In this document: piece by piece, positions 1 to 64,000 of the stretch
How positions within the stretch are numbered: position 1 is the first letter of the stretch
Layout: every line of letters starts with the position of its first letter
Assembly (NCBI GenBank): GCA_015152455.1
Contig: SUTY01000001.1
Span: forward strand, 5,807 to 69,806
DNA from: Cyanobacteria bacterium SIG32
GTDB lineage: Bacteria; Cyanobacteriota; Vampirovibrionia; Gastranaerophilales; Gastranaerophilaceae
Length of the DNA stretch: 64,000 bases
Reading direction: 5' to 3'
The notes under the pieces: model-generated
Seen by the model: only the letters and a program-made list of their open reading frames with translations
The model's database searches: none
Told to the model about the DNA's origin: nothing
Made by a program: the position numbers and the translations under genes

Positions 1-162
1 CCTCAGACCTTTCTTTGTAGCTTCGATTTCAGCATTGTTTTTGCGGATATTTTCTTCTGCGATAAAAACAGCTTGTTGTGCTTTTTGTACTACCAATAAC
101 TGTTCTTCTTTTTTACGAATTCTGAAATCTAATACTTTTTGTAAACGGTATCTGAATGGCAT
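1..162 (-). CDS. FliJ-like flagellar export protein, N-terminal 54 codons only (gene runs off the left edge)
   Basis: Own translation from ATG at 160-162 (minus): MPFRYRLQKVLDFRIRKKEEQLLVVQKAQQAVFIAEENIRKNNAEIEATKKGLR. The F-R-Y-R-L-Q-K-V-L-D-x-R start and charged coiled-coil character resemble FliJ N-termini. It is truncated, so it is absent from the ORF track. Confidence 0.4.
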   Translation of the reverse strand, partial: MPFRYRLQKVLDFRIRKKEEQLLVVQKAQQAVFIAEENIRKNNAEIEATKKGLR

Positions 163-261
163 ACTACACCTTCTTAACATGCATTATGAATGATTAAGTG
201 TGTATTATAAACATCTGTTTGTATGAGATTTAATGATTTTTATTAAAAAGTCAATAGTTTT

Positions 262-849
262 TTAGTCTAAAATTTGTACTCTAGAACCTGAACCAATGCT
301 TTGATTATGTATATCCCAGCCTCGATTTGTAAAGTTTGCACGCTGAAAATCATTAGTTGGATAATTCAAATTGGGCATGTTTATTTGTGGGGTCATGCCT
401 GTAGGATAACCCATGTAGCCCATGTTAAAGAAGTTACCCAATGGTCCGACAATATTTTTCCACGAATTACCTGTTGAAGTTGTACAATATGGAGAATAGT
501 CGGTTTCGTACGATTGAGAAATATATTTGGGGACTGCCTTTTGTAAAACTAAATATCGATTATTAATATTTCCACTCTGAATTGTTCCAAAAATCTGTTC
601 TTCAAGTTTTGCAATTCTGTTTTCAGGTGAGTCATCTTCGTATGTTCTGCCAAAAACTTTACGTTCAAGTTTGTTTAATTTCGTAAATTTAGGCGTTTGT
701 TCTTTGTGGAAACGTTGATATTTAGGTGTTGTCATTGGTACAATTGGTGCTTGAAGCGGTGGAAATCCATCTTTTGCATAATCAATTGTTTGGGCTTGTA
801 ATGATGTAATGCTTAAAAATAGACAAAGTGTTAAATAAATTTTTTTCAT
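262..849 (-). CDS. secreted hypothetical protein (Sec signal peptide)
   Basis: ORF 262..864; the likely start is MKKIYLTLCLFLSITSLQAQT at 849. The C-terminal part is rich in Asn/Pro/aromatic residues. No recognisable domain. Confidence 0.55.
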   Translation of the reverse strand: MKKIYLTLCLFLSITSLQAQTIDYAKDGFPPLQAPIVPMTTPKYQRFHKEQTPKFTKLNKLERKVFGRTYEDDSPENRIAKLEEQIFGTIQSGNINNRYLVLQKAVPKYISQSYETDYSPYCTTSTGNSWKNIVGPLGNFFNMGYMGYPTGMTPQINMPNLNYPTNDFQRANFTNRGWDIHNQSIGSGSRVQILD

Positions 850-964
850 GTTCGTAATCCTCAAAACTGTTTTTGTAGAATAAGTTGTTTTAAAAAATTA
901 ATCATTGTGCAATTGGCTAAATTTAAGACTAGCCAGTTGTGAAAAAATGTGTTAAAATTAATGT

Positions 965-2872
965 ATGAAGAAACAAGTAATTGCATATCTGCATACACAT
1001 TGGGATAGGGAATGGTACAGAGAATACGAAGTTTTTCGCCTAAGGCTGGTTCGTGTTTTTGACAATGTTTTGGAATTACTTAAAAAAGGTAAAATTCCTT
1101 GTTTTTATTTTGATGGACAAGTAGCAGCTTTGCTTGATTACTTGGAATTAAGACCCCAAAAAGAAAAACTTGTCAGAAAGCTGATAAAGGATAAAAAACT
1201 TTTTATAGGCCCATTTTATTGTTTGGTTGATGAATTTTTGACTGATAAAATTTGTTTTCGTAAAAATTTAGAAATAGGTTTAAAAATAGCGAAAGATTTT
1301 GGCTGCGAAGATTTTGTGGGATATTTGGCGGATACTTTTGGACACAGTAAAAATGTGCCAATTGTTTTAAAAGAATTCGGTATAAATAAAGCTATGGTTT
1401 GGCGTGGTGTTGGAGATTTACCTTCAGAGTTTATTTTCAACGGTGTTAATACCGTTAATCTTATTCGTGGTTATTTTATGGATATTTTTTCTGCGAATAT
1501 TTCAATTGAAGAAAAGGCTGGTTGGTTGCAACGAGATTTAGATTTGATTGCAGAAAAATCATCAAGATATTTATTATTGCCAATTGGTGCAGATCATTTG
1601 GGTGTTGAATGTGATATTGCAGAACAAATAAAACAAGTTAATGCTATTTTGACAGATTATGAATTAATTTTAGGCTCGCCTTTTGATTATTTTGAAAAAG
1701 TTAAATTTAAAACAAAATGGAATGATGAATTGCGTGACAATTCAAAAACCTTTATTTTACAGGGGGCGTATTCTGCAAGAACTAAATTAAAGCAAATGAA
1801 TGTTAAATGTTCATACTTACTCGAACAGGCTGATAAGTTGCAGAAAAAATATGGTTCTGAATACGACATAGTAATTGAGTATGCGTATAAAATGTTATTG
1901 CAAAATCAGGCACACGACAGTATTTGTGGTTGTTCAACAGATTTAGTGCATCAGGAAAATATGATTCGCTATGAAAAAATTCTTCAAATAGCAAATACAA
2001 TTATTGAAGAATTACGTTTGAAATATAATTTTGAAACTCCGATTGTTAAGAGTGCAAAAATTCTTGAAGGCTATGATGTAATTAAAACAGAACCAGGATT
2101 TGAAAATTCATTATTGTATGATACTCAAAAAATTCCTGTTACAGAAGATCTTAAAACAATTTATACACTAAAGAAAAAGTCAAAGGAAAAAACTGATTTA
2201 CGTCTTGAATTAAAAGACGGTAGGTTATTTTTAGGAGATATTGAAATAACATTCACTCGTCGTATAGATGAGGGTGATACCTATAATTTTGGCGCTGTTA
2301 GTACGGATTATGGAGAAAAAGCTGAAATTATTTCAATTGAAAATTATGTAATTAAAACAACATTCTTTGATGTTAAATTTTATAGAACTGAAAATCTCAT
2401 AAATTTTATAATAGAATGGGATAATAATTTGAAAAATAAACTGTGGCAGGTTAATTTTATTCTGCCTCAGAAAATTTCTCAAACGCATTCTGAAGATATG
2501 AATTCATTAATAAAACGTGAATTTGATCCTGATTATAATATGAGGGAACATTTACCGAAAAAACGTGGAATAGAAGTTAAAACTAATTTTGCACCAATGC
2601 AAAGACTTGTTTGGGCGCAAGGTTTTGGTGTTGTAACAAAAGGTTTGACAGAGTATGAAGTATTTCAAAACCGCTTGTCTGTTACCTTGTTACGTAGTGT
2701 TGAAATTATATCAAATCCTCAAAATCCATCTCGTTCCACTCCTGCAGGTCCGCCTTTATTAACCCCTGAAGCCCAACAATTAGGGCAAAATGTCGCAGAA
2801 TTCTCTGTCGGACTGTTTAAAAAAGAAAAATATTCAAAAGTTATAGAAGAAGTTTTTCCGTCTTATTTATAA
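965..2872 (+). CDS. glycoside hydrolase family 38-like protein (alpha-mannosidase / mannosylglycerate hydrolase type)
   Basis: N-terminal YLHTHWDREWY motif and a DTFGH motif typical of the GH38 catalytic domain; 635 aa. Confidence 0.7.
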   Translation: MKKQVIAYLHTHWDREWYREYEVFRLRLVRVFDNVLELLKKGKIPCFYFDGQVAALLDYLELRPQKEKLVRKLIKDKKLFIGPFYCLVDEFLTDKICFRKNLEIGLKIAKDFGCEDFVGYLADTFGHSKNVPIVLKEFGINKAMVWRGVGDLPSEFIFNGVNTVNLIRGYFMDIFSANISIEEKAGWLQRDLDLIAEKSSRYLLLPIGADHLGVECDIAEQIKQVNAILTDYELILGSPFDYFEKVKFKTKWNDELRDNSKTFILQGAYSARTKLKQMNVKCSYLLEQADKLQKKYGSEYDIVIEYAYKMLLQNQAHDSICGCSTDLVHQENMIRYEKILQIANTIIEELRLKYNFETPIVKSAKILEGYDVIKTEPGFENSLLYDTQKIPVTEDLKTIYTLKKKSKEKTDLRLELKDGRLFLGDIEITFTRRIDEGDTYNFGAVSTDYGEKAEIISIENYVIKTTFFDVKFYRTENLINFIIEWDNNLKNKLWQVNFILPQKISQTHSEDMNSLIKREFDPDYNMREHLPKKRGIEVKTNFAPMQRLVWAQGFGVVTKGLTEYEVFQNRLSVTLLRSVEIISNPQNPSRSTPAGPPLLTPEAQQLGQNVAEFSVGLFKKEKYSKVIEEVFPSYL

Positions 2873-2904
2873 TAAAATTCGTTTATTAAGAAATGTAACA
2901 AGTT

Positions 2905-2933
2905 TTGGAGTATATAGCAATTATATACTCCAA
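2905..2933. other. 12-bp perfect hairpin just after the GH38 stop (TTGGAGTATATA-GCAAT-TATATACTCCAA), no clear U-tract
   Basis: Inverted repeat read directly. It lacks a T-run on either strand, so terminator function is uncertain. Confidence 0.35.
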
Positions 2934-2939
2934 AAATAC

Positions 2940-3103
2940 TTTATTAATATGTAAGCGATACGCAAACAATAAAAAAGATTTTAATAAACACGAGATACAT
3001 AACACACACTACTATTTACACTACCTACTACACACTAACCTTCTACACACGAGGAATTACGTAAAAGAATTCCAAACTCTATCGAAAGATAGGGTTTTTT
3101 TTT
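2940..3103 (+). ncRNA. candidate small RNA or leader: CA-rich unstructured segment, then hairpin GGAATT-N9-AATTCC, then an intrinsic terminator
   Basis: The sequence ACACACACTACTATTTACACTACCTACTACACACTAACCTTCTACACACGAGG is followed by two hairpins and T9. It lies between the GH38 hairpin and the glnA promoter region. The 5' end is not defined. Confidence 0.3.
3074..3103 (+). terminator. intrinsic terminator (10-bp stem, GAAA loop, T9)
   Basis: AAACTCTATC-GAAA-GATAGGGTTT followed by TTTTTT; read directly. Confidence 0.6.
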
Positions 3104-3190
3104 ATATAGAGGTAAAGATTTTTGGTAATATACTTGACCTTTTGTCAAAAAATTTATATCCTAGTAGTATAAAAAAGAAGTGAGGATGTT

Positions 3191-4555
3191 ATGACAGAAT
3201 TTAAGCATACTAGATTAGACAATAGACAGTTTACAAGAGAAGATATAAAAGGATTTATCCAAGAATATAATATCAAATTTATAAAACTTCAGTTTGTTGA
3301 TATTAATGGACAAGTTAAGAATTTAGCTATCCCATCAGAACATATTGACAAAGCGTTAGACAACGAAATGATGTTAGATGGATCATCAATTAAAGGTTTT
3401 AGAAGCATAGAAACTTCTGATATGTTTTTCCATCCGGATATCAATACATTCCAATTACTTCCTTGGAGAGGTAAGGAGGGAATAAATTCAGCTAGATTAA
3501 TCTGTGATATTTATAACGCTGATGGAACTCCGTTTGAAGGTTGTCCTAGATGTAACTTAAAAAGAGTTATGAAAGAAGCTGAAAAATATGGATTCTCAAT
3601 GAATGTAGGTCCAGAAGCTGAATTTTTCTTATTTGCAAAAGATGAAAACGGTAAAGCAATGCCTGTAACTCACGATAGAGCAGGTTATTATGATGTTGGT
3701 CCTGAAGATTTGGGTGAAGATGTCAGAAGTGATATCGTTTTAACACTTCAAGAAATGGGTTTTGATATTGAAGCATCTCATCACGAAGGCGCTGTTGGTC
3801 AACACGAAATCGATTTTAGATACACTGATATATTAACTGCAGCCGATAATGTAACTACATTTAGAATTGCAGTTAAAGCTATTGCGGCTCAGCATAATTT
3901 GCATGCTACATTTATGCCAAAACCTATTTATGGAATTAATGGTTCTGGTATGCACTGTAATGTTTCATTATTTAAAGACGGTAAAAATGCTTTTTATGAT
4001 GAAAATGCAGAATATCAATTGTCTGATGAAGCAAAATTTGCTATTGGTGGTATGTTAAAACACGTAAAATCAATTACTGCAATTACAAACCCAACCGTAA
4101 ACAGTTACAAACGTCTTGTTCCAGGGTATGAAGCTCCTGTTTATTTAGCTTGGTCATTAGCTAACAGAAGTGCTTTATTGAGAGTTCCTGCAAAACGAGG
4201 ATCTTCAACTCGTGTTGAATTGCGTTCTCCGGATCCGGCATGTAACCCATATTTGGCATTCGCTGCGATATTGGAGGCTTGTATGGATGGTATTAGGAAT
4301 AAAATTGATCCGCCAGCACCTGTTGAAAGTAATATTTATAAATTAACCAGTAAAGAACGCAAAAAACAAAGAATAGACGCGCTTCCAGGTAGTTTGTCAG
4401 AGGCTTTGGAACACTTGGACAGATCACTTGTTGCTCAAGCTGCGTTAGGTGAACATATCTTTAATGAATTTATGACATCTAAAAAGAAAGAATGGGATTC
4501 ATTCAGAACATATGTTTCTCAATGGGAAATTGATAAATATTTAGAAAGATATTAA
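3191..4555 (+). CDS. glnA: glutamine synthetase type I
   Basis: 454 aa with KFIKLQFVDINGQVK, NVGPEAEFF, GSGMHCN and NSYKRLVPGYEAP motifs; RBS GTGAGGA upstream. Confidence 0.95.
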   Translation: MTEFKHTRLDNRQFTREDIKGFIQEYNIKFIKLQFVDINGQVKNLAIPSEHIDKALDNEMMLDGSSIKGFRSIETSDMFFHPDINTFQLLPWRGKEGINSARLICDIYNADGTPFEGCPRCNLKRVMKEAEKYGFSMNVGPEAEFFLFAKDENGKAMPVTHDRAGYYDVGPEDLGEDVRSDIVLTLQEMGFDIEASHHEGAVGQHEIDFRYTDILTAADNVTTFRIAVKAIAAQHNLHATFMPKPIYGINGSGMHCNVSLFKDGKNAFYDENAEYQLSDEAKFAIGGMLKHVKSITAITNPTVNSYKRLVPGYEAPVYLAWSLANRSALLRVPAKRGSSTRVELRSPDPACNPYLAFAAILEACMDGIRNKIDPPAPVESNIYKLTSKERKKQRIDALPGSLSEALEHLDRSLVAQAALGEHIFNEFMTSKKKEWDSFRTYVSQWEIDKYLERY

Positions 4556-4560
4556 TAGCA

Positions 4561-4589
4561 AAAAGCCTCTATTAAAAGAGGCTTTTTTA
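4561..4589. terminator. bidirectional intrinsic terminator between convergent glnA and the DUF512 gene
   Basis: AAAAGCCTCT-ATTAAA-AGAGGCTTTTTT. Confidence 0.7.
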
Positions 4590-5855
4590 TTGGAAAGTTT
4601 TTATATAATTAACAAGTTCTTCCATTGAATATATATTTTGAACTACAAAAAATTCTTTGTCTGTTTCTTTTTTGACGTAATCCAAATTCTTGCCATCTAA
4701 AAAGTCTTCTGTATATGGTCTGAGCATAATTGATGGAATAACAACAAAATCTACGTCTAAATCTTTAACTGTTTTTATTAAATCGTCAGTTGTTATAAGC
4801 CCTGCAACAGTTATATCTTTGCCCCAATAATCTGATTTTACAGGATTTACTGAACATTCAAGATTTTCTATTTTATTTAATTCTTTTGAAATATATGAAA
4901 GCGCATCTTTTGCTGCATATGATGCTGCAAAAGAAAATTTAATTGGCTTTTTAAGTTTCTTAGGCAATTTGTGTCGTTTAAAATCTTCTAATAATAATCT
5001 TATTGCCCCAACACCATCATCAAGTTGTGAAAAACTTCCGTAATATTTAGCTGGTGGAATTTCTTTTTCAGCAAGCAAAAAGAATTCATCAGAACAACAA
5101 ACTCTTTTGTATTTTGATGCGATTTCAATAGTTTCTTGAGCGCATTTTTTATCAACTTGTTTTAAGCAGTCTTTTCTAAATTGAGTTATTCCGACAGGAA
5201 CTATCGCAACTGAAAGAACTGTATTTTTTAATTCTGCTAAATCGGACAAAGTTCTTTCCAGTTCTTTTCCGTCATTCAATCCAGGACATAAAACAATCTG
5301 TGCGTGGAACGGTATATTATTTTTTCTGAACCATTTTAAGTTTTCTAATGCTTTTCCAGCGTTTGGATTTCTAAGCATTTTATTTCTTAAATCAGGATTT
5401 GTGGTGTGGACTGAAACATAAAATGGCCCAAGATGCATTTTTTTGATGCGTTCTCTGTCTTTATCTGTAAAATTTGTTAGAGTGATATAAGTACCTTGAA
5501 GATAAGATAGTCTATAATCATCATCTTTTATGTATAAAGTATCTCTTAAGCCTTTTGGTTGTTGGTCAACAAAACAGAATATACAATGATTTAGGCAAGG
5601 TTTAACTCTGTCGAATACAGCACTTTCAAATACAATACCCAATTCTTCATCATAATCTTTTTCGATTTCGATAACTTCGATTTCACCGTTTTTCTTTTTG
5701 ATTTCTAAAGTTAGAAGTTCGGATTTGCAATAAAAATTGTAATCAATCATATCTGACATTTTATTTTCGTCGATTGATAAAATTTCATCACCGGCTTCTA
5801 TTTCTAATTCTTCAGCTATTGAATTTTCTAATACACTATTTACGATTGCCGGCAT
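4587..5855 (-). CDS. PDZ + radical SAM + DUF512 family protein
   Basis: N-terminal PDZ-like IEAGDEILSID, a CLNHCIFC (CX3CX2C) cluster motif, 422 aa. Confidence 0.7.
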   Translation of the reverse strand: MPAIVNSVLENSIAEELEIEAGDEILSIDENKMSDMIDYNFYCKSELLTLEIKKKNGEIEVIEIEKDYDEELGIVFESAVFDRVKPCLNHCIFCFVDQQPKGLRDTLYIKDDDYRLSYLQGTYITLTNFTDKDRERIKKMHLGPFYVSVHTTNPDLRNKMLRNPNAGKALENLKWFRKNNIPFHAQIVLCPGLNDGKELERTLSDLAELKNTVLSVAIVPVGITQFRKDCLKQVDKKCAQETIEIASKYKRVCCSDEFFLLAEKEIPPAKYYGSFSQLDDGVGAIRLLLEDFKRHKLPKKLKKPIKFSFAASYAAKDALSYISKELNKIENLECSVNPVKSDYWGKDITVAGLITTDDLIKTVKDLDVDFVVIPSIMLRPYTEDFLDGKNLDYVKKETDKEFFVVQNIYSMEELVNYIKTFQ

Positions 5856-6363
5856 TTTCTTTTTCCAAACCTTCCAAAATCGTTATAAAATTTGAATATT
5901 CGCAAATTGCATTATCCAAGATTATTCTTTGATAAAAACTTAATTGATTGTATTCGTTGTTAATTATGTTTTCGGCGTTGTATTTGTGTTGCATAGCCAT
6001 AGATTTGATGTGGAAAAATAATTCGGCACATTCTTCATTTGATAAATAAGAAGCACAAGAAAGTTTTACTCTGGCGTTAGACAAAAATTGCAACGGATTT
6101 TCGCTTAAATTTTCCAAAATAAGTTTGCGAAGTTCTTCTAATCCTGTTTTCGTGATTGAATAATATACTGAAAGTTTTCCACCGTCGGACATCATTTTAC
6201 GAGTTGTCAAACAACCGTTTTTTTCTAATCGAACAAGGGCAGGTTTTATTGCTCCAAAGCTAGGGCGAGAATACGCACCAAAATTTTCTTCAATGTTTTT
6301 GTGGATAGAATACATTGTGAGTTCGCGTTTAGCTAACAAGAATAAAATCATTAATTCAATCAT
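5836..6363 (-). CDS. PadR-family transcriptional regulator
   Basis: Start trimmed to MIELMILFLLAKRELTMYSIHK. It has a winged-helix PadR pattern and overlaps the downstream DUF512 gene by 20 nt. Confidence 0.65.
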   Translation of the reverse strand: MIELMILFLLAKRELTMYSIHKNIEENFGAYSRPSFGAIKPALVRLEKNGCLTTRKMMSDGGKLSVYYSITKTGLEELRKLILENLSENPLQFLSNARVKLSCASYLSNEECAELFFHIKSMAMQHKYNAENIINNEYNQLSFYQRIILDNAICEYSNFITILEGLEKENAGNRK

Positions 6364-6449
6364 AAGTGGATTATAACATAAATCACGTTTAAAAGTAAAA
6401 TACGGTAAATGTATTATGGTATTTATTTTGTTTATTGTATAATTAAAGA

Positions 6450-7961
6450 ATGAATTTAGACAGTCTAATTGATAGCTTGCTATCACCTATAGCCGATAAA
6501 ATATCAGGGATTATATTTTACTCCGTTACGATTAATGGAGTTGAAGTGCAATTATTGGTCGCATTGCTTATGATTGCAGCTTTTTATTTTACTTTCCGTA
6601 TGAGGTTTATTGGCGTTTGGGGCTTTAAACACGGCTTAAATTTAATTTTAAATAAATATAAACACGAAGATACTATAAAACGTAAGAAAAAAGGAGAGGT
6701 TTCTTCATTCCAGGCTTTGACTGCAACAATTTCAGCATCAGCCGGAATTGGTAACGTTGCAGGTTCTGCTGCTGCAGTTTCAATTGGAGGGCCAGGGGTA
6801 ATTTTTTGGATGGTTATAGCTGGATTTTTCTCAATGGCTCTTAAATTTGCAGAAGTCGTTTTAGGTATAAAATTTAGAAAAGTAAATGAAGATGGTACTG
6901 TTGCAGGCGGACCTATGTATTATATTTTAGGTGGGTTAAAAGCTCCTTGGATAAAACCTTTTACTCCATATTTATCTAAAATATATGCAGTATGTTGTAT
7001 TTTTGCTATGATTGGCGGTTGGAACTTGTTCCAAATTAATGCTATGACGGCTCAAATAACAGAAGTTACAGGTGGAGAAAGCAGTTTTTTTGCTGGTCAA
7101 AGTTGGTTAGTCGGTTTGATTGTCGCAATTATTACTTATGTAACTATTATTGGTGGAATTAAAGCTATCGGTAAATTTACTTCTAAAGTTACACCTGTTA
7201 TGTGTACTTTATATGTATTTTCAGCTTTTGTAATTTGTTTGATGCACATTACAGAAGTACCTCATACAATTGCGTTAATAATAAGAGAAGCGTTTAAACC
7301 TCAAGCATTAACAGGTGGTATGTTTGCTTGTATGTTATGGGGATTCAGACGTGCAATGTTTGCAAATGAGGCTGGACTTGGTACTGCTCCAATTGCATTT
7401 TCTGCAGTTAAAACAAGTAAACCTGTAGCGCAGGCTTTTATCGCAATGTTGCAACCGTTTGTTGATACAGTAATTGTAGGCTCAGCGACTGCTTTTGTTA
7501 TTGTAGTTTCTGGTGTTTATCAGCAATCAAACGGACTTGCTGGTATTGAATTAACATCAAAAGCGTTTGAAAGTGTTTGTCCGTTCTTTCCAATACTTTT
7601 AACGTTTATGGCTAGTTGTTTTGTTTTATCAACCATGCTTTGTGGGTCTTATTATGGTATTAAAAGCTGGAATTTCTTGTTTGGCGACTCAAAATGGACA
7701 ACAAGAACCTTCCAGATTATATATTGTTCATTCATAATTATTGGTTCAGCAATGAATTTTAAAAGTATAATTAATCTATCTGATGCATTTACTTTATTCT
7801 TGGCTGTGCCAAACTTAATAGCAGTGTTCCTACTTTCAAATGTAATTATGAAGGAATTGAAACGTTATTGCAAAAAATATAATATTGGATTAATATTTAA
7901 CAATAAAGAGGAGAGAGAAAAAGATGATGAAAAAAGAATGCCTAAACATTGTAGAGTCTAA
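6450..7961 (+). CDS. sodium:alanine (amino acid) symporter, AGCS family
   Basis: 503 aa polytopic membrane protein with GPGVIFWMVIAGFFSMALKFAE and ANEAGLGTAPIA motifs. Confidence 0.85.
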   Translation: MNLDSLIDSLLSPIADKISGIIFYSVTINGVEVQLLVALLMIAAFYFTFRMRFIGVWGFKHGLNLILNKYKHEDTIKRKKKGEVSSFQALTATISASAGIGNVAGSAAAVSIGGPGVIFWMVIAGFFSMALKFAEVVLGIKFRKVNEDGTVAGGPMYYILGGLKAPWIKPFTPYLSKIYAVCCIFAMIGGWNLFQINAMTAQITEVTGGESSFFAGQSWLVGLIVAIITYVTIIGGIKAIGKFTSKVTPVMCTLYVFSAFVICLMHITEVPHTIALIIREAFKPQALTGGMFACMLWGFRRAMFANEAGLGTAPIAFSAVKTSKPVAQAFIAMLQPFVDTVIVGSATAFVIVVSGVYQQSNGLAGIELTSKAFESVCPFFPILLTFMASCFVLSTMLCGSYYGIKSWNFLFGDSKWTTRTFQIIYCSFIIIGSAMNFKSIINLSDAFTLFLAVPNLIAVFLLSNVIMKELKRYCKKYNIGLIFNNKEEREKDDEKRMPKHCRV

Positions 7962-8556
7962 ATGCAGAAGTTGCAAAGGCTGTGCACTAGCAAAAACCCG
8001 TAACAATGTTGTATTTTCAGACGGTAATCCTGAAACTGCAAGTATTGTATTAATTGGTGAAGCCCCTGGTGAAATGGAAGATTTGTCAGGTACACCGTTT
8101 GTAGGTCGAGCAGGTCAATTGTTAGATGAGTTTTTAGTAGAAGCTGGAATTTCAAGACAAGATGATTTGTATATTATCAATACTGTAAAATGCAGACCAC
8201 CTGAAAACAGAGTTCCTTTTGATGAAGAAAAATCTGCATGCGAAAAATTCTTACATGCTCAAATTGATATTATGAATCCAAAAGCAATTTTGTTCTGTGG
8301 TGCAACTGCTTTGAAATCATTCTGGGCAGATCCAAAAGTTCAAATTTCAAAAATTCGTGGAAACTGGTTTAATGTAGCTATCAATAACAAAGAATATAGA
8401 GCAATGGCTATTTTCCACCCATCATATTTATTGAGAAATCACTCAATGGAAGAAGGTTCTCCAAGAAGATTGATGCAACAAGACTTGGCTGAAATTAAAA
8501 GAACAGTTTTAGTTGATAATGTTCCATTTGAATCTAGAGAATTTGCAATGGTGTAA
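7924..8556 (+). CDS. uracil-DNA glycosylase family 4
   Basis: CxxC Fe-S Cys pair; GEAPGEMEDLSGTPFVGRAGQLLD and HPSYLLRN motifs; RBS GGAGAG. Confidence 0.85.
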   Translation: MMKKECLNIVESKCRSCKGCALAKTRNNVVFSDGNPETASIVLIGEAPGEMEDLSGTPFVGRAGQLLDEFLVEAGISRQDDLYIINTVKCRPPENRVPFDEEKSACEKFLHAQIDIMNPKAILFCGATALKSFWADPKVQISKIRGNWFNVAINNKEYRAMAIFHPSYLLRNHSMEEGSPRRLMQQDLAEIKRTVLVDNVPFESREFAMV

Positions 8557-8565
8557 TTTAAAAAA

Positions 8566-8598
8566 ATAAAAAATCCCACTTCGGTGGGATTTTTTTTG
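8566..8598. terminator. bidirectional intrinsic terminator
   Basis: AAAAATCCCAC-TTCG-GTGGGATTTTTTTT. Confidence 0.75.
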
Positions 8599-8606
8599 TT
8601 CATAAG

Positions 8607-9986
8607 TTATGCGGCTTTGTTTTTTTTAGCCTTAGAGTTGTCAACCAAACCTGGATCTAGTTTTGATCCTGTAAACCATTCTCTGAACAAGAATTGAGCT
8701 TTTGGTAAGCAATATGCTAGTAAGAAACTACTTAATGCAATATTCGCTAAAATGGTAACAGAACGTAATCCAAGTGATTTTTTAGCATATTTAGCTACAT
8801 TGCCACTATTTTTAGCTTTTTTAGCAAAACTTTCAACTTGTTTTCTAAACTTGCCAAGATCTTCAACATCTACATATGCTCTAGGATCACGAATATTTAA
8901 TTCTTTTCCGTTTTTATCTTTTAAGAAAACAATTTTGCCAGCTTTCTTAGCTGCTTGTGTGAATGTTGAATTAGGTTTACTATCAATAAATGTTAACAAA
9001 TCACTAGCTGAATCTGATTTAGGTAAATCTAGGTGATCGTATTTTATTGATGCTAAAAATCTTTTATCTACAAGCATTTTAGGATCCAAGCTAACATCAG
9101 TAATTAAATTAAGCCCTTTTTCTATCCATTGAGGTGCGATATAATTCAAGAACATCATGCCAGCCATTTTAATACCAATATCAGCTGCTTCATTTTTATT
9201 ACGTGCGGTTGATATTCTTCCTGCAGCATAACCACCGTCAGTAACAGCCATTTTTTGAACTGTTGTTAAGCCTGTCAAAAATGAAGTTAATCCACCCTGG
9301 AAAGAAGTCAAATTTTGATTTCCTCTTACAAATTGGTCAAAAGATTTTGTAGAGCTGGAACCAAAATTTGTATTAAGTTTTGCAAGTTCGCTTTCTTTTC
9401 TGTATGCTTCCATTTTCTTTTTCGCTGAAGATGCAAAAATGAGCTTAGGAATTACCCAGCCCATTAAAGCAATTGGTAAAACAACAGATGCAATGAATTT
9501 TGTGTTCATTAAACCGTTGAATAATTTTTTGTTATTTTTGACATTAATCATGTCTTTAACAGCTTCTTCTGCGCCAGTAACATTTTTGAATTTTTGGATG
9601 TTATATTCAAATCCTTGGACTATTTCAGGTTTTTTAGCTCGAAGTCCTTTGTTTCTTCTAGCTTCAAAAGTTGCTAAATTTTTGTTGTAATTGTCATCTT
9701 CAGCAAACAATTTCAAGTTAACATCAGCGTTTAGACCTTTAACCTTTCTCATCAATGCGCCGCCAGCTTTGTCGATTAAAGGTATAGTCCCAAGCCAAAC
9801 TCCTGATACGGAATATTCATCTAATATACGCTCTCTTGTTGCTAACCATGCTATTTTTTTATCTTCTTTGTTTTGATTATAAGTCATGGCAACTTTGACA
9901 GGGTTTTCAATACCACAATCCCTGACTAATAATGGATAAATGCTTTTGTTGTTGCCTATGGCTGATATAATGTTTACGAATGTCAT
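8607..9986 (-). CDS. hypothetical membrane-associated protein (459 aa)
   Basis: Long ORF with hydrophobic segments (FIASVVLPIALMGWVIPKLIF, VTILANIALSSFLLAYCL). No recognised domain. Preceded by the leader described below. Confidence 0.6.
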   Translation of the reverse strand: MTFVNIISAIGNNKSIYPLLVRDCGIENPVKVAMTYNQNKEDKKIAWLATRERILDEYSVSGVWLGTIPLIDKAGGALMRKVKGLNADVNLKLFAEDDNYNKNLATFEARRNKGLRAKKPEIVQGFEYNIQKFKNVTGAEEAVKDMINVKNNKKLFNGLMNTKFIASVVLPIALMGWVIPKLIFASSAKKKMEAYRKESELAKLNTNFGSSSTKSFDQFVRGNQNLTSFQGGLTSFLTGLTTVQKMAVTDGGYAAGRISTARNKNEAADIGIKMAGMMFLNYIAPQWIEKGLNLITDVSLDPKMLVDKRFLASIKYDHLDLPKSDSASDLLTFIDSKPNSTFTQAAKKAGKIVFLKDKNGKELNIRDPRAYVDVEDLGKFRKQVESFAKKAKNSGNVAKYAKKSLGLRSVTILANIALSSFLLAYCLPKAQFLFREWFTGSKLDPGLVDNSKAKKNKAA

Positions 9987-10029
9987 AATTAATTTTCTCC
10001 AATCCTTATCTAATAGCTTCTACAATGTT

Positions 10030-10125
10030 TTCCTCGTGAAGCTATTTCAAAGAATTGAATATAAAAAACGCACAACTTCAATTCATAGCTACACGAGGAA
10101 GCTATGTTGATGATGATGAAGTTGT
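10030..10125 (-). promoter_or_regulatory. candidate transcription attenuator with mutually exclusive terminator and antiterminator hairpins
   Basis: Minus-strand RNA: ACAACTTCA (10125-10117) pairs with TGAAGTTGT (10080-10072) and is followed by GCGTTTTTT. Alternatively, GAATTGAA/TTCAATTC (10084-10077 with 10059-10052) plus TTCCTCGTG..AGCTAT/ATAGCT..CACGAGGAA (10100-10085 with 10045-10030) form a long hairpin that shares the TGAA bases. Confidence 0.45.
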
Positions 10126-10142
10126 AAATACGTTTTTGTCAT
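10089..10142 (-). CDS. candidate leader peptide MTKTYLQLHHHQHSFLV (17 aa, 4 His in 5 residues)
   Basis: ATG ACA AAA ACG TAT TTA CAA CTT CAT CAT CAT CAA CAT AGC TTC CTC GTG TAG, preceded by AAAGGG 8 nt upstream. The His codons overlap the 5' arm of the terminator stem. Confidence 0.4.
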   Translation of the reverse strand: MTKTYLQLHHHQHSFLV

Positions 10143-10163
10143 TTATATTTCCCTTTGTTGCTT

Positions 10164-10192
10164 ATTCTATCACGACTATTTTTAGATTTCAA
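10164..10192 (-). promoter_or_regulatory. sigma-70-type promoter: TTGAAA, 17 nt, TG-n-TAGAAT
   Basis: Minus strand reads TTGAAATCTAAAAATAGTCGTGATAGAAT. The -35 element overlaps the last codons of the upstream gene. Confidence 0.5.
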
Positions 10193-10757
10193 CATCAAAT
10201 TTTATTAAGTCATTTGAATCATTAACACGGTCGTGTAATCCAAATCTATATTCCATCAATTCAACTTCAGAAAGTGAGTCAATAGCGGTATCTAATTGTC
10301 TTAATGTTGGATTTTCTTCACCAGTTAATCTTTCTATATATCTTGGAGTTTCTATGATTTTTAAGATAGCTTCTTTTTTGTTGTTTTCAACATTTTTAAT
10401 GATATCTTCTTCAGCATCTAAAATATCTTGTTTTTCTAAGCTGAAAAATTGTCCATACAGTGTCATGCCTTTATTAACATTTAGATTACCCCCATATAAT
10501 GTTGATAATTTTTCGTTACATAAAGAGAGTGAAACATCACCGTTATCAAGGTCAACGCTTTCAGTGATAACTGAATCTCTACGTCCCCAACTATTTAATT
10601 CTTTTACAGCAGTATTAAATCGTTCAGTTTCGTGTGCACGTTTAGCTTCTGCGTAAAGTTTTTTTGATAAATCTTCTGATAATCTTGCTTGAAAACAAGG
10701 TTTTTTACAATTTCTGTTACTATAATTTTGCATAGAGTAGTTTGAATTAATTTGCAT
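10182..10757 (-). CDS. hypothetical protein (191 aa) with an Asn-rich N-terminus
   Basis: Strong RBS AAGGAG. Starts MQINSNYSMQNYSNRNCKKPCFQARL. No recognised domain. Confidence 0.55.
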   Translation of the reverse strand: MQINSNYSMQNYSNRNCKKPCFQARLSEDLSKKLYAEAKRAHETERFNTAVKELNSWGRRDSVITESVDLDNGDVSLSLCNEKLSTLYGGNLNVNKGMTLYGQFFSLEKQDILDAEEDIIKNVENNKKEAILKIIETPRYIERLTGEENPTLRQLDTAIDSLSEVELMEYRFGLHDRVNDSNDLIKFDVEI

Positions 10758-10813
10758 GGTTATATTTTCTCCTTTGTTTGTATTTTAAAAGTGCTGAAAA
10801 TATTTTTTGCTAG

Positions 10814-11098
10814 TTAATTAAATTTTTCTTTAATAAAATTTAATTTTTCCACTTCTGAAATTTTGAATAGAACAGTTTTTTCTTTGTTTGTTGTGCCTTT
10901 AACTATTTCAATGTAAGTTTTTGGCACTTTGAATTCTTTTGAAAGATACTCTACAAGTGCTTTATTTGCTTTTCCGTCAATGGGTTGAGCTGTAATTTTA
11001 ATTTTTACACCATCTTCAGTTTTAATAATTTCATTTTTAGAAGCGTTAGGTGAAATTTTAAATTGTACAATCAAGCCGTCCTTAGTTTCTTTAATCAT
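10814..11098 (-). CDS. DUF167 (YggU) family protein
   Basis: 94 aa with the PNASKNEI ... AQPIDGKANKALVEYLSK pattern typical of YggU. Confidence 0.8.
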   Translation of the reverse strand: MIKETKDGLIVQFKISPNASKNEIIKTEDGVKIKITAQPIDGKANKALVEYLSKEFKVPKTYIEIVKGTTNKEKTVLFKISEVEKLNFIKEKFN

Positions 11099-11171
11099 AT
11101 GTAATCCTTATGAATGATATTCCTTAATTTTACTTGAAAAATAAATATAAAATTTGTATTATTATTATACC

Positions 11172-13379
11172 ATGTCAGATTTAGAACTATTTCAAGAGAT
11201 AAAGCAAAAATTAAAAGATCAAAAAAGAAGTGCTGAAGATGTAGCTTTGATTGAAAAAGCCTATCTTTTTGCGAAAAAACTTCACGAAGGTCAGTATAGA
11301 ATTTCGGAAGAACCATATATTATCCATCCTGTAGAAGTTGCCAAAATTTTAGTTGATTTAAAGGTGGATACACCGACTTTAATTGCGGCATTTTTGCATG
11401 ATATTTTGGAAGATACTGAAACAAAGCCTGAAGAAATTAAGCAAATGTTCGGTGATGATGTTTTAACCTTGGTGCAAGGTGTCACAAAACTTGGGAAGCT
11501 CCAGTTTAAATCCAAAGAAGAGCGTCAGGCTGAAAATTTTCGCAGATTGTTTATTGCGATGGCAAATGATATAAGAATTATTTTCCTGAAGCTGGCGGAT
11601 AGGCTCCATAATATGCGTACTTTAAACTTTATGGCAGCTAACAAGCAAAGGAAAATTGCACGAGAAACTTTAGATATTTTTGCGCCATTAGCAAACCGTT
11701 TAGGGATGGGGAAAATTAAGGCTGAACTTGAAGATTTATCTTTGAGATATTTAGAGCCTGATAAATATTTTGAAATTGCACAATTGGTTTCTCAAAAGAA
11801 AGTTGAGAGAGAACAAACTGTTCAATTATTGATTGATAAAATTTCTAAAGATGTTAAGAATGCTGGTATTAATGCTCAAATTACAGGACGAGCAAAGCAT
11901 TATTACAGTATTTATATAAAAATGAAACGGCAAAATATAGCGTTTCATGATTTGTACGATATTACTGCAGTTCGTGTAATTGTTGGAAGTGAAAAAGAGT
12001 GTTACGAAGTTTTAGGATTAATTCATTCTCAATTCAAGCCTATTCCAGGACGTTTTAAAGATTACATAGCAATGCCAAAAGGTAATCTGTATCAATCTTT
12101 ACACACTTCAGTAATTGGACCGAGGTCAAAACCTCTTGAAGTTCAGATCAGAACTTGGGAAATGCATGAAATTGCAGAATATGGGGTTGCGGCACACTGG
12201 CGATATAAAGAAAAAGGCTCAGAAAAAGCTAATAACGCATCAGATTTGCAATTCTCTTGGATGCGTAAAATGGTTGAATATGATAAAGAAATGGCAAATG
12301 CTGCCGATTATGTAAATTCTGTTAAACTGGATTTATTTTCAGATCAAGTTTTTGCATTCACTCCAGGTGGAGATGTTTTAGATTTACCAAAGGATGCAAC
12401 ACCTGTCGATTTTGCATATCGTATTCATAGTGATGTAGGGCACAAGACAATTGGTGCAAAGGTTAACGGTCGTATTGCTCAGCTTGATACTAAACTTGTG
12501 AATGGTGATATTGTAGAAATTTTAACTTCTAAAACTCCAGCTCCACGCTTAGATTGGTTAAACTTCGTTGTAACCAAACAAGCATCTTCAAAAATTAAGC
12601 AATGGTTCAAAAAGAATAATCGTGAAGAACATATTGAGATTGGTAGATCAAATTTAGAACATGAATTAACAAAAGCTATTTTTGATGAATATTTAAAACA
12701 AGGTGAATTTGATAAAATAGCAAAACAAATGAATTATGTTTCGGCAGAAGATTTGTTTGCCGCTTTAGGTTATGGTGAAACAACATTAAACAAAATTGTT
12801 AATAAAATCCAAAAACCAAAAGAAAAAACACCAGTTGAAGAAAAATTCCACGCAACTTCTCGTAGAAAGTCCGAAAAAGATATTGTGGGATTGGAAGGAA
12901 TGTTGTATTCCTTCGCACGTTGTTGTTCTCCTATTCCTGGTGAACCGATTGTTGGTGTTGTAACTCGATCAAAAGGTGTTACAGTCCATAGAATTGATTG
13001 CAAAACATTGGAAAACATTGAGCCAGAAAGAATGATGGATATTCAATGGGCAGGTAATAACACTAATAAAACTTACACAACTACTATCCGTATTGAAACG
13101 GCAGACAAAATGGGCTTGTTAAAAGATATTATTGCTGCAGTTTCTGATAATAATACAAATATTATTACAGCGAACGTCAAATCTAAAAATAACGTTGGTA
13201 TAATTGAAATTGGTTTGGAATTAGATAATATCGAAACTTTGAAAAAAGTTACAAACTGCTTGCAATCTATGCAAGATGTTTATAGCGTAAAACGTATTCA
13301 AACATCTGCATCCACTGCAACACCAAACAAAAAGCCTAATAATTATAATAAATCTCGTGCAAGTCGTAAGAAATCGTGA
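11172..13379 (+). CDS. rel: bifunctional (p)ppGpp synthetase/hydrolase (long RSH: HD, synthetase, TGS, ACT)
   Basis: Start trimmed to MSDLELF. HD motif HPVEVAKIL..LHDILEDT, synthetase motifs ITGRAKHYYSIYIKM and EVQIRT, a TGS region and a C-terminal ACT-like region. Confidence 0.95.
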   Translation: MSDLELFQEIKQKLKDQKRSAEDVALIEKAYLFAKKLHEGQYRISEEPYIIHPVEVAKILVDLKVDTPTLIAAFLHDILEDTETKPEEIKQMFGDDVLTLVQGVTKLGKLQFKSKEERQAENFRRLFIAMANDIRIIFLKLADRLHNMRTLNFMAANKQRKIARETLDIFAPLANRLGMGKIKAELEDLSLRYLEPDKYFEIAQLVSQKKVEREQTVQLLIDKISKDVKNAGINAQITGRAKHYYSIYIKMKRQNIAFHDLYDITAVRVIVGSEKECYEVLGLIHSQFKPIPGRFKDYIAMPKGNLYQSLHTSVIGPRSKPLEVQIRTWEMHEIAEYGVAAHWRYKEKGSEKANNASDLQFSWMRKMVEYDKEMANAADYVNSVKLDLFSDQVFAFTPGGDVLDLPKDATPVDFAYRIHSDVGHKTIGAKVNGRIAQLDTKLVNGDIVEILTSKTPAPRLDWLNFVVTKQASSKIKQWFKKNNREEHIEIGRSNLEHELTKAIFDEYLKQGEFDKIAKQMNYVSAEDLFAALGYGETTLNKIVNKIQKPKEKTPVEEKFHATSRRKSEKDIVGLEGMLYSFARCCSPIPGEPIVGVVTRSKGVTVHRIDCKTLENIEPERMMDIQWAGNNTNKTYTTTIRIETADKMGLLKDIIAAVSDNNTNIITANVKSKNNVGIIEIGLELDNIETLKKVTNCLQSMQDVYSVKRIQTSASTATPNKKPNNYNKSRASRKKS

Positions 13380-13398
13380 GAAGTGTTTTATATAACAC

Positions 13399-13424
13399 AT
13401 CGGAGCCTAAAGATAGACTCCGAT
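13399..13424. repeat. hairpin ATCGGAG-N12-CTCCGAT, near-identical copy of the pilin-gene terminator hairpin at 42489-42514
   Basis: ATCGGAGCCTAAAGATAGACTCCGAT versus ATCGGAGCCTAAAAATAGACTCCGAT (25 of 26 identical). Confidence 0.8.
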
Positions 13425-13534
13425 AGATTTATATATAGACAGACATAGCCTAATCTGCACTACTGAAATACCCAATTTAACGTTTTAAAATTTATGTGGA
13501 TAATCTTCAGGAATTTTCCAATTATTCATTTGGA

Positions 13535-13648
13535 TTAGTTTAGTACAGTATGCACGTTCTTGCCCCATAGGTTCTGTATAATTGCCGTTAATGTCGGAAT
13601 AGTCATTGCTGCAACAACACCAATGATTGCGAGGGTAATCAATACCTC
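13535..13648 (-). pseudogene. remnant of a type IV pilin-like gene (N-terminal helix only, no start codon)
   Basis: Minus strand reads EVLITLAIIGVVAAMTIPTLTAIIQNLWGKNVHTVLN-stop, directly fused to the GTGAYCAAG leader module. TAG TGA lie in frame upstream. Nucleotide-level similarity to 43560-43600 is high. Confidence 0.6.
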
Positions 13649-13693
13649 TTGATCACTTGGTCACTAAAACCCTGATCACTTCTTATCTTACTA
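13648..13693 (-). repeat. pilin leader/operator module, copy A: TAAGAT -10-like box then GAAGTGATCAGGGTTTTAGTGACCAAGTGATCAAG
   Basis: Aligns almost base for base with 43853-43898 (copy B) and partially with 42311-42344 (copy C). Confidence 0.7.
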
Positions 13694-13768
13694 TTTTTTT
13701 TAATTGATTGCAATAGTTAACAATTTTAACGTATTTGCAATATCAAAATTCCCTGTTAACATAGTGTT

Positions 13769-15457
13769 ATGGGGAGAATTTTATTTGTATCAAATAGAAT
13801 TGAAAAGGTTCAACAGTATGCTTCTATTTTTAGTCAGAAGCAGTATGAATTTGTGACATCTTGTGATGAAAATTCAGTTCTTGAAATTTTAAGTGTTAAT
13901 GTTGCGGATGTGATAATTTTTGACGATTCACTTCCTGGTGTTAAGCAAATTATGAAAAAAGTTAAATCTATTGAGCCAACTTCGGCTATAATTTTGTTGA
14001 CATCTTTGCATAGTCCAGATCAGGAATTATTGAAATATACAAATGCCTTCTTAACTGAGAATATGTCTGAAGGATTAATTTTAGCAACTGTTAGTGTAAA
14101 TTTAAAAACAAAGAGTTCACTGGAACAATTGTCTGATACTAACAAAAACTTAGCTGATAGTTTGTACAGATTAAATGTTTTGTACAGTACAAGTTCCCAG
14201 TTTGCAGGTTCTTTAGATAAGAAAAAGTTAATTGATTACATGATAGAGGGTTTAGACAAGTCTTTAAGTTTTGGATTGACTTGTACTTTGTGTACTGATA
14301 GTGAACCTGTTTTAATTTTAAATTCTCTATATGAAATTTCAGATGAACTTTTGAGTGCAATAAAAGTCAGAACTGTGTTGAATTACAAGTCTTTATTTGA
14401 GGATAAAACTCCTCCATTTGAAATTGATGCAGAATCTTTGAAAGTGGTTAAAAATGTAAAATACCCAGCTAATAGATTTACTTTTTCATTGTTTCAATAT
14501 GATAATATGTTTGCACCAATCAGCTTGGGTGAAAATTTCTTTGGTTGCATTGAAATATTTAAAGAAACCCCTTTTACGTCTGATGATGCAACTTGTTTTC
14601 AAACCATTGCACAACAAGTCTCTTTACCGTTAAAAAGCGCAACACTTTATCAGGAAATTAAAGAAACAAACTTGAAGCTCGAAAAATTAGAAAGGTTAAA
14701 ATCGGAATTTATTTCGATTGTTTCTCACGAATTAAGAACCCCACTTACCGCAATCAAAAACTCTTTAGATATTATGACAAGTGGCAAGTGTGGTGAGTTA
14801 AATGAAGCTGGTGGGAAATTTCTTTCTATGGCTCAACGCAATGTGCAAAGGCTTTCCGGAATTATTAATGATTTATTAGACTTGTCTAAAATCGAAGCTG
14901 GTAAGATGGATTATCATTTTGCTAATATAAATATTCATTCTGTAATTGATTATGTTATGTTGTCGTTGTCTGGTTTAGCGAAAGAAAAAGGGCTTAATCT
15001 GATAGCAGAAGAAACTCTTGATTTGCCTGAAATCTTCGCTGATGCTCAAAGGTTAGAGCAAGTTTTGACAAATTTGGTTTCTAATGCGATTAAATTCACT
15101 CCAGAAGGTAAGACAATAATAATTAGATCTCATATTGCTGATGCAACTCAATTGGTATCACACGAATGTTTTAGAGAAGATTTGAAAAAACTTTCAGGAC
15201 AATATATTGTTGTTTGTGTTGAAGATCAGGGAATTGGTATTGCGGAAAAAGATTTGATGCGTGCGTTTGATAAATTTGCACAAATCGAAAATTCACTTTC
15301 TCGAAAGGTTGGCGGATCAGGTTTAGGTTTGCCAATTGCTAAACAGTTATTAGAAGCACATAATGGTGCAATTTGGTGTGACAGTGAATTAGAAAAAGGC
15401 TCCAAATTCTATTTTGCAATTCCTGTAGCAGAAGCAAAAGTGTTATTAGCACATTAA
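13769..15457 (+). CDS. sensor histidine kinase with an N-terminal receiver-like domain
   Basis: H-box SIVSHELRTPLTAI; N, G1 and G2 boxes (LVSNAIKFTPEG, DQGIGI, GGSGLGLPIAKQL); N-terminal VADVIIFDDSLPG receiver-like fold. Confidence 0.85.
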   Translation: MGRILFVSNRIEKVQQYASIFSQKQYEFVTSCDENSVLEILSVNVADVIIFDDSLPGVKQIMKKVKSIEPTSAIILLTSLHSPDQELLKYTNAFLTENMSEGLILATVSVNLKTKSSLEQLSDTNKNLADSLYRLNVLYSTSSQFAGSLDKKKLIDYMIEGLDKSLSFGLTCTLCTDSEPVLILNSLYEISDELLSAIKVRTVLNYKSLFEDKTPPFEIDAESLKVVKNVKYPANRFTFSLFQYDNMFAPISLGENFFGCIEIFKETPFTSDDATCFQTIAQQVSLPLKSATLYQEIKETNLKLEKLERLKSEFISIVSHELRTPLTAIKNSLDIMTSGKCGELNEAGGKFLSMAQRNVQRLSGIINDLLDLSKIEAGKMDYHFANINIHSVIDYVMLSLSGLAKEKGLNLIAEETLDLPEIFADAQRLEQVLTNLVSNAIKFTPEGKTIIIRSHIADATQLVSHECFREDLKKLSGQYIVVCVEDQGIGIAEKDLMRAFDKFAQIENSLSRKVGGSGLGLPIAKQLLEAHNGAIWCDSELEKGSKFYFAIPVAEAKVLLAH

Positions 15458-15520
15458 CAAATTTTAACAAACTAGAAGTTCCGAGAACGTGTGCTATAAT
15501 GTAATAAATAGGGGACGTGT

Positions 15521-15886
15521 ATGAAAAAAATTCTTATTGTTGATGATGAACAAGATATTGTAGAAAGCCTTAAGTTTGTATTAGAGGCTTCTGATTATGC
15601 TTGCTACTGTGCTTATAATGGCGAAGATGGATTGAAATTGGCAAAAGAATTAGTGCCGGATTTGATGATTTTGGATGTTATGATGCCAAAAATTAACGGC
15701 TACAAGATTAGTAGATTATTAAAATACGATAATAAATACAAAGATATTCCGATTTTGATGGTTACTGCTCGTTCACAGGAAGAAGATAAACTAATCGGCG
15801 AAGAAACTGGTGTGAATGAATATATCACAAAACCTTTTGATTTGAATGATGTGGTGAACAAAGTTAAACAATATTTGGGCGAATAA
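15521..15886 (+). CDS. single-domain response regulator (CheY-like)
   Basis: ILIVDDE, DLMILDVMMP, TAR...KPF receiver signature; 121 aa. Confidence 0.9.
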   Translation: MKKILIVDDEQDIVESLKFVLEASDYACYCAYNGEDGLKLAKELVPDLMILDVMMPKINGYKISRLLKYDNKYKDIPILMVTARSQEEDKLIGEETGVNEYITKPFDLNDVVNKVKQYLGE

Positions 15887-17268
15887 TGGAAACAGTTACT
15901 AATAAAACTCTTGAAAAATTGAAATATGACTTAGTTAGAGCAGGGTTGGTTCAGTATGAGGTTATTGAACAGGCTGAAGAAATCTCTAATGCCCAAAATA
16001 TTAATATCGGTCAAGCCTTAATAAACTCAGGAGTGATAACTGAAGAAACTTTATTAAAGTTTTTAGAAGCTAAGTTGCATATACCTTATGTAAATTTAGA
16101 AGATTATTCTCTGGATCCGAATTGCTTAAAATTTGTAAGTTACTCAGATGCAAGGCGTTATCGTATAATTCCATTGTTTAAAATAGAAGATACTTTAACT
16201 GTAGCAATGGCAGATCCTTTGGATTTATTTGCAATTGATAAAATTATAGAAACAGCTGAATGTTCAATTGAGCCTGTAATTTCTTCTGAGCCTGGAATTA
16301 TCAAAAAAATTGAAGAATATTATAAAACTGATAGTACAGTTGGCGAAATTTATACAGATTCAAATGTAGGATTTGATTGGCGTGATGAGTTGCATAGTGA
16401 GGATTTGAGTGATAATCATATCCAAAAAATTATCCGAGCAATTTTGAAACAAGCAATTATGGAAGATGTTCATGAAGTTACTTTCCAAGGCGAAGATGAG
16501 GGGTTTGGAGTTAACTTCAAAAAAAGTGGTGAGTTGCATAATAAAGGTGTAATTCCTAATGTTTTAATATCTTCACTGGTTGCAAAATTGAAAACTCTGG
16601 CTGAATTGGATCCGTCAGTTTCTGAGGTTCCACAATTAGGGAAATTGAATTTTAAAGTTGATGATGTGCAGTTAGTTGCAAGTATCTCAACTTTCCCTAC
16701 AATTATGGGTGAAAGAATTTTCTTGAAAATATATAAACCGCCTCATGCATTGAATAAAATTATTACAAATGACGCTCATCTAAAATCAGTTAAAAAATCA
16801 TTGTCTGAGCCTGGTATAATTTTGGTTTGTGGCTCTCCATTAAGTGGGAAAACCCACGTGATTTATTCACTTTTGTTAGAGGCTGCCAAAAATAATGCTA
16901 AAAATATTATGACCCTTGAAAGTATTGCAAAATATACTTTAAAAGGTGTCAATCAATGCGAATTGAATGAAAATATTGGTTTTAATATGGATAAGGCTTC
17001 AAGATTTATAGAATTCCAATCTCCAGATATTATTTATTTAGAAGGTATCAAAACAAAAGAATCTTTTGATTATTTTTCAGGGCTTGTTTTTGAAGGTAAG
17101 ACTATTATTATGGAGTTTTTAGCAAATAATATGGAAGATTTGCGTAACAAAATGGCGTTTTCAGACTTTGAAACCTTAAAATCTCTTATTAGCAGCATGG
17201 TGTTTATCCACTCTAAAAATAGTGTAGAAGTTTTTGATAAAAATACTCTTCAAAAATATTTGGTTTAA
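15886..17268 (+). CDS. PilB/GspE-like protein: GspE-N/MshEN-type N-domain plus a degenerate, shortened ATPase domain
   Basis: The ATG overlaps the response-regulator stop (TAATG). The N-domain reads NIGQALINSGVITEETLLKFLEAKL ... IPLFKIEDTLTVAMADPLD. Walker A is GSPLSGKT, but the Asp-box, Walker B Glu and His-box positions are substituted. Confidence 0.7.
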   Translation: METVTNKTLEKLKYDLVRAGLVQYEVIEQAEEISNAQNINIGQALINSGVITEETLLKFLEAKLHIPYVNLEDYSLDPNCLKFVSYSDARRYRIIPLFKIEDTLTVAMADPLDLFAIDKIIETAECSIEPVISSEPGIIKKIEEYYKTDSTVGEIYTDSNVGFDWRDELHSEDLSDNHIQKIIRAILKQAIMEDVHEVTFQGEDEGFGVNFKKSGELHNKGVIPNVLISSLVAKLKTLAELDPSVSEVPQLGKLNFKVDDVQLVASISTFPTIMGERIFLKIYKPPHALNKIITNDAHLKSVKKSLSEPGIILVCGSPLSGKTHVIYSLLLEAAKNNAKNIMTLESIAKYTLKGVNQCELNENIGFNMDKASRFIEFQSPDIIYLEGIKTKESFDYFSGLVFEGKTIIMEFLANNMEDLRNKMAFSDFETLKSLISSMVFIHSKNSVEVFDKNTLQKYLV

Positions 17269-17999
17269 GCGATATAGAAAGCTAAATTAATTAAAAAATC
17301 GGCAATAAGCAAATAAACAGTTGTTGTTATAGAAGCCTGTGTTGTAGAAAGCCCGACTTCTTTTGCTCCGCCTTTTGTTTCATATCCTTGTGTAGAACAA
17401 ACAAGAGCAATTAAACCACCAAAAATAAATCCTTTAAACAGGCTTATAAAAATGTCTTTAGTGGATAACCATAGCCAAACTGAATTCATGTATCTTGCAG
17501 GATGTAAGTCAATAGTGTTTGCAGATACGAACATGCCACCTAAAATCCCTATGACTTCAGCTAAAAATACAACCATAGGAACAGTAAAAGCAGCTGCGAT
17601 TATTCTAGGTGTAAAGAAATAACCAATGGGGTCAACTTTTAGAGTTTTTATAGCATCTACTTGAGAAGTTACCTGCATATTTGCAATTTCGGCAGATATT
17701 GCAGTTCCTGCTCTAGCACCTATAGCAAGTGCAACAAATCCTGGTGCAATTTCCCTAATCATGACAATTGCTATAGTTCCGCCGATATAGGTTTCAGCGC
17801 CAGTCATTAAAAATTGTTTGGATACCTGAATTGCAATAACTGCAGCGGCTATAAATGCAATTGTTAATGAAATTGTCAAAGAATCATAGCTTATAGATGC
17901 TGCCTGATTTATAATGCAGGAAAATCTAACCTGCCGTTGAAACAGGTATTTTAAGCACTTAATAAAATTTTGTACGCACAATCCCAAAAAATCTATCAT
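17265..17999 (-). CDS. mlaE: MlaE-family ABC transporter permease (lipid transport)
   Basis: Start trimmed to MIDFLGL. Conserved REIAPGFVALAIGARAGTAISAEIANMQVTSQVDAIKTL block. Confidence 0.8.
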   Translation of the reverse strand: MIDFLGLCVQNFIKCLKYLFQRQVRFSCIINQAASISYDSLTISLTIAFIAAAVIAIQVSKQFLMTGAETYIGGTIAIVMIREIAPGFVALAIGARAGTAISAEIANMQVTSQVDAIKTLKVDPIGYFFTPRIIAAAFTVPMVVFLAEVIGILGGMFVSANTIDLHPARYMNSVWLWLSTKDIFISLFKGFIFGGLIALVCSTQGYETKGGAKEVGLSTTQASITTTVYLLIADFLINLAFYIA

Positions 18000-18048
18000 A
18001 CAAAAAATATAACATAAAAGATAAATTTTGCTAAGTTTTGATTTTAAT

Positions 18049-18714
18049 TTAAAATTTATTTTGTTCCTTTGAAATGAAAAACTTTGCATCATTGATTGGT
18101 ATTGCAAATCCTATTCCAATATTTGATATATTTTTATCAGGATTATAAATTGATTGATTTATCCCAATAATTTCTCCTGAAGTGTTAAGTAATGGACCAC
18201 CAGAACAACCAGGGTTGATTGCTGCATCAGTCTGGATTCTTTTTTTCACGTAATCAATTCTGGAAATAATACCTTGAGTCATTGTTCCTGAAAATCCAAA
18301 TGGATTCCCTATCGTAAGAACTTTTTGACCAACTTTTATATCATCAGAATTTCCCAAAGTTGCGGTTTTTAATTGTTTTTTAGGCTCGATTTTTATTAAT
18401 GCTAAATCTTTATTTTGATCCATAATCGCAATTACTTTGCCCTTGTAAACTTCTCCATTATATGTTGTAATATCTACATTTTCGCAACCTTCTACGACAT
18501 GTGAGCCTGTTAGTATTAAGCCGTTTTTTGATATTATACAACCAGTTCCTGCAGACATTCCATCTGATAATTGTGCATCAACTGCTACTATTGCAGGATT
18601 TATTTTTTCATAAACTGAGATGTTTAATTTTTCATCAGGTTCATAGTTTTGTGTGAAAGCAATTCCTGTATTCACTATAAGTAAAAGTGTTGTTATTATT
18701 ATCTTTTTTAGCAT
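18049..18714 (-). CDS. secreted trypsin-like serine protease (S1C, HtrA-like core without PDZ)
   Basis: Signal peptide, TGSHVV (His), DLALIK (Asp), GCSGGPL (Ser) catalytic motifs. Confidence 0.8.
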   Translation of the reverse strand: MLKKIIITTLLLIVNTGIAFTQNYEPDEKLNISVYEKINPAIVAVDAQLSDGMSAGTGCIISKNGLILTGSHVVEGCENVDITTYNGEVYKGKVIAIMDQNKDLALIKIEPKKQLKTATLGNSDDIKVGQKVLTIGNPFGFSGTMTQGIISRIDYVKKRIQTDAAINPGCSGGPLLNTSGEIIGINQSIYNPDKNISNIGIGFAIPINDAKFFISKEQNKF

Positions 18715-18899
18715 AAAACTCCTCTTGTAAATATTATGAATATCTCTTTATAACTATTTATCACTCGAAATATTTAATTATTTGTATAGTCAAAATAAAG
18801 TTAAAGTTTTAATAAAAACTATAAAACCATTACATTTATTAACAAAAAATGGAAAAAAAAGTTGGTTTTAACTAAAATATTTGTAAGGAAGGATTAGTT

Positions 18900-20453
18900 A
18901 TGGAATACATTTTAGATATTTTGTATATTTATGTAGCAGTTTATTCAATATATTTTCTTGCATTAGCATTGAGAAACTTATGTGATAAACCTTTTAGAAC
19001 AGAAAAAAAATATTCTCAATATGAGGATAAGGAAAATTTAGCTGTAGTTATTTACTCTCATAATAATAAGGCTAGTTTAGAAGCTCTAATTGAGCAATTT
19101 AAAATGCAAGATTATCCAATTGATTGTTTTAGAGTTTATGCGATTTTGGATAATTGTACAGATGGATCTGAGATTATATTCCAAAATAACAGATTTGTTA
19201 ATGTTGTAAATTTTACAGGCAATACCACTTTAGGTAAAGATCAGGCTGTTTCATTGCTTTTACAACAGTTAGCACAAGATGGTTGGATTGGTTCTTACAT
19301 TTTTATAGATGGTAATAGAGGAATTTCTAATGATTTTCTTTCAACTGTAAATTCCGCATTGGTGAGAAACTCTGTTTTAGGCGGTGAAACAATTGTTCCG
19401 ACTGACAACCTTGATATAATTGACTCTATAAAAGTAACTTATCAAAAATATCACATGAATTTTATTCGTAGAGCTCGCTCTTTGTTTGGATTAGCAGCAC
19501 AAGCTGATTCAGGTTTGTTCATAATCAAAAAAGAAATAGTAGATTCAATAGGCGCAGTCGATTTTAAAGATATTGATTCTGAACTTAAGTATAGCTTATT
19601 GTTATCAAAAATTGGGTTTAAGTGTACATACAATCCTAATATTCAAACAGTAGTAAGTCCTGACGCTTATGAATTTAGACGCCCAAGAATTTCGCAAAGA
19701 ATTACACTTTTTGCAAATTGTATTAAAAAGATTTTTACTCCAAACTTTGTATTTGTTGAGCATGCATTTTCTTTAATAGCGCCAAATTTTTGGCTTTTGG
19801 TATTAATTTATTTGGGTTTGATGAAACACTCTTATAAATATTACTTTTTTGTAGATTTTAAATTTGTACTGCTAACATTCATTATATTGTTGGTAGGTTT
19901 TGGTATTAGCATTATTAATTCAAAATTATCACTAAAAGAGCTTGGATTATTGTTTTTATATCCAATATATTCAATTGGACATATAATCAAAAATTTACCT
20001 CCTGTTAGAAAAATGATTTTAAAATGTACAGAAGGTCGAGTTAATGAAAAAGAAAAACTATCTATAGATGTTGTTGTATTTACAGGAAAAACAGATTTAC
20101 CTTGTAAGTTAGAATTTATTTCAGACAAAGAACTTTCTAAAGTTAGATTTATTTTCAAAAACAAAAAATATACAACAAGCGGATATTTGAGAATGGTGGA
20201 TGCTCTTCAAGAGTTAAAATCAAAGCTAGAGGACTATGGATTTATTTTAAAAATTTGTAGTTGTTGTTCTCATTTTACCTCTTATGTTGACGGTTCAAAA
20301 AATATGTTGAAAGGATATTGCAGTTGTAATTATCCAAGTCCATCAATAAAAGAACCTAAATCAACTCTTATTTGGAATAGTTGTTCACAATTTTCACCAG
20401 CAAGATTGAACAATTTGATTGAGGAAATGATTTCAAACGGAAAAAATGATTAA
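18900..20453 (+). CDS. membrane glycosyltransferase family 2 protein with a C-terminal Cys-rich domain
   Basis: N-terminal TM segment, GT2 pattern LAVVIYSHNN...DNCTDGS, internal TM segments, and a C-terminal CSCCSHF...GYCSCNYP...NSCSQF region. Confidence 0.6.
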   Translation: MEYILDILYIYVAVYSIYFLALALRNLCDKPFRTEKKYSQYEDKENLAVVIYSHNNKASLEALIEQFKMQDYPIDCFRVYAILDNCTDGSEIIFQNNRFVNVVNFTGNTTLGKDQAVSLLLQQLAQDGWIGSYIFIDGNRGISNDFLSTVNSALVRNSVLGGETIVPTDNLDIIDSIKVTYQKYHMNFIRRARSLFGLAAQADSGLFIIKKEIVDSIGAVDFKDIDSELKYSLLLSKIGFKCTYNPNIQTVVSPDAYEFRRPRISQRITLFANCIKKIFTPNFVFVEHAFSLIAPNFWLLVLIYLGLMKHSYKYYFFVDFKFVLLTFIILLVGFGISIINSKLSLKELGLLFLYPIYSIGHIIKNLPPVRKMILKCTEGRVNEKEKLSIDVVVFTGKTDLPCKLEFISDKELSKVRFIFKNKKYTTSGYLRMVDALQELKSKLEDYGFILKICSCCSHFTSYVDGSKNMLKGYCSCNYPSPSIKEPKSTLIWNSCSQFSPARLNNLIEEMISNGKND

Positions 20454-20471
20454 TTTACTTGTAATTCAAGT

Positions 20472-21620
20472 TCAAATTTTTTCCAAGAGTTCTTTTAACA
20501 TGTAAAATGAACCGCAGATGACGGTTAGTTTCCCATCTGAATAATCGAATTTTTCAGTGTATTCTTGTGATGGATATTCACATACGGCTTGTAATTCTTC
20601 GATTGTTGCAGAATTTGGATAATTAAAATGATAAAAATATATTTCATCTCGACCGTCAAATAATTCTTCTATCATAGATTTGTAATCTTTATTATTCAAA
20701 CATCCGAAAATAAAACGCTTATACTTATCCGAATAGTAAAAATCAAGATTTTCCTTTAGTGCCTTTATTCCATTTGGATTGTGAGCAACATCTATAATCA
20801 TATTTTTTTCTGGAATGAATTGAAATCTATATGGATGTTCAACTTTCGTTAGTGCATATTGAATTGTATCCTCAGATATTTTAGGGAATAAATAACGCAC
20901 TGTGGCAAGTGCCAACGATAAATTTTCTTGTTGGTGCATACCTTTTAAAGAAAGATTTGTAATATCTTCAAATGGTGAAATTATCATAAACATTGCATTT
21001 TTTTCGTCGGCTACGTCACGAAAGATTTCATAACCTTCTGCAGTTATAATTGTAGAATTTTCTTTGATAATTCCAGCTTTTTCATAGGCTATTTGTGATA
21101 AATTTTTTCCGAGTCGTTCTGTATGGTCAAAATCAATATGAGTAATTACTGCACAAAGGTTAGACTTTATAACGTTTGTAGCGTCAAATCTTCCACCAAG
21201 TCCAGTTTCCAAAACTACCACATCAACATTTTCATCAGAGAAATATTTAAACATTACTGCAGTAAGAATTTCAAACTCTGTTAAATGAATTTCGTTTTCA
21301 TCTGCGATTTGACAAATTTGTTCTATATAATTTGCAAAAACAGGGCGTGATATTTCCAAGCCTGAGATTTTTATACGTTCTGTGTATTCCAAAATATGAG
21401 GACTTGTGTAAAGCCCAACTTTCATGCCAGCTTCTTGAAGAACAGTTGCAATAATTGAGCATACTGAACCTTTCCCATTTGTCCCAGCAACATGAATACA
21501 TTTTAAGTTGTCTTGTGGATTGTTTAGCAATTCCAAAATTGCAGAAATTCTTTCCAACCCCAATTGGATATGGAATTTACCTTGACTTGTTAAAAGTTGA
21601 ATAGCTTCTTGATAGTTCAT
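20472..21620 (-). CDS. folC: folylpolyglutamate synthase / dihydrofolate synthase
   Basis: HVAGTNGKGS P-loop, Mur-ligase fold motifs; 382 aa. Confidence 0.85.
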   Translation of the reverse strand: MNYQEAIQLLTSQGKFHIQLGLERISAILELLNNPQDNLKCIHVAGTNGKGSVCSIIATVLQEAGMKVGLYTSPHILEYTERIKISGLEISRPVFANYIEQICQIADENEIHLTEFEILTAVMFKYFSDENVDVVVLETGLGGRFDATNVIKSNLCAVITHIDFDHTERLGKNLSQIAYEKAGIIKENSTIITAEGYEIFRDVADEKNAMFMIISPFEDITNLSLKGMHQQENLSLALATVRYLFPKISEDTIQYALTKVEHPYRFQFIPEKNMIIDVAHNPNGIKALKENLDFYYSDKYKRFIFGCLNNKDYKSMIEELFDGRDEIYFYHFNYPNSATIEELQAVCEYPSQEYTEKFDYSDGKLTVICGSFYMLKELLEKI

Positions 21621-21621
21621 A

Positions 21622-23034
21622 TTAATAAAACCTTTGCATTATAGGTAAATCGACTCCACCGGCAAAAGAACGTTCTGTCAATCTTACACCTAAGCAACAC
21701 TGTTTGCGTTTAAATTGGAAACTATATATTTTTCTCACAACTTCGTCAACAATTTCTTTGTTATGTTTGGCGTAAATTTCATCAAGTGGTTTATTTTGTT
21801 CTAAGTACATTTCGATAATATCATCAAGTATTTCGTAAGGAGGTAATCTGTCTTGATCTTTTTGATTTGGATGCAACTCTGCAGACGGAGCCTTATCAAT
21901 AATTGCTTGAGGTATAATTTCACCATTTCGATTTATGTAATTAGATAATTTATATACATTGGTCTTTGTCAAATCGCATATCAAATTTAAGCCTCCAGCT
22001 AAATCCCCATACAATGTGCCAAACCCCATTGCAGATTCTGATTTATTGCTGGTTGTTAATAACAATCTATTATCTCTGTTTGAAAAATACATCAAAATAA
22101 GAGCTCTAAGCCTTGCTTGCAGATTTTCTTCAGGAAGCCCACCATTGCGTTCGTGTGCTATTTCATTCATAAAATTTTCAAATAGAGGTGTAATTGAGTG
22201 TTTTTCTGTTTTTATACCCAAGTTTTGAGCCAATTCTATAGAATCTGTTACACTGCCTTGTGATGAATACATACTTGGCATCATAATACCTAATACGTTT
22301 TCAGGTCCTATAGCATCAGAAGCCAAAGCTGCAACTAAAGCACTATCAATACCACCTGACAATCCTAAAATAACTTGTTTAATTCCGGTATTTTCACAAT
22401 ATTCTTTCAATGCAAAAGTCGTTACTTTGTGAATAAGTTCTTCAATTGGGATTTCTCTATATTCAATTGGTTTATCAAAGTCCACAACTGTGCAATACTC
22501 TTCGCACTCAGGTAGATGTAAAACAAGTTCGTTTTCTCTGTTTTTTGCAAAACTTCCACCTGCATAAATATTTTGATCAGCCATACATACTGAATTTATA
22601 AATACAAAGTCATTTCTTGTGTGTATGCTATCAATAAAATTGAAGTAATCTTCTTTGACAAAATATTTGTTTTTAGCTAATACATACAAGTCACAAATGA
22701 CATCATCTCTATAAATACTATCAACATAAACAGAGTTGTCATTGATATCGAAAAAACCATCTTCAGATATTTGAATTTCACCATTTTGGATTAGTATATC
22801 ACCGATTAAAATAGCTTTTTCATAATTTTTGTTAGCTAATTGCTCATAAAAATTAACTTGCTCGCTTTGGCATTTTTTATCATAAGCTAAGTCTTTGCCA
22901 CCAAGTTCTTCAATGTCGCATTCAGGGAAAATAATCAATTCACAATTAACTGCTTCAGCATATTTGATAATTTGTTCAAAATTAAAAGCGAAGTCCCCTG
23001 TTTTATATTTTGTTTGTGCAATAGCTATTTTCAT
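21622..23034 (-). CDS. nadE: NAD+ synthase with a short, apparently degenerate N-terminal CN-hydrolase-like domain
   Basis: C-terminal LGLSGGIDSALVAALA PP-loop and NAD synthetase motifs. The N-terminal ~190 aa is nitrilase-like (IIFPE) but short. Confidence 0.8.
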   Translation of the reverse strand: MKIAIAQTKYKTGDFAFNFEQIIKYAEAVNCELIIFPECDIEELGGKDLAYDKKCQSEQVNFYEQLANKNYEKAILIGDILIQNGEIQISEDGFFDINDNSVYVDSIYRDDVICDLYVLAKNKYFVKEDYFNFIDSIHTRNDFVFINSVCMADQNIYAGGSFAKNRENELVLHLPECEEYCTVVDFDKPIEYREIPIEELIHKVTTFALKEYCENTGIKQVILGLSGGIDSALVAALASDAIGPENVLGIMMPSMYSSQGSVTDSIELAQNLGIKTEKHSITPLFENFMNEIAHERNGGLPEENLQARLRALILMYFSNRDNRLLLTTSNKSESAMGFGTLYGDLAGGLNLICDLTKTNVYKLSNYINRNGEIIPQAIIDKAPSAELHPNQKDQDRLPPYEILDDIIEMYLEQNKPLDEIYAKHNKEIVDEVVRKIYSFQFKRKQCCLGVRLTERSFAGGVDLPIMQRFY

Positions 23035-23040
23035 TTATTG

Positions 23041-23889
23041 TTACTCCATTTTTAGATAATTTACTTTTTCCCAACTTAAATCTATATATTTAACTTTGCC
23101 TTTTACTTGTTTAACTTGAGGCAAGATAGAAGGAATACGTTTAATTCGATCATAAAGTCCGTCATCAATATGACCTAATCGAATAAGAGCGGTTTCTACT
23201 TTGATATAAATATCTTTAGGATTTCTCAAATCAATATATTCAACATTTTCTTTGGAAAGAGTTTCTACATATTGAGTCATTTTTTCAATTTCCTGTAGTC
23301 GTTTTAAATCCCATTTTGAATAATCATCACCCTTGTTTCCATATGACAAAACTAAAATAGTTTTATATTCTTCAGGCAAAGGTAAATAATCAGGTCCAGA
23401 AATAAAACGTCCGTTTTTTGTGTATGCGGCAATAGGTTTGACGTTAGGATCAGGCGAAATAGTTATAGTCGGAGTTGCTTCACGTACTATTAATTGTACT
23501 CTGGCAGGAAACGCATAACGTCTTACATAAACCTCTTCAATTGGAGGTAGTTCTAATAATTTTTCTTTAAGACTGTCCAAAGGTGCCAAAAATATTGGGA
23601 TAGTTGGTACTTCAACTTCTTTCATTACGCTTTGTATTTTCTGAGTTTTTGTTATCTTATTGTTAACAATTTTGATAACATCAGGTTTACATTTTATAAA
23701 GGCATCACTATTCAAATACCAACCTGGTAAAGTCGAAAAATAATATACTCCTGCTATAATGCCTATTCCTGTAAAAAATCGCACAAGGCTTTTTAAAAAA
23801 CTTTGTTTTTTTTGTCCTTTTCTAATTTCTCGTTCTTTTTGTTTTGTCTTTAATAGCTCTTCGCCATTTTCATATTCTTGTTCTGTCAT
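23041..23889 (-). CDS. ftsQ: cell division protein FtsQ/DivIB-like
   Basis: Charged N-terminus, a single TM segment and POTRA-like region; position directly after ddl in a dcw-type cluster. Confidence 0.6.
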   Translation of the reverse strand: MTEQEYENGEELLKTKQKEREIRKGQKKQSFLKSLVRFFTGIGIIAGVYYFSTLPGWYLNSDAFIKCKPDVIKIVNNKITKTQKIQSVMKEVEVPTIPIFLAPLDSLKEKLLELPPIEEVYVRRYAFPARVQLIVREATPTITISPDPNVKPIAAYTKNGRFISGPDYLPLPEEYKTILVLSYGNKGDDYSKWDLKRLQEIEKMTQYVETLSKENVEYIDLRNPKDIYIKVETALIRLGHIDDGLYDRIKRIPSILPQVKQVKGKVKYIDLSWEKVNYLKME

Positions 23890-24836
23890 TATTTATTCAG
23901 TCCTGCACTATTTAAAATTAGTAACACCAAGTTGTCGTAATTGATTCCCATAACATCTGATTGAGCTGGTAAATCGCTAGTTTCTGTCATACCAGGAGAA
24001 GTGTTTATTTCTAAAACATAAGGAATATCATCAACAACAAGAAAATCTACCCTTGAAACTCCACTACAACCAGCTGTTTTATAAGCCTTAACCGCAAAGT
24101 CTTTGACTTTTTGTGTCATTTCTTCTGACAATTCAGCTGGCAGAATGAATTCAGTCATTCCTTTGGTATATTTAGCTTCATAGTCGTACCATTCGTTTTT
24201 AGGTCTTAATTCCAAAATCTCAGTTGCAAAAGGCTTGCCCTCGTTTTCTAGAACTCCAACAGTACAACCAACACCAACTAAATATTCTTCAATCAAAACA
24301 TCAGGATTGTATTTAGCAGCTTCTTCATAAGCAGCTTGTAATTCATCAGGTGTATTAACTTTTGTCATTCCAAAACTTGAACCTTCACATACTGGTTTTG
24401 TGATTAGAGGATATTTTAGTCCTTTAGTTTTCTCAACGACATCTTCTCCTTTTTGAACATAAACGGATTTGATTAATGGTATATCTGTAGTTGAAAGTAT
24501 GCGTTTAGTGTATTCTTTATGCATACAAACCGCACTTGCCATAACACCACAACCAGTATATGGAATTTTTAAGATTTCTAATATACCTTGAATACAACCG
24601 TCTTCGCCATATTTGCCGTGTAATGCATTATATGCATAATCATAATTACCCTTTTTTAACGTTTCTGAAATATTTTCATCAACAACAACCAATTCAGCAT
24701 TATCAAAACCTAAACGTTTTAAGGCTTCATAGCAGCCTTTTCCAGATCGCATTGATACTTCTTTTTCAGAAGACATTCCACCACAAAGTACTGCTATTTT
24801 AGATTTTTTATCGATTCTATTTTTAAATTCTTGCAT
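23889..24836 (-). CDS. ddl: D-alanine--D-alanine ligase
   Basis: VLCGGMSSEKEVS, ALHGKYGEDGCIQG and EINTSPGMT motifs. Confidence 0.9.
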   Translation of the reverse strand: MQEFKNRIDKKSKIAVLCGGMSSEKEVSMRSGKGCYEALKRLGFDNAELVVVDENISETLKKGNYDYAYNALHGKYGEDGCIQGILEILKIPYTGCGVMASAVCMHKEYTKRILSTTDIPLIKSVYVQKGEDVVEKTKGLKYPLITKPVCEGSSFGMTKVNTPDELQAAYEEAAKYNPDVLIEEYLVGVGCTVGVLENEGKPFATEILELRPKNEWYDYEAKYTKGMTEFILPAELSEEMTQKVKDFAVKAYKTAGCSGVSRVDFLVVDDIPYVLEINTSPGMTETSDLPAQSDVMGINYDNLVLLILNSAGLNK

Positions 24837-25699
24837 AATTCAACCTCTTCTTGATTGTTGCCTCCCAGAAATCTCACTTCTGGAATTAATTTTATACCAT
24901 ATTTATTTTCAACAGCATTTGACATTTTATTCATTAATCTTAAAACATCTAATGAAGTTGCAGTTTTATCATTAATAATAAAATTTGCGTGATTTTCCCA
25001 AACGTGAACTCCACCTTCAGACATTTGCTTTGCGCCAATAGATTCGAGTAATCTGCCAGCTGAATCCCCAGGAGGATTTTTGAAAACACTTCCACAATTC
25101 GGTAGAGCCATTGATGGCTGATGAGAATTTCTAAATGCTAAATTCTCTTGCATCTTCGCTTTAATCTCTTCTGCGTTTTTAGATTCAAGTTCAAATTCAG
25201 CACTTAGCACAATTATATCTTTATCCATACAAATTGAATGTCTATACGCAAATTCCATCTCAGCTTTTGAGTATGTTTTAACATCTTGTCCATCATAAAT
25301 TTTTACTGAAACCAATTTGTCACTAATACATTGACCGTGAGCAGAGGCATTCATACAAATATTTCCACCAATGGAACCAGGAAAACCTATCATAAATTCA
25401 AATCCACTCAAATTATTTTCAGCAACTGTTTGAGCCAGTTTAGGACCTTTAACTCCACAATCTACAACGACTCTATTACCCTTAATTACAATGTTGTCCA
25501 TCTTAGTTGTGACAATTAATGTACCATCATACCCGAATGACGAAACCAGCGTATTAGATAAATTTCCAAAAACTCGCGCTTCAGGTTCTTTCTTTAAAAT
25601 TTCAATAAATTCTTCTACTGTGGTTGGGAAATATACTTTTTTTATTTCTCCACCAATTTTAAAAGATGTAAGGTTTGAAATGTTAAAATTATTTTCCAA
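24794..25699 (-). CDS. murB: UDP-N-acetylenolpyruvoylglucosamine reductase
   Basis: FAD-binding N-domain, GSIGGNICMNA and NCGSVFKNP motifs. Confidence 0.9.
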   Translation of the reverse strand: MENNFNISNLTSFKIGGEIKKVYFPTTVEEFIEILKKEPEARVFGNLSNTLVSSFGYDGTLIVTTKMDNIVIKGNRVVVDCGVKGPKLAQTVAENNLSGFEFMIGFPGSIGGNICMNASAHGQCISDKLVSVKIYDGQDVKTYSKAEMEFAYRHSICMDKDIIVLSAEFELESKNAEEIKAKMQENLAFRNSHQPSMALPNCGSVFKNPPGDSAGRLLESIGAKQMSEGGVHVWENHANFIINDKTATSLDVLRLMNKMSNAVENKYGIKLIPEVRFLGGNNQEEVELCKNLKIESIKNLK

Positions 25700-27056
25700 T
25701 TGCTGTAGCCTCCAAAGTCAAGAGTTCTTTTCCTAAATTTGTAATTGTACCTGCGCCTAAGCCTATAACTATATCACCAGATTTAAGTGTAGGCAAAAGT
25801 TTTTGGGCTACGGTTTTCATATCGCCAGGCAAATGTTCTGCTAAATAATTCTTATTTAATTCCTGAACAAAATTTTCTGAGTTTATTCCTTCTATAGGAT
25901 CTTCGGAAGCTGCATAAACATCAGTAACGATAATTCTGTCAGCCCCATCAAAAGCATCCAAAAATTCACTCCATAAGTTACTTAAACGTGTGTATCTATG
26001 AGGTTGAAATACTGCTATAATATTCCTGTCTTTAAACGCTTTAGTTGCTGACATAGTAGCTTTGATTTCTGTAGGGTGATGTGCGTAATCATCATATATT
26101 GTTATACCGTTAAATTCACCCACTTTTTCAAAACGTCTGCCCATTCCTGTAAATGTAGCAAAATGAGGAACTACTTTTTCCATTTCTACACCAGCTTGAT
26201 GTAAACTTGCAAATACTGCAAGTGCATTATAAACATTATGTACACCTTTTAAGCAGATTTTTAATTTAGATAAAAGGTTGCCTTTAAAATAAATTTTAAA
26301 AGTAGTAAATTCACTACCATAATTAATATTTTTAGCTTGATAATCAGCTGAATTTAATCCGTAAGAAATCATATTTTCACGTCTTATTAGTTTATTAACT
26401 CCTTCGTCATCAGCATTAACAAGAATGACAGAATTTTCTTTTAAATTTGTGATAAAAGTTTCAAATGTTTTTAATATATCCTCCAAACCATTCTTATAAA
26501 AATCTAAATGATCAGCCTCTAAATTATTTATGACAGTAACATTAGGAGTATATTTTACAATTGTACCATCACTTTCATCAAGCTCTGCACTAAAAAATTT
26601 CCCATTTTGACAATGAGCATTTGTGCCAATCTCAGGAAGAATTCCACCAACAACATATGATGGCAAAAGATTTGCCTTTTCTAAAACATAAGAACAAAGC
26701 CCACTGGTTGTTGTTTTGCCATGAGTTCCAGCGTAACCCAGAAATAACTTTTCTGATTTTGATACTCTTGCCAAAATATCGGATCTATGCAAAATTTCCA
26801 AACCTAAGCGTCTTGCCTTTTGAATTTCTGGATTTGAATTTTTTATAGCAGTACTTGCAACAACAATACAATCTTCCGGTAGGTTATTCTCATCATGTCC
26901 TATAAAAATTTTAGCACCCAACTCTCTTAATTTTGTTATATATTTACTGTCATTAATATCAGAACCAGAAACCTCGTGGCCGTTTTCTAGCAAGTATTTT
27001 GCCAAACCACTCATCCCAATTCCACCTATTGCTATAAAATGATATTTTTCTTTCAC
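25689..27056 (-). CDS. murC: UDP-N-acetylmuramate--L-alanine ligase
   Basis: HFIAIGGIGMSGLA, GTHGKTTTS and DDYAHHP motifs. Confidence 0.9.
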   Translation of the reverse strand: MKEKYHFIAIGGIGMSGLAKYLLENGHEVSGSDINDSKYITKLRELGAKIFIGHDENNLPEDCIVVASTAIKNSNPEIQKARRLGLEILHRSDILARVSKSEKLFLGYAGTHGKTTTSGLCSYVLEKANLLPSYVVGGILPEIGTNAHCQNGKFFSAELDESDGTIVKYTPNVTVINNLEADHLDFYKNGLEDILKTFETFITNLKENSVILVNADDEGVNKLIRRENMISYGLNSADYQAKNINYGSEFTTFKIYFKGNLLSKLKICLKGVHNVYNALAVFASLHQAGVEMEKVVPHFATFTGMGRRFEKVGEFNGITIYDDYAHHPTEIKATMSATKAFKDRNIIAVFQPHRYTRLSNLWSEFLDAFDGADRIIVTDVYAASEDPIEGINSENFVQELNKNYLAEHLPGDMKTVAQKLLPTLKSGDIVIGLGAGTITNLGKELLTLEATAIGK

Positions 27057-27148
27057 TTTTTCTATCCCTACTCTTCTTCTAGTGTCTTTTTAAATTATAT
27101 ACTAAAATCCCTTAAAAGTCTGATTGTAATGATTTTTTAATATATTAA

Positions 27149-28189
27149 TTAATCATTTGGTTTGATTAAAAATTTAAGTGCTTTACCCTCTATATGTTGT
27201 TGCATTGCATATTCAACTTTTTCTAATGGTAATGTGTCAGTAATAAGTTTTTCAACTTCAACCTCACCAGATGCTATGTAATCAAGTGCCATTCTGAAAT
27301 ATTTTGGAGTATGGTGAAATACACTCATCATTTTTATATCGCCATAATGCATTTTAGTTGTATCAAAAGTTACTGTTGAACCTGATTTGCAACCACCAAA
27401 AAAGTGTACAGTACCGCCAGGTCTGACAAATGAAAATATTCTTTCCCAAATTTCAGGCAATCCTACACATTCCACTGCAACATCTATACCTTTACCCTCC
27501 TCTGAAAAATCTCTAAATATCATTTCAGGATTTGGATATTTGGTCAAATCAACAATTTCATCAGCGTGTGCAAATTCTTCCGCCATTTTTAGTTTTATTG
27601 GATTTCGCCCTGCTACAATTACTCTTGCACCTTTCAGTTTTGCTAGCCTTGCAAACATTAAACCTATAGGTCCAATTCCAATTATCCCAACAGTATCACC
27701 TTTTTTAATTTCGGTTCTTTCAACACCGTGTACGACATTTGCCAAAGGTTCACAAAATGCGGCTTTATCAAAACTTAAATCATCTGGTAGAATTAGCATG
27801 TTCTTTTTTACAATTCGAGCAGGTACTGTTATGTATTGCGCATATGCGCCATTTAATAAGTCCAAATTCTCGCACAAATTGTATTCTTCTTTTTTGCAAT
27901 AGAAGCATTCACCGCAAGGTGCAGAATTTGCAGCAACAACTCTGTCACCGACTTTAACATTTTCTACGTTACGTCCAACTTTTTCTACAATACCTGAAAA
28001 TTCGTGTCCAAATCCTGATGGTATTGATTTTATCAATACAGGATGCCCTCTGCGGAAAGTTTTTACATCAGTTCCGCAAGTCAATGCAGACATTACTTTT
28101 ACAACAACTTCACCTTCTTCAGGTGGTTTTACCATAACATCTTCATAACATATATTTTGAGGTCCGTAATATTGAATTGATTTCATCAT
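27149..28189 (-). CDS. zinc-dependent medium-chain dehydrogenase (sorbitol/threonine dehydrogenase-like)
   Basis: GHEFSG, structural Zn motif CGECFYCKKEEYNLC, Rossmann GIIGIGPIG. Confidence 0.8.
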   Translation of the reverse strand: MMKSIQYYGPQNICYEDVMVKPPEEGEVVVKVMSALTCGTDVKTFRRGHPVLIKSIPSGFGHEFSGIVEKVGRNVENVKVGDRVVAANSAPCGECFYCKKEEYNLCENLDLLNGAYAQYITVPARIVKKNMLILPDDLSFDKAAFCEPLANVVHGVERTEIKKGDTVGIIGIGPIGLMFARLAKLKGARVIVAGRNPIKLKMAEEFAHADEIVDLTKYPNPEMIFRDFSEEGKGIDVAVECVGLPEIWERIFSFVRPGGTVHFFGGCKSGSTVTFDTTKMHYGDIKMMSVFHHTPKYFRMALDYIASGEVEVEKLITDTLPLEKVEYAMQQHIEGKALKFLIKPND

Positions 28190-29172
28190 TACTCCTTGAT
28201 TTTGATATAAGCCTTCATAATCCGATTGTTAATCGTATCATCAAAGGCTTTTTGAATATTATCTAATTCATAAATAGTTGATAACCCATCAACTTTAACT
28301 TGTCCAGAACGTAATAAATTCAACGAATCCTGTAAATCCACAGGTGCAGGTGAATAACTTCCCAAAACAGTTAATTCTCTATAATAAATTTCATTATTTG
28401 CATAGCCCCAATTGCTTGGAGTGCTAGAAAATACTAAAATTTTTCCACCATTTCTTACATGCTTCAATGCGGTATTTATTGCTTTATCAGCGCCAGAAGT
28501 CATAAACACACCATCGGCTTCAAAATTAGGATCCATTTCTTTCACGTTACATGCTGCAATACCTAGTTTACGTAATTTTCTGACTCTGTCAGGAATTAAA
28601 TCACATCCCATAACATCCATACCAAAGGCTTTTAAGGCTTGTGCCATTAAAATTCCAATTGAACCTAAACCAACAACCAGTGCTGTTGAATTTCCTCTTA
28701 ACTGTGCTCTTTTTACCGCTCTGACGCAACAACCTAAAGGTTCATAAAAAGAAGCCTCTACATCAGTTAAGTTATCAGGTTTTATGTATGCAACGTTTTG
28801 TAGATGTTCTTCGGTTAAATAAACATACTCACTAAATCCACCAGGCTGAATATTTGTTTCCTTGAAGTGTGGACACATTGAAACATTGCCATTTTTACAA
28901 TATACGCATTCACCACAAGGTATATGGTGAGATGTTACGATTTCATCACCCACATTAAAGTTAGTTTTTGAATTTATTTCAGTAATTTCAGCTACAATTT
29001 CGTGTCCTAAAACTGTACCGTCTTTTGAAATTTTATGAATGAATTTGACTATATCTGAACCACATAAACCGCAACCTAAAACACGTACAATAGCACCTGT
29101 ACGACCATTCAGGGTAATATCTGGGGTCTCTTTTATAGCTATTTTATCTTTATTTATTACTGCAACTTTCAC
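28189..29172 (-). CDS. zinc-dependent medium-chain dehydrogenase, paralog
   Basis: CGLCGSD, GHEIVA, CGECVYCKNGNVSMC, GLGSIG motifs. Its stop overlaps the start of the downstream paralog. Confidence 0.8.
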   Translation of the reverse strand: MKVAVINKDKIAIKETPDITLNGRTGAIVRVLGCGLCGSDIVKFIHKISKDGTVLGHEIVAEITEINSKTNFNVGDEIVTSHHIPCGECVYCKNGNVSMCPHFKETNIQPGGFSEYVYLTEEHLQNVAYIKPDNLTDVEASFYEPLGCCVRAVKRAQLRGNSTALVVGLGSIGILMAQALKAFGMDVMGCDLIPDRVRKLRKLGIAACNVKEMDPNFEADGVFMTSGADKAINTALKHVRNGGKILVFSSTPSNWGYANNEIYYRELTVLGSYSPAPVDLQDSLNLLRSGQVKVDGLSTIYELDNIQKAFDDTINNRIMKAYIKIKE

Positions 29173-29227
29173 GATTGTATTTTAGCACAAACTTGATAAA
29201 ATAAAAAAGATATATTAAAATACGAAT

Positions 29228-30205
29228 ATGGTAAGAATTAGAAAATTATCTTGTTTTGATTATTCTAAAATTAAAAAATTAATTCCTTATTTGGGCTCTA
29301 CTGCTGATGGCAAATTTTTAAAAGCTATTTTTGAAATGCCGTTAGATTTTTTAAACGGATACTTACCTTTAAAATATAGATTTCGCTCTGAATCATATAT
29401 ATTACTCGATAATGATGAAATCTTAGGTATGGTTACGGCTGAACCAACCCTGGGGAATCCGTACAAAATAAACATTACTCGTTTAATTTTCAAAAATAAT
29501 TTTTACGATATCGGTAAACAATTAATTGATTATATTGTCGCAAAATACGGTGCAAGAGGTGCTCATTCGTTTATTGTTTACGTCGATCAATCACACGACG
29601 AACTTTGTTCTTTATTTGTAAAAGGTTGTGGATTTAGACAATGTTCATATGAAAACTTGTGGAAATTGGACAATTTCAAATCAGAAACTGATATTTCAAC
29701 ACAATTTAGAGTTTGTCAAGATAGTGATTCTAAAGCGGTTGCAAGGCTTTACAACTCAGAATTAAACACATTGTATAAACCTTCAATGGAAAGAATTCCT
29801 CAAGAATTTAAAGAAATTGTGTTACAAGGATTGAATTCTCAATATAAAAATAGGTATGTATTAGAAGAATGCGAAAAAGTTATTGCATATTTATCAATAA
29901 CAACTTCTGATAATATGAATTTTGTTATAGATTTGTCACTAAGCGACGGATATCAATTTAACTATGATGAGATTATAAATTTTGCCTTAAGTGAAATTTC
30001 CAGAAGAAAATCAAATTTCACCGCCTTTTTAAAACACAGACAATATGCAAAAAATGCTGATAAGTTTGAAGAATATCTTCATTTAAGAGGTTTGAATTGC
30101 GTACAAACTCAATGTGTTTTTGTAAAAGATTTTTATAAACCAATTAAAGAAACTGAAGGTGTGCTGAAAGTCTTTTCATTTGGCGAAAATATTGTCACTA
30201 ACTAG
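29228..30205 (+). CDS. hypothetical protein, possibly a double GNAT-like acetyltransferase fold
   Basis: Pattern ILGMVTAEP...IGKQLIDYIVAKYGARGAHSFIVYV...LFVKGCGF resembles GNAT motifs A/B; weak. Confidence 0.4.
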   Translation: MVRIRKLSCFDYSKIKKLIPYLGSTADGKFLKAIFEMPLDFLNGYLPLKYRFRSESYILLDNDEILGMVTAEPTLGNPYKINITRLIFKNNFYDIGKQLIDYIVAKYGARGAHSFIVYVDQSHDELCSLFVKGCGFRQCSYENLWKLDNFKSETDISTQFRVCQDSDSKAVARLYNSELNTLYKPSMERIPQEFKEIVLQGLNSQYKNRYVLEECEKVIAYLSITTSDNMNFVIDLSLSDGYQFNYDEIINFALSEISRRKSNFTAFLKHRQYAKNADKFEEYLHLRGLNCVQTQCVFVKDFYKPIKETEGVLKVFSFGENIVTN

Positions 30206-30285
30206 ATTGCTATTTTCATTTCACTATTTTGTAAAGTAATATAAAACGGTAATATTCTTTATCGTTATTTGTGCTAAAATTATAG

Positions 30286-31319
<1,034 letters not shown>

Positions 31320-31320
<1 letters not shown>

Positions 31321-32171
31321 TGTTTGATACTGAAACAATATATGAAGTAGTTGTATTTTCTATTGGAGATACAAAAGCTGGCACTAAAATGGGTAAATTA
31401 CAATTAAGAGATCCTAAGACTGATACTCTTTTAAATTGCATTTTGTGGGAAGAAACATTAAACAGATTAGACAGTAAACTATTTAGAACAGGAAATCAAT
31501 TGAGAATTGTTTCGGCAACTTTCAATGAAAAATTTAATAACTGTTTAGTTTCAGCATTAGAATTAGTAAAAGAAGCTAAAATGGGTTTAGATGAAACTCA
31601 AAGAGAAGAAACTTATCAAAAACTTGTTGGCTATATAAATACTATCCAAGATGATAAACTTAGGATTTTCTTGTTTAATTATTTTGAAGAACACAAAGAA
31701 GTAATTAAAATTATGCCAGCAGCAAAAGTTATGCACCATAATTATATTGGCGGGCTTATGGTTCACACAATTGAATGTGTGCAGTTTGCAGAACACAATT
31801 TAAAAATGTTTATGATGAAATTAAACCGAGATGTTATGATTTCAGCTTGCATTCTTCATGATATCGGCAAAATTTTTGAATATACCATTAACTTAGAAAC
31901 AGGTATTGTTGATTATGATGAAAACTTTCGTTCAGAATGGATCAGCCATTCTCAATACGGATTTTCACTTTGTATGATGAATGGTTTTAAACGTATTGCA
32001 AAAATGATTGCGGCACACCACGGACGTGAAGATTGGGGAGCAATGATTGATTTAGACCAAAAAGATTTGGAACCTGAATTATATTTCTTACACTTTATGG
32101 ATAATTTATCTGCAAAATTTGGCAGAATTAATGTAGCAATGCTAGAAGGTGGTTTACATTGGCAAGACTAA
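31320..32171 (+). CDS. OB-fold + HD-domain phosphohydrolase (YhaM-like 3'-5' exoribonuclease family)
   Basis: MHHNYIGGLMVHT and ILHDIGK HD motifs. The ATG overlaps the ilvC stop (TAATG). Confidence 0.6.
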
Positions 32172-32833
32172 ATGAAAAACACAATTATGAAGGTACTTTA
32201 ATTTGCGTTGAAGGGATTGACGGCTCTGGTAAATCCACTCAATTAGCACTATTACGTGATTGGTTAAAGTCAAACGGCAAAGACGTAATTTTCACTGAAT
32301 GGAATTCATCACCTCTGATTAGTCAAACAACTAAATTGGCTAAAAAGAAAAATATGCTTTCGCCAAGAACATTCAGCTTGTTGCACGCAGTTGACTTTGC
32401 GGACAGGCTAAAACAGGTTATTGCACCAGCTTTAAAAGCCGGATTTATTGTATTAGCTGACAGATATGCATACACTGCATTTGCACGTGATGTTGCTCGT
32501 GGTGTTGACCCTAAATGGGTTAGAGAGGTTTATAACTTTGCAATAAAACCTGATTTGACAGTTTATTTTGATATAGATCCAAAGACTTCCATGGAAAGAA
32601 TTTGTTTCAACAGAACTCCAAAATTCTATGAAGCAGGTATGGATTTAAAATTAAGCAATGACCCTTTTGAAAGTTATGTACTGTTCCAAACAAAAGTGGT
32701 TAAAGAATACAAAAAAATGCTTGATGAATTTGATATTATAAAATTGGATGCAAAAGATTCAATTCATAAAAAACAGGTTGAAATCAGAAGAATGTTGAAA
32801 GAAATTTTAGCTGCAAAAGGAGTTGAGATATAA
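32159..32833 (+). CDS. thymidylate kinase-like P-loop kinase, paralog 1 (divergent)
   Basis: VEGIDGSGKSTQ P-loop, LADRYAYTAFARD (DRY). TEWNSS sits where canonical Tmk has TREPGG. TTG start after GAAGGTGG. Confidence 0.65.
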   Translation: MARLNEKHNYEGTLICVEGIDGSGKSTQLALLRDWLKSNGKDVIFTEWNSSPLISQTTKLAKKKNMLSPRTFSLLHAVDFADRLKQVIAPALKAGFIVLADRYAYTAFARDVARGVDPKWVREVYNFAIKPDLTVYFDIDPKTSMERICFNRTPKFYEAGMDLKLSNDPFESYVLFQTKVVKEYKKMLDEFDIIKLDAKDSIHKKQVEIRRMLKEILAAKGVEI

Positions 32834-33504
32834 TGGCAAAGTTTAAAACAAAACACGGATATGAAGGTTTGCTTGTTGTTATTGAAGGAACTGACGGTTC
32901 AGGTAAATCAACTCAATTGGAATTACTTAAAAAATCGCTTCAGGATCAGTCATATGGTGTTATGGTTTCAGAATGGAAAACATCTCGCTTGATTGCAGAT
33001 GTAATTGATGACGCAAAAGATAGAAATTTATTGAATGCGACAACATATAGTTTATTATATGCCGCTGATTTTGCAGATAGATTAGAAAACCAAATTATTC
33101 CAGCTTTAAAATCCGGCTTTATTGTTCTTTTAGACAGATACTATTATACCGCTTTAGCTCGTGACGTTGTAAGAGGTCAAAATATCGATTGGGTCAAAAA
33201 CCTTTATGATTACGCACCAGAACCTGATTTGGTATTTTATTTAGATATGCCTGTCGATGTTTTGTTAAAAAGAATCATAGGAACAACCGGCTTAGACTTT
33301 TACGAAAGTGGGCGAGATGTTGGATTTTCAACCGATTTTTATAAAAGTTTTGAAATCTACCAAAACAAATGTTTAGAGCAGTATAACGATATGAAAAAGG
33401 AATATGGATTTATAAGTATTGATGGTACAAAAACTATACCTGCGATACATAAAATTATGAATTCAGAAGTCCAAAAACTACTTGATACTGGATTTTTAGA
33501 CTAA
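32833..33504 (+). CDS. thymidylate kinase-like P-loop kinase, paralog 2 (divergent)
   Basis: IEGTDGSGKSTQ, LLDRYYYTALARD; SEWKTS in place of TREPGG. The ATG overlaps the previous stop (TAATG). Confidence 0.65.
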   Translation: MAKFKTKHGYEGLLVVIEGTDGSGKSTQLELLKKSLQDQSYGVMVSEWKTSRLIADVIDDAKDRNLLNATTYSLLYAADFADRLENQIIPALKSGFIVLLDRYYYTALARDVVRGQNIDWVKNLYDYAPEPDLVFYLDMPVDVLLKRIIGTTGLDFYESGRDVGFSTDFYKSFEIYQNKCLEQYNDMKKEYGFISIDGTKTIPAIHKIMNSEVQKLLDTGFLD

Positions 33505-33624
33505 TAATTATGACAATTTGTAAATATTGTGCATAAAAATTTACGTTACGAAACATTTTGTTTTTTTGGGCATGGTTTGTGCTAAGTTAGATAATGTGAA
33601 AGAGATGTTTAAGGAGATTAATGA

Positions 33625-34230
33625 ATGTCTGAATATTTGAGCAAAGAAGAGATAAAACAATGGAGAAGCTCATTAGAAAAGATTACATTAGAAGAATTTG
33701 CTGCCAGATTAGGGAAAAAATTAGAACAAGATAAACCAACAAATGATCTTGTTGATATTGTGTTAAAAGGACAACCAGTTATTTCTAAAGAAGAAGATTG
33801 GAATATTACAAGAGGTGAAAGAATCAGTTCAATAGCAGAACGTGCTTACGATCGTGAAAGAGAAATTGCTCCGTCACCTTTTTCAGCTCATAACTTAAAA
33901 GCAGAAATTGCTCAAGCTGCACCTGCGAAAAAAACAACTGCTAAAAAAGCTGTAGTTGCAAAAGCTGAAAAAGCTCCAAAGATTGAGCCTAAAAAAGATT
34001 TAAGAGAAGAAGTAAGAATTGTATTCAAAAAAGCTCTTACAGACAGAGAACAAAAAGTTTTTGATTATTTTGCACAAAATAGTAACAAAATTGTTTATGC
34101 AAAAGATCTTGCAGCTCTTTTAGATTTACCAAGAGATTATGTATATAAATACATAAAAAATCTAAGAGCAAAAATAGAAGGTGATAACTTGAAAAATGCC
34201 GATAAAGGCGGATTTGTGTTATCTATCTAA
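33625..34230 (+). CDS. hypothetical protein with a Lys/Ala-rich linker and a C-terminal winged-helix-like segment
   Basis: AKKTTAKKAVVAKAEKAPK linker; C-terminal LTDREQKVFDYFAQN...YAKDLAALLDLPRDYVYKYIKNLRAKI; RBS AAGGAG. Confidence 0.5.
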   Translation: MSEYLSKEEIKQWRSSLEKITLEEFAARLGKKLEQDKPTNDLVDIVLKGQPVISKEEDWNITRGERISSIAERAYDREREIAPSPFSAHNLKAEIAQAAPAKKTTAKKAVVAKAEKAPKIEPKKDLREEVRIVFKKALTDREQKVFDYFAQNSNKIVYAKDLAALLDLPRDYVYKYIKNLRAKIEGDNLKNADKGGFVLSI

Positions 34231-34257
34231 CTCATACCAAAAACCGAATCAAAATAT

Positions 34258-34287
34258 AAAGACCTCTTTTAGAGGTCTTCTTTTTTA
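34258..34287. terminator. bidirectional intrinsic terminator
   Basis: AAAGACCTCT-TTT-AGAGGTCTTCTTTTTT. Confidence 0.7.
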
Positions 34288-34794
34288 TGCGTTTGTGAAT
34301 AATCTTTTTAATTTATCTTCGTTATATCTTAATGTTGCATTAGGGTCGTTTGGAGAATGACACGCCATATAATAACGATTATTTACGTCATAATGTTGGG
34401 CAATTTTTCGTGCCATATCAAGTTTAGTTATTAACTGATTAATGTTAACTCTAGGATTGTTTTCAATATCAGAATCCAATTGTATAGGAATCAATTCTCC
34501 GGTTCTTAAATCTCTTAAGACGGCTTTATCATCATTATGACTAAACCCAAATTTTTTGTTCATAAGAGAATAATAATCATTAATATTGTGCCCAGGATTA
34601 ATAATTACTTGACCTTCTCCGTCATAAATAACATCTGTTATGGTGTATGATAGTGGTTTAATTACATCATCAACAAAGGCTTTTTCAAATTCAGGGTTTT
34701 GAGCAAATTTTTGCGCTAATTCTTTAGCGCCGTGTTCGGTTACTTTGAAAGATGTAAAAGACTGGTTGAAATTATTTGTTAGATTTATACGCAT
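34285..34794 (-). CDS. hypothetical protein (169 aa) with an Asn-rich N-terminus
   Basis: RBS AAGGAG. Starts MRINLTNNFNQSFTSFKV. No recognised domain. Confidence 0.55.
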   Translation of the reverse strand: MRINLTNNFNQSFTSFKVTEHGAKELAQKFAQNPEFEKAFVDDVIKPLSYTITDVIYDGEGQVIINPGHNINDYYSLMNKKFGFSHNDDKAVLRDLRTGELIPIQLDSDIENNPRVNINQLITKLDMARKIAQHYDVNNRYYMACHSPNDPNATLRYNEDKLKRLFTNA

Positions 34795-34853
34795 AGAGGT
34801 TCTCCTTTGTTATAATGAAAACCTCTAAAAAATAATTTTGCTATTCTATAAAG

Positions 34854-36224
34854 TTATTTTTCTTTAATAGTTTTGGTTATAAATGCTGCAATTAACAAAC
34901 ATATTGCGCCGATAATAAAGGCATATTCCCAGTGGTAGTTTACAAGGTCATCACCCATATCAAAGGCACATTTTGATATAAACCAGGCTACTAAAGTACA
35001 AACAAAAACTTGTGGTCCAGCGATAAAGATATTAAAAATGCCCATTACAGAGCCTTCTGTACCAGGTTTTATATATTGAGAAAGCATTGCAAAAGGTAAC
35101 GCACAAATACTTGCCCAACCAATACCAGCTAATCCCATTAATGCAGCAACGGCAAAAGTGTTAACAGTAAATGCCATTCCTAAATAAGCCAAGATCATTG
35201 ACAAGATAGAAATAATGTGTACTTTCTTATTTCCATATTTACCGGCTAAAATTCCAATTGGAATAGCAACGATAAAACAAACAAAATTGAATATTGCAAA
35301 ACAAATTGATGAAAAATTAGTACCGTTCACAACCGCATCTTCGTACAAACGATTAGCAGTTTCACTAGCCGTTGTTAAATCTGGAACCCCAAATAATGTG
35401 TGAACTGAATACTGTGTAAAGAATATCATCATACACATTGTTCCAATCCAAGTGAAAAACTGCATTAAGCAGATTTTTGAAACTTCTGGTGACATTGCAA
35501 AAAATTCTTTTAAAGCTGTTAAGAAATTTACATTTTCGTCCTTTGTTTCTTGCTCTTTTTTTTCAATATTATGTTCTTTAATAGTTATACAAGTCCAAAG
35601 CATTGCAAGTGTAAAGGCTAACGCACCCATGATAAATTGTGCGTTTATTGACATTTGGAAGTTAAATGCCCATTTTAAAAACGGTGCCATACCTGCAGCC
35701 ACAACAGAACCCAAACCGATTGCCAAGCTAATATAAGAATTTGCAACAGAATGTTGTTCTTGTGGGACAACATCTGGAATTAAGGCTCTATATGGACCTT
35801 GCGCTACGTTAATACAAGCATCAATAATCCAAATCATAATTGCTGCAACTAATAACCCCATCCAAATTGGCAATTCAATTCCTGTCGCACTTTCTAATGC
35901 AACTGCAACATTTTGCGAATTAGGGAATATCCATAATGCAATACTGGCGATTATTGCACCACCTAATAAATACGGTCTTCTTCTTCCAAATGGTGAAATA
36001 GTTTTATCACTCAATGCCCCAACAATTGGCTGGACAACCATACCTGTAAATGGTCCAGCAAGCCAAATTAATCCATATAAAAACGGAGATGCACCTAAAC
36101 TTTCGGTTACAGGTCCTGATAAAATAATTCTCATTTGCCAAGCAAATTGTAATCCAAAAAATCCTAATGCAAAATTTAAAAATTGCATAGTATTAAATTT
36201 TTTAATAATGCTCTTATCTTCCAT
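34854..36224 (-). CDS. MFS transporter (GPH / sucrose-H+ symporter-like)
   Basis: About 12 predicted TM segments and a GRRRPYLLGG loop motif typical of the GPH/SLC45 type. Confidence 0.75.
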   Translation of the reverse strand: MEDKSIIKKFNTMQFLNFALGFFGLQFAWQMRIILSGPVTESLGASPFLYGLIWLAGPFTGMVVQPIVGALSDKTISPFGRRRPYLLGGAIIASIALWIFPNSQNVAVALESATGIELPIWMGLLVAAIMIWIIDACINVAQGPYRALIPDVVPQEQHSVANSYISLAIGLGSVVAAGMAPFLKWAFNFQMSINAQFIMGALAFTLAMLWTCITIKEHNIEKKEQETKDENVNFLTALKEFFAMSPEVSKICLMQFFTWIGTMCMMIFFTQYSVHTLFGVPDLTTASETANRLYEDAVVNGTNFSSICFAIFNFVCFIVAIPIGILAGKYGNKKVHIISILSMILAYLGMAFTVNTFAVAALMGLAGIGWASICALPFAMLSQYIKPGTEGSVMGIFNIFIAGPQVFVCTLVAWFISKCAFDMGDDLVNYHWEYAFIIGAICLLIAAFITKTIKEK

Positions 36225-36296
36225 TTAATTTACCCCAAAATCTCTGCATATACTAGAATACAAAGAACAAAGACATTAGTCAATAACTATTATTAA

Positions 36297-36322
36297 CAGA
36301 AAAGAGGCAAATGCCTCTTTTC
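36297..36322 (-). terminator. intrinsic terminator after pyrG
   Basis: Minus strand: GAAAAGAGGCA-TT-TGCCTCTTTTCTGTT. Confidence 0.6.
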
Positions 36323-37924
36323 TTAAATTCTTTTAACTGCTGCATCAATAAGACCTTTAAACAGTGGATGTGGTTTGTCTGGTCTTGACTTAAATTCAGG
36401 GTGGAATTGCGCAGCCACAAACCAGTCATTTTGTGGTAATTCAACAACTTCAGCCAACATTCCGTCAGGTGACATTCCTGAGAATACCAAACCTGCATCA
36501 GCAATTTGTTTTAAGTATTCATTGTTTACTTCGTATCTGTGTCTGTGACGTTCTGAAATTTTTTCTTGTCCATATGCTTTTGCTGCAACTGAACCTTCTT
36601 TTAAAATACAATCATAGGCACCAAGTCGCATTGTACCACCATACGCCTGAACATTTTTCTGTTCTAACATTAAGTCAATAACAGGATATGGAGCATTCTC
36701 ATCAAATTCTGCAGAATTTGCACCTTTCAATCCTACAACGTTTCTTGCATACTCAATAACTGCACATTGCATACCCAAGCAAATACCTAAGAACGGAACA
36801 TTTCTTTCCCTAGAGTATCTGATAACGTTTAATTTACCTTCAATACCTCTGATACCAAATCCACCAGGAACAACTACAGCGTGAACATCTTTCATAAGTT
36901 CTGCGCAACGATTAGGGTCAACACATTCTTCTGAATTTATCCATTTAATTTCAATAGCTGCATCATTTGCATATCCAGCGTGTTTTAATGATTCAACAAC
37001 TGAAATGTATGCATCTGAAAGTTTTGTATATTTACCTGCAATAGCAACTCTAATTGCTTTTGCTGGGTTTTTAATTTTATCCACAAGTTTTTCCCACGCC
37101 TCGAGGTTTGGTTTTTCAGAATCAACCCTAAGCATATTTAAAATAACATCAGCCATTCCTTGTTCTTCCAATGCAAGAGGAACTTCATAAATACTTTTCA
37201 TATCTCTACATTCAATTACTGCATCTTTAGGTACTGAACAGAATAACGCTAATTTTTCTTTTTCTGTTTTTGGAATAGCTCTTGTTGTTCTGCAAACAAG
37301 GATTTCAGGTTGGATACCATAACTTCTTAGAACAGTTACACTATGTTGTGATGGCTTTGTTTTTAATTCGCCAGATGTCGGTAAATAAGGTAATAAAGTA
37401 CAATGTACAGATACTGCATTACCGATACCCACTTCAGCTTTGAATTGTCTGATTGCTTCAATAAATGGTAAACTTTCAATGTCACCAATTGTTCCACCGA
37501 TTTCAATTAATTGGAAATCCGGTTTAAATTGTTTTGTTGCACCAACAATTCTTGCTTTAATTTCGTTTGTGATGTGAGGAATTACCTGAACAGTACCACC
37601 CAAATAATCGCCTCTGCGTTCTTTATCAATAACTCTTTGATATACGCTTCCAGAAGTAACGTTGTTTAATTTACCTAAATTTGTATCAGTAAATCTTTCA
37701 TAGTGACCTAGATCAAGGTCAGTTTCTGCACCGTCGTCAGTTACAAAAACTTCACCATGTTGGAACGGACTCATAGTACCAGGGTCAACGTTAATATATG
37801 GGTCAAATTTTTGGTTAATAACAGAAAATCCACGAGCTCTTAATAGTTTGCCTAAAGAAGCTGCGATAATCCCTTTTCCTAATGAACTAACTACACCACC
37901 TGTAATAAAAATATATTTTGTCAT
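36323..37924 (-). CDS. pyrG: CTP synthase
   Basis: [25 protein letters not shown] glutaminase Cys, HRHRYE motifs. Confidence 0.95.
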
Positions 37925-37978
37925 CTTTTAAATACCTCAAGAAAATTTATAATAATATCCCTAACCAACAAATGAAAA

Positions 37979-38260
37979 CTAATTAATTTTAGGCACTCTG
38001 AAGAATCCATTTTCTTCTTCAGGAGCATTCGCCATTAATTCTTCTTTCGTATGTTCATAAACAACTTTATCTTCACGCATAACGTTAACAAAATTGATAG
38101 CGTGTGACATAGGCTTAACATTAGAAGTATCAACTTCATTCATTTGATCAACATATTTTAATACGTCGCCAAGTTGTTTTGTATAAAGTTCTTTTTCTTC
38201 TTCTGTTAATTCTAATCTTGCAAGTTTTGCAACGTGTTCAACATCTTTTATTGTAATCAT
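37979..38260 (-). CDS. gatC: Asp-tRNA(Asn)/Glu-tRNA(Gln) amidotransferase subunit C
   Basis: Start trimmed to MITIKDVEHVAKLARLELTEEEK; 93 aa. Confidence 0.85.
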   Translation of the reverse strand: MITIKDVEHVAKLARLELTEEEKELYTKQLGDVLKYVDQMNEVDTSNVKPMSHAINFVNVMREDKVVYEHTKEELMANAPEEENGFFRVPKIN

Positions 38261-38355
38261 TTTCTCACTCCTATAATAAGAAATTGTATCATGAAAAATC
38301 ATGCATGCCAGCGAATTATTACGTAAACTTAAAATTTAGAAATAAAATAAAAACA

Positions 38356-38364
38356 TGGTATAAT
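38356..38364 (+). promoter_or_regulatory. extended -10 element TGGTATAAT upstream of the sigma factor gene
   Basis: Read directly; 19 nt before the ATG at 38383. Confidence 0.4.
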
Positions 38365-38382
38365 ACTCCATGAGAGAGATTT

Positions 38383-39156
38383 ATGATAAAAAATGACGAA
38401 AAATTAAATAGTTTGGTTCAATCTTACTTGACTTGTCAGGATGAAAAGAAGAAAAAAAAATTATATTTGAAAATAATTGAAGAAGTTATGTGGGTGGTCA
38501 AATTTACTGCCAATCAAGTTGCATCAAGGTCAGGGGCAAATATAGAAGATTTAATTCAGGTTGGCTCGATCGGATTGATTAAAGCAATTTCAACTTGTCG
38601 ATTTGAACAAAGTAATAAATTTATTTCATACTCGTCTTACTTTATTCGAGGCGAAATGAAACATTATTTGCGTGACAAAGTTGGCATTATCAGAGCGCCT
38701 AGGGAAATTCAAGAGTTGGTTACTAGAATTTCAGCGGTTGTTAAAAAGATGAAAGAGGATGGAATTGAAGAACCATCTGCAGAAGAAGTTGCGCGAATTT
38801 TAGAATTACCTATTGAAAAAGTTCAGGAAGTTTTCAACATTGATAAATACAGAAATGCAATATCTTTGGATCAATATATTATAAGTGAAGAGGATGATGT
38901 TTCATTGTTAGAAAAAATTCCTGCAGGCGACTATCAAGATGTATTAAATTCTTATGAAGATAGAATGATGATTGCTGATGCGATTAAAAAATTGCCACAA
39001 GATTTTCAAGAAGTAATCAAATTAAGTTATTATGAAGATATGAAATTAAAAGAAATTGCGGAAAAAATGGATATCTCTATAATGCAAGTTTCTCGAAAAT
39101 TAAAAAGAGCCTTAAACAGGTTATATGTATTGTTGATAAAAAATATAGAAAAATAG
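38383..39156 (+). CDS. sigma-70 family alternative sigma factor (group 3, SigF/SigB/FliA-like)
   Basis: Region 2 IGLIKAISTCRFE...FISYSSYFIRGEMKHYLRD, region 4 LSYYEDMKLKEIAEKMDISIMQVSRKLKRAL; no region 1. Confidence 0.8.
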   Translation: MIKNDEKLNSLVQSYLTCQDEKKKKKLYLKIIEEVMWVVKFTANQVASRSGANIEDLIQVGSIGLIKAISTCRFEQSNKFISYSSYFIRGEMKHYLRDKVGIIRAPREIQELVTRISAVVKKMKEDGIEEPSAEEVARILELPIEKVQEVFNIDKYRNAISLDQYIISEEDDVSLLEKIPAGDYQDVLNSYEDRMMIADAIKKLPQDFQEVIKLSYYEDMKLKEIAEKMDISIMQVSRKLKRALNRLYVLLIKNIEK

Positions 39157-39167
39157 GAGTATAAGAG

Positions 39168-40157
39168 ATGTTATTAGTTATAGCTTTAATACTATTTGTG
39201 TTTGTAATTGGTTTATGTATTGGAAGTTTTTTGAATGTTGTAATATTGCGTTCATTAAGTGAAGAATCCATTGTATTTCCAGCTTCAAAATGTCCAAAAT
39301 GTCAGCATCCATTAAAATGGTGGCATAATATTCCAGTTCTTTCATATATTTTATTGAGAGGAAAGTGTGGATTTTGTAGTGAAAAAATCAGTATTCAATA
39401 CCCAATAATTGAGTTGGTGACTGGTGTTGCGTTTGTTTTAGTGTTTTTAAAATTTGGGATTTCTGTAAATACAATATTGGCTTGGATTATTACAAGTTTG
39501 TTTGTTGTTTTGGCAGGAACAGACTGGAAAGAAAAGGTTGTATTTGACGTACACACGTATGCATTAATTGGTGTTGGTTTATTTTGTGCAGTTTTAACAA
39601 CAGGCATGATTATATATGAATACACAACTTTGTACGGTCATTTTAATTACAATACACAATGGTTTGTAAGTAATCCTTTGACTGTGGCTTTACTTGGCAC
39701 AATTATTGGTTTTGTTGGAATGGAAATTATTTCAAGAATGGGCTATTTATTGGCTGGTACTAGAGCTTTTGGAGAAGGAGATTCTTTTATCGCTGCAGGA
39801 TTAGGTGCGATATTGGGTTGGAAAGCATTGTTGCCATTGTTGATTATAAGTGTTATTGTGCAAATACTTGCGATTTTGCCAATATTTATTAAAAAAGAAA
39901 TTGAGAATAAAAACTGGATGGTTATAATTTCATTTGGAGCCTTTGTTGCATATACAATTGCGTTTATGATGGCACAAAAATTTGGTTGGTTAGAAAACAT
40001 GGTTGCATATATTGCAAGTTCAATTGTGTTGGTAATTATCGGTGTGTTATGTTGTAGAGAAATTTTATCAAACATAAAAACTGATCCTGATAATAGAACA
40101 TATTTGCCGTTTGGACCAGCTTTGGTGTTTGCTGGATTTATACTTTTACTGGCATAA
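39168..40157 (+). CDS. pilD: prepilin peptidase (A24 family, PilD-like)
   Basis: N-terminal CIGSFLNVV, zinc-finger-like CPKCQHPL...CGFC, and two Asp motifs (AGTDWKE, FGEGDSF). Confidence 0.85.
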   Translation: MLLVIALILFVFVIGLCIGSFLNVVILRSLSEESIVFPASKCPKCQHPLKWWHNIPVLSYILLRGKCGFCSEKISIQYPIIELVTGVAFVLVFLKFGISVNTILAWIITSLFVVLAGTDWKEKVVFDVHTYALIGVGLFCAVLTTGMIIYEYTTLYGHFNYNTQWFVSNPLTVALLGTIIGFVGMEIISRMGYLLAGTRAFGEGDSFIAAGLGAILGWKALLPLLIISVIVQILAILPIFIKKEIENKNWMVIISFGAFVAYTIAFMMAQKFGWLENMVAYIASSIVLVIIGVLCCREILSNIKTDPDNRTYLPFGPALVFAGFILLLA

Positions 40158-40177
40158 AAAGAATTATAAAATAAGTT

Positions 40178-40208
40178 AAAAGCCTGTTTTTATCAAACAG
40201 GCTTTTTA
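40178..40208. terminator. bidirectional intrinsic terminator between pilD and ruvA
   Basis: AAAAGCCTGTTT-TTATC-AAACAGGCTTTTT. Confidence 0.75.
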
Positions 40209-40227
40209 AAATATTAATATTATACAA

Positions 40228-40851
40228 TTATTGAATTGAAAGAATTTTCAAAGTTTCTTTTAATATATCTTCAGCAGAGGAATTTTCTTTTATAGAAGTA
40301 ACCGCTTTTGACATAGCGGATTTAATTTCTTCTTTTTCATATCCTAAAGATATAAGAACCATTTGTGCATCATCAATGGCTTGGGAGTCTTGTTTTGTAA
40401 CTGTATTAATTCTAATAGGTTCAGTTTCTTTGTAATTCATTAATTTGTCTTTCAATTCCAAAATAATTTTTTGAGCGAGCTTTGGACCAACACCTTTTGC
40501 ACGAGTTAATTCTTTAAAGTTACCGTCAATAACAAAACCGATAAGCTCAGATGATTCAAACTCATCTAGCAAAGTAAGAGCCATTTTGCTTCCGACACCT
40601 GAAACAGATGTTAGAATATTAAAAATATCCCTGTCTTCACGTTTTAAAAATCCGCAAAGACTCATTTTGTCATCTCTATGGATAAGGACTGTAAATATTT
40701 TACATTTTTCTTCCAAAGCACAAAGTGCATAATAATCACGAGCCGTAATTTCCAACAAATATCCGACTCCATCATTGGTTTCGACGGTTGCAAAAAATCC
40801 CTTAGGATTGTTTGTTTTGTTTGTTAAAATTCCTTTTATGTAATCGTACAT
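40228..40851 (-). CDS. ruvA: Holliday junction DNA helicase subunit RuvA
   Basis: MYDYIKGIL start; HhH motifs SVSGVGSKMAL and AKGVGPKLAQKI. Confidence 0.9.
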   Translation of the reverse strand: MYDYIKGILTNKTNNPKGFFATVETNDGVGYLLEITARDYYALCALEEKCKIFTVLIHRDDKMSLCGFLKREDRDIFNILTSVSGVGSKMALTLLDEFESSELIGFVIDGNFKELTRAKGVGPKLAQKIILELKDKLMNYKETEPIRINTVTKQDSQAIDDAQMVLISLGYEKEEIKSAMSKAVTSIKENSSAEDILKETLKILSIQ

Positions 40852-40852
40852 C

Positions 40853-42244
40853 TTAGTCCTTTAGTTTGTTTTTAATTTCAGAAATTGTTCTGTCTAAATC
40901 TTTATTTGTTTTCATATCTTCTTTTATTTTTTCATAAGAATAAAGCATTGTAGTGTGTTTTTTATTAAAAAACTCTGCGATATTTTCAAAACTTTTTTCT
41001 GTAATCTCTCTTGTTAAATAAACAGCGACATGGCGAGCGCTAGAAACCTTTTGATTTCTTGAAGGGCTTTTGAAATCCGCAATGGTTACCCCATAGCATT
41101 CAGCCGTAGCTTTCGCAATATCATCTATTGAGAGTTCTTTTTTGTGAGCTTCGCAATTCAAAACTTTTTTAGCAAAAGCTAGAGTTACATCAGTATTTTC
41201 AATATCAGCGTATGCACTAACTTTGTTAAATGCACCTTCAAGTTCTCTTACGTTATTAACAAAGTTGTTTGCAATGTATTCAAAAACTTCAAAATCTATT
41301 TTCATAGAAATTTGTTCGGCAAGGTTTTTCAAAATAGCAACACGGGTTTCAAAATCAGGTGGTGTGATATCAACTACCAAGCCCATTTCAAAACGTGTTC
41401 TTAACCTGTCAGGAAGTGTTGGAATATCTTTTGGTAACCTGTCGGAAGTAATAACGATTTGTTTGTTGTTATTATGTAAGCTATCGAATGTGTGGAAAAT
41501 TTCTTCCATTGTATAAGTTTTTGATTCCAAAAACTGAATATCATCAATTAGTAAAACATCAATATTTCTATATTTTTGGCGGAATTTTTCCATACGAGCG
41601 TTGCGTTCTCCACCGTGTTGGAGATTTTTAATCAATTCATTAACATATTCTTCAGTTTTAATATAGCGAACTTTTAATTTTGGTTTGTGGAAAATGACGT
41701 GATGACCGATTGCTTGCATAAGGTGAGTTTTTCCAAGTCCAGATGCACCATAAATAAATAGCGGATTGAATTTTTTTGCAGGATTTTGAGCAACTGCATA
41801 AGCTGCGGCATGTGCAAAACGACTATTTTCTCCAACTACAAAATTATCAAAGCGGTATTTCAAATTCAGATTAGAAAATGATTGCATTTGCGCAAGATTT
41901 TCCATTGTTTTAGATTGCTCGTCATTATCAACTTCTTTTTTCTGCTTGGCTTTTTCTTTTTGTTTTTCTTTTTTGTATTTTTCAGCCAAATCCGCATCAT
42001 AACAAATAGAAAATTCGGCATCTACTCCCAAAACTTTTTCAAGAGCAGATTTTATTTTTGCATAATGATTTTTTCTGATGATTTCAACAGCCATTTGGTG
42101 AACTGTTAAAAGTGAAAAAATGTTGTTATCAAACCCTGTTGCTTCTAACGGCATAATCCAAGTGTCAAACACATGAGAGGGCAAAGTTTCTTTTAGCTCT
42201 TTTTTGACATCTTGCCAAACTTGTTTTACTTCAATAACTTCCAT
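40853..42244 (-). CDS. dnaA: chromosomal replication initiator DnaA
   Basis: FDNFVVGENSRFAHAAA, GASGLGKTHLMQAIG Walker A, LLIDDIQF, and C-terminal DNA-binding RHVAVYLTRE...F. Confidence 0.95.
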   Translation of the reverse strand: MEVIEVKQVWQDVKKELKETLPSHVFDTWIMPLEATGFDNNIFSLLTVHQMAVEIIRKNHYAKIKSALEKVLGVDAEFSICYDADLAEKYKKEKQKEKAKQKKEVDNDEQSKTMENLAQMQSFSNLNLKYRFDNFVVGENSRFAHAAAYAVAQNPAKKFNPLFIYGASGLGKTHLMQAIGHHVIFHKPKLKVRYIKTEEYVNELIKNLQHGGERNARMEKFRQKYRNIDVLLIDDIQFLESKTYTMEEIFHTFDSLHNNNKQIVITSDRLPKDIPTLPDRLRTRFEMGLVVDITPPDFETRVAILKNLAEQISMKIDFEVFEYIANNFVNNVRELEGAFNKVSAYADIENTDVTLAFAKKVLNCEAHKKELSIDDIAKATAECYGVTIADFKSPSRNQKVSSARHVAVYLTREITEKSFENIAEFFNKKHTTMLYSYEKIKEDMKTNKDLDRTISEIKNKLKD

Positions 42245-42310
42245 AAGAATATTTTACTATAAAAAACTTTTGAAAAAAGGATTTGTTTATAAAAATTAAG
42301 AGGTTTTTGG

Positions 42311-42463
42311 CAGTGACCAAGAAATTAGTGATCAAGTGATCAAGAAAAATTCTCCTCCCCTTAGTGAATCAGTATGCGGTAGCTGAGGATAAGAAGTAAA
42401 ATCACCCGAATAATACTGTAGTCTGTTCCCTCCCCCCTTGAGGGGGAGGGTTAGGGAGAGGGG
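42311..42463 (+). repeat. pilin leader module, copy C (decayed, no gene): GTGACCAAG / GTGATCAAG / TGATCAAG repeats plus a GC-rich hairpin CCCTCCCCC-N-GGGGGAGGG and GGGAGAGGGG
   Basis: 42311-42344 CAGTGACCAAGAAATTAGTGATCAAGTGATCAAG; 42428-42463 CCCTCCCCCCTTGAGGGGGAGGGTTAGGGAGAGGGG. Homologous to elements of copy B but on the opposite strand. Confidence 0.65.
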
Positions 42464-42487
42464 TAAAAAATGTAAATAACAAAACAA

Positions 42488-42515
42488 AATCGGAGCCTAA
42501 AAATAGACTCCGATT
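42488..42515. terminator. terminator hairpin after the pilin-like gene (A-run / stem / T-run, usable on both strands)
   Basis: AAAATCGGAG-CCTAAAAATAGA-CTCCGATTTT. Confidence 0.6.
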
Positions 42516-42536
42516 TTATTATTATATCAAACCATT

Positions 42537-42556
42537 CAAAATGGTTTACCATTTTG
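42537..42556 (-). other. perfect 8-bp stem / 4-nt loop hairpin 4 nt downstream of the pilin stop codon
   Basis: Coding-strand CAAAATGG-TAAA-CCATTTTG. Confidence 0.8.
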
Positions 42557-42559
42557 GGC

Positions 42560-43702
42560 TTAATCACCTAAGCAAACCGCCCACCCACCGCTGCGGTTGC
42601 GGGCGTCGTAGTTCCATACCGTATCGTCGGAGTAGAAGTCGCGGACGTGAGCGCTGCTCTTAGCGGAAGAACCCTCCTCGCCTGACCACACCCAGAACGA
42701 AGGGCTAGGAAAGCCTAGAGAAGATCCTTTAGTTGGGTTGAATGCGATAGTATTACCATCATAGTTTGAGCCGTTGTCGGTTTTTTCTCCAACAATGTCA
42801 GTGTCATATAAATAATTTGCTATTGTAGCTAAATCTGACAACTGTGCCATTTTAGATGTACCACCACATGTTTCTGCTGCTTTTGCAAAGTAGTCGTCAC
42901 CTGGGTAACAGTAGTCAAGTCCGTATTTTTGCATATATGCTTGGTCTTCTGCGTCTGTTGATGTATATGTACTACTATTGCAAGCGTTCCATGTGTGTGC
43001 TGAATTAGCTTGGAATGGCATACCAAAACATGTACCGTCTATTTCAAACGCACAAGATGATCCACCAAGTGATTGTACGTTACCATTTGCTCTTAAATCT
43101 TTACCACTAACGTTTGGTGTTTTACCTGCAGATGTATCATATAGAATAGCTAAACAGTCACTACCAGTAATTGTATTTGAATAAGGATCTTGAGAACATT
43201 TTGGATTATATGCAATTAGTGCAGTAGTACCGTTTGCAAATTGTGTACCAATAATTTCTGTACCCCATTCATCTTGTCCAAAGTGTTTAGCTTTTTTAAC
43301 TTTTGTCATGTCAACAACTTCATTACCATAAGTTACTTCACTACTAAAACAATCTTGTAATTTATCGTTAGCACATATTTTAGTTGTTTTGAAGTTTTTA
43401 GCAAGTTCATTAACAAAACTTTCTGTAGTAGAGTGTCCTGCTAAAGTTGCATTAGCATTCATAACTCTCATGGCTTCAGTTAGTTTTCTTTCAAAAACAG
43501 TAGCTGCAGTACCCCAAGATTTTTCTTGGTAATTTGCAACAAGAGTTGGTATTGTCATTGCTGCAACAACACCGATAATTGCGAGGGTGATTAGAACCTC
43601 TGCCAAAGTAAAAGCAGATTTGCGATAGTTGGCACAATTGCCTACGTGCGTAGCACCCTCAGCTAACGTAAATGCTGCCCCCTCACCCTTACCCTCTCCC
43701 AT
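42560..43702 (-). CDS. type IV pilin-like protein with a long atypical leader and a C-terminal DUF1566 / Fibrobacter-paralogous-type (C-lectin-like) domain
   Basis: Prepilin signature KSA-FTLAEVLITLAIIGVVAAMTIPTL. The C-terminus FWVWSGEE...SGGWAVCLGD resembles YWSST...SVRCV-type domains. The coordinates use the in-frame ATG at 43702, which has no SD; the track ORF starts at TTG 43723. A better SD+ATG lies at 43805 but is 1 nt out of frame (see findings). Confidence 0.75.
   Translation of the reverse strand: MGEGKGEGAAFTLAEGATHVGNCANYRKSAFTLAEVLITLAIIGVVAAMTIPTLVANYQEKSWGTAATVFERKLTEAMRVMNANATLAGHSTTESFVNELAKNFKTTKICANDKLQDCFSSEVTYGNEVVDMTKVKKAKHFGQDEWGTEIIGTQFANGTTALIAYNPKCSQDPYSNTITGSDCLAILYDTSAGKTPNVSGKDLRANGNVQSLGGSSCAFEIDGTCFGMPFQANSAHTWNACNSSTYTSTDAEDQAYMQKYGLDYCYPGDDYFAKAAETCGGTSKMAQLSDLATIANYLYDTDIVGEKTDNGSNYDGNTIAFNPTKGSSLGFPSPSFWVWSGEEGSSAKSSAHVRDFYSDDTVWNYDARNRSGGWAVCLGD
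42575..42715 (-). other. G+C-rich, NNC-codon-rich 3' segment of the pilin-like CDS (DGR variable-region-like)
   Basis: 36/60 G+C in 42601-42660 versus 20/60 in 43201-43260. Codon runs are CAC GTC CGC GAC TTC TAC TCC GAC and AAC TAC GAC GCC CGC AAC CGC AGC, followed by GGTGGGTGGGCGG. Confidence 0.4.
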
Positions 43703-43754
43703 AGGGCGAGGGAATAATCCCAAAACGTCCGAAAGCCTTGCTAGGAGAGCGTTT

Positions 43755-43805
43755 CTACCCCCCCCCCAAGGTCTTAAAGCCAGTCATAGCTTCATTTTTT
43801 AACAT
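43755..43805 (-). CDS. short upstream ORF MLKNEAMTGFKTLGGG-stop with a strong SD, ending right after the G10 tract
   Basis: AGGAGATCGTAGT-ATG; ATG TTA AAA AAT GAA GCT ATG ACT GGC TTT AAG ACC TTG GGG GGG GGG TAG. It would fuse to the pilin frame with one G fewer. Confidence 0.45.
   Translation of the reverse strand: MLKNEAMTGFKTLGGG
43758..43767 (-). repeat. homopolymeric tract, G10 on the coding strand (C10 on plus)
   Basis: Counted directly: ...ctaCCCCCCCCCCaagg... Confidence 0.95.
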
Positions 43806-43852
43806 ACTACGATCTCCTATTCTGTTGGATCTTCCAACCTTAAAATATATTA

Positions 43853-43898
43853 CTTGATCACTTGGTCACTAAAACCTTGATCACTGCTTATCATACCA
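43853..43898 (-). promoter_or_regulatory. pilin leader/operator module, copy B: extended -10-like TGGTATGAT followed by AAGCAGTGATCAAGGTTTTAGTGACCAAGTGATCAAG
   Basis: Near-identical to copy A (13648-13693). Three direct GTGAYCAAG-type repeats, each containing a GATC/TGATCA core, begin about where the transcript would start. Confidence 0.55.
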
Positions 43899-43947
43899 TT
43901 TTTTTTATAGTTTTTAACGGAATTTACAAAACTTTATTTATTATTTG

Positions 43948-44673
43948 TTACAAATAATTTGCCAAGATATTTTTTACATAATTTTGAGTTTCTTCATAAG
44001 GAGGCACTCCGTCATATTTATCAACGGCTCCAGGCCCAGCATTGTACGCTGCAAGTGCTAAAATTACGTTACCATTGTATTTTTTAAGCATTGATTTTAA
44101 ATATCTAACTCCGCCGTCAACGTTTTGAACAGGGTTAAAAGCATCAGTTACCCCTAATCCTTTTGCAGTCGCAGGCATTAATTGCATCAATCCCATTGCT
44201 CCTGCTTTTGATTTTGCTTTTGGATTAAATCCAGATTCTTGTTGGATTAGAGCTTTAACTAATTTTTCGTCAACACCATGTTTTTTTGCAGTTTGTTCAA
44301 TCAAATTCATTATTTGGTGTTTGCTTGTGGGTTGAGTTGTACCAATTGCACTACTAACTGCAGTAGCTTGTGCTATTACATTATTCAGGCTCTCTGTTGG
44401 GTTTGTCTTTGCAATCTGTGCTCTAACCTTCATAGATTCAGGATTAAGTAATAAGCTACCAAATTTGTTAATATTTTGTGTGCTTGATAATACTTTTTCA
44501 AATGATTGTACATTAGGATTTGTCGGAGGTTGGATACTTTGCAAATTCTGTGCATTTTGCGTAGCTTGTGGTCCGTAAAAATTATCTACGTATCTGTTCA
44601 TTTGCGCAGCACGTTGCATAGCTGCTGCCTGACCTCCACTTTTTAGCATTCTTTGTATCATTTGTGAAAACAT
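43948..44673 (-). CDS. lytic transglycosylase (SLT domain) protein
   Basis: QESGFNP, GLMQLMP and AAYNAGPGAV motifs; Gln/Asn-rich N-terminal half. Confidence 0.8.
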   Translation of the reverse strand: MFSQMIQRMLKSGGQAAAMQRAAQMNRYVDNFYGPQATQNAQNLQSIQPPTNPNVQSFEKVLSSTQNINKFGSLLLNPESMKVRAQIAKTNPTESLNNVIAQATAVSSAIGTTQPTSKHQIMNLIEQTAKKHGVDEKLVKALIQQESGFNPKAKSKAGAMGLMQLMPATAKGLGVTDAFNPVQNVDGGVRYLKSMLKKYNGNVILALAAYNAGPGAVDKYDGVPPYEETQNYVKNILANYL

Positions 44674-44759
44674 AAATATCCTACCCTCAATTTTATTCTA
44701 CACGTTAGAACAGATATTTGTATCATATAAATTAAGGATTTTTCGATAAATGTCAAATA

Positions 44760-45809
44760 TTATTTGATAAACATACAATCGCCATAACTAAAAAATCTGT
44801 AACGATTTTCAATAGCTTCTTTATAAGCATCAAAAATAAACTCTTTTCCTGCTAATGCACTAACCAACATTAATAAAGTCGATTTTGGTAAGTGGAAATT
44901 TGTTATTAAATTATCGATAACTTTGAATTCATAAGGTGGGTAAATGAATAACCTTGAAGCGCTTTTACACGCCTTTATTTCACCAAATTGTTGAAATGCA
45001 GTTTCTAAAGTTCTTACAGTTGTTGTCCCCACTGCAATAATTTTTTTACCTTGAGATTTTGCTTTATTTATAGTGTCAGCAGTTTCTTGAGTGATTTCAA
45101 ATGTTTCTGAGTGCATTTTGTGATCTAAAATATTTTCACATTTTACTGGTCTGAATGTTCCCATACCAACATTCAAAGTTACGTATGCAATCTCTACACC
45201 TTTAGCTTTTAATTTTTCAAGAATTTCCTCAGTAAAATGCAAGCCTGCCGTTGGTGCTGCAACAGAACCCTCATCTTTTGCATAAACAGTTTGATAACGA
45301 TCTTTATCGAAATTTTTGATATCTTCAGTTTGAAGTCTTCTTTCAATATATGGTGGCAACGGAAGGTTACCTACTTTATGTAAAATATCAAACAAATCAC
45401 CATTATGAATTAACTCAACTAGCCATTCACCGTCATCTTCTAAACGCTTAATTGGTTTCACACTTAAATCTGCACTAATGGTTATAACAGTATCAGGTTT
45501 AATTCTTTTTGATGGCTTAATCAAGCAAGACCAAATATCAGAACCCTCACTTTGCGCTTCCAATAAAAACACTTCGATTTTTGCACCAGTTTCTTTTGTG
45601 CCATAAAGCCTTGCAGGAAGAACCTTTGTGTCGTTTAATACTAAAAGCGAATTTTCGTCAATAAAATCGACTATATCGTAAAAATGCTTATGCTCAATCG
45701 AACGTTGTTCTCGATTAAGTACAAGCATTTTAGAATTATCTCTTTTATCTGCCGGCATTTGAGCAATAAGTTCTTCCGGCAATTCATAATCAAAGTCTGA
45801 AACTAACAA
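44760..45809 (-). CDS. queA: S-adenosylmethionine:tRNA ribosyltransferase-isomerase
   Basis: MLVSDFDYELPEELIAQ start; PLPPYI and AAPTAGLHFT motifs. Confidence 0.93.
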   Translation of the reverse strand: MLVSDFDYELPEELIAQMPADKRDNSKMLVLNREQRSIEHKHFYDIVDFIDENSLLVLNDTKVLPARLYGTKETGAKIEVFLLEAQSEGSDIWSCLIKPSKRIKPDTVITISADLSVKPIKRLEDDGEWLVELIHNGDLFDILHKVGNLPLPPYIERRLQTEDIKNFDKDRYQTVYAKDEGSVAAPTAGLHFTEEILEKLKAKGVEIAYVTLNVGMGTFRPVKCENILDHKMHSETFEITQETADTINKAKSQGKKIIAVGTTTVRTLETAFQQFGEIKACKSASRLFIYPPYEFKVIDNLITNFHLPKSTLLMLVSALAGKEFIFDAYKEAIENRYRFFSYGDCMFIK

Positions 45810-45814
45810 CGGAA

Positions 45815-46897
45815 TTACTCCTTGTTATCAATTTTCTTTGCATTTTGAAGATCAATATCGTCAACTTTTTGTGCTTTTTGAGCTTCTTCAATATCCATTT
45901 GCTTGTTAACTATAACAGTTTGAACGATTTGGATTAAATTACTTGTTACAAGGTATAACAATACACCAGCAGGGATTGGGATAATCACAAATGTCGCAAT
46001 AATCATAATTGGCATAAATGTTCCCATAGATTTTTGCAACGCTGCCTGAGTTGGGTCTTGAGGTGTATTTTTTGAAGTTGCCATCATAACTTTTTGAGAA
46101 ATAAACATTGTCAAACCAAATAATACAATAAGCAACAATACATCAAAGTGGAATTTTTGTTCAACTTCAACTGATGGGAATGATGCAGCAAGAATTTCAC
46201 CTTTACGTTCAAAAGTTACTTTTTCTGTTTCTTTTGTATTTATGTCTGTAATAATGACATCAGCTTTTTCAATATTTTGAAGTTGGCTAAATTTCAAAGA
46301 TAAATTATCCAGACTGATTTTAAAATCAATAGCTTCACCTGGAACCAACTCACCTTGAATTTCTAACGCTTGGTTGGGTTTTGTAATTTTAACATTTTGT
46401 AGAGTTTCTTCCGGTAAATAAACAGTTGCCATTTTACCAAGAATAAACTTGTCATATTTAGATGCGCCCATAACGCCGTCATTAGATATTCCTGCAGATG
46501 CTCTTAAAGTTGTATCAAGACGATTTACGAATAAAAACGGTGCATTACCAGCCATTTGAATAAATTGAGGACTCATTAATGCTGAATATAACAAAATGAA
46601 TATCGGCATTTGAATTAATAATGGCAAACAACCACCCATTGGGTTAAACTTATGTTCTTTATAGAACTCCATAAGTTTTTGTTGCATAACTTGTGGGTTA
46701 TTTTTATATCTGTCTTGAATTGCTTTTAGTTTTGGTTGAAGTGTTTGCATCATTCTCATTGAGCGTTGTTGAGAAACATTCAACGGCCACATGCAAAGTC
46801 TTACGATAATTGTCAAAGTTATAATTGCCCATCCGTAATCACCTACGATAGACGCTAATTTACCTAGTAATTCTATTGTTAATGTTGTAAAATCCAA
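45815..46897 (-). CDS. yidC: membrane protein insertase YidC
   Basis: KLKAIQDRYKNNPQVMQQKLMEFYKEHKFNPMGGCLPLLIQMPIF core. Confidence 0.85.
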   Translation of the reverse strand: MDFTTLTIELLGKLASIVGDYGWAIITLTIIVRLCMWPLNVSQQRSMRMMQTLQPKLKAIQDRYKNNPQVMQQKLMEFYKEHKFNPMGGCLPLLIQMPIFILLYSALMSPQFIQMAGNAPFLFVNRLDTTLRASAGISNDGVMGASKYDKFILGKMATVYLPEETLQNVKITKPNQALEIQGELVPGEAIDFKISLDNLSLKFSQLQNIEKADVIITDINTKETEKVTFERKGEILAASFPSVEVEQKFHFDVLLLIVLFGLTMFISQKVMMATSKNTPQDPTQAALQKSMGTFMPIMIIATFVIIPIPAGVLLYLVTSNLIQIVQTVIVNKQMDIEEAQKAQKVDDIDLQNAKKIDNKE

Positions 46898-47047
46898 TGT
46901 CCCTAATCCTTATATTATCTCTCTTTATACGTTGCAATCGTATCATAAGCAATGTTGATAAGCAAGTTTAATTAATGTAAATATTTATTTTAGTAAACTA
47001 AAGTTTTTATAAAACATTCCGATAAAAAGATTGTAGCGAGGTATTAA

Positions 47048-47593
47048 ATGAAGAAAATATTAATAGTGTTATGTTTATTAATTTTTGGTTTGCAAGGAAT
47101 TTGTTCACAAGCTGACGAAAAAAGAATAATTGGTAAACAAGGCGTATCACGAGGAATAATGGTTTATATTCCAAAACATGAAGATAGTGCCAAAATGAAA
47201 CAAGCGTTTGGAGAATGGACGAAAGCAACAAATGGCAAAATAACTTTCAAATTTATTTCTTCTTCTCAGGCTGCGCAGATAAGAGTTTATTTTGTTGATA
47301 CTGTTCAAAATTATGATAAAAGTAATGCGGTAGGTTTGGCTGGGTCTTCACATGTTGTAACTGGTGCTATTAGACGTACTGATATCCAAATCGCTAATCG
47401 TCCATTATATACTCAGTCTAAAATACAAACTCCAGAGGAGCGTTATTCAACTATGGTTCATGAAATAGGACATGCACTTGGTTTAGGTCATTCCAAAGAT
47501 GAAGCCAGTATTATGTATCCATTTAATAGTCCAAAAAGAAAAATTACGCAGGAAGATGTTGATTTAATCTATCAAATTTATAAGTTTAAATAA
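47048..47593 (+). CDS. secreted matrixin-like zinc metalloprotease (M10)
   Basis: Signal peptide; HEIGHALGLGHS zinc motif followed by a Met-turn (IMYP). Confidence 0.75.
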   Translation: MKKILIVLCLLIFGLQGICSQADEKRIIGKQGVSRGIMVYIPKHEDSAKMKQAFGEWTKATNGKITFKFISSSQAAQIRVYFVDTVQNYDKSNAVGLAGSSHVVTGAIRRTDIQIANRPLYTQSKIQTPEERYSTMVHEIGHALGLGHSKDEASIMYPFNSPKRKITQEDVDLIYQIYKFK

Positions 47594-47594
47594 C

Positions 47595-47630
47595 AAAAAA
47601 AAGACTCACCTAAAGTGAGTCTTTTTGTTT
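47595..47630. terminator. bidirectional intrinsic terminator (protease gene / tRNA-Pro)
   Basis: AAAAAAAAGACTCAC-CTAAA-GTGAGTCTTTTTGTTTT. Confidence 0.75.
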
Positions 47631-47634
47631 TAAA

Positions 47635-47711
47635 TGGTCGGGATGACACGATTTGAACGTGCGACCCCCTCGTCCCAAGCGAGGTGCGCTACCAAGCTGC
47701 GCTACATCCCG
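47635..47711 (-). tRNA. tRNA-Pro (anticodon TGG), CCA encoded
   Basis: Manual cloverleaf: CGGGATG / GCGC-AGCTTGGTA-GCGC / CCTCG-CTTGGGA-CGAGG / GCACG-TTCAAAT-CGTGT / CATCCCG-A-CCA. Confidence 0.9.
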
Positions 47712-47735
47712 AACTGTAATTGGGGGTACTCGTTC

Positions 47736-47764
47736 ATTCTAGAATAAACAAATTTAATCGTCAA
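47736..47764 (-). promoter_or_regulatory. promoter for tRNA-Pro: TTGACG, 17 nt, TAGAAT
   Basis: Minus strand TTGACGATTAAATTTGTTTATTCTAGAAT, about 25 nt upstream of the tRNA 5' end. Confidence 0.55.
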
Positions 47765-47794
47765 GTGTTTTTTTTTATAAATAAAAAACAATAA

Positions 47795-47947
47795 TTAATC
47801 ATCCGTACAATTTTCATCTATAAGTTCAAAACTATCGTGTCCGGCAAAGCAAACAGGGCACTGCCAATCCTGAGCCAAGTCATCAAAAAGAGTCCCTTCT
47901 TTTGACTCATCATAAATCCAATTACATACTAAACATCTAAAACGCAT
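47795..47947 (-). CDS. rubredoxin (50 aa; below the ORF-track size cutoff)
   Basis: Own translation: MRFRCLVCNWIYDESKEGTLFDDLAQDWQCPVCFAGHDSFELIDENCTDD. It has CxxC...CPxC motifs and RBS AAAGGAGAA. Confidence 0.85.
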   Translation of the reverse strand: MRFRCLVCNWIYDESKEGTLFDDLAQDWQCPVCFAGHDSFELIDENCTDD

Positions 47948-47981
47948 GATTTTTCTCCTTTCGTGTTATAATATTTGTATT

Positions 47982-48404
47982 ATGAAACATACATTTGAAC
48001 AAAAAGTTTTTTATGCAGATACAGATGCTTATAGTGTTGTCTGGCATGGTTCTTATCTTCGCTGGATGGAAATGGGTAGAGTTATGTGGTGCGAAGAACA
48101 AGGTTATAGCCTGAATGCTCTAAAAGCTCAGGATATAGTCTTGCCTGTTACTAATATCAATATCAAATACAAAGCATCTGCAATGCTTGAAGATGTTGTT
48201 ATTATCGAAACTTGGATTGAAAAATACAACCCTCTATCGGTTACTTTCCATCAGGTAATAAAATCTAAAGATACAGGCAGGATTTTTACAGAAGCCTCTG
48301 TTGATGTAGTTGCACTTCATGAAGATGGAAAACTCTACAGAAGAATGCCTGAAATTTTAACAAAAACATTTGAAAGGGCTACTAAATGTCCTCAACTCGT
48401 TTAA
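47982..48404 (+). CDS. acyl-CoA thioesterase (4HBT / YbgC-like hotdog fold)
   Basis: Start trimmed to MKHTFEQKVFYADTDAYSVVWHGSYLRWME, the characteristic 4HBT N-terminus. Confidence 0.75.
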   Translation: MKHTFEQKVFYADTDAYSVVWHGSYLRWMEMGRVMWCEEQGYSLNALKAQDIVLPVTNINIKYKASAMLEDVVIIETWIEKYNPLSVTFHQVIKSKDTGRIFTEASVDVVALHEDGKLYRRMPEILTKTFERATKCPQLV

Positions 48405-49120
48405 ACAAATATATTGCATCTTCTGGCTTGTGTTCCAGACGTAAAGCTGACGAACTCATTGAACAAGGCGTTGTTTCTGTAAATGGTAAAAAAGTTACAG
48501 AATTGGGCTTTTTAGTAGGCGAAAAAGATAAAGTTTTTGTTAATCAAAAACTTATAAGACCTGTTCGTCATGAATATTACAAATTCTACAAACCAGCTGG
48601 TTATATAACAACTTGTGATGATGAAAAAGGGCGTAAAACAATCTACGATTTATTGCCAGAAAGTATGTATAACTTAAAACCAGTCGGAAGATTGGATAAA
48701 GATTCAACTGGACTCTTGTTATTAACTAATGACGGCGATTTAATTAATGAATTAACGCATCCGTCTGTTAAAGTTCCTAAGGTTTATATAGTTTCTGTTG
48801 ATGCAAGAATGCATCCGCACGAATTTGAACAAATGGCAAAAGGTATTGAAATTGAACCAGGTAAAATTGCTTATGCAGATGTTACTTTATTAGAGGCCGA
48901 TAATAAGCACACAATGATGCAAATAGTTTTATATCAAGGCATGAATCGTCAAATTCGTAAGATGATTGAATATTTTGGATATGAAGTTAAATCATTGAAA
49001 CGTATTCAGCACGCGACAATTCAAATAGACGGACTTCGCAGAGGTGAATTTAAACCAATTAAACCTCAGCAAATCAAAGAATTAAGAAACTTTTTAAATA
49101 GGATTTCTAAAAATGCGTAA
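48386..49120 (+). CDS. pseudouridine synthase, RsuA/RluB family (S4 domain + catalytic domain)
   Basis: RLNKYIASSGLCSRRKADELI S4 motif; GRLDKDSTGLLLLTNDG catalytic Asp motif. Confidence 0.85.
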   Translation: MSSTRLNKYIASSGLCSRRKADELIEQGVVSVNGKKVTELGFLVGEKDKVFVNQKLIRPVRHEYYKFYKPAGYITTCDDEKGRKTIYDLLPESMYNLKPVGRLDKDSTGLLLLTNDGDLINELTHPSVKVPKVYIVSVDARMHPHEFEQMAKGIEIEPGKIAYADVTLLEADNKHTMMQIVLYQGMNRQIRKMIEYFGYEVKSLKRIQHATIQIDGLRRGEFKPIKPQQIKELRNFLNRISKNA

Positions 49121-49679
49121 GATCGCAATTACAGGTAATATAGCATCAGGTAAATCTGAAGTCCAAAAGATATTGATCTCTCTTGGTTACAAAGTTTTGG
49201 ACACAGATGTTGTGGGGCATGAATTGCTACATAACAATACAGAAATTAAAAACGCATTTATAGAATATGATATTTTAGAATATGATGATATTTCAAGAGA
49301 AAAACTAGGTAAAATAGTTTTTAATGATAAAAAATTATTAGATAAATTAAACTCAATTATTCATCCGCAAATAAAAAACAAAATAGAGGAATTTTTCCTT
49401 GAAAACAAATTTGAAGAAAAAGTTTTCGTTGCAATTCCTTTATTATTTGAAGCAAATATGCAGGATATGTTTGATGAAATTGTATTTGTATATGCAAATG
49501 ATGAGTTGAGATTAAAACGTTTGATGAAGCGGAATGGTTTTGATGAAGATTATGCAAAACAGAGATTAAACTCACAAATGTCGCAAAATGAAAAAATGAA
49601 AAAATCACAAATCATTATTAGAAATGAAGGCGGGTTGGAAGAATTAAAACAAAGTGTTATTAGAACTTTATGCGGCTAA
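49113..49679 (+). CDS. coaE: dephospho-CoA kinase
   Basis: IAITGNIASGKS P-loop, IHPQI motif; 188 aa. Confidence 0.85.
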   Translation: MRKIAITGNIASGKSEVQKILISLGYKVLDTDVVGHELLHNNTEIKNAFIEYDILEYDDISREKLGKIVFNDKKLLDKLNSIIHPQIKNKIEEFFLENKFEEKVFVAIPLLFEANMQDMFDEIVFVYANDELRLKRLMKRNGFDEDYAKQRLNSQMSQNEKMKKSQIIIRNEGGLEELKQSVIRTLCG

Positions 49680-50639
49680 CCATTCGTTCATTCTTACAAA
49701 GCCGTCTAATTTTTCAGTGTTCATGCTCCTTCTAATTCTTTTCACTTGGTTACTTGTATTACCTTCGATAACATAGAAAGTGCCGTCATTGTTTACGCTT
49801 TCAACAATCCCAACGTGTCCTGAGCCGTCAGAATATTTCAAAATCATTAAATCTCCTGCTTGAGGTTTGTATCCTGAAGATGCTTTTGAATAAACACCAG
49901 CCTGTTGAGCCTGAGCTCTTATTTCCTGAGAAGATGAGCTATAACCAAAAGTTGCATTGTTTTGTGAATTTTGTCCTCTACCGTAACACCAGGAAACAAA
50001 GGATGCGCACCAAGGTGCTCCGTTTTCAACTCCATTTCTGTATTCATTAATTTGTGAAGAATTATTAGAAGATCCGTTTTCTTTTACGCCTATTTGAGAT
50101 CTTGCAACGCTAATTGCATTTGTTACAGCAGAATTACCTGATAAGTTGGTTCTTCTTGTTGAACTGCCAGTTGTTGTAGATGAAGTTTGTCTTAAACTGC
50201 TTGTTTGAGAAGATGTATTTGTTCTTGTTGTTTCAGTATTTGAACTCGTTGTTTCTGTATTGGAACTTGTTGTTCGTGTAGTGCCTGTAGTCGATTTTGG
50301 TAGTGTTAAAAATCCAAAAATATTTTCATCACTATATCTGTTGCCAACAAAACTTGGTAATAAAGGAGAAAAGAAATGTGGCATTGTAAACTGAGGTGTG
50401 AAACTTAATAATCCCATATAATTTGTGTTAAATGGATTATTTAATTGAGGTATATATGAAAAATTTGTAGGCGGAGTAAATCCAAATACATTGGCATTTA
50501 AAACATCATACCTTGGAACTCCTAATGCAAATATTGAAGACGCTAAAGATGAAAAAGTTGGTGATAGCGCACTTATTCCACCATTATAAAATGATGGATA
50601 TTGTGGCATATAACAATTGTTTAAACCCCAAACAGTCAA
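49668..50639 (-). CDS. CHAP-domain peptidoglycan amidase/peptidase with an aromatic/Pro/Asn-rich N-region and a Thr/Ser-rich linker; no signal peptide seen
   Basis: C-terminal WCASFVSWCY (Cys) and GHVGIVESV (His) CHAP motifs. TTG start after AAGGGG. Linker TTRTTSSNTETTSSNTETTRTNTSS. Confidence 0.75.
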   Translation of the reverse strand: MTVWGLNNCYMPQYPSFYNGGISALSPTFSSLASSIFALGVPRYDVLNANVFGFTPPTNFSYIPQLNNPFNTNYMGLLSFTPQFTMPHFFSPLLPSFVGNRYSDENIFGFLTLPKSTTGTTRTTSSNTETTSSNTETTRTNTSSQTSSLRQTSSTTTGSSTRRTNLSGNSAVTNAISVARSQIGVKENGSSNNSSQINEYRNGVENGAPWCASFVSWCYGRGQNSQNNATFGYSSSSQEIRAQAQQAGVYSKASSGYKPQAGDLMILKYSDGSGHVGIVESVNNDGTFYVIEGNTSNQVKRIRRSMNTEKLDGFVRMNEWLAA

Positions 50640-50716
50640 AATCGTCCCCTTAAATTTTTCCTCTTATATATATAAAGAGTTTTTTCAAAAGGGAATTGCT
50701 TAATTGTAACAGATTG

Positions 50717-51052
50717 TTAAAACATTATAATTGATGCTTCAGCTTTACCAGAATCTATGTCGTCAAAAGGTTTGTGTTCATCTTCAGTAATTTCATAATC
50801 ATTTTCTGTAAGATCAAAAGTTTTAATTAACAAATCTTTTACGTTGCAATTTGTGTCAAAAAGATAGAATTTGTTTACGTTTTTCATATATAAGCCAAAT
50901 TCCTTATCACTTTTTAACAGTTTTAAAAAATGTGCTTTTAAGATAGCTTTGTTAGAACCGTCAAATGAAAAATCTTCCATAGCAGAATGTTCTTTGATGG
51001 TTTCAAGTAACTTGTAAGGTTCAATCCATTTTCTGATAATTAAATTTAGCAT
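50717..51052 (-). CDS. small acidic hypothetical protein (111 aa)
   Basis: Its ATG overlaps the ABC exporter stop by 7 nt. Acidic C-terminal half (TENDYEITEDEHKPFDDIDSG). No recognised domain. Confidence 0.5.
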   Translation of the reverse strand: MLNLIIRKWIEPYKLLETIKEHSAMEDFSFDGSNKAILKAHFLKLLKSDKEFGLYMKNVNKFYLFDTNCNVKDLLIKTFDLTENDYEITEDEHKPFDDIDSGKAEASIIMF

Positions 51053-52875
51053 ATTTCCTCTTGTTTTTTAAATTGCATTTCATATAAATGTCTATATTTG
51101 CCGTTATTAATTTGCATAAGCTCGTCGTGTGTACCAAGTTCAGCCAATTCACCTTCATTAATAACCGCAATTCTATGCGCATTTTTAATAGTTGTTAGTC
51201 TGTGAGCGATAACAAATACTGTTTTATTTGCTATTAAGTTGTCCAAAGCCTTTTGTACGATTGCTTCTGATTTATTATCAAGAGCTGAAGTTGCCTCATC
51301 TAGTATAACAATAGGAGCATCTTTTAACATAGCTCTCGCAATTGCAACACGTTGTCTTTGACCGCCAGAGAGAGTTGTTCCTCTTTCACCGACAAAAGTA
51401 TCTAAACCATCATCAAGTGTAGCTATGAACTCATCTAAGTGCGCCATCTTAACAACTCTATCCAAATCAGCTTGAGTTGCATTTTTGTTACCCATCATAA
51501 TATTATCTCGAATTGTTCCAGAGAATAAATAGTTATCTTGGAATACAAAAGCGATATTGCTTCTTAATGAGTTCAAATCAAAGTTTCTTATATCAACACC
51601 ATCAAATTCTATAGAACCACTTTTAACGTCGTAAAATCTAGGGATAAGGTTTACAATTGTACTCTTACCACCGCCAGAATTCCCAACAAGGGCAATTGTT
51701 TCGTTTTTCTGAACTTTCAAGTTTATATTTTTCAACACAGGAACATCAGGTTCATATTCAAATGAAATATTATTGAAATGTATTTCTTTATCAAAACCTT
51801 TCAACTGAATTGGATTTTCTTTGTTTCTAATGTGAGGAACAAGATCAAATAATTCAAATACACGTCCCATTGCTACGAATGTCGATTGTAAACTTGTTAG
51901 AGTATTACCAAGTGTTTTGACTGGTTTGTAAAGAAGTAATAATGATGTTACAAAAGACATCATGCTACCTGCAGTCAACTGTCCAGTTAAAATCAGGTGA
52001 GTACCATACCAGAACACAAGAGCAATACCGACAGAACAGATTGAATACATAATTGGTGACATCCAACCTACACGTTTACAAAGTGTCATTGTTAGGTTAA
52101 ATTGATCTTTAATTTGTTTTTTAAATTTGTTGTTTTGGTCTTGTTGAAGACTATACGCTGTCATAATTTTATTGCCAGCAAATGTTTCGTTGAAGTTTGT
52201 TGTCATGTTCCCGCCAACAACCATTGAAGCATTAGAAACCGCTTTAATTTTCTTTCTGATAAAAGTAACAGGCGTAATTGCAAGTCCCATAACGGTAACA
52301 CCCACAATTGCAAGTTGCCAAGAGTTATACAACAATACGGCTACTAATCCGACAATCCCAAATATTGTTGAAATAAAGCTATTTAGAGTTGAAATAATTG
52401 TCTTGGTTGCAGCATCCGGATCTGATAAAAATCTTGTTAGTACCAGACCTGATGAGTTAACATCATAAAATTGTGGATCTAATGTCGTTAATTTTTCAAA
52501 TAGGCTAATTTTTAATAGATTAGAAATTTTGTTGCCTGTCCAAGTTGTTAAATAATAACTGATGTATCTCAAAATCCCTTGGAATATTGCAAATAATACA
52601 ATTGCAACTGGAATTATAGCGGCAAAACTCGACTGAATCTGTAATTCTTGATCCATGAACGTGTAAGTTGAAGTTGGATTTCCGTTAATAACCAAATCCA
52701 TATAAGGCTTGATAGAGAACGCTACAACACCATCTAATAAACCTAAAGGTATGGCTACCAATAAGTTTAAAATAATTCTACCCATAAATGGTTTCACAAA
52801 GGGTGCGATTCTGTTTACAAGATAACCATATCTGAATGCATCTTTAGATACCGTATTGCTTAATTTATATTCCAT
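51046..52875 (-). CDS. ABC transporter, fused permease/ATPase (MsbA / lipid A exporter-like)
   Basis: Six-TM N-domain; GNSGGGKST Walker A, LSGGQRQRVAIARA signature, ILDEATSALD Walker B. ATG at 52875 after GAGGGAG. Confidence 0.85.
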   Translation of the reverse strand: MEYKLSNTVSKDAFRYGYLVNRIAPFVKPFMGRIILNLLVAIPLGLLDGVVAFSIKPYMDLVINGNPTSTYTFMDQELQIQSSFAAIIPVAIVLFAIFQGILRYISYYLTTWTGNKISNLLKISLFEKLTTLDPQFYDVNSSGLVLTRFLSDPDAATKTIISTLNSFISTIFGIVGLVAVLLYNSWQLAIVGVTVMGLAITPVTFIRKKIKAVSNASMVVGGNMTTNFNETFAGNKIMTAYSLQQDQNNKFKKQIKDQFNLTMTLCKRVGWMSPIMYSICSVGIALVFWYGTHLILTGQLTAGSMMSFVTSLLLLYKPVKTLGNTLTSLQSTFVAMGRVFELFDLVPHIRNKENPIQLKGFDKEIHFNNISFEYEPDVPVLKNINLKVQKNETIALVGNSGGGKSTIVNLIPRFYDVKSGSIEFDGVDIRNFDLNSLRSNIAFVFQDNYLFSGTIRDNIMMGNKNATQADLDRVVKMAHLDEFIATLDDGLDTFVGERGTTLSGGQRQRVAIARAMLKDAPIVILDEATSALDNKSEAIVQKALDNLIANKTVFVIAHRLTTIKNAHRIAVINEGELAELGTHDELMQINNGKYRHLYEMQFKKQEEIC

Positions 52876-52966
52876 ATTCTCCCTCAATCAATAAATATAC
52901 CAAACAATTATTACATAAATATACTTAAATTTCAAAATTGTAAAGAGTATCTCTAAAATATTTAAT

Positions 52967-52996
52967 AAAAAAAGAACCTTGGCGAAGGTTCTTTTA
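52967..52996 (-). terminator. intrinsic terminator after tRNA-Leu
   Basis: Minus strand AAAAGAACCTT-CGCC-AAGGTTCTTTTTTT. Confidence 0.7.
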
Positions 52997-53002
52997 TAAA
53001 TT

Positions 53003-53084
53003 TGGGCCCGGAGAGACTCGAACTCTCACACATTGCTGCGCTAGATCCTAAGTCTAGTGCGTCTACCAATTTCGCCACAGGCCC
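53003..53084 (-). tRNA. tRNA-Leu (anticodon TAG), class II long variable arm, CCA not encoded
   Basis: GGGCCTG TG GCG AAATTGGTAGA CGC A CTAGA-CTTAGGA-TCTAG CGCAGCAATGTGT GAGAG-TTCGAGT-CTCTC CGGGCCC A. Confidence 0.85.
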
Positions 53085-53178
53085 AAATATTCAATTGTCA
53101 TGTCTTCGACCTGAGGTGCGTCTACCAACCTCTCGAAAACGATACTCAATCGTTTTCTCGGCAGAGTGCCACAGGCCC
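53085..53178 (-). pseudogene. partial tandem duplicate of the tRNA-Leu 5' region with a 39-nt hairpin insert in the D-loop position; no anticodon/T arm
   Basis: CAATTAAATATTT-GGGCCTGTGGC-[ACTCTGCCGAGAAAACGATTGAGTATCGTTTTCGAGAGG]-TTGGTAGACGCAC, then unrelated sequence. The intact gene has CAATTGAATATTT-GGGCCTGTGGC-GAAA-TTGGTAGACGCAC. Confidence 0.5.
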
Positions 53179-53200
53179 AAATATTTAATTGACTCTTATT

Positions 53201-53229
53201 AATGTATCGTAAGCATATTTTATTGTCAA
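53201..53229 (-). promoter_or_regulatory. possible promoter for the tRNA-Leu transcription unit: TTGACA, 17 nt, TACATT
   Basis: Minus strand TTGACAATAAAATATGCTTACGATACATT. Confidence 0.4.
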
Positions 53230-53233
53230 TAGG

Positions 53234-53270
53234 TTAAAAAAGAGGACTCTAATATTAAAGAGTCCTCTTA
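53234..53270 (-). terminator. intrinsic terminator after the NarL-type regulator
   Basis: 11-bp stem AAGAGGACTCT / AGAGTCCTCTT followed by TTTTT on the minus strand. Confidence 0.75.
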
Positions 53271-53272
53271 AG

Positions 53273-53956
53273 TTATACCATACCCTCTTTAACAGCTTTG
53301 ACTGCAGCTTGTACCCTGTCATTTACACACATTTTTTGTAATATTGAGCAAACATGTGCTTTAGCAGTATGAACACTAACAATAAGTTCTTTCGCAATTT
53401 CTGTATTACTTTTCCCCGTTACCAAGTGTTTTAATACTTCAAATTCTCTCTCTGTTAACGGAATCCGACCTTCGCTTTGAATTTTATTAGGCAAGAATCC
53501 AATATTTTCGACTTTAGGTAATGAATTTAATGCCATTTGTGCAACTACTGGGTCAATCCAGCAAACACCTTGTGCTACATCTCTTACGACGTCTGCAAGT
53601 TTTTGAGGATCAATGTCTTTTAAACAATAAGCATTTGCACCTGAACTTAATGCTGCAATAACTTCTTCTTCTCTGTCATGTGAAGTTAGTGCGATAATTT
53701 TTATATCGTTGGACCATTCTCTGATTTTTAGCATGGCTTCAATACCGTTCATGCCTGGCAAGCCCAAATCCATTAAAACAACATTTGGTTTTGCTCTTTC
53801 AATAATTTTTAAGCCCTCAATTGCATCTTCGGATTCGCCAACCACGTCCATGTCGTCATTTGCATTTAATGCGCAACGTAGTCCAACCCTTGTTAATTTA
53901 AAATCCTCAACTATAACTATTTTGATAGTTTCAGTTTTTGCCTGTGAATTTGTCAT
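53273..53956 (-). CDS. NarL/FixJ-family response regulator (REC + LuxR-type HTH)
   Basis: IVIVEDF, VVLMDLGLPGMNG, LTSH; C-terminal LTEREFEVLKHLVTGKSNTEIAKELIVSVHTAKAHV. ATG at 53956 after GAGAGGTG. Confidence 0.85.
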   Translation of the reverse strand: MTNSQAKTETIKIVIVEDFKLTRVGLRCALNANDDMDVVGESEDAIEGLKIIERAKPNVVLMDLGLPGMNGIEAMLKIREWSNDIKIIALTSHDREEEVIAALSSGANAYCLKDIDPQKLADVVRDVAQGVCWIDPVVAQMALNSLPKVENIGFLPNKIQSEGRIPLTEREFEVLKHLVTGKSNTEIAKELIVSVHTAKAHVCSILQKMCVNDRVQAAVKAVKEGMV

Positions 53957-54069
53957 TGTTAACACCTCTCTTCTCTATAAGTCAATTTAAGAATAGCCGA
54001 GGTTTATAATCTATTACCCAGTTAACTAATATTAAAATTATTCTTGCTAATATAAAAAAAATGATTTCA

Positions 54070-54078
54070 TGCTATAAT
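54070..54078 (+). promoter_or_regulatory. extended -10 element TGCTATAAT upstream of the GH13-like gene
   Basis: Read directly. Confidence 0.4.
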
Positions 54079-54104
54079 TAATACGCTTATAGGGAGAATG
54101 TGTT

Positions 54105-56378
54105 ATGTTTGATTTTTTATTTGGCAAAAAAGAAGAAAATTTTTCTGATATTTTGAATGAAACTTATTCAAAATTGATAGAAAAATATTCTGTTGATAAT
54201 ATAAAAAAAGATCGTAAAAAATATTTGAAAGATCTTGTTGCACAAAATGGATACCTCCCATATCCCTATTTTAAGGCTTTGGATGAATTAACACCAGCTG
54301 AAACTTTATTTGCGTTGCAGGAAAAATGGATTCAAAATGGCGTTTATCAAGGTGGTAAGTTCGTATTTTCAAATAACAAAATAAGTGTTTTAGCTCGTAA
54401 TAATGTTAAAAATTCAGATTGGATTAAAAAAGAAGGTCATAATATTAAGTTAATTAACCTTGCAGGTCTTGGGAATCGTAAAAATGAAGCAGGGAAATTT
54501 ATTGATTGGCTGAAGCAATTGTTAATTCTTCCAACAGGAAATTTAAGTAATCAAATTTTTGATACAACAATATATTTAATACCGTTCCATCCTAGAGAGT
54601 TTGGTTGTGCGTATTTACCTAAGAGTTCAGAGGTTAGTGAAGCTCTTTTAGATAAAGAAATTCAAGAGTTAACAGGATTGGATGCAAAAGGTCAGGTTAA
54701 ATTGTTTATTCAAATGGCACAACTTGCAGGTCACCCTGTTATTTATGATATATTGCCTCAGACTGGTCGTTTTTCAAAAGCAGTTCTTGCAAATCCTCAT
54801 ATTGCAAGATGGTTTGATATCTCATTATTACAAGAAGAATTGAATAAAAAAGTCGAAGAAGTTTCGCATATTATGTCGGATGTTTTTGATGAAGAAGATT
54901 TAGATGTTATTAAAAATATTTATAAGCAATCTGGTGAGGCTGGTGATTTAAGCGAATATTACCAAAATATTTATAATACATTTGATTCTAAAATGTCTGA
55001 ATATAAAAAAGATTTTTCTGAAAAAATGCTAGAAAAAAATTCTCAAATACGAATACAAAAGAAAGTAAGAGAAGTTGTTGCTAAAATAGAAAATGTTAAG
55101 GCAGATAAGAAATTAACAGAAGCTAATATTTCAAAACAATTGGAGATAATTCAAGAATTGATTAAAGAAGGCTTATGGCCTGCGCCTGGTGGAGCTTGGT
55201 GTTCTGCTGGGGTGCCAATTTATGACAAAATGAGTGATTGTGGCGGATATCCAATGTTTAGACATTTTGATTATAAGGGTGAAGATGTGTCATGCTTTGC
55301 AAATTTGGATTGCCAAACTCCATATTATTTTGCATTTTTGGAGAGCGGTAATTTTAACGAACCAGTAATTGAATATTTTATAGATTACATGAAAGATTTG
55401 CAGGCTGACTACAATTTTGATGGATTTCGTGTTGACCATATTGATCACGTAGTTGACCCTGTTTCTGAGTGTAAAGGTACTCCGATAAGCTATAGGGCAC
55501 CTCGTTTGGTTTTAGGAAAGCTAAATCGTGCAATGAAAGCAAAAATTCCTTATTTTGCAACGCTTGCGGAATACATGCTTTGGGATAATTTCTATAAAGA
55601 ATACCACGAGGATATGAATTTTGATATTTTGTGGGGAAATGATATTATTTCGCAGTTTGAAAAAAATCCTGAAAAAATTACAGAAGATAATCAATATTTA
55701 ACAAATTATAATGTTAAATTTAAAAAAGGTAATTATTTGTCTATATTGAAAACTTACAATAACCAGGACGGAGAATTTAGGTGTATTGACCAATATCCAG
55801 GACAACTTGGTGAAGAAGGTGCCCTTTTTAAGTGGTTTAAGTATAAATTTTTACCAGGGGGTAAATTTGCGCAAAGACCAGTCATGTATGTTGACGGTGA
55901 TGAAAGTTTTACTCAAAGAGGTATTGAACATGCCATTGGCGAAGAAGTGTCTATGCCTAGAGAAGAAAACTTTGCGTTCTATGAAAAATTTAATGCAATA
56001 GATTCTTTTGTAAAAAATCAACCTATCATTACAGATGGTGAAGCACAAATTATTGATCAAGATGATGATGGGTTTGTGGCTTGGTTAATTACAAAAGAAC
56101 CTTTAAAAACTGCTTTTTTGGTTGTGGCGAACTATAAGTACCCTATGGAAAAAGTGTCAAAGACTGATGACAACGGCTCTTCTTACCAAGAATGGGTAGA
56201 GGGTTCACCTGTTTATGATAAAGTAGTTCATCTTCCAGTAGATTATACTTTAGTTGGAGAATTTGTATTAAAAGTTAACAAATTTTCAAAAACAATATGT
56301 GAAAATTGTGGGCATGATCTAGAGCTGAAAGAGTTACCAAATGGACATTTCAGGGTGTTCGAGTTAAAAAGAGCATAA
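54105..56378 (+). CDS. alpha-amylase superfamily (GH13-like) protein with a long unassigned N-terminal region
   Basis: NFDGFRVDHIDHV matches GH13 region II (GFRxDxxxH). ATLAEYMLWD is a possible region III Glu. The rest is unassigned; 757 aa. Confidence 0.45.
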   Translation: MFDFLFGKKEENFSDILNETYSKLIEKYSVDNIKKDRKKYLKDLVAQNGYLPYPYFKALDELTPAETLFALQEKWIQNGVYQGGKFVFSNNKISVLARNNVKNSDWIKKEGHNIKLINLAGLGNRKNEAGKFIDWLKQLLILPTGNLSNQIFDTTIYLIPFHPREFGCAYLPKSSEVSEALLDKEIQELTGLDAKGQVKLFIQMAQLAGHPVIYDILPQTGRFSKAVLANPHIARWFDISLLQEELNKKVEEVSHIMSDVFDEEDLDVIKNIYKQSGEAGDLSEYYQNIYNTFDSKMSEYKKDFSEKMLEKNSQIRIQKKVREVVAKIENVKADKKLTEANISKQLEIIQELIKEGLWPAPGGAWCSAGVPIYDKMSDCGGYPMFRHFDYKGEDVSCFANLDCQTPYYFAFLESGNFNEPVIEYFIDYMKDLQADYNFDGFRVDHIDHVVDPVSECKGTPISYRAPRLVLGKLNRAMKAKIPYFATLAEYMLWDNFYKEYHEDMNFDILWGNDIISQFEKNPEKITEDNQYLTNYNVKFKKGNYLSILKTYNNQDGEFRCIDQYPGQLGEEGALFKWFKYKFLPGGKFAQRPVMYVDGDESFTQRGIEHAIGEEVSMPREENFAFYEKFNAIDSFVKNQPIITDGEAQIIDQDDDGFVAWLITKEPLKTAFLVVANYKYPMEKVSKTDDNGSSYQEWVEGSPVYDKVVHLPVDYTLVGEFVLKVNKFSKTICENCGHDLELKELPNGHFRVFELKRA

Positions 56379-56504
56379 AAAGTTTTTAAAAAAATCATCC
56401 AAATGCTTGACACATTTTGAAAAAATTGATACTATAATCTCATTAGTAAAGACAAAAAATTGTTCATAGCTTTATTAGTTAAAAAAAAGAAAGGTGAAAA
56501 GATT

Positions 56505-57155
56505 ATGACAAAAAGATTCGGTTTTACTTTGGCAGAAGTATTGATCACATTAGGTATCATTGGTGTAGTTGCTGCTATGACTATCCCAACATTGATTTCA
56601 AACACAAATGGTGCACAGTTCAAAACAGCTTACAAAAAAGCGTTATCAACTTTGAACCAAGCAGTTCTTATGAATGTTGCAATGGATGACACAGATTTTT
56701 CAGGTATGGTAGCTGCTGATGCAGATGCTGGTACTAAAATCGCAGATTTCTTAGGCGCTCGTTTACAAACAGCATCTGACATTACTGATCAATATGATAA
56801 TGAAACAGCTCCAGCTTTGACAACTTACAAACTTGATGGTGCTGATGTAACTGTTCCTCAGACAACTGCTATCGATACAGTTTATGCTTTTGCTGATGGT
56901 ACAGCATTTGGTTTCAGCGCTGCTGCAGCATCTTGTACTAAAACAGCTCCTTGCTACGGTTACATTGACGTAAACGGTACTGCTGGTCCTAACCAACAAA
57001 CAGAATGTGATGCTGGTACTGGTACAACTGGTGATGATGGTGTTGCTTGTGAAGTTTCAGCTTCTGCAGTTAAAGACATCTTCCCAGTATTATTCTATGG
57101 TCAAACTGTTGAACCAGCTTCAGACGCAGCTAAAGCAGTATTATTCGGTAAATAA
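56505..57155 (+). CDS. type IV pilin-like protein with a short canonical leader
   Basis: MTKRFG-FTLAEVLITLGIIGVVAAMTIPTL. ATG at 56505 after AAAGGTGAAAAG. Codon usage looks like that of a highly expressed gene. Confidence 0.8.
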   Translation: MTKRFGFTLAEVLITLGIIGVVAAMTIPTLISNTNGAQFKTAYKKALSTLNQAVLMNVAMDDTDFSGMVAADADAGTKIADFLGARLQTASDITDQYDNETAPALTTYKLDGADVTVPQTTAIDTVYAFADGTAFGFSAAAASCTKTAPCYGYIDVNGTAGPNQQTECDAGTGTTGDDGVACEVSASAVKDIFPVLFYGQTVEPASDAAKAVLFGK

Positions 57156-57175
57156 TCGATATAATAATACAGTTT

Positions 57176-57210
57176 TAAAAAAGACGGTCGTAAGGCCGTC
57201 TTTTTGTTTT
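57176..57210 (+). terminator. intrinsic terminator after the pilin gene
   Basis: AAAAAAGACGG-TCGTAAGG-CCGTCTTTTTGTTTT. Confidence 0.7.
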
Positions 57211-57275
57211 ATTTAAAAATGAGCCTTCTTCTTTACATTCTTGCACTCATGTAAGATTTGAAGTATCCTTTTAGT

Positions 57276-58931
57276 ATGATTAAACAAATAAGATTAAAAG
57301 ATTATATATTAATAGATGAATTGACGGCTAATTTTCATGAAGGGCTTAATATAATAACTGGTGAAACTGGTGCAGGTAAAAGTATCTTAATAAACGCTAT
57401 TGATCTTGTTTTTGCCCCACGTGTGTCTAAAGAGGTCATAAAATCAGGGAAAGAAAAAGCTATTATTGAGCTTGTCATAGAAAATAACAAGCATGATTTG
57501 TCAAAATTTTTTGAAGAAAATGGAATTGATAATTTTGGATCAGAAATTATTATTTCAAAAGAAATAACACCAAGCGCAGTTCGTTCACGTATTAATGGCA
57601 CTTTAGTAAGTACTGATATCTTAAAATCTTTACGAGCTTTGTTTGTTGATATTCATTCACAGCATCAGACGTATGCTTTTATGCAGCCTAAGTATCATAT
57701 TTCGCTTCTGGATTCTTATGGAAAGGCTTCTTATGGCGCGAAATTAGATAATTATAAATCTTTATTTGAAAATTATTTGTCATTGCAATCACAGTTGGAG
57801 AAGGCTAAAAACTCAGCCGATATGACTGAATCCCAAATTGATTTTTTAAAATTCCAGATAAATGAAATTGAAGCGTTAAATATTCAATCAGTGACTGAAG
57901 ATGAGGAAATTGCTCAGGAATTAGAGGTTTTAGAAAATGCAGAAAAGTTAAAAGAGCTTACAGGTTCATCATATTGGGCATTAAATGGTGATGATTGTTC
58001 TATTCTTGATGGCTTAAATAAAATTAAACAAAATATTTCCAAGGCGGTATCTTATGATCCAAAACTTGCAGATCTTGAGAATGCTTTGATTGGGGCTTCA
58101 GAAACTTTAAAAGAGCTTGGCAGTGACTTGAATAGTTATAGTCAAAATCTCGATAACGATACGGAGCGTTTGAATAATTTGCAGGAAAGATTGTATGAAT
58201 TAGATAAGTTGAAACGTAAATATGGTGGGACGTTAGAATCAGTTTTAAAAACTTATGAAACGCTTTTGAATGAGCTTTCCGGAATTGAATTTTCAACTAA
58301 GAATATTGAAGAATTAGAACAAAAAATAGCACAATTACGCAGAGAATTGCAAGATTGTGCTTCAGAAATTACTGATTTTAGAAAAGATTTTGCAAAAGTT
58401 CTTTCTGTGCAAATACAGGATATGTTGGAATTTTTGGAGTTGCCCAAAACACGCTTTGAAATTCGTGTTATGCCAAAAGAATTATCTCAAGACGGTTGTG
58501 ATAATGTAGAATTTATGATTTCGACTAATGTATCTGAAGATTTAAAGCCATTGGCAAAAGTGGCTTCTGGTGGTGAAATTTCTCGTGTTATGCTCGCTAT
58601 TAAAACGATTTTTGCAGAAAATGATAATATAGATACGGTTATTTTTGATGAAATTGACACTGGTATTTCTGGTCGTGCATCTCAAAGTGTTGCAGATGAG
58701 ATAGTTGCGTTGTCTAAATATCATCAAATTATTTTGATTACTCACCAAGCTATTATTGCATCAAAATCAGACAAACACTTCTACGTCAGAAAATCACAAA
58801 CTGATGAAACTAAAGTAGAAGTGTATGTGTTGACTGGAGAAAATAAGATAAAAGCGCTAGCGGAACTTGCGGGTGGAGAGATTAACGAACAATCTATTGA
58901 ATTTGCAAAATCATTAATCAATCTTCAATAA
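57276..58931 (+). CDS. recN: DNA repair protein RecN
   Basis: [26 protein letters not shown] Walker A, long coiled coil, C-terminal [14 protein letters not shown] and [12 protein letters not shown]. Confidence 0.9.
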
Positions 58932-59868
58932 ATTCTCTAAAGTGTTGAAAGGCTTTTAAATCTCGTATTCTTTTTATCGCACTATCTTCGAGTTGTCTAA
59001 TTCGTTCTTTTGAATACCCCATGGTTTCACCAAGTTGTTCCAGTGTTTTGGGCTTTTCTCCATTGATTCCAAAACGGCATGTTATTATTTCTTTTTCTCT
59101 TTCTGGGAGGGTTGATATTAGTTCTTGAATGCTAGATTTTATCATGTTATTTTGCGCTTGTTTTTCTGGAGAATTGTAAGTATGGTCTTCTAGATAATCA
59201 CCAACATTCAAATCATCAGTAACAGGTGTTTCAAGGCTTATAGGTTCTTTAATAATTGCTTTTTTTATTGTGGCTATCTTTTTTGTAGGAACACCCATTA
59301 ATCCGGCAACTTCTCTGTCAGAAGGCTCGTTGCCGTTTTTGAAACTTAATTCTGCGTAGTATTTTTTATATTTTCTGATTTTGTCAGTCATATGCACAGG
59401 AATTCTTATAGTTCGGGAATGATTAGAAATTGCTCTAATTATTGTTTGCTTAATCCACCAGGTTGCATATGTAGAAAAACGAAAGTTCTTTGTGTAGTCA
59501 AATTTTTCAGCAGCTTTAATTAGTCCGAGTGAACCCTCTTGCACTAAATCCATAAATAAGACGCCTTGTCCGATATACTTTTTGGCGATACTTACAACCA
59601 ATCTTAAATTTGCTTGAATTAATTTTCGTTTAGCTATATCTGATTTTTTTTCTTTTATTTCTTTCCCCAGAAATTTTTCCTCTTTTGCTGATAATAATTT
59701 GATTTTACCAATGTCTTTCAAATACATTTGCAAAATATCGTCGTCATGTGCAATTGCGCTAAATGTTTTAGGTTCGTTTTCAGAATCCTCGTGTGTTGTA
59801 ATTTCTTCGTCAGGAGTGTTGTATTCTAAATCTTTGAATAGAGTATTTTCTTCGCAGTGTATAATCAT
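58918..59868 (-). CDS. RpoD-like sigma-70 factor (group 1/2 type, short N-terminus)
   Basis: Region 1.2 [16 protein letters not shown], region 2 [19 protein letters not shown]...[13 protein letters not shown], region 4 [20 protein letters not shown]. Confidence 0.85.
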
Positions 59869-59925
59869 TTTTCATCCTCTCTCTTTCTTCTTATGCTGAC
59901 GTGTTTCTTTATAAAAAGTTGCATG

Positions 59926-59953
59926 TAAAAGGCGACACAGTTTTGTGTCGCCC
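59926..59953 (-). terminator. intrinsic terminator after the 85-aa gene
   Basis: Minus strand GGCGACACA-AAAC-TGTGTCGCC followed by TTTT. Confidence 0.65.
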
Positions 59954-59974
59954 GAATTTATTATGTTCAGTATT

Positions 59975-60232
59975 TTATGCTACTACTTGAAGATTTTGAC
60001 CTGTTTTTTCGCCGTATCTTGCTACTAATTCTTCTTCTGTTAAGATTTTTGTTTGTGGTTTTGCACCGTAATAAGAACCCTTTGTTGTAACTTCATATGT
60101 TCCATCTTTTAAAGCTTTGATTTTGGTTTGAGAGCCAATCATTGTAGGGATTTCAAGTTTTTGGCCGGTTGATGTTGTAACAACTTGAGAAACATAAGGG
60201 TTGTTTTTTGCGAATTCTACTTTTCCTGACAT
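59975..60232 (-). CDS. small hypothetical protein (85 aa)
   Basis: RBS AAAGGAG. Beta-rich sequence; no recognised domain. Confidence 0.5.
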   Translation of the reverse strand: MSGKVEFAKNNPYVSQVVTTSTGQKLEIPTMIGSQTKIKALKDGTYEVTTKGSYYGAKPQTKILTEEELVARYGEKTGQNLQVVA

Positions 60233-60377
60233 AATTAATACTCCTTTAACACACTTTACACATAAAAATAAATAACACTACTCCTATATAAAAAAAATTT
60301 CTGTATAAAATTGCCATTTAAAATACTTATATTAAGAATTTTTAATAAAAAGAAAATGAAAAGATTAAATTTAGTTC

Positions 60378-60406
60378 TTGACAATAAATTTTTTTCTTGT
60401 TATTAT
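60378..60406 (+). promoter_or_regulatory. promoter for tRNA-Val: TTGACA, 17 nt, TATTAT
   Basis: TTGACAATAAATTTTTTTCTTGTTATTAT, 20 nt upstream of the tRNA. Confidence 0.6.
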
Positions 60407-60425
60407 AAATCTTGCCGAAAGAAAA

Positions 60426-60501
60426 GGGCGTTTAGCTCAGTTGGTAGAGCGTCTCCCTTACAAGGAGAGGGTCAGAAGTTCGAGTCTTCTAACGCCCACC
60501 A
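60426..60501 (+). tRNA. tRNA-Val (anticodon TAC), CCA encoded
   Basis: GGGCGTT TA GCTC-AGTTGGTA-GAGC G TCTCC-CTTACAA-GGAGA GGGTC AGAAG-TTCGAGT-CTTCT AACGCCC A CCA. Confidence 0.9.
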
Positions 60502-60502
60502 T

Positions 60503-60534
60503 AAAAAGGAACAACTTATGTTGTTCCTTTTTTA
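60503..60534 (+). terminator. intrinsic terminator after tRNA-Val
   Basis: AAAAAGGAACAAC-TTAT-GTTGTTCCTTTTTT. Confidence 0.75.
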
Positions 60535-60549
60535 TTGTATAATAATCTT

Positions 60550-61902
60550 ATGCAACAGAATGATGAATTAATTATAAAAATAGAAGGCTTTTCAAATCTT
60601 GGTTATGGTATTGCAAGGGTTGACGGATTTGTGATTTTTGTTGAAGGTGCGTGTCCTGAAGATGAAGTTCGTGTAAAACTAACAAAGGTTACTAAAAATT
60701 ACGCAAACGCAAAAGTTTTAGAAATCATGACTCCATCTACTCATAGGGTTGAGCCGTTCTGTGCTATGCAAAAAGTTTGTGGAGCATGTCAGTTACAATT
60801 TATTGATTATGATTATCAATTAAAGTTAAAAAAACAAATTGTAGAAGATGCTTTTCGCTCAATTGGTGGGCTGGATGTAAAAATAAACGATCCTGTACCA
60901 AGTCCTCAGATCAAGGAATATAGGCATAAAATTCAATATCCGATATCTGAAACAAAAGTTTCAAAAAGGATTTTGGCCGGATATTATAAACCTGCAAGTC
61001 ATGAAATTGTAAATATCAAGCACTGTCCTATTCAGCCTCAAATTTGTGACGAAATAATTGATTTTATAAGAAATTCAGCTTTTGAATACGGTATTTCTGG
61101 TTTTAATGAGAAAAAACATAGTGGTGATTTAAGACATGTTGTAATTAGAACATCTGCTGCAACTGGTAAAAATTTGGTTGTTTTGGTTGTTAATGCAACT
61201 AAAACTTTTGATAGATTAAAAGACTTTGCGCAAGCTATTTATTCAAATTTTAAAGAAGTTTCTGGAGTTTGTGTTAACTTTAATTCAAAAAAAACAAATG
61301 TTATCTTGGGTGAAAAATCCGAATGCCTTGTTGGTAAAGACGTTATCAAAGAAAGAATTATTGATAAAACTTTTAGAATCGGTGCGAATACTTTTTTCCA
61401 AGTTAATCCTAAGAGTGCAGAAAATATTTTCAAATATGTTAAAGATTATATCCAGGTTAATTTTGAGTCACCTACTGTATTAGATGCGTATGCTGGTATA
61501 ACCGCTTTTGGTATTGTAGTTTCTGATGTTTGCAAAAAGGTTGTTAGTGTCGAGGAAAATAAAGAATCTTGTGAACTTGCTAGACTAACATTAGAGGCTA
61601 ATGAAGTTAATAATGTTGAAATTCACAATATGGATGCTGCAAAATTTTTTGCAAAAGAAAAACGTAAATTTGATGTAGTAATCCTTGATCCACCACGAAA
61701 AGGTTGTACTAAAGAATCTTTAGATGAGGCAATAAGACTTTGTAAAGGCAAAATTGTTTATGTAAGTTGCAACCCTGCAACTCTAGCTCGGGACTTGAAA
61801 TATTTAGCAACAGAAAAAGGTGCTAAAATCGAAAGTGTTCAGCCTTTTGATATGTTCTGTCATACCTATCACATTGAAAATGTTGCAATTATTTCTTTTT
61901 AG
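60550..61902 (+). CDS. rlmD: 23S rRNA (uracil-C5)-methyltransferase, RlmD/RumA family (TRAM + Fe-S + SAM MTase)
   Basis: TRAM N-domain, Cys cluster CAMQKVCGACQLQ, DPPRKG and VSCNPATLARD motifs. Start trimmed to MQQNDEL. Confidence 0.85.
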   Translation: MQQNDELIIKIEGFSNLGYGIARVDGFVIFVEGACPEDEVRVKLTKVTKNYANAKVLEIMTPSTHRVEPFCAMQKVCGACQLQFIDYDYQLKLKKQIVEDAFRSIGGLDVKINDPVPSPQIKEYRHKIQYPISETKVSKRILAGYYKPASHEIVNIKHCPIQPQICDEIIDFIRNSAFEYGISGFNEKKHSGDLRHVVIRTSAATGKNLVVLVVNATKTFDRLKDFAQAIYSNFKEVSGVCVNFNSKKTNVILGEKSECLVGKDVIKERIIDKTFRIGANTFFQVNPKSAENIFKYVKDYIQVNFESPTVLDAYAGITAFGIVVSDVCKKVVSVEENKESCELARLTLEANEVNNVEIHNMDAAKFFAKEKRKFDVVILDPPRKGCTKESLDEAIRLCKGKIVYVSCNPATLARDLKYLATEKGAKIESVQPFDMFCHTYHIENVAIISF

Positions 61903-62989
61903 CTTTTAGAGCTTCTTTTGCTTCTTTGACTTCTTGAGCTGCTTTTGCTTTTTTATCGCATTCTGTTTTCATTCTATATAATTCAACATAGCTTAATTCT
62001 TTAGGTAAGAAGTATGGCCATGGCAAGAAGTCTTTCACTGTAGGTTTAGCATTTCTTGGCGGAAGTTCTCTTGCGTGTATGTATGAATCTTTAATGTATT
62101 TATTTAATGCTTCTTTTTCAAATTCTGAAAGATTTTTCATTTTTTCTTTCATTATTTTTTCGATTGGTTTGTATTTTGGATCGAAGTCTTTTTTGCAGCG
62201 TAATTTATAGTAGAAATCTTCAATTTCTTTAACGTGTTCAGTGTCATATCCCATAATTTGAAGTTCGGCTTTTAATCCGTCGTCAAGTTGTAATGTGATA
62301 TGAATTGCAGTATATCCGTTTGGAATTGGTTTACTTTTAATTTCAGGATATTGTCCTGATTTTGTACATTTTTCTTCAAATTTATCTAATGTTTTTTGTG
62401 AAACGTAGCTGTCTTTACTTGTTAATCTATAGTTTTCGACTTCTGTAACTTTGATTTTGCCTTTTTCAACCATAGAACCAAGTACTTGGAATACTTTATC
62501 AAAATCTTGTTGTGTAGAACTTTGCATTACAATTCTTGCACCTACAACATCTCCCATTCCTTTAATGTCTTCTTTCGTACGGTTGCCTGTAGATAATGCT
62601 TTTTCTCTAATAGATCGAGGTGATTTTACACGAACTTTGATTCCGTTTGCACCAGGACGAATTGGGTTTTCTGGGTGAGCTTCAGATGCTATAAGCCCTT
62701 TAAATTCACGTCTTAATAAGTTTAAAAGTTCATTTGTAGGACGTTTTGCTTCTTCATGGATGTCTGAGCATAATTGTATTGAAACTTCTTTTGATTCTTC
62801 ATTTTTAACTTTATTTTTGTTAACTTCTTTAGCTGCTTTGGCGTTTTTGTTTAATTTAGCTGCTGTAAAACTTACAGTGTCGTGGTCCAAAGTATGTACA
62901 TACTTTGGTTGAATAACAGTCTTGTTATTCAACATCTCTTTCTTTTGGGTAAATGTTAGATTGTTAAAAGCTATTGGTAAAATATTCAT
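61889..62989 (-). CDS. RelA/SpoT-domain (alarmone-synthetase-fold nucleotidyltransferase) protein with N- and C-terminal extensions
   Basis: VRVKSPRSIREKAL, GDVVGARIVM, NGYTAIHITL and ELQIMG correspond to the R-x-K-S..S, D-x-x-G-x-R-I/V, G-Y-x-x-x-H and E-I/L-Q-I motifs of RSH synthetase domains. 366 aa with a Lys-rich tail. Confidence 0.65.
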   Translation of the reverse strand: MNILPIAFNNLTFTQKKEMLNNKTVIQPKYVHTLDHDTVSFTAAKLNKNAKAAKEVNKNKVKNEESKEVSIQLCSDIHEEAKRPTNELLNLLRREFKGLIASEAHPENPIRPGANGIKVRVKSPRSIREKALSTGNRTKEDIKGMGDVVGARIVMQSSTQQDFDKVFQVLGSMVEKGKIKVTEVENYRLTSKDSYVSQKTLDKFEEKCTKSGQYPEIKSKPIPNGYTAIHITLQLDDGLKAELQIMGYDTEHVKEIEDFYYKLRCKKDFDPKYKPIEKIMKEKMKNLSEFEKEALNKYIKDSYIHARELPPRNAKPTVKDFLPWPYFLPKELSYVELYRMKTECDKKAKAAQEVKEAKEALKAKKK

Positions 62990-63145
62990 GATTATTTCCT
63001 TCTGTGTTTTTTAAAAACTCTCAACAAAAAATTTTAACCTTTAAATCCTTTTATATTCAATATTCTTTACATAAATTTACAAGCGTTTTTCTTTGTCAAT
63101 TAGTCATGTTTGTATTATCATGGAATAGTACAGTTATTAGTATAG

Positions 63146-64000
<855 letters not shown>

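Follow-up and report, generated by a model that had tools for sequence, protein, structure and literature searches.

A probable diversity-generating retroelement target in a prepilin-type gene of Cyanobacteria bacterium SIG32 (Gastranaerophilales)

The prepilin-type gene and its surroundings

The stretch of DNA analysed here (the window; 64,000 nucleotides) belongs to the metagenome-assembled genome (MAG) of Cyanobacteria bacterium SIG32, a member of the Gastranaerophilales, relatives of the cyanobacteria that do not photosynthesise and are common in the guts of animals and humans. We know of no organism of this type that has been grown in pure culture. On the minus strand, a prepilin-type gene (type IV pilin or type II secretion system (T2SS) pseudopilin-like) occupies positions 42560–43723, with an open reading frame (ORF) of 387 amino acids from the TTG at 43723; GenBank places the start at the ATG at 43702, which yields a protein of 380 amino acids listed for Cyanobacteria bacterium SIG32 as “type II secretion system protein” (MBE7708856.1). 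Its prepilin N-terminal cleavage/methylation motif, with KSA before and FTLAEVLITLAIIGVVAAMTIP after the cleavage point (43553–43624, minus strand), is recognised by Pfam PF07963 (E = 3.6e-6, score above the cut-off) as well as by TIGR02532 and is followed by a hydrophobic helix, the arrangement of type IV pilins and T2SS pseudopilins. A long N-terminal helix spans residues 33–83 of the structure model, and the PDB matches of the pilin-family profile are pilin N-terminal helices only. After processing of the class III signal, at a cleavage site of the form G/A before FTLAE, the protein has approximately 350 residues. The enzyme expected, from its sequence, to carry out this processing is a prepilin peptidase (Peptidase A24; 39168–40157, plus strand; Pfam PF06750, E = 2e-35, and PF01478), which is encoded 2.4 kb from the pilin gene.

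The C-terminal globular domain (42563–43021, minus strand; amino acids 228–380 of the 380-amino-acid protein) is modelled by AlphaFold with a pLDDT of 96.9, and its last three strands carry the candidate variable region (VR) of a diversity-generating retroelement (DGR). In a preliminary description of this locus, this part of the protein had been labelled DUF1566. The label was not confirmed: Pfam, including Lcl_C (PF07603), gave no such match at E ≤ 1 in the pilin or in 24 relatives and recognised only the N-terminal methylation motif. No Pfam family was matched by the C-terminal domain, NCBIfam returned no DUF1566 match for the protein or its family, and Foldseek searches of full-length and domain models against PDB and BFVD yielded nothing below E = 0.001. 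The best among the weak Foldseek matches of the domain were the Bd2740 C-terminal domain, snake C-type lectin-like proteins, and viral DUF1566 and Fib_succ_major proteins. A weak Lcl_C/DUF1566 match, below the cut-off (E = 3.4e-4), was found in the target protein of the related locus L015, which has another VR type and to which the pilin has no significant BLASTP similarity. A C-lectin label for the pilin tip, at which the structure models may hint, is regarded here as unconfirmed.

Downstream of the gene lies its intrinsic terminator (42483–42520, minus strand), consisting of a 17-bp stem and a run of T. Upstream, a short ORF (43755–43805, minus strand) starts with ATG (43805–43803) after AGGAG, ends in TAG (43757–43755) and contains a G10 tract (43767–43758). 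With G9 instead of G10, it would run on into the pilin ORF, and an in-frame leader N-terminus of this kind is present in the homolog P0018; judged from these sequences, the tract is a possible phase-variation switch. No significant match to known RNA families was obtained with Rfam around the pilin gene. The 5′ leader, the gene, the terminator and a G+C-rich element at the 3′ side (42351–42465) make up a repeated “pilin cassette” (42312–43957, minus strand), whose extent follows from blastn comparisons with L005 and with L018 (89% over 1.65 kb).

Composition, boundary and adenine-linked variation of the 3′ end

Among all 140-nt stretches of the window, 42576–42715 is the G+C maximum, with 0.629 at a window mean of 0.325 and a standard deviation of 0.050. 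The abrupt change in composition along the gene that had been reported earlier was reproduced upon recounting (36 of 60 G+C at 42601–42660 versus 20 of 60 at 43201–43260), and the two runs of eight NNC codons at 42649–42626 and 42613–42590 are present with the very codons quoted, as is the G-rich 3′ end of the gene, GGTGGGTGGGCGG, followed by TAA (42562–42560). In the VR, 22 of 45 codons are of the NNC type, compared with 42 of 305 in the upstream part of the gene (Fisher p = 3.5e-7), where NNC runs reach four at most; codon G+C amounts to 0.607 in the VR and to 0.366 in the remainder of the gene. Composition and codon pattern of the VR are far beyond chance.

The VR proper was assigned to 42584–42700 (minus strand) by DNA and protein alignments, Fisher tests against independent template repeats (TRs) and a residue-set test. 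It covers about the last 115 bases of the gene, in keeping with the 100–150 bp of VRs at gene 3′ ends, with the scaffold continuing to the stop at 42560, and comprises approximately 16 hypervariable codons set into the invariant scaffold FWVWSGEE x SS x K xx A xx R x F x S xx T x W xxxx R xx S xx. In the alignment of eleven close homologs, approximately 300 amino acids are near-identical and approximately 16 discrete C-terminal columns hypervariable; at these columns, 166 of 174 residues fall within the set that is reachable from AAY codons, and the eight exceptions (E, K) are confined to two columns, with seven of them in a single column reading V/E/K/A.

The adenine test of the VRs relied on five surrogate TRs, which are homologous, non-cognate and were found independently in related Gastranaerophilales. 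When six near-identical window-type VRs are compared with TR_L009, variation is seen at 35 of 43 A columns, but at only 14 of 82 non-A columns (p = 2.6e-12), and it coincides with the A columns of all five TRs; substitutions at template adenines are observed with surrogate, non-cognate templates. The variability that had been proposed as a check is found as anticipated—strain and paralog variants differ almost solely at positions 1–2 of the NNC codons, and these positions coincide with adenines of homologous TRs. The family also includes the paralog L006, with a decayed, AT-rich C-terminus that has the look of an unrefreshed region, and L005, whose VR contains an in-frame stop (TAA) and has changed towards A at several positions.

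On the 3′ side, the mutagenised stretch is bounded by an invariant IMH-like end, TGGGCGGTTTGCTTAGGTGAT plus TAA (42560–42583, minus strand), which is identical in five of six copies; in these, TGGGCGGTTTGCTTAGGTGAT stands directly after the last variable codon and, by its sequence, would qualify as a GC-rich IMH. The TRs of L008 and L010 share the end ...GCGGTTTGCTTAGG, and sister TRs part from their VRs only after ...TTAGG, in the manner of IMH*/IMH-like ends. Next to the stop codon, there is a hairpin of putative role (CAAAATGG-TAAA-CCATTTTG; 42537–42556, minus strand), which has the 8-bp stem and 4-nt loop attributed to it in the preliminary description, but lies 3 nt, not 4 nt, past the stop codon. 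Four of six close copies conserve this hairpin and two lack it, and an overlapping alternative hairpin competes with it in the predicted fold. The hairpins or cruciforms of DGR targets have a GC-rich stem of 7–10 bp and a 4-nt GRNA loop and are located 4–34 bp from the VR (PMC3240598). The SIG32 hairpin, whose AT-rich stem has three G–C pairs out of eight and whose loop reads TAAA, does not match this consensus and was rejected as a DGR cruciform of that type.

Retroelement components and paralogous copies

Within the 64 kb, neither blastn at word size 7 nor searches with the predicted TR core and the IMH-like end (three mismatches each) revealed a second TR-like copy, and tblastn queries taken from related cassettes, namely their reverse transcriptase (RT) and Avd proteins, detected neither protein, in agreement with the absences reported before. 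Since TR, RT and Avd are all lacking from the window, the pilin copy would be a remote target, as had been claimed, and a DGR-clade RT is indeed encoded on another contig of the same MAG (MBE7710013.1; motifs IGNLTSQ and YVDD), its link to the pilin contig depending on the metagenomic binning of the SIG32 MAG. This RT is apparently intact and recurs on 10 contigs; its identity amounts to 69% with the RT of the complete L007 cassette and to 83% with P0177. At the loci of P0177, the nearest RT relative, a pilin target is present and TR and Avd are not visible in the contigs examined; no SIG32-named protein occurs among the best 120 Avd homologs, and no RT relatives of P0387 were found in viral contigs.

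The cognate TR of the window VR was absent from the window and from the GTDB, metagenome and viral scans. The predicted TR 27-mer, run against one-genome-per-species GTDB contigs and metagenome contigs, retrieved no TRs other than those of sister sub-types, shorter by two codons and with another last variable codon. No metagenome contig matched a predicted TR 37-mer carrying the window-type 3′ end, and both the general TR 27-mer and the predicted 5′-half pattern were without match in viral contigs.

In related Gastranaerophilales, complete DGR cassettes (RT, Avd, TR) adjoin homologous pilin targets. The cassette of L007 is composed of an RT, a pilin with N_methyl motif and VR, a TR and Avd, that of L003 has the order VR, Avd, TR, RT, and cognate TR/VR pairs are also contained in L008, L010 and L015. 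Mismatches between TR and VR fall on TR adenines in 18 of 20 cases in L003, 24 of 26 in L008, and 21 of 23 in both L010 and L015; bAvd was found in L003, L007, L010 and L015. No RT, TR or Avd is located nearby on the contigs of the close homologs P0006, P0007, P0008, P0013, P0377 and P0380, and four window-type copies have none of the three in the 10 kb on either side. Contigs of the RT/Avd homologs P0177, P0198, P0225 and P0357, from the same sample series, were discarded as candidates, having other VR types or no TR.

Among the matches to the pilin, the best bear the name Cyanobacteria SIG32, and the related loci that were retrieved stem from Gastranaerophilales-type MAGs. In the SIG32 genome, at least three full pilin paralogs of at least 90% identity are found at unlinked loci, each with its own VR; the paralogs in the MAG include P0374, P0375 and the partial P0373, and the VR is different in each full copy. 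L019, a syntenic copy that stems from another sample, matches the window without any difference at positions 43500–53008 (9.5 kb of flank), and all 111 differences between the two lie within 42486–43478. In the VR, TR-A columns account for 22–23 of 26 differences (p = 1e-8 to 1e-10). Approximately 72 differences affect the gene body too, in mosaic blocks common to other paralogs, and synteny ends just after the pilin gene. Given these gene-body differences, the difference between the two VRs may stem from paralog recombination or assembly switching instead of homing in place. Part of the variation at the pilin locus is paralog recombination or assembly switching between paralogs and not the work of a DGR.

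Origin of the pattern and relation to known systems

The adenine-specific pattern, the canonical cassettes of the relatives, and the RT and paralogs in the same MAG are observed directly, and together they strongly support the preliminary claim of a surface pilin whose tip carries a DGR-diversified VR; we consider it quite probable that 42584–42700 is the VR of a DGR target. By this mechanism, a TR elsewhere in the genome would be transcribed, and the DGR RT, together with Avd, would turn the transcript into cDNA, misincorporating at template adenines; the cDNA would then replace the VR as far as the invariant GC-rich 3′ end. Randomisation of approximately 16 AAY-derived codons could generate some 10^18 variants or more, and the fold-determining scaffold would be reset at every round of replacement, which would explain a G+C island within a genome of 32.5% G+C. 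We infer that a cognate TR exists in the SIG32 genome and that homing into the window pilin copy is still going on; the protein is a putative pilus adhesin with the VR as its binding face.

Alternatively, the VR could be a fossil, in which a past DGR wrote the pattern, the TR of this sub-type was lost, and only ordinary mutation and recombination act today. The failure to find the cognate TR in scans that did return sister sub-type TRs would fit this account, as would the RT-ortholog loci without visible TR or Avd and the decay that does occur in the family, exemplified by L005 (in-frame TAA, changes towards A) and L006 (AT-rich C-terminus). Yet G+C in the VR has stayed at 61%, with C retained in synonymous third positions, despite the 32.5% G+C of the genome, and among five copies the non-A columns are almost invariant and the A columns approximately 50% different, which is expected from repeated resetting by a template, whereas decay would resemble L006. 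Considering further that the MAG retains a DGR-clade RT, which is apparently intact and recurs on 10 contigs, and that the collections scanned for the TR are incomplete for these goat-gut samples, we judge a fossil VR to be unlikely. Far less credible still, and rejected here, is the alternative raised in the preliminary description that the island is a G+C-rich mosaic segment acquired horizontally from a high-GC organism. Only the abrupt composition jump speaks for it; the G+C-rich island and the same invariant scaffold are common to more than 5000 homologs of the pilin, obtained in one search, and to related loci from the same low-GC lineage, no high-GC homolog matching the full length of the island was found, and its variable columns track TR adenines.

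It is likewise very improbable that the VRs are produced by cassette shuffling only, i.e., by gene conversion or recombination among pilin paralogs without any retroelement. Such a process is suggested by L019, which is identical over 9.5 kb and yet differs by the mosaic in the gene body, with synteny broken after the gene, and by the repetition of the 1.65-kb cassette with conserved flanks in the genome; an assembly artefact of a multi-copy gene may, however, account for some of the mosaic. Shuffling can move VRs, but it cannot create their pattern, with positions 1–2 varying at TR-adenine columns, third-position C fixed and residues limited to the AAY-derived set, and the relatives hold cognate TR/VR pairs. 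Its model would be pilE/pilS of Neisseria, where antigenic variation of pilin draws on a fixed repertoire of silent cassettes and is accompanied by homopolymer phase variation. The SIG32 pilin shares with this system a pilus subunit diversified in its exposed C-terminal part, multiple paralogs, partial or complete, that would exchange segments and a homopolymer near the start by which expression could be switched, but its hypervariable codons bear the signature of a retroelement and not of silent-cassette origin. Recombination is best seen as a layer added to the DGR, not as an alternative to it. It is conceivable, and put forward tentatively, that in gut Gastranaerophilales one large-pilin family combines hypermutation of the tip by a DGR acting in trans, segment exchange between paralog cassettes and an on/off switch at the poly-G of the leader, with recombination and phase switching read from assemblies only. 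In such an arrangement, the DGR may serve several dispersed paralogs and have its own parts dispersed, in line with an RT locus without visible TR or Avd.

Among described DGRs, that of Legionella pneumophila, with the target LdtA, belongs to category “d”/CLec2 VRs (DUF1566, DUF823, Fib_succ_major; Wu et al. 2018, PMC5758913). Like LdtA, the SIG32 pilin would be surface-exposed and have its last ~45 residues diversified by a chromosomal, non-phage DGR, and its VR scaffold is of the same general style (W-S-x-x-E ... R/F ... C near the end). Resemblance to this class extends to the weak best Foldseek hints of the pilin (DUF1566, Fib_succ_major) and to the second Gastranaerophilales cassette, L015, with a pilin target and its weak Lcl_C/DUF1566 match. 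Unlike the lipoprotein LdtA, the carrier is prepilin-type, with a class III signal peptide and no Pfam DUF1566 match, several dispersed paralogs are present per genome and the TR was not found in the scans. Remote targets are known from Treponema denticola, where, according to PMC5758913, one RT and a known TR serve TvpA and seven remote targets; these are, as in SIG32, unlinked genes without adjacent RT, TR or Avd, but they encode lipoproteins of the FGE-sulfatase C-lectin type, whereas the SIG32 target domain is without Pfam family. Bordetella phage BPP-1 (Mtd) has in common with the SIG32 pilin the adenine-specific transfer from TR to a VR at the 3′ end of an ORF, the GC-rich invariant 3′ boundary and an 8-bp/4-nt hairpin within 4–34 bp downstream (PMC3240598). 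It differs in that its target is a phage tail fibre with a single adjacent VR and in that its hairpin type has a GC-rich stem and a GRNA loop (PMC3240598), compared with 3/8 G–C pairs and TAAA in SIG32. In a DGR survey of MAGs, the GspG-type pilin domain is among the rare, “scarcely represented” VR-holding domains; pilin-type targets were, thus, caught by an automated survey, but are listed only, without description of family, paralogy or lineage (PMC11661182). Our literature search found no paper joining DGRs with Melainabacteria, Gastranaerophilales or prepilin.

The DGR mechanism is already known; the pilin family is large, largely undescribed and present in several scattered copies per genome. 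To our knowledge, DGRs are the sole targeted protein hypermutation in prokaryotes, and few roles are known for their cellular, non-phage targets. With a prepilin-type target, a pilus or pseudopilus with a diversified tip is suggested, i.e., variable adhesion or recognition. Since the variable domain is without Pfam family, annotation pipelines give the genes of this family only the label “type II secretion system protein” and miss their hypervariability, which also disrupts the assembly of metagenomes and the tracking of strains at the pilin loci. If the dispersed architecture with remote targets is true, the family would be a well-populated example for studying how DGRs recognise targets far from their template; if the layered variation is true, the pilin adhesin would be all that sets otherwise clonal cells apart, the 9.5 kb of flank showing 0 differences.

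Pilin gene and its variable C-terminus

The pilin ORF (42560-43723, minus strand) encodes 387 aa from a TTG codon or 380 aa from ATG 43702, the latter form being identical to GenBank entry MBE7708856.1 ('MAG: type II secretion system protein [Cyanobacteria bacterium SIG32]'; 70,354-nt contig). The prepilin N-terminal cleavage/methylation motif (PF07963, E=3.6e-6; TIGR02532) is its sole Pfam/NCBIfam match, and a PDB search with the pilin-family profile returned matches to pilin N-terminal helices only. The gene is set in ordinary chromosome: ruvA lies immediately downstream, and the neighbourhood comprises dnaA, an SLT transglycosylase and a sigma factor (all Pfam-confirmed), queA and yidC (Pfam labels taken from the 100%-identical flank of the syntenic copy L019), and a prepilin peptidase (Peptidase A24, 39168-40157). 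A second, shorter prepilin-type gene (56460-57155, plus strand, 231 aa) contains the N_methyl motif, its C-terminus not being VR-like.

The preliminary description had proposed a variable region (VR) of a diversity-generating retroelement (DGR) at the 3′ end of the gene, pointing to a compositional switch (36/60 G+C versus 20/60) and two runs of eight NNC codons (42649-42626 and 42613-42590), all of which were reproduced. Among all 140-nt stretches of the whole window, mean 32.5%, G+C peaks precisely at 42576-42715 (0.629, six standard deviations over the mean). NNC codons account for 22/45 in the VR stretch; the upstream part of the gene has 42/305 (p=3.5e-7), and its longest run is four. This composition and codon island is real and not due to chance.

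More than 5000 homologs of the protein were found, the top matches bearing Cyanobacteria SIG32 names and the fetched related loci deriving from Gastranaerophilales-type MAGs. Eleven close homologs are near-identical across the first ~300 residues, while ~16 discrete hypervariable columns in the last ~50 interrupt the invariant scaffold FWVWSGEE x SS x K xx A xx R x F x S xx T x W xxxx R xx S xx WAVCLGD. Of the 174 residues at the variable columns, 166 fall within the 15-amino-acid set obtainable from an AAY codon via adenine changes; the other eight (E, K) occur in two columns, seven of them in a single V/E/K/A column, as would be expected from a GAA or AAA template codon. In DNA alignments, the differences within the VR (42584-42700, minus strand) are at codon positions 1 and 2, with the third-position C fixed.

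The C-terminal domain (aa 228-380) was modelled with a pLDDT of 96.9, and Foldseek gave no match below E=0.001 in PDB and BFVD; the best, non-significant matches were the Bdellovibrio Bd2740 C-terminal domain, snake C-type lectin-like proteins, the CD72 CTLD, a viral DUF1566 protein and Fib_succ_major proteins. The DUF1566 label initially given to the pilin is unconfirmed; neither the protein nor 24 relatives yielded a Pfam DUF1566/Lcl_C match. The VR scaffold resembles the class termed CLec2 or category 'd' by Wu et al. (PMC5758913), of which it is a putative member.

Template repeats, reverse transcriptase and dispersed targets

A template repeat (TR) core, TGG(AAC)4CGC(AAC)2AGC, was predicted from the VR alignment and scanned against GTDB (one genome per species) and metagenome contigs. 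This resulted in six loci, every one Gastranaerophilales-type and with a true TR. The complete cassette of L007 has the order RT (RVT_1), 360-aa pilin with N_methyl motif and VR, TR, bAvd, while L003 is arranged as VR, Avd, TR, RT, and L008, L009 and L010 as target, TR, Avd. A further cassette, L015 (3004-6125; pilin with N_methyl motif, bAvd, TR, RT), originates from the same metagenome as a close homolog and has a different VR type, its pilin target giving a weak Lcl_C/DUF1566 match. As L015 is a second complete DGR type, at least two VR domain types occur on pilins in Gastranaerophilales.

In cognate TR/VR pairs, 18/20, 24/26, 21/23 and 21/23 mismatches are at TR adenines, the few others being at the 3′ boundary, like IMH versus IMH*. 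Given this adenine specificity, homologous pilin C-termini of the lineage are genuine DGR targets. No TR among those recovered is cognate to the window sub-type; all are shorter by two codons and terminate in ...CAG GCG versus ...TGG GCG. These sister-type TRs serve as a template not derived from the window-type VRs. When six window-type VRs, those of the window, L001, L002, L005, L018 and L019, were compared with the TR of L009, 35 of 43 A-aligned columns varied versus 14 of 82 others (p=2.6e-12); the other four TRs gave p between 1e-11 and 7e-11.

The preliminary statement that template copy, RT and Avd are absent from the window held over the 64 kb searched. An RT in the same MAG, encoded on another contig, fills half of this gap. 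This protein, MBE7710013.1 ('reverse transcriptase [Cyanobacteria bacterium SIG32]'), has the DGR-typical motifs IGNLTSQ and YVDD and is 69% identical to the L007 RT and 83% to P0177, an RT from loci containing fabH, RT, a toxin-antitoxin pair, a pilin target and dnaN. On the P0177 contigs (L011-L014; e.g., L012 119-3593), the RT adjoins a HigB/Gp49-like toxin-antitoxin pair and the pilin target, whose VR retains many AAC codons and which is preceded by a 600-nt spacer with two ~100-nt direct repeats; these contigs show neither a TR nor an Avd. Metagenome and viral contig scans gave no TR cognate to the window sub-type.

Three further SIG32 proteins, encoded on other contigs, cluster with the window pilin at 90% identity (MBE7709440.1, MBE7709477.1 and MBE7709909.1, the last being partial), and every full-length SIG32 paralog carries a VR of its own. 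Within ±10 kb of four window-type copies, no RT, Avd or TR was found. These copies are dispersed remote DGR targets, and in this they are like those of the Treponema DGR, a documented case of remote targets of non-phage DGRs (PMC5758913).

Repeated cassette and flanking elements

Paralogs share a repeated cassette (42312-43957, 1.65 kb, 89% to L018) that includes a conserved 5′ leader. Its 3′ G+C-rich element at 42351-42465 (ccctctccctaaccctccccctcaaggggggagggaac) is an imperfect inverted repeat, and the 5′ leader has a similar stretch (ccctcgccctatgggagagggtaagggtgaggggg) around 43660-43700. The leader peptide (43600-43690, minus strand) contains a duplicated prepilin motif (AAFTLAEGATHVGNCANYRKSAFTLAEV) that is seen again in many family members; the SIG32 paralog P0374 lacks exactly the 20 residues that separate the two FTLAE repeats. 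At about 13562-13702 (minus strand), a cassette remnant comprising the conserved 5′ leader and the first ~30 codons (…TLAEVLITL…), accompanied by a terminator-like piece (13386-13444), sits between a putative RelA/SpoT-like gene (11154-13379; named from ORF reading) and the next gene.

The G-rich end of the VR and the 8-bp/4-nt hairpin (42556-42537) described initially are present, except that the hairpin begins 3 nt, not 4 nt, past the stop codon. It is conserved in 4/6 close copies; however, whereas the published DGR hairpin consensus has a GC-rich 7–10 bp stem and a GRNA loop (PMC3240598), only 3/8 pairs are G-C here and the loop is TAAA. Fold prediction prefers an overlapping alternative hairpin, and the true terminator of the pilin gene lies at 42483-42520.

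A short ORF in region 43755-43818 (minus strand) starts at ATG 43805-43803, 8 nt past AGGAG, and ends at a TAG straight after a G10 tract (43767-43758). With G9, translation from this ATG would continue into the pilin ORF and yield the N-terminus MLK.EAMTGFKTLGGGRNALLARLSDVLGLFPRP..., a form observed in homolog P0018. Among other copies, L006 and L019 have G10, L018 has A+G9, and L012 has G9 in frame. The tract may be a slipped-strand phase switch, the window copy being 'off' for this ATG.

Refreshed or formerly active target

L019 is the same pilin gene from another JGI sample, with rubredoxin, M10 peptidase, yidC, queA, SLT and pilin as shared context. While window 43500-53008 shows 0 differences, all 111 differences are confined to 42486-43478; 26 of these are in the VR, and 22-23 coincide with an adenine column of the TRs (p=1e-8 to 1e-10). 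A comparison of strain variants had been proposed in the preliminary description. Between window 42486-43478 and L019 9286-10528, ~72 further differences affect the gene body in blocks common to other paralogs, and synteny stops just past the terminator (dnaA in the window, a glycosyltransferase in L019). This mosaic and the end of synteny therefore indicate paralog gene conversion/recombination or assembler switching between multi-copy genes, and the VR difference may have arrived within an exchanged segment instead of arising by in-place homing. The window version is not a one-off chimera, as the same sequence was assembled on three JGI contigs (P0376).

The VR might also be a fossil of a formerly active DGR and no longer refreshed, as the missing cognate TR and Avd would suggest. 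However, 61% G+C with C at synonymous sites within an AT-rich genome favours recent homing, and among five copies the non-A columns are near-invariant while A columns differ at about half of the sites. Furthermore, L006 and L005 show the appearance of unrefreshed copies. We regard a fossil as improbable. The decaying VR copy of L006 (3672-3853) has an AT-rich C-terminus in NNT codons of native composition; in that of L005 (10899-11082), one variable codon reads TAA in frame, alongside several A-ward changes.

The proposal of a remotely targeted DGR VR on a pilin is thus upheld by the adenine-column variation, the cassettes of relatives, and the RT and paralogs in the MAG; allowing for uncertainty about present activity, we consider it probable. 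The window pilin belongs to a multi-copy target family, in which it is a remote member. A full-text literature search joining DGR terms with Melainabacteria, Gastranaerophilales or prepilin found no paper. While the DGR mechanism is already known, the pilin carrier family, the lineage, and the dispersed and possibly multi-layered variation are little described.

Follow-up and report, generated by a model that had tools for sequence, protein, structure and literature searches.

A type IV pilin-like gene on the minus strand of a Melainabacteria MAG ("Cyanobacteria bacterium SIG32") raises the question of where its translation begins and whether the start is always connected to the gene. In the window (the whole 64-kb stretch analyzed here, 32% GC), a strong Shine-Dalgarno (SD) sequence and ATG open only a mini-ORF which ends directly after ten consecutive G, and the pilin-like ORF continues downstream in another frame. 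The homopolymer could be a length-dependent switch which decides whether the pilin is made, or the pilin could be translated from a start of its own.

A G10 tract separates a strong start from a pilin-like gene

The mini-ORF encodes MLKNEAMTGFKTL from ATG 43805, runs through the ten G (43767-43758), and stops at TAG (43757-43755). Direct reading of the sequence bore out the original prediction on the AGGAG, the ATG, the tract and the immediate TAG; the spacer between AGGAG and ATG, which it had given as seven nucleotides, is 8 nt (atcgtagt). The SD and ATG lie 38 nt 5' of the tract, and an equivalent SD precedes almost every tract-linked ATG among 80 related loci. Removal of one G (or addition of two) changes the reading to MLKNEAMTGFKTLGGGRNALLARLSDVLGLFPRPMGEGKGEGAAFTLAEGATHVGNCANYRKSA followed by FTLAEVLITL..., open into the ORF at 42560..43723; with G9 or G12, ATG 43805 thus reads into the type IV pilin-like gene with zero stops between, as had been claimed. 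The junction peptide spanning the tract in this ON reading is ...TLGGGRNALLAR.... G10 is the sole G/C run of 8 or more within the window, where 0.08 matches would be expected, and apart from it homopolymers reach 9 in just three places, one A9 and two T9. G/C homopolymers of about 8 or more are considered hypermutable in length in contingency loci; the tract in the window has 10, and the G/C runs of related loci have 9-13.

Upstream of the SD, the locus carries a small perfect hairpin, a promoter-like site and a conserved element with GTGATCA/GTGACCA boxes (Table 1). The hairpin was unchanged in five of the six aligned copies of the 5' cassette described below, L085 having one loop change, and the promoter-like region was also kept in L001, L085, L086, and L087. 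The box element has a 93% identical copy at 13648-13702 and an inverted, weaker copy at 42288-42350, 5' of dnaA (ATG 42244). The heptamers are not more numerous across the window than chance would give, and their clustering (42288-42350, 43847-43909, and also 13647-13680) is conspicuous; the clusters may be sites for a shared regulator or origin-related boxes.

Several other features of this region were considered and set aside. An invertible DNA segment was suggested by the inverted repeats at 42288-42350 and 43847-43909, but these arms are just 73% complementary and are copies of the box element also found upstream of dnaA. A predicted RNA fold of the 5' region paired the G run with a downstream CUCUCC with a z-score of only -2.86, and poly-C versions of the tract are unable to form the same pairing. 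Sequestration of the SD by a complementary TCTCCTA 3' of the tract was rejected because this pairing is unused in the predicted fold. An Rfam scan of the window gave nothing at the gathering threshold apart from tRNAs, and between 43500 and 44000 the sole match to a known structured RNA was at chance level (E=0.16).

Table 1. Features of the pilin locus in window coordinates; the arrow marks the predicted prepilin cleavage site
Feature	Position	Strand	Basis
Promoter-like site: TTAAAA, 16-nt spacer, TG-extended TATGAT	43890..43917	-	consensus scan; function putative
Conserved 5' element with GTGATCA/GTGACCA boxes, spanning the -10 region and transcript start	43853..43907	-	sequence copies
Small hairpin with a perfect stem, GTTGGA-AGA-TCCAAC (5' UTR, immediately 5' of the SD)	43824..43838	-	sequence and predicted fold
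Shine-Dalgarno AGGAG, 8 nt 5' of the ATG	43814..43818	-	direct sequence reading
ATG, candidate pilin start in the ON configuration; here opens just a 16-codon mini-ORF	43803..43805	-	
Mini-ORF MLKNEAMTGFKTLGGG and stop, as read in the G10 (OFF) state	43755..43805	-	sequence reading
G10 homopolymer (C10 on the + strand), candidate frame switch	43758..43767	-	sequence reading, homopolymer scan
Post-tract leader-coding stretch in the pilin frame: RNALLARLSDVLGL, FPRPMGEGKGEG, AAFTLAE-GATHVGNCANYRKSA	43613..43757	-	stop counts
Internal in-frame ATG without SD, NCBI start of P0001 (380 aa)	43700..43702	-	
Prepilin cleavage/methylation motif A↓FTLAE, then hydrophobic helix VLITLAIIGVVAAMTIPTL	43598..43612	-	Pfam, TIGR02532
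Mature pilin-like protein CDS including stop codon, ~350 aa	42560..43612	-	ORF list, homology
Terminator-like hairpin with T tail, 3' of the pilin gene	42483..42520	-	hairpin scan

The downstream gene encodes a prepilin with a very long predicted leader

The downstream ORF scored as a prepilin with both Pfam N_methyl (PF07963; E=3.6e-6, 26.8 bits against a cut-off of 21.2) and TIGR02532 (E=8.5e-5, 22.2 bits against a cut-off of 16.3), and the mature pilin-like protein had 4,212 homologues at E<=1e-3, the best ones from Melainabacteria. A prepilin N terminus consists of a leader whose last residue is G or A, followed by F or M, with Glu at +5, and then a hydrophobic helix some 20 residues long; in the window this part of the protein reads KSA↓FTLAEVLITLAIIGVVAAMTIPTL, and the A↓FTLAE motif is invariant in the family alignment. 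The leader itself is unusual. Prepilin leaders cleaved by prepilin peptidase are usually short (about 5-30 aa), and the one predicted for the ON state of the window has 68 aa, with >150 aa reached in relatives, which to our knowledge is far beyond any known prepilin leader. Between the tract and the cleavage site, we counted zero stops in the pilin frame versus four and three in the other two frames. Leaders of this family are mosaics of GC-rich, repeat-like modules, including FPRP-L/M-RERG/GEGKGEG, HPELVSGS, CHCEERSDVAI, and a FTLAE-GATHV...FTLAE duplication. The terminator-like hairpin that follows the gene has a nearly identical core after a truncated paralogue near 13420.

The window protein matches an SIG32 "type II secretion system protein" at 100%, annotated from ATG 43702. 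The original prediction held that this codon has no SD, which we confirmed; the in-frame TTG at 43723 has just a weak, distant AAGG 12 nt upstream. ATG 43702 is missing from the homologous module of L001 and is therefore not a conserved start, and several loci have no start codon of any kind between tract and FTLAE (two genes of L074, and L084, L007, L068, and L040). Pilin-like genes with such a tract appear to be mis-annotated; as their assemblies are out of frame, the starts have been assigned to codons inside the gene.

Copies of the 5' cassette occur in all three frame states

Nine sequences carry the 5' cassette of the window, six of which we aligned. Samples with such contigs are JGI 3300031555, 3300032167, and 3300024270 and ENA ERZ28593703 and ERZ27316016. 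Between the GTGATCA boxes and the FPRP module (~160 nt), the aligned copies differ in length only at the tract, along with a handful of substitutions. L001 and L002, from two JGI samples, carry TT+G9 and are in frame; their product, P0010, starts MLKSEAMTGFKTLGGGRNALLARLSDVLGLFPRP...AFTLAEV, which is the exact in-frame reading predicted from the window. L085 carries TTA+G8 and is also in frame (product P0130), so that P0010 and P0130 are ON-state proteins which start at the equivalent of ATG 43805 or in its frame. L086 (TTA+G9) shares the out-of-frame state of the window, L003 (TTA+G10) has the other out-of-frame state, and L087, L088, and L089 carry TT+G10, as in the window. All three frame states, two ON alleles included, are thus present among the cassette copies. 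Beyond the FPRP module, L001 diverges and lacks the 60-nt GATHV module; its gene body is 57% identical to that of the window at the protein level, and the DNA aligns over the first 260 nt only. Because L001 shares the cassette with so divergent a body, the cassette is common to divergent paralogues. The variation in tract length we observed is between paralogous or allelic cassette copies.

At the syntenic queA-SLT-pilin locus itself, we saw no length variation; the consensus was G10 in four of four assemblies, three of which are 100% identical to each other and may be related samples. L088 and L089, both JGI contigs, match the window at 100% identity across 4.2 and 2.8 kb, and L087, a 96%-identical strain, has the same queA-SLT neighborhood upstream and an intact pilin ORF. 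The expectation that tract length would differ across assemblies therefore held for the copies of the cassette and did not hold for this locus, where the four assemblies agreed in length. Since G10 recurs in identical JGI contigs and in a strain at 96% identity, it is a reproducible consensus at the locus and not an error, which makes unlikely the sequencing error that the original prediction had kept as its trivial alternative. As in contingency loci, the repeat number varies while the flanks stay the same, and both ON and OFF lengths occur in nature (ON in L001/L002, L085, L007, and L090; OFF in the window and most others).

The same layout recurs across Gastranaerophilales

A scan of species-representative genomes yielded 80 loci, most of them in MAGs of Gastranaerophilales. 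On the coding strand, 32 of the 89 pilin N termini (about a third) had a G/C run of 9-12 in the 400 nt upstream; over all runs, lengths were 9-13 and the distance from a strong SD and ATG was 12-40 nt, and in two instances further. With few exceptions, the G/C runs of at least 8 in the 323 kb of these loci fit one layout: a strong SD (usually AGGAG), an ATG, 8-13 unconserved and often basic codons, the run itself, then a leader of 7 to >150 codons, and FTLAEVLITL, with the upstream ORF almost always open to the tract. A metagenome scan with the window protein confirmed nothing, and one with the DNA pattern found one locus, L084. ON-state leaders in metagenome gene calls numbered 11/138 and 22/120.

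The stretch between tract and FTLAE is kept open in one frame. Over 6,849 nt, we counted 9 stops in the pilin frame compared with 204 and 166 in the other two and ~185 expected. The 9 were confined to two of 37 cases; in the other 35 the frame was open, and the open stretch beginning at the tract reached as much as 462 nt. We conclude from this stop-free frame that translation initiates at or before the tract. A start downstream of the tract, named in the original prediction as the finding that would count against it, is countered order-wide by the same result. In every case tested, a one-nucleotide change in the tract gave a complete prepilin of 258-425 aa. Homologous leaders in two species differ in frame, with L090 in frame at G11 and L049 out of frame at G10 (both BRZ SPAdes assemblies).

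The frame states were not evenly distributed. Order-wide (among L004-L083), 22 of 33 loci need one more G, five need one fewer, and six are ON (chi-square p=0.0003, calculated with relatedness ignored on loci which are not fully independent). The one-G-short skew spans more than ten unrelated flank families, and in two leader families neither tract length nor offset changes from species to species. Such a skew is not what simple, unbiased switching would give; under phase variation, it could arise from selection for OFF together with a greater stability of the shorter OFF length.

Parts of the DNA flanking the tracts are conserved, with genes differing in the frame in which they read it. A tract flank common to paralogues (the G run plus TAGAAACGCTCTCCTAG) encodes RNALL in some genes, VE(H/R)SPR in others, and some flank modules (e.g., GTCAAGCGGCACGCTTGC-G10 and G10-CAnTTTAAAGCTT) occur in both orientations (L063 versus L072 and L050; L078 versus L050). 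Flipped modules give poly-C on the coding strand, and an SD-ATG lies ~25-30 nt upstream either way. A CTCC motif follows most G tracts at 3-20 nt. These patterns suggest that the switch module has been exchanged as DNA, possibly with some nucleic-acid-level property in the tract flanks, and the tract with its flanks may be a portable module moving between pilin leaders.

A probable phase-variation switch and its alternatives

Taking these comparisons together, we think it likely that G10 is a slippage-prone phase-variation switch in the leader of a type IV pilin-like gene and that the window shows the OFF state, as the original prediction had it; the in-frame and out-of-frame alleles of the cassette and the open leader frame argue for this. 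The AGGAG and ATG at 43805 would be the true initiation site of the pilin. With 9 or 12 G, this ATG would be in frame with the 68-aa leader, presumably cut at A↓FTLAE by prepilin peptidase; with G10, translation would end at the TAG after the tract and the pilin would be absent or at trace level. Gain or loss of G by slipped-strand mispairing in replication would make ON and OFF heritable and reversible, with OFF being the state of the assembly and probably of the dominant population in the samples where it was found. The many pilin-like paralogues across the order that share this design would then form a family of independently switching contingency genes. The sequences show the anatomy, the differences in tract length between cassette copies, the ON alleles, and the constraint that holds the leader open; the switching itself, its rate, the processing of the leader, and the phenotype are our inference.

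A different use of the tract would be programmed recoding, either instead of or on top of a DNA switch, in which out-of-frame is the default and a low constitutive level of pilin is made through RNA polymerase slippage that adds or drops a G, or through ribosomes slipping on GGG codons. On long homopolymers, the shift associated with transcriptional slippage is a one-nucleotide insertion, and runs of 9-11 approximate the length of the RNA:DNA hybrid. The order-wide skew toward one G short in more than ten unrelated flank families would fit this reading, as would the constancy of tract length and offset within two leader families across species, and a TAG directly after the tract, as in the window, could favor +1 shifting. 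A fixed relation between the frames is what such a signal should preserve, and it is approached order-wide (22/33) but is absent from the cassette group of the window, where all three DNA frames occur; in-frame DNA alleles are frequent, and the window requires -1 nt and not +1. RNA polymerase slips less readily on G/C runs than on A/T runs, and G_GGG_GGG is an inefficient -1 heptamer. We regard recoding as unlikely, and give the same low standing to its fullest form, where genes held one nucleotide short would carry a conserved recoding signal, DNA length would tune the low level it sets, and the flanks would be the portable module.

The remaining explanations fare worse. If the tract were irrelevant, the pilin would start at ATG 43702 or TTG 43723 and the upstream SD-ATG would be an independent uORF, which agrees with the NCBI start of P0001 and with a mini-ORF that is complete in the G10 state. 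This is quite improbable given that 43702 has no SD and 43723 only its weak, distant AAGG, that the ATG is missing in L001 and several relatives have no start between tract and FTLAE, and that a downstream start has no need of a pilin frame open to the tract over as much as 462 nt. A decaying pseudogene, in which a hotspot frameshift killed one redundant pilin paralogue, would account for a locus that is out of frame in every assembly and for the truncated remnant with the same promoter element at ~13.6 kb, but we found no further lesions, the full-length ORF is kept and is also intact in the 96%-identical strain, and the architecture as well as the open leader frame has been conserved over an order, which means continuing selection on the in-frame product; we consider decay very unlikely. 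Least credible of all is that the tract length was miscalled, with the true length being G9 and the gene simply beginning at 43805. Sequencing errors are common in long G runs, and the majority of related assemblies lack one G for an in-frame reading, yet separate 100%-identical JGI assemblies and a diverged strain agree on G10, the same pipelines call differing lengths, in-frame ones included (the BRZ SPAdes pair L090 and L049), and the window would need an overcall where the general skew needs undercalls. We also rejected a poly-G artifact of two-color chemistry, as the tracts are internal and lie at a fixed distance from the SD-ATG, and in some genes the coding strand carries poly-C instead.

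Relation to known switches

As a phase-variation switch, the tract has a close parallel in Neisseria pilC, where a poly-G tract in the signal-peptide coding region changes length and turns the gene ON or OFF. In both, a G homopolymer sits a few codons past the start, in the N-terminal leader of a pilus-associated protein. The pilC product is a tip/assembly protein with a Sec signal, whereas here the predicted switch lies in a long, modular prepilin-type leader and the host is a gut member of the Melainabacteria. Campylobacter jejuni has poly-G contingency genes in an AT-rich genome, with runs of ~8-13 and modal lengths of 9-10. There, as here, intragenic G/C runs stand out against an AT-rich background and are concentrated in surface-structure genes; the C. 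jejuni tracts occupy varied positions, mainly within genes for glycosylation, capsule, and LOS, whereas ours are fixed at 8-13 codons after the start of pilin-like genes. For recoding, the comparable cases are Shigella mxiE (T9) and Thermus thermophilus dnaX (A9), which are sites of transcriptional slippage. As in these, a homopolymer of at least 9 joins two frames and the usual state is one nucleotide short (22/33 loci here), but mxiE and dnaX use A/T runs with fixed length and frame across strains, in contrast to G/C runs with three DNA frames in the cassette group.

Neisseria opa genes carry CTCTT repeats in the leader-coding region of ~11 paralogues (PMC3745409). The resemblance is to a surface multigene family with its own repeat in each leader and most copies OFF. 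Opa copies switch independently; the same would be expected here, and the shared 5' cassettes suggest exchange between paralogues. The opa repeat is a pentanucleotide in genes for outer-membrane adhesins, unlike the mononucleotide G/C run in genes for pilin-like proteins. In Streptococcus gallolyticus pil1, the repeat reportedly acts through the length of a separate leader peptide, and this peptide governs a transcription terminator. It is a short repeat in a leader ORF upstream of pilus genes and gives stochastic ON/OFF piliation (PMC3894217). Unlike pil1, the leader ORF of the window is fused in frame to the pilin, and there is no terminator after the tract. Gonococcal pgtA is a further poly-G case.

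In our literature search, we found no report of homopolymer switching in Melainabacteria pilins. The mechanism is a known one, and here a gene family would use it systematically in a lineage for which we found no account of it. Gastranaerophilales are widespread gut bacteria, known here from metagenome assemblies alone, whose surface biology is essentially unknown. If the switch is real, they would vary their surface filaments stochastically as mucosal pathogens do, with possible consequences for adhesion and for escape from phages or the immune system, and the tracts would serve as a marker for population heterogeneity in metagenomic reads. The very long translated leaders, built of GC-rich repeat modules, raise the question of what prepilin peptidases can process.

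Other pilin genes and repeat-like elements

SIG32 has further pilin genes. A truncated remnant lies at 13480-13702 on the minus strand, where the promoter/GTGATCA-box element is fused directly to ...EVLITLAIIGVVAAMTIPTL and a stop follows after ~40 codons; the entire SD-ATG-tract-leader cassette (~250 nt) is missing. On the plus strand, 56506-57200 holds a complete pilin-like gene with SD GGTGA, a short leader (MTKRFG↓FTLAEVLITLGIIG), and no homopolymer, which is presumably expressed without a switch. At least three more paralogues on other contigs (P0121, P0122, and P0123) are annotated from the same internal MGEGKGEG start; they probably have the cassette of the window and, like it, an out-of-frame tract in the assembly, and P0126 is a further SIG32 paralogue annotated from the same internal ATG or TTG.

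Some leader modules have features of their own. The GEGKGEG module (43678-43700, minus strand) is encoded by GGGAGAGGGTAAGGGTGAGGGGG, which has four runs of three or more G with 3-nt loops and is a textbook G-quadruplex motif on the coding strand, with the complementary CCCTCGCCC just before it; variants of the module (PLRERGKN, PLRERVRERGKN) are present in many pilin leaders. At 43613-43672 on the minus strand, a 60-nt, 20-codon in-frame module duplicates the cleavage motif in the form FTLAE-GATHV(G/A/D)xxxNxR(R/K)xA-FTLAE. The duplication is found at many loci (e.g., L008, L010, L036, L039, and L042), GATHV is strongly conserved across species, and its DNA holds the near-palindrome CTACGCACGTAG. 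The last ~60 codons of the gene (...FWVWSGEEGSS...RSGGWAVCLGD; 42560-42750, minus strand) have 53-61% GC compared with 32% for the genome, and the family alignment shows conservation of this GC-rich C-terminal domain. A GC-rich hairpin, CCCTCCCCCTCAAGGGGGGAGGG, lies at 42440-42475 on the minus strand, between the pilin terminator and the region upstream of dnaA, and is a repeat-like element of the kind seen in the leader modules.
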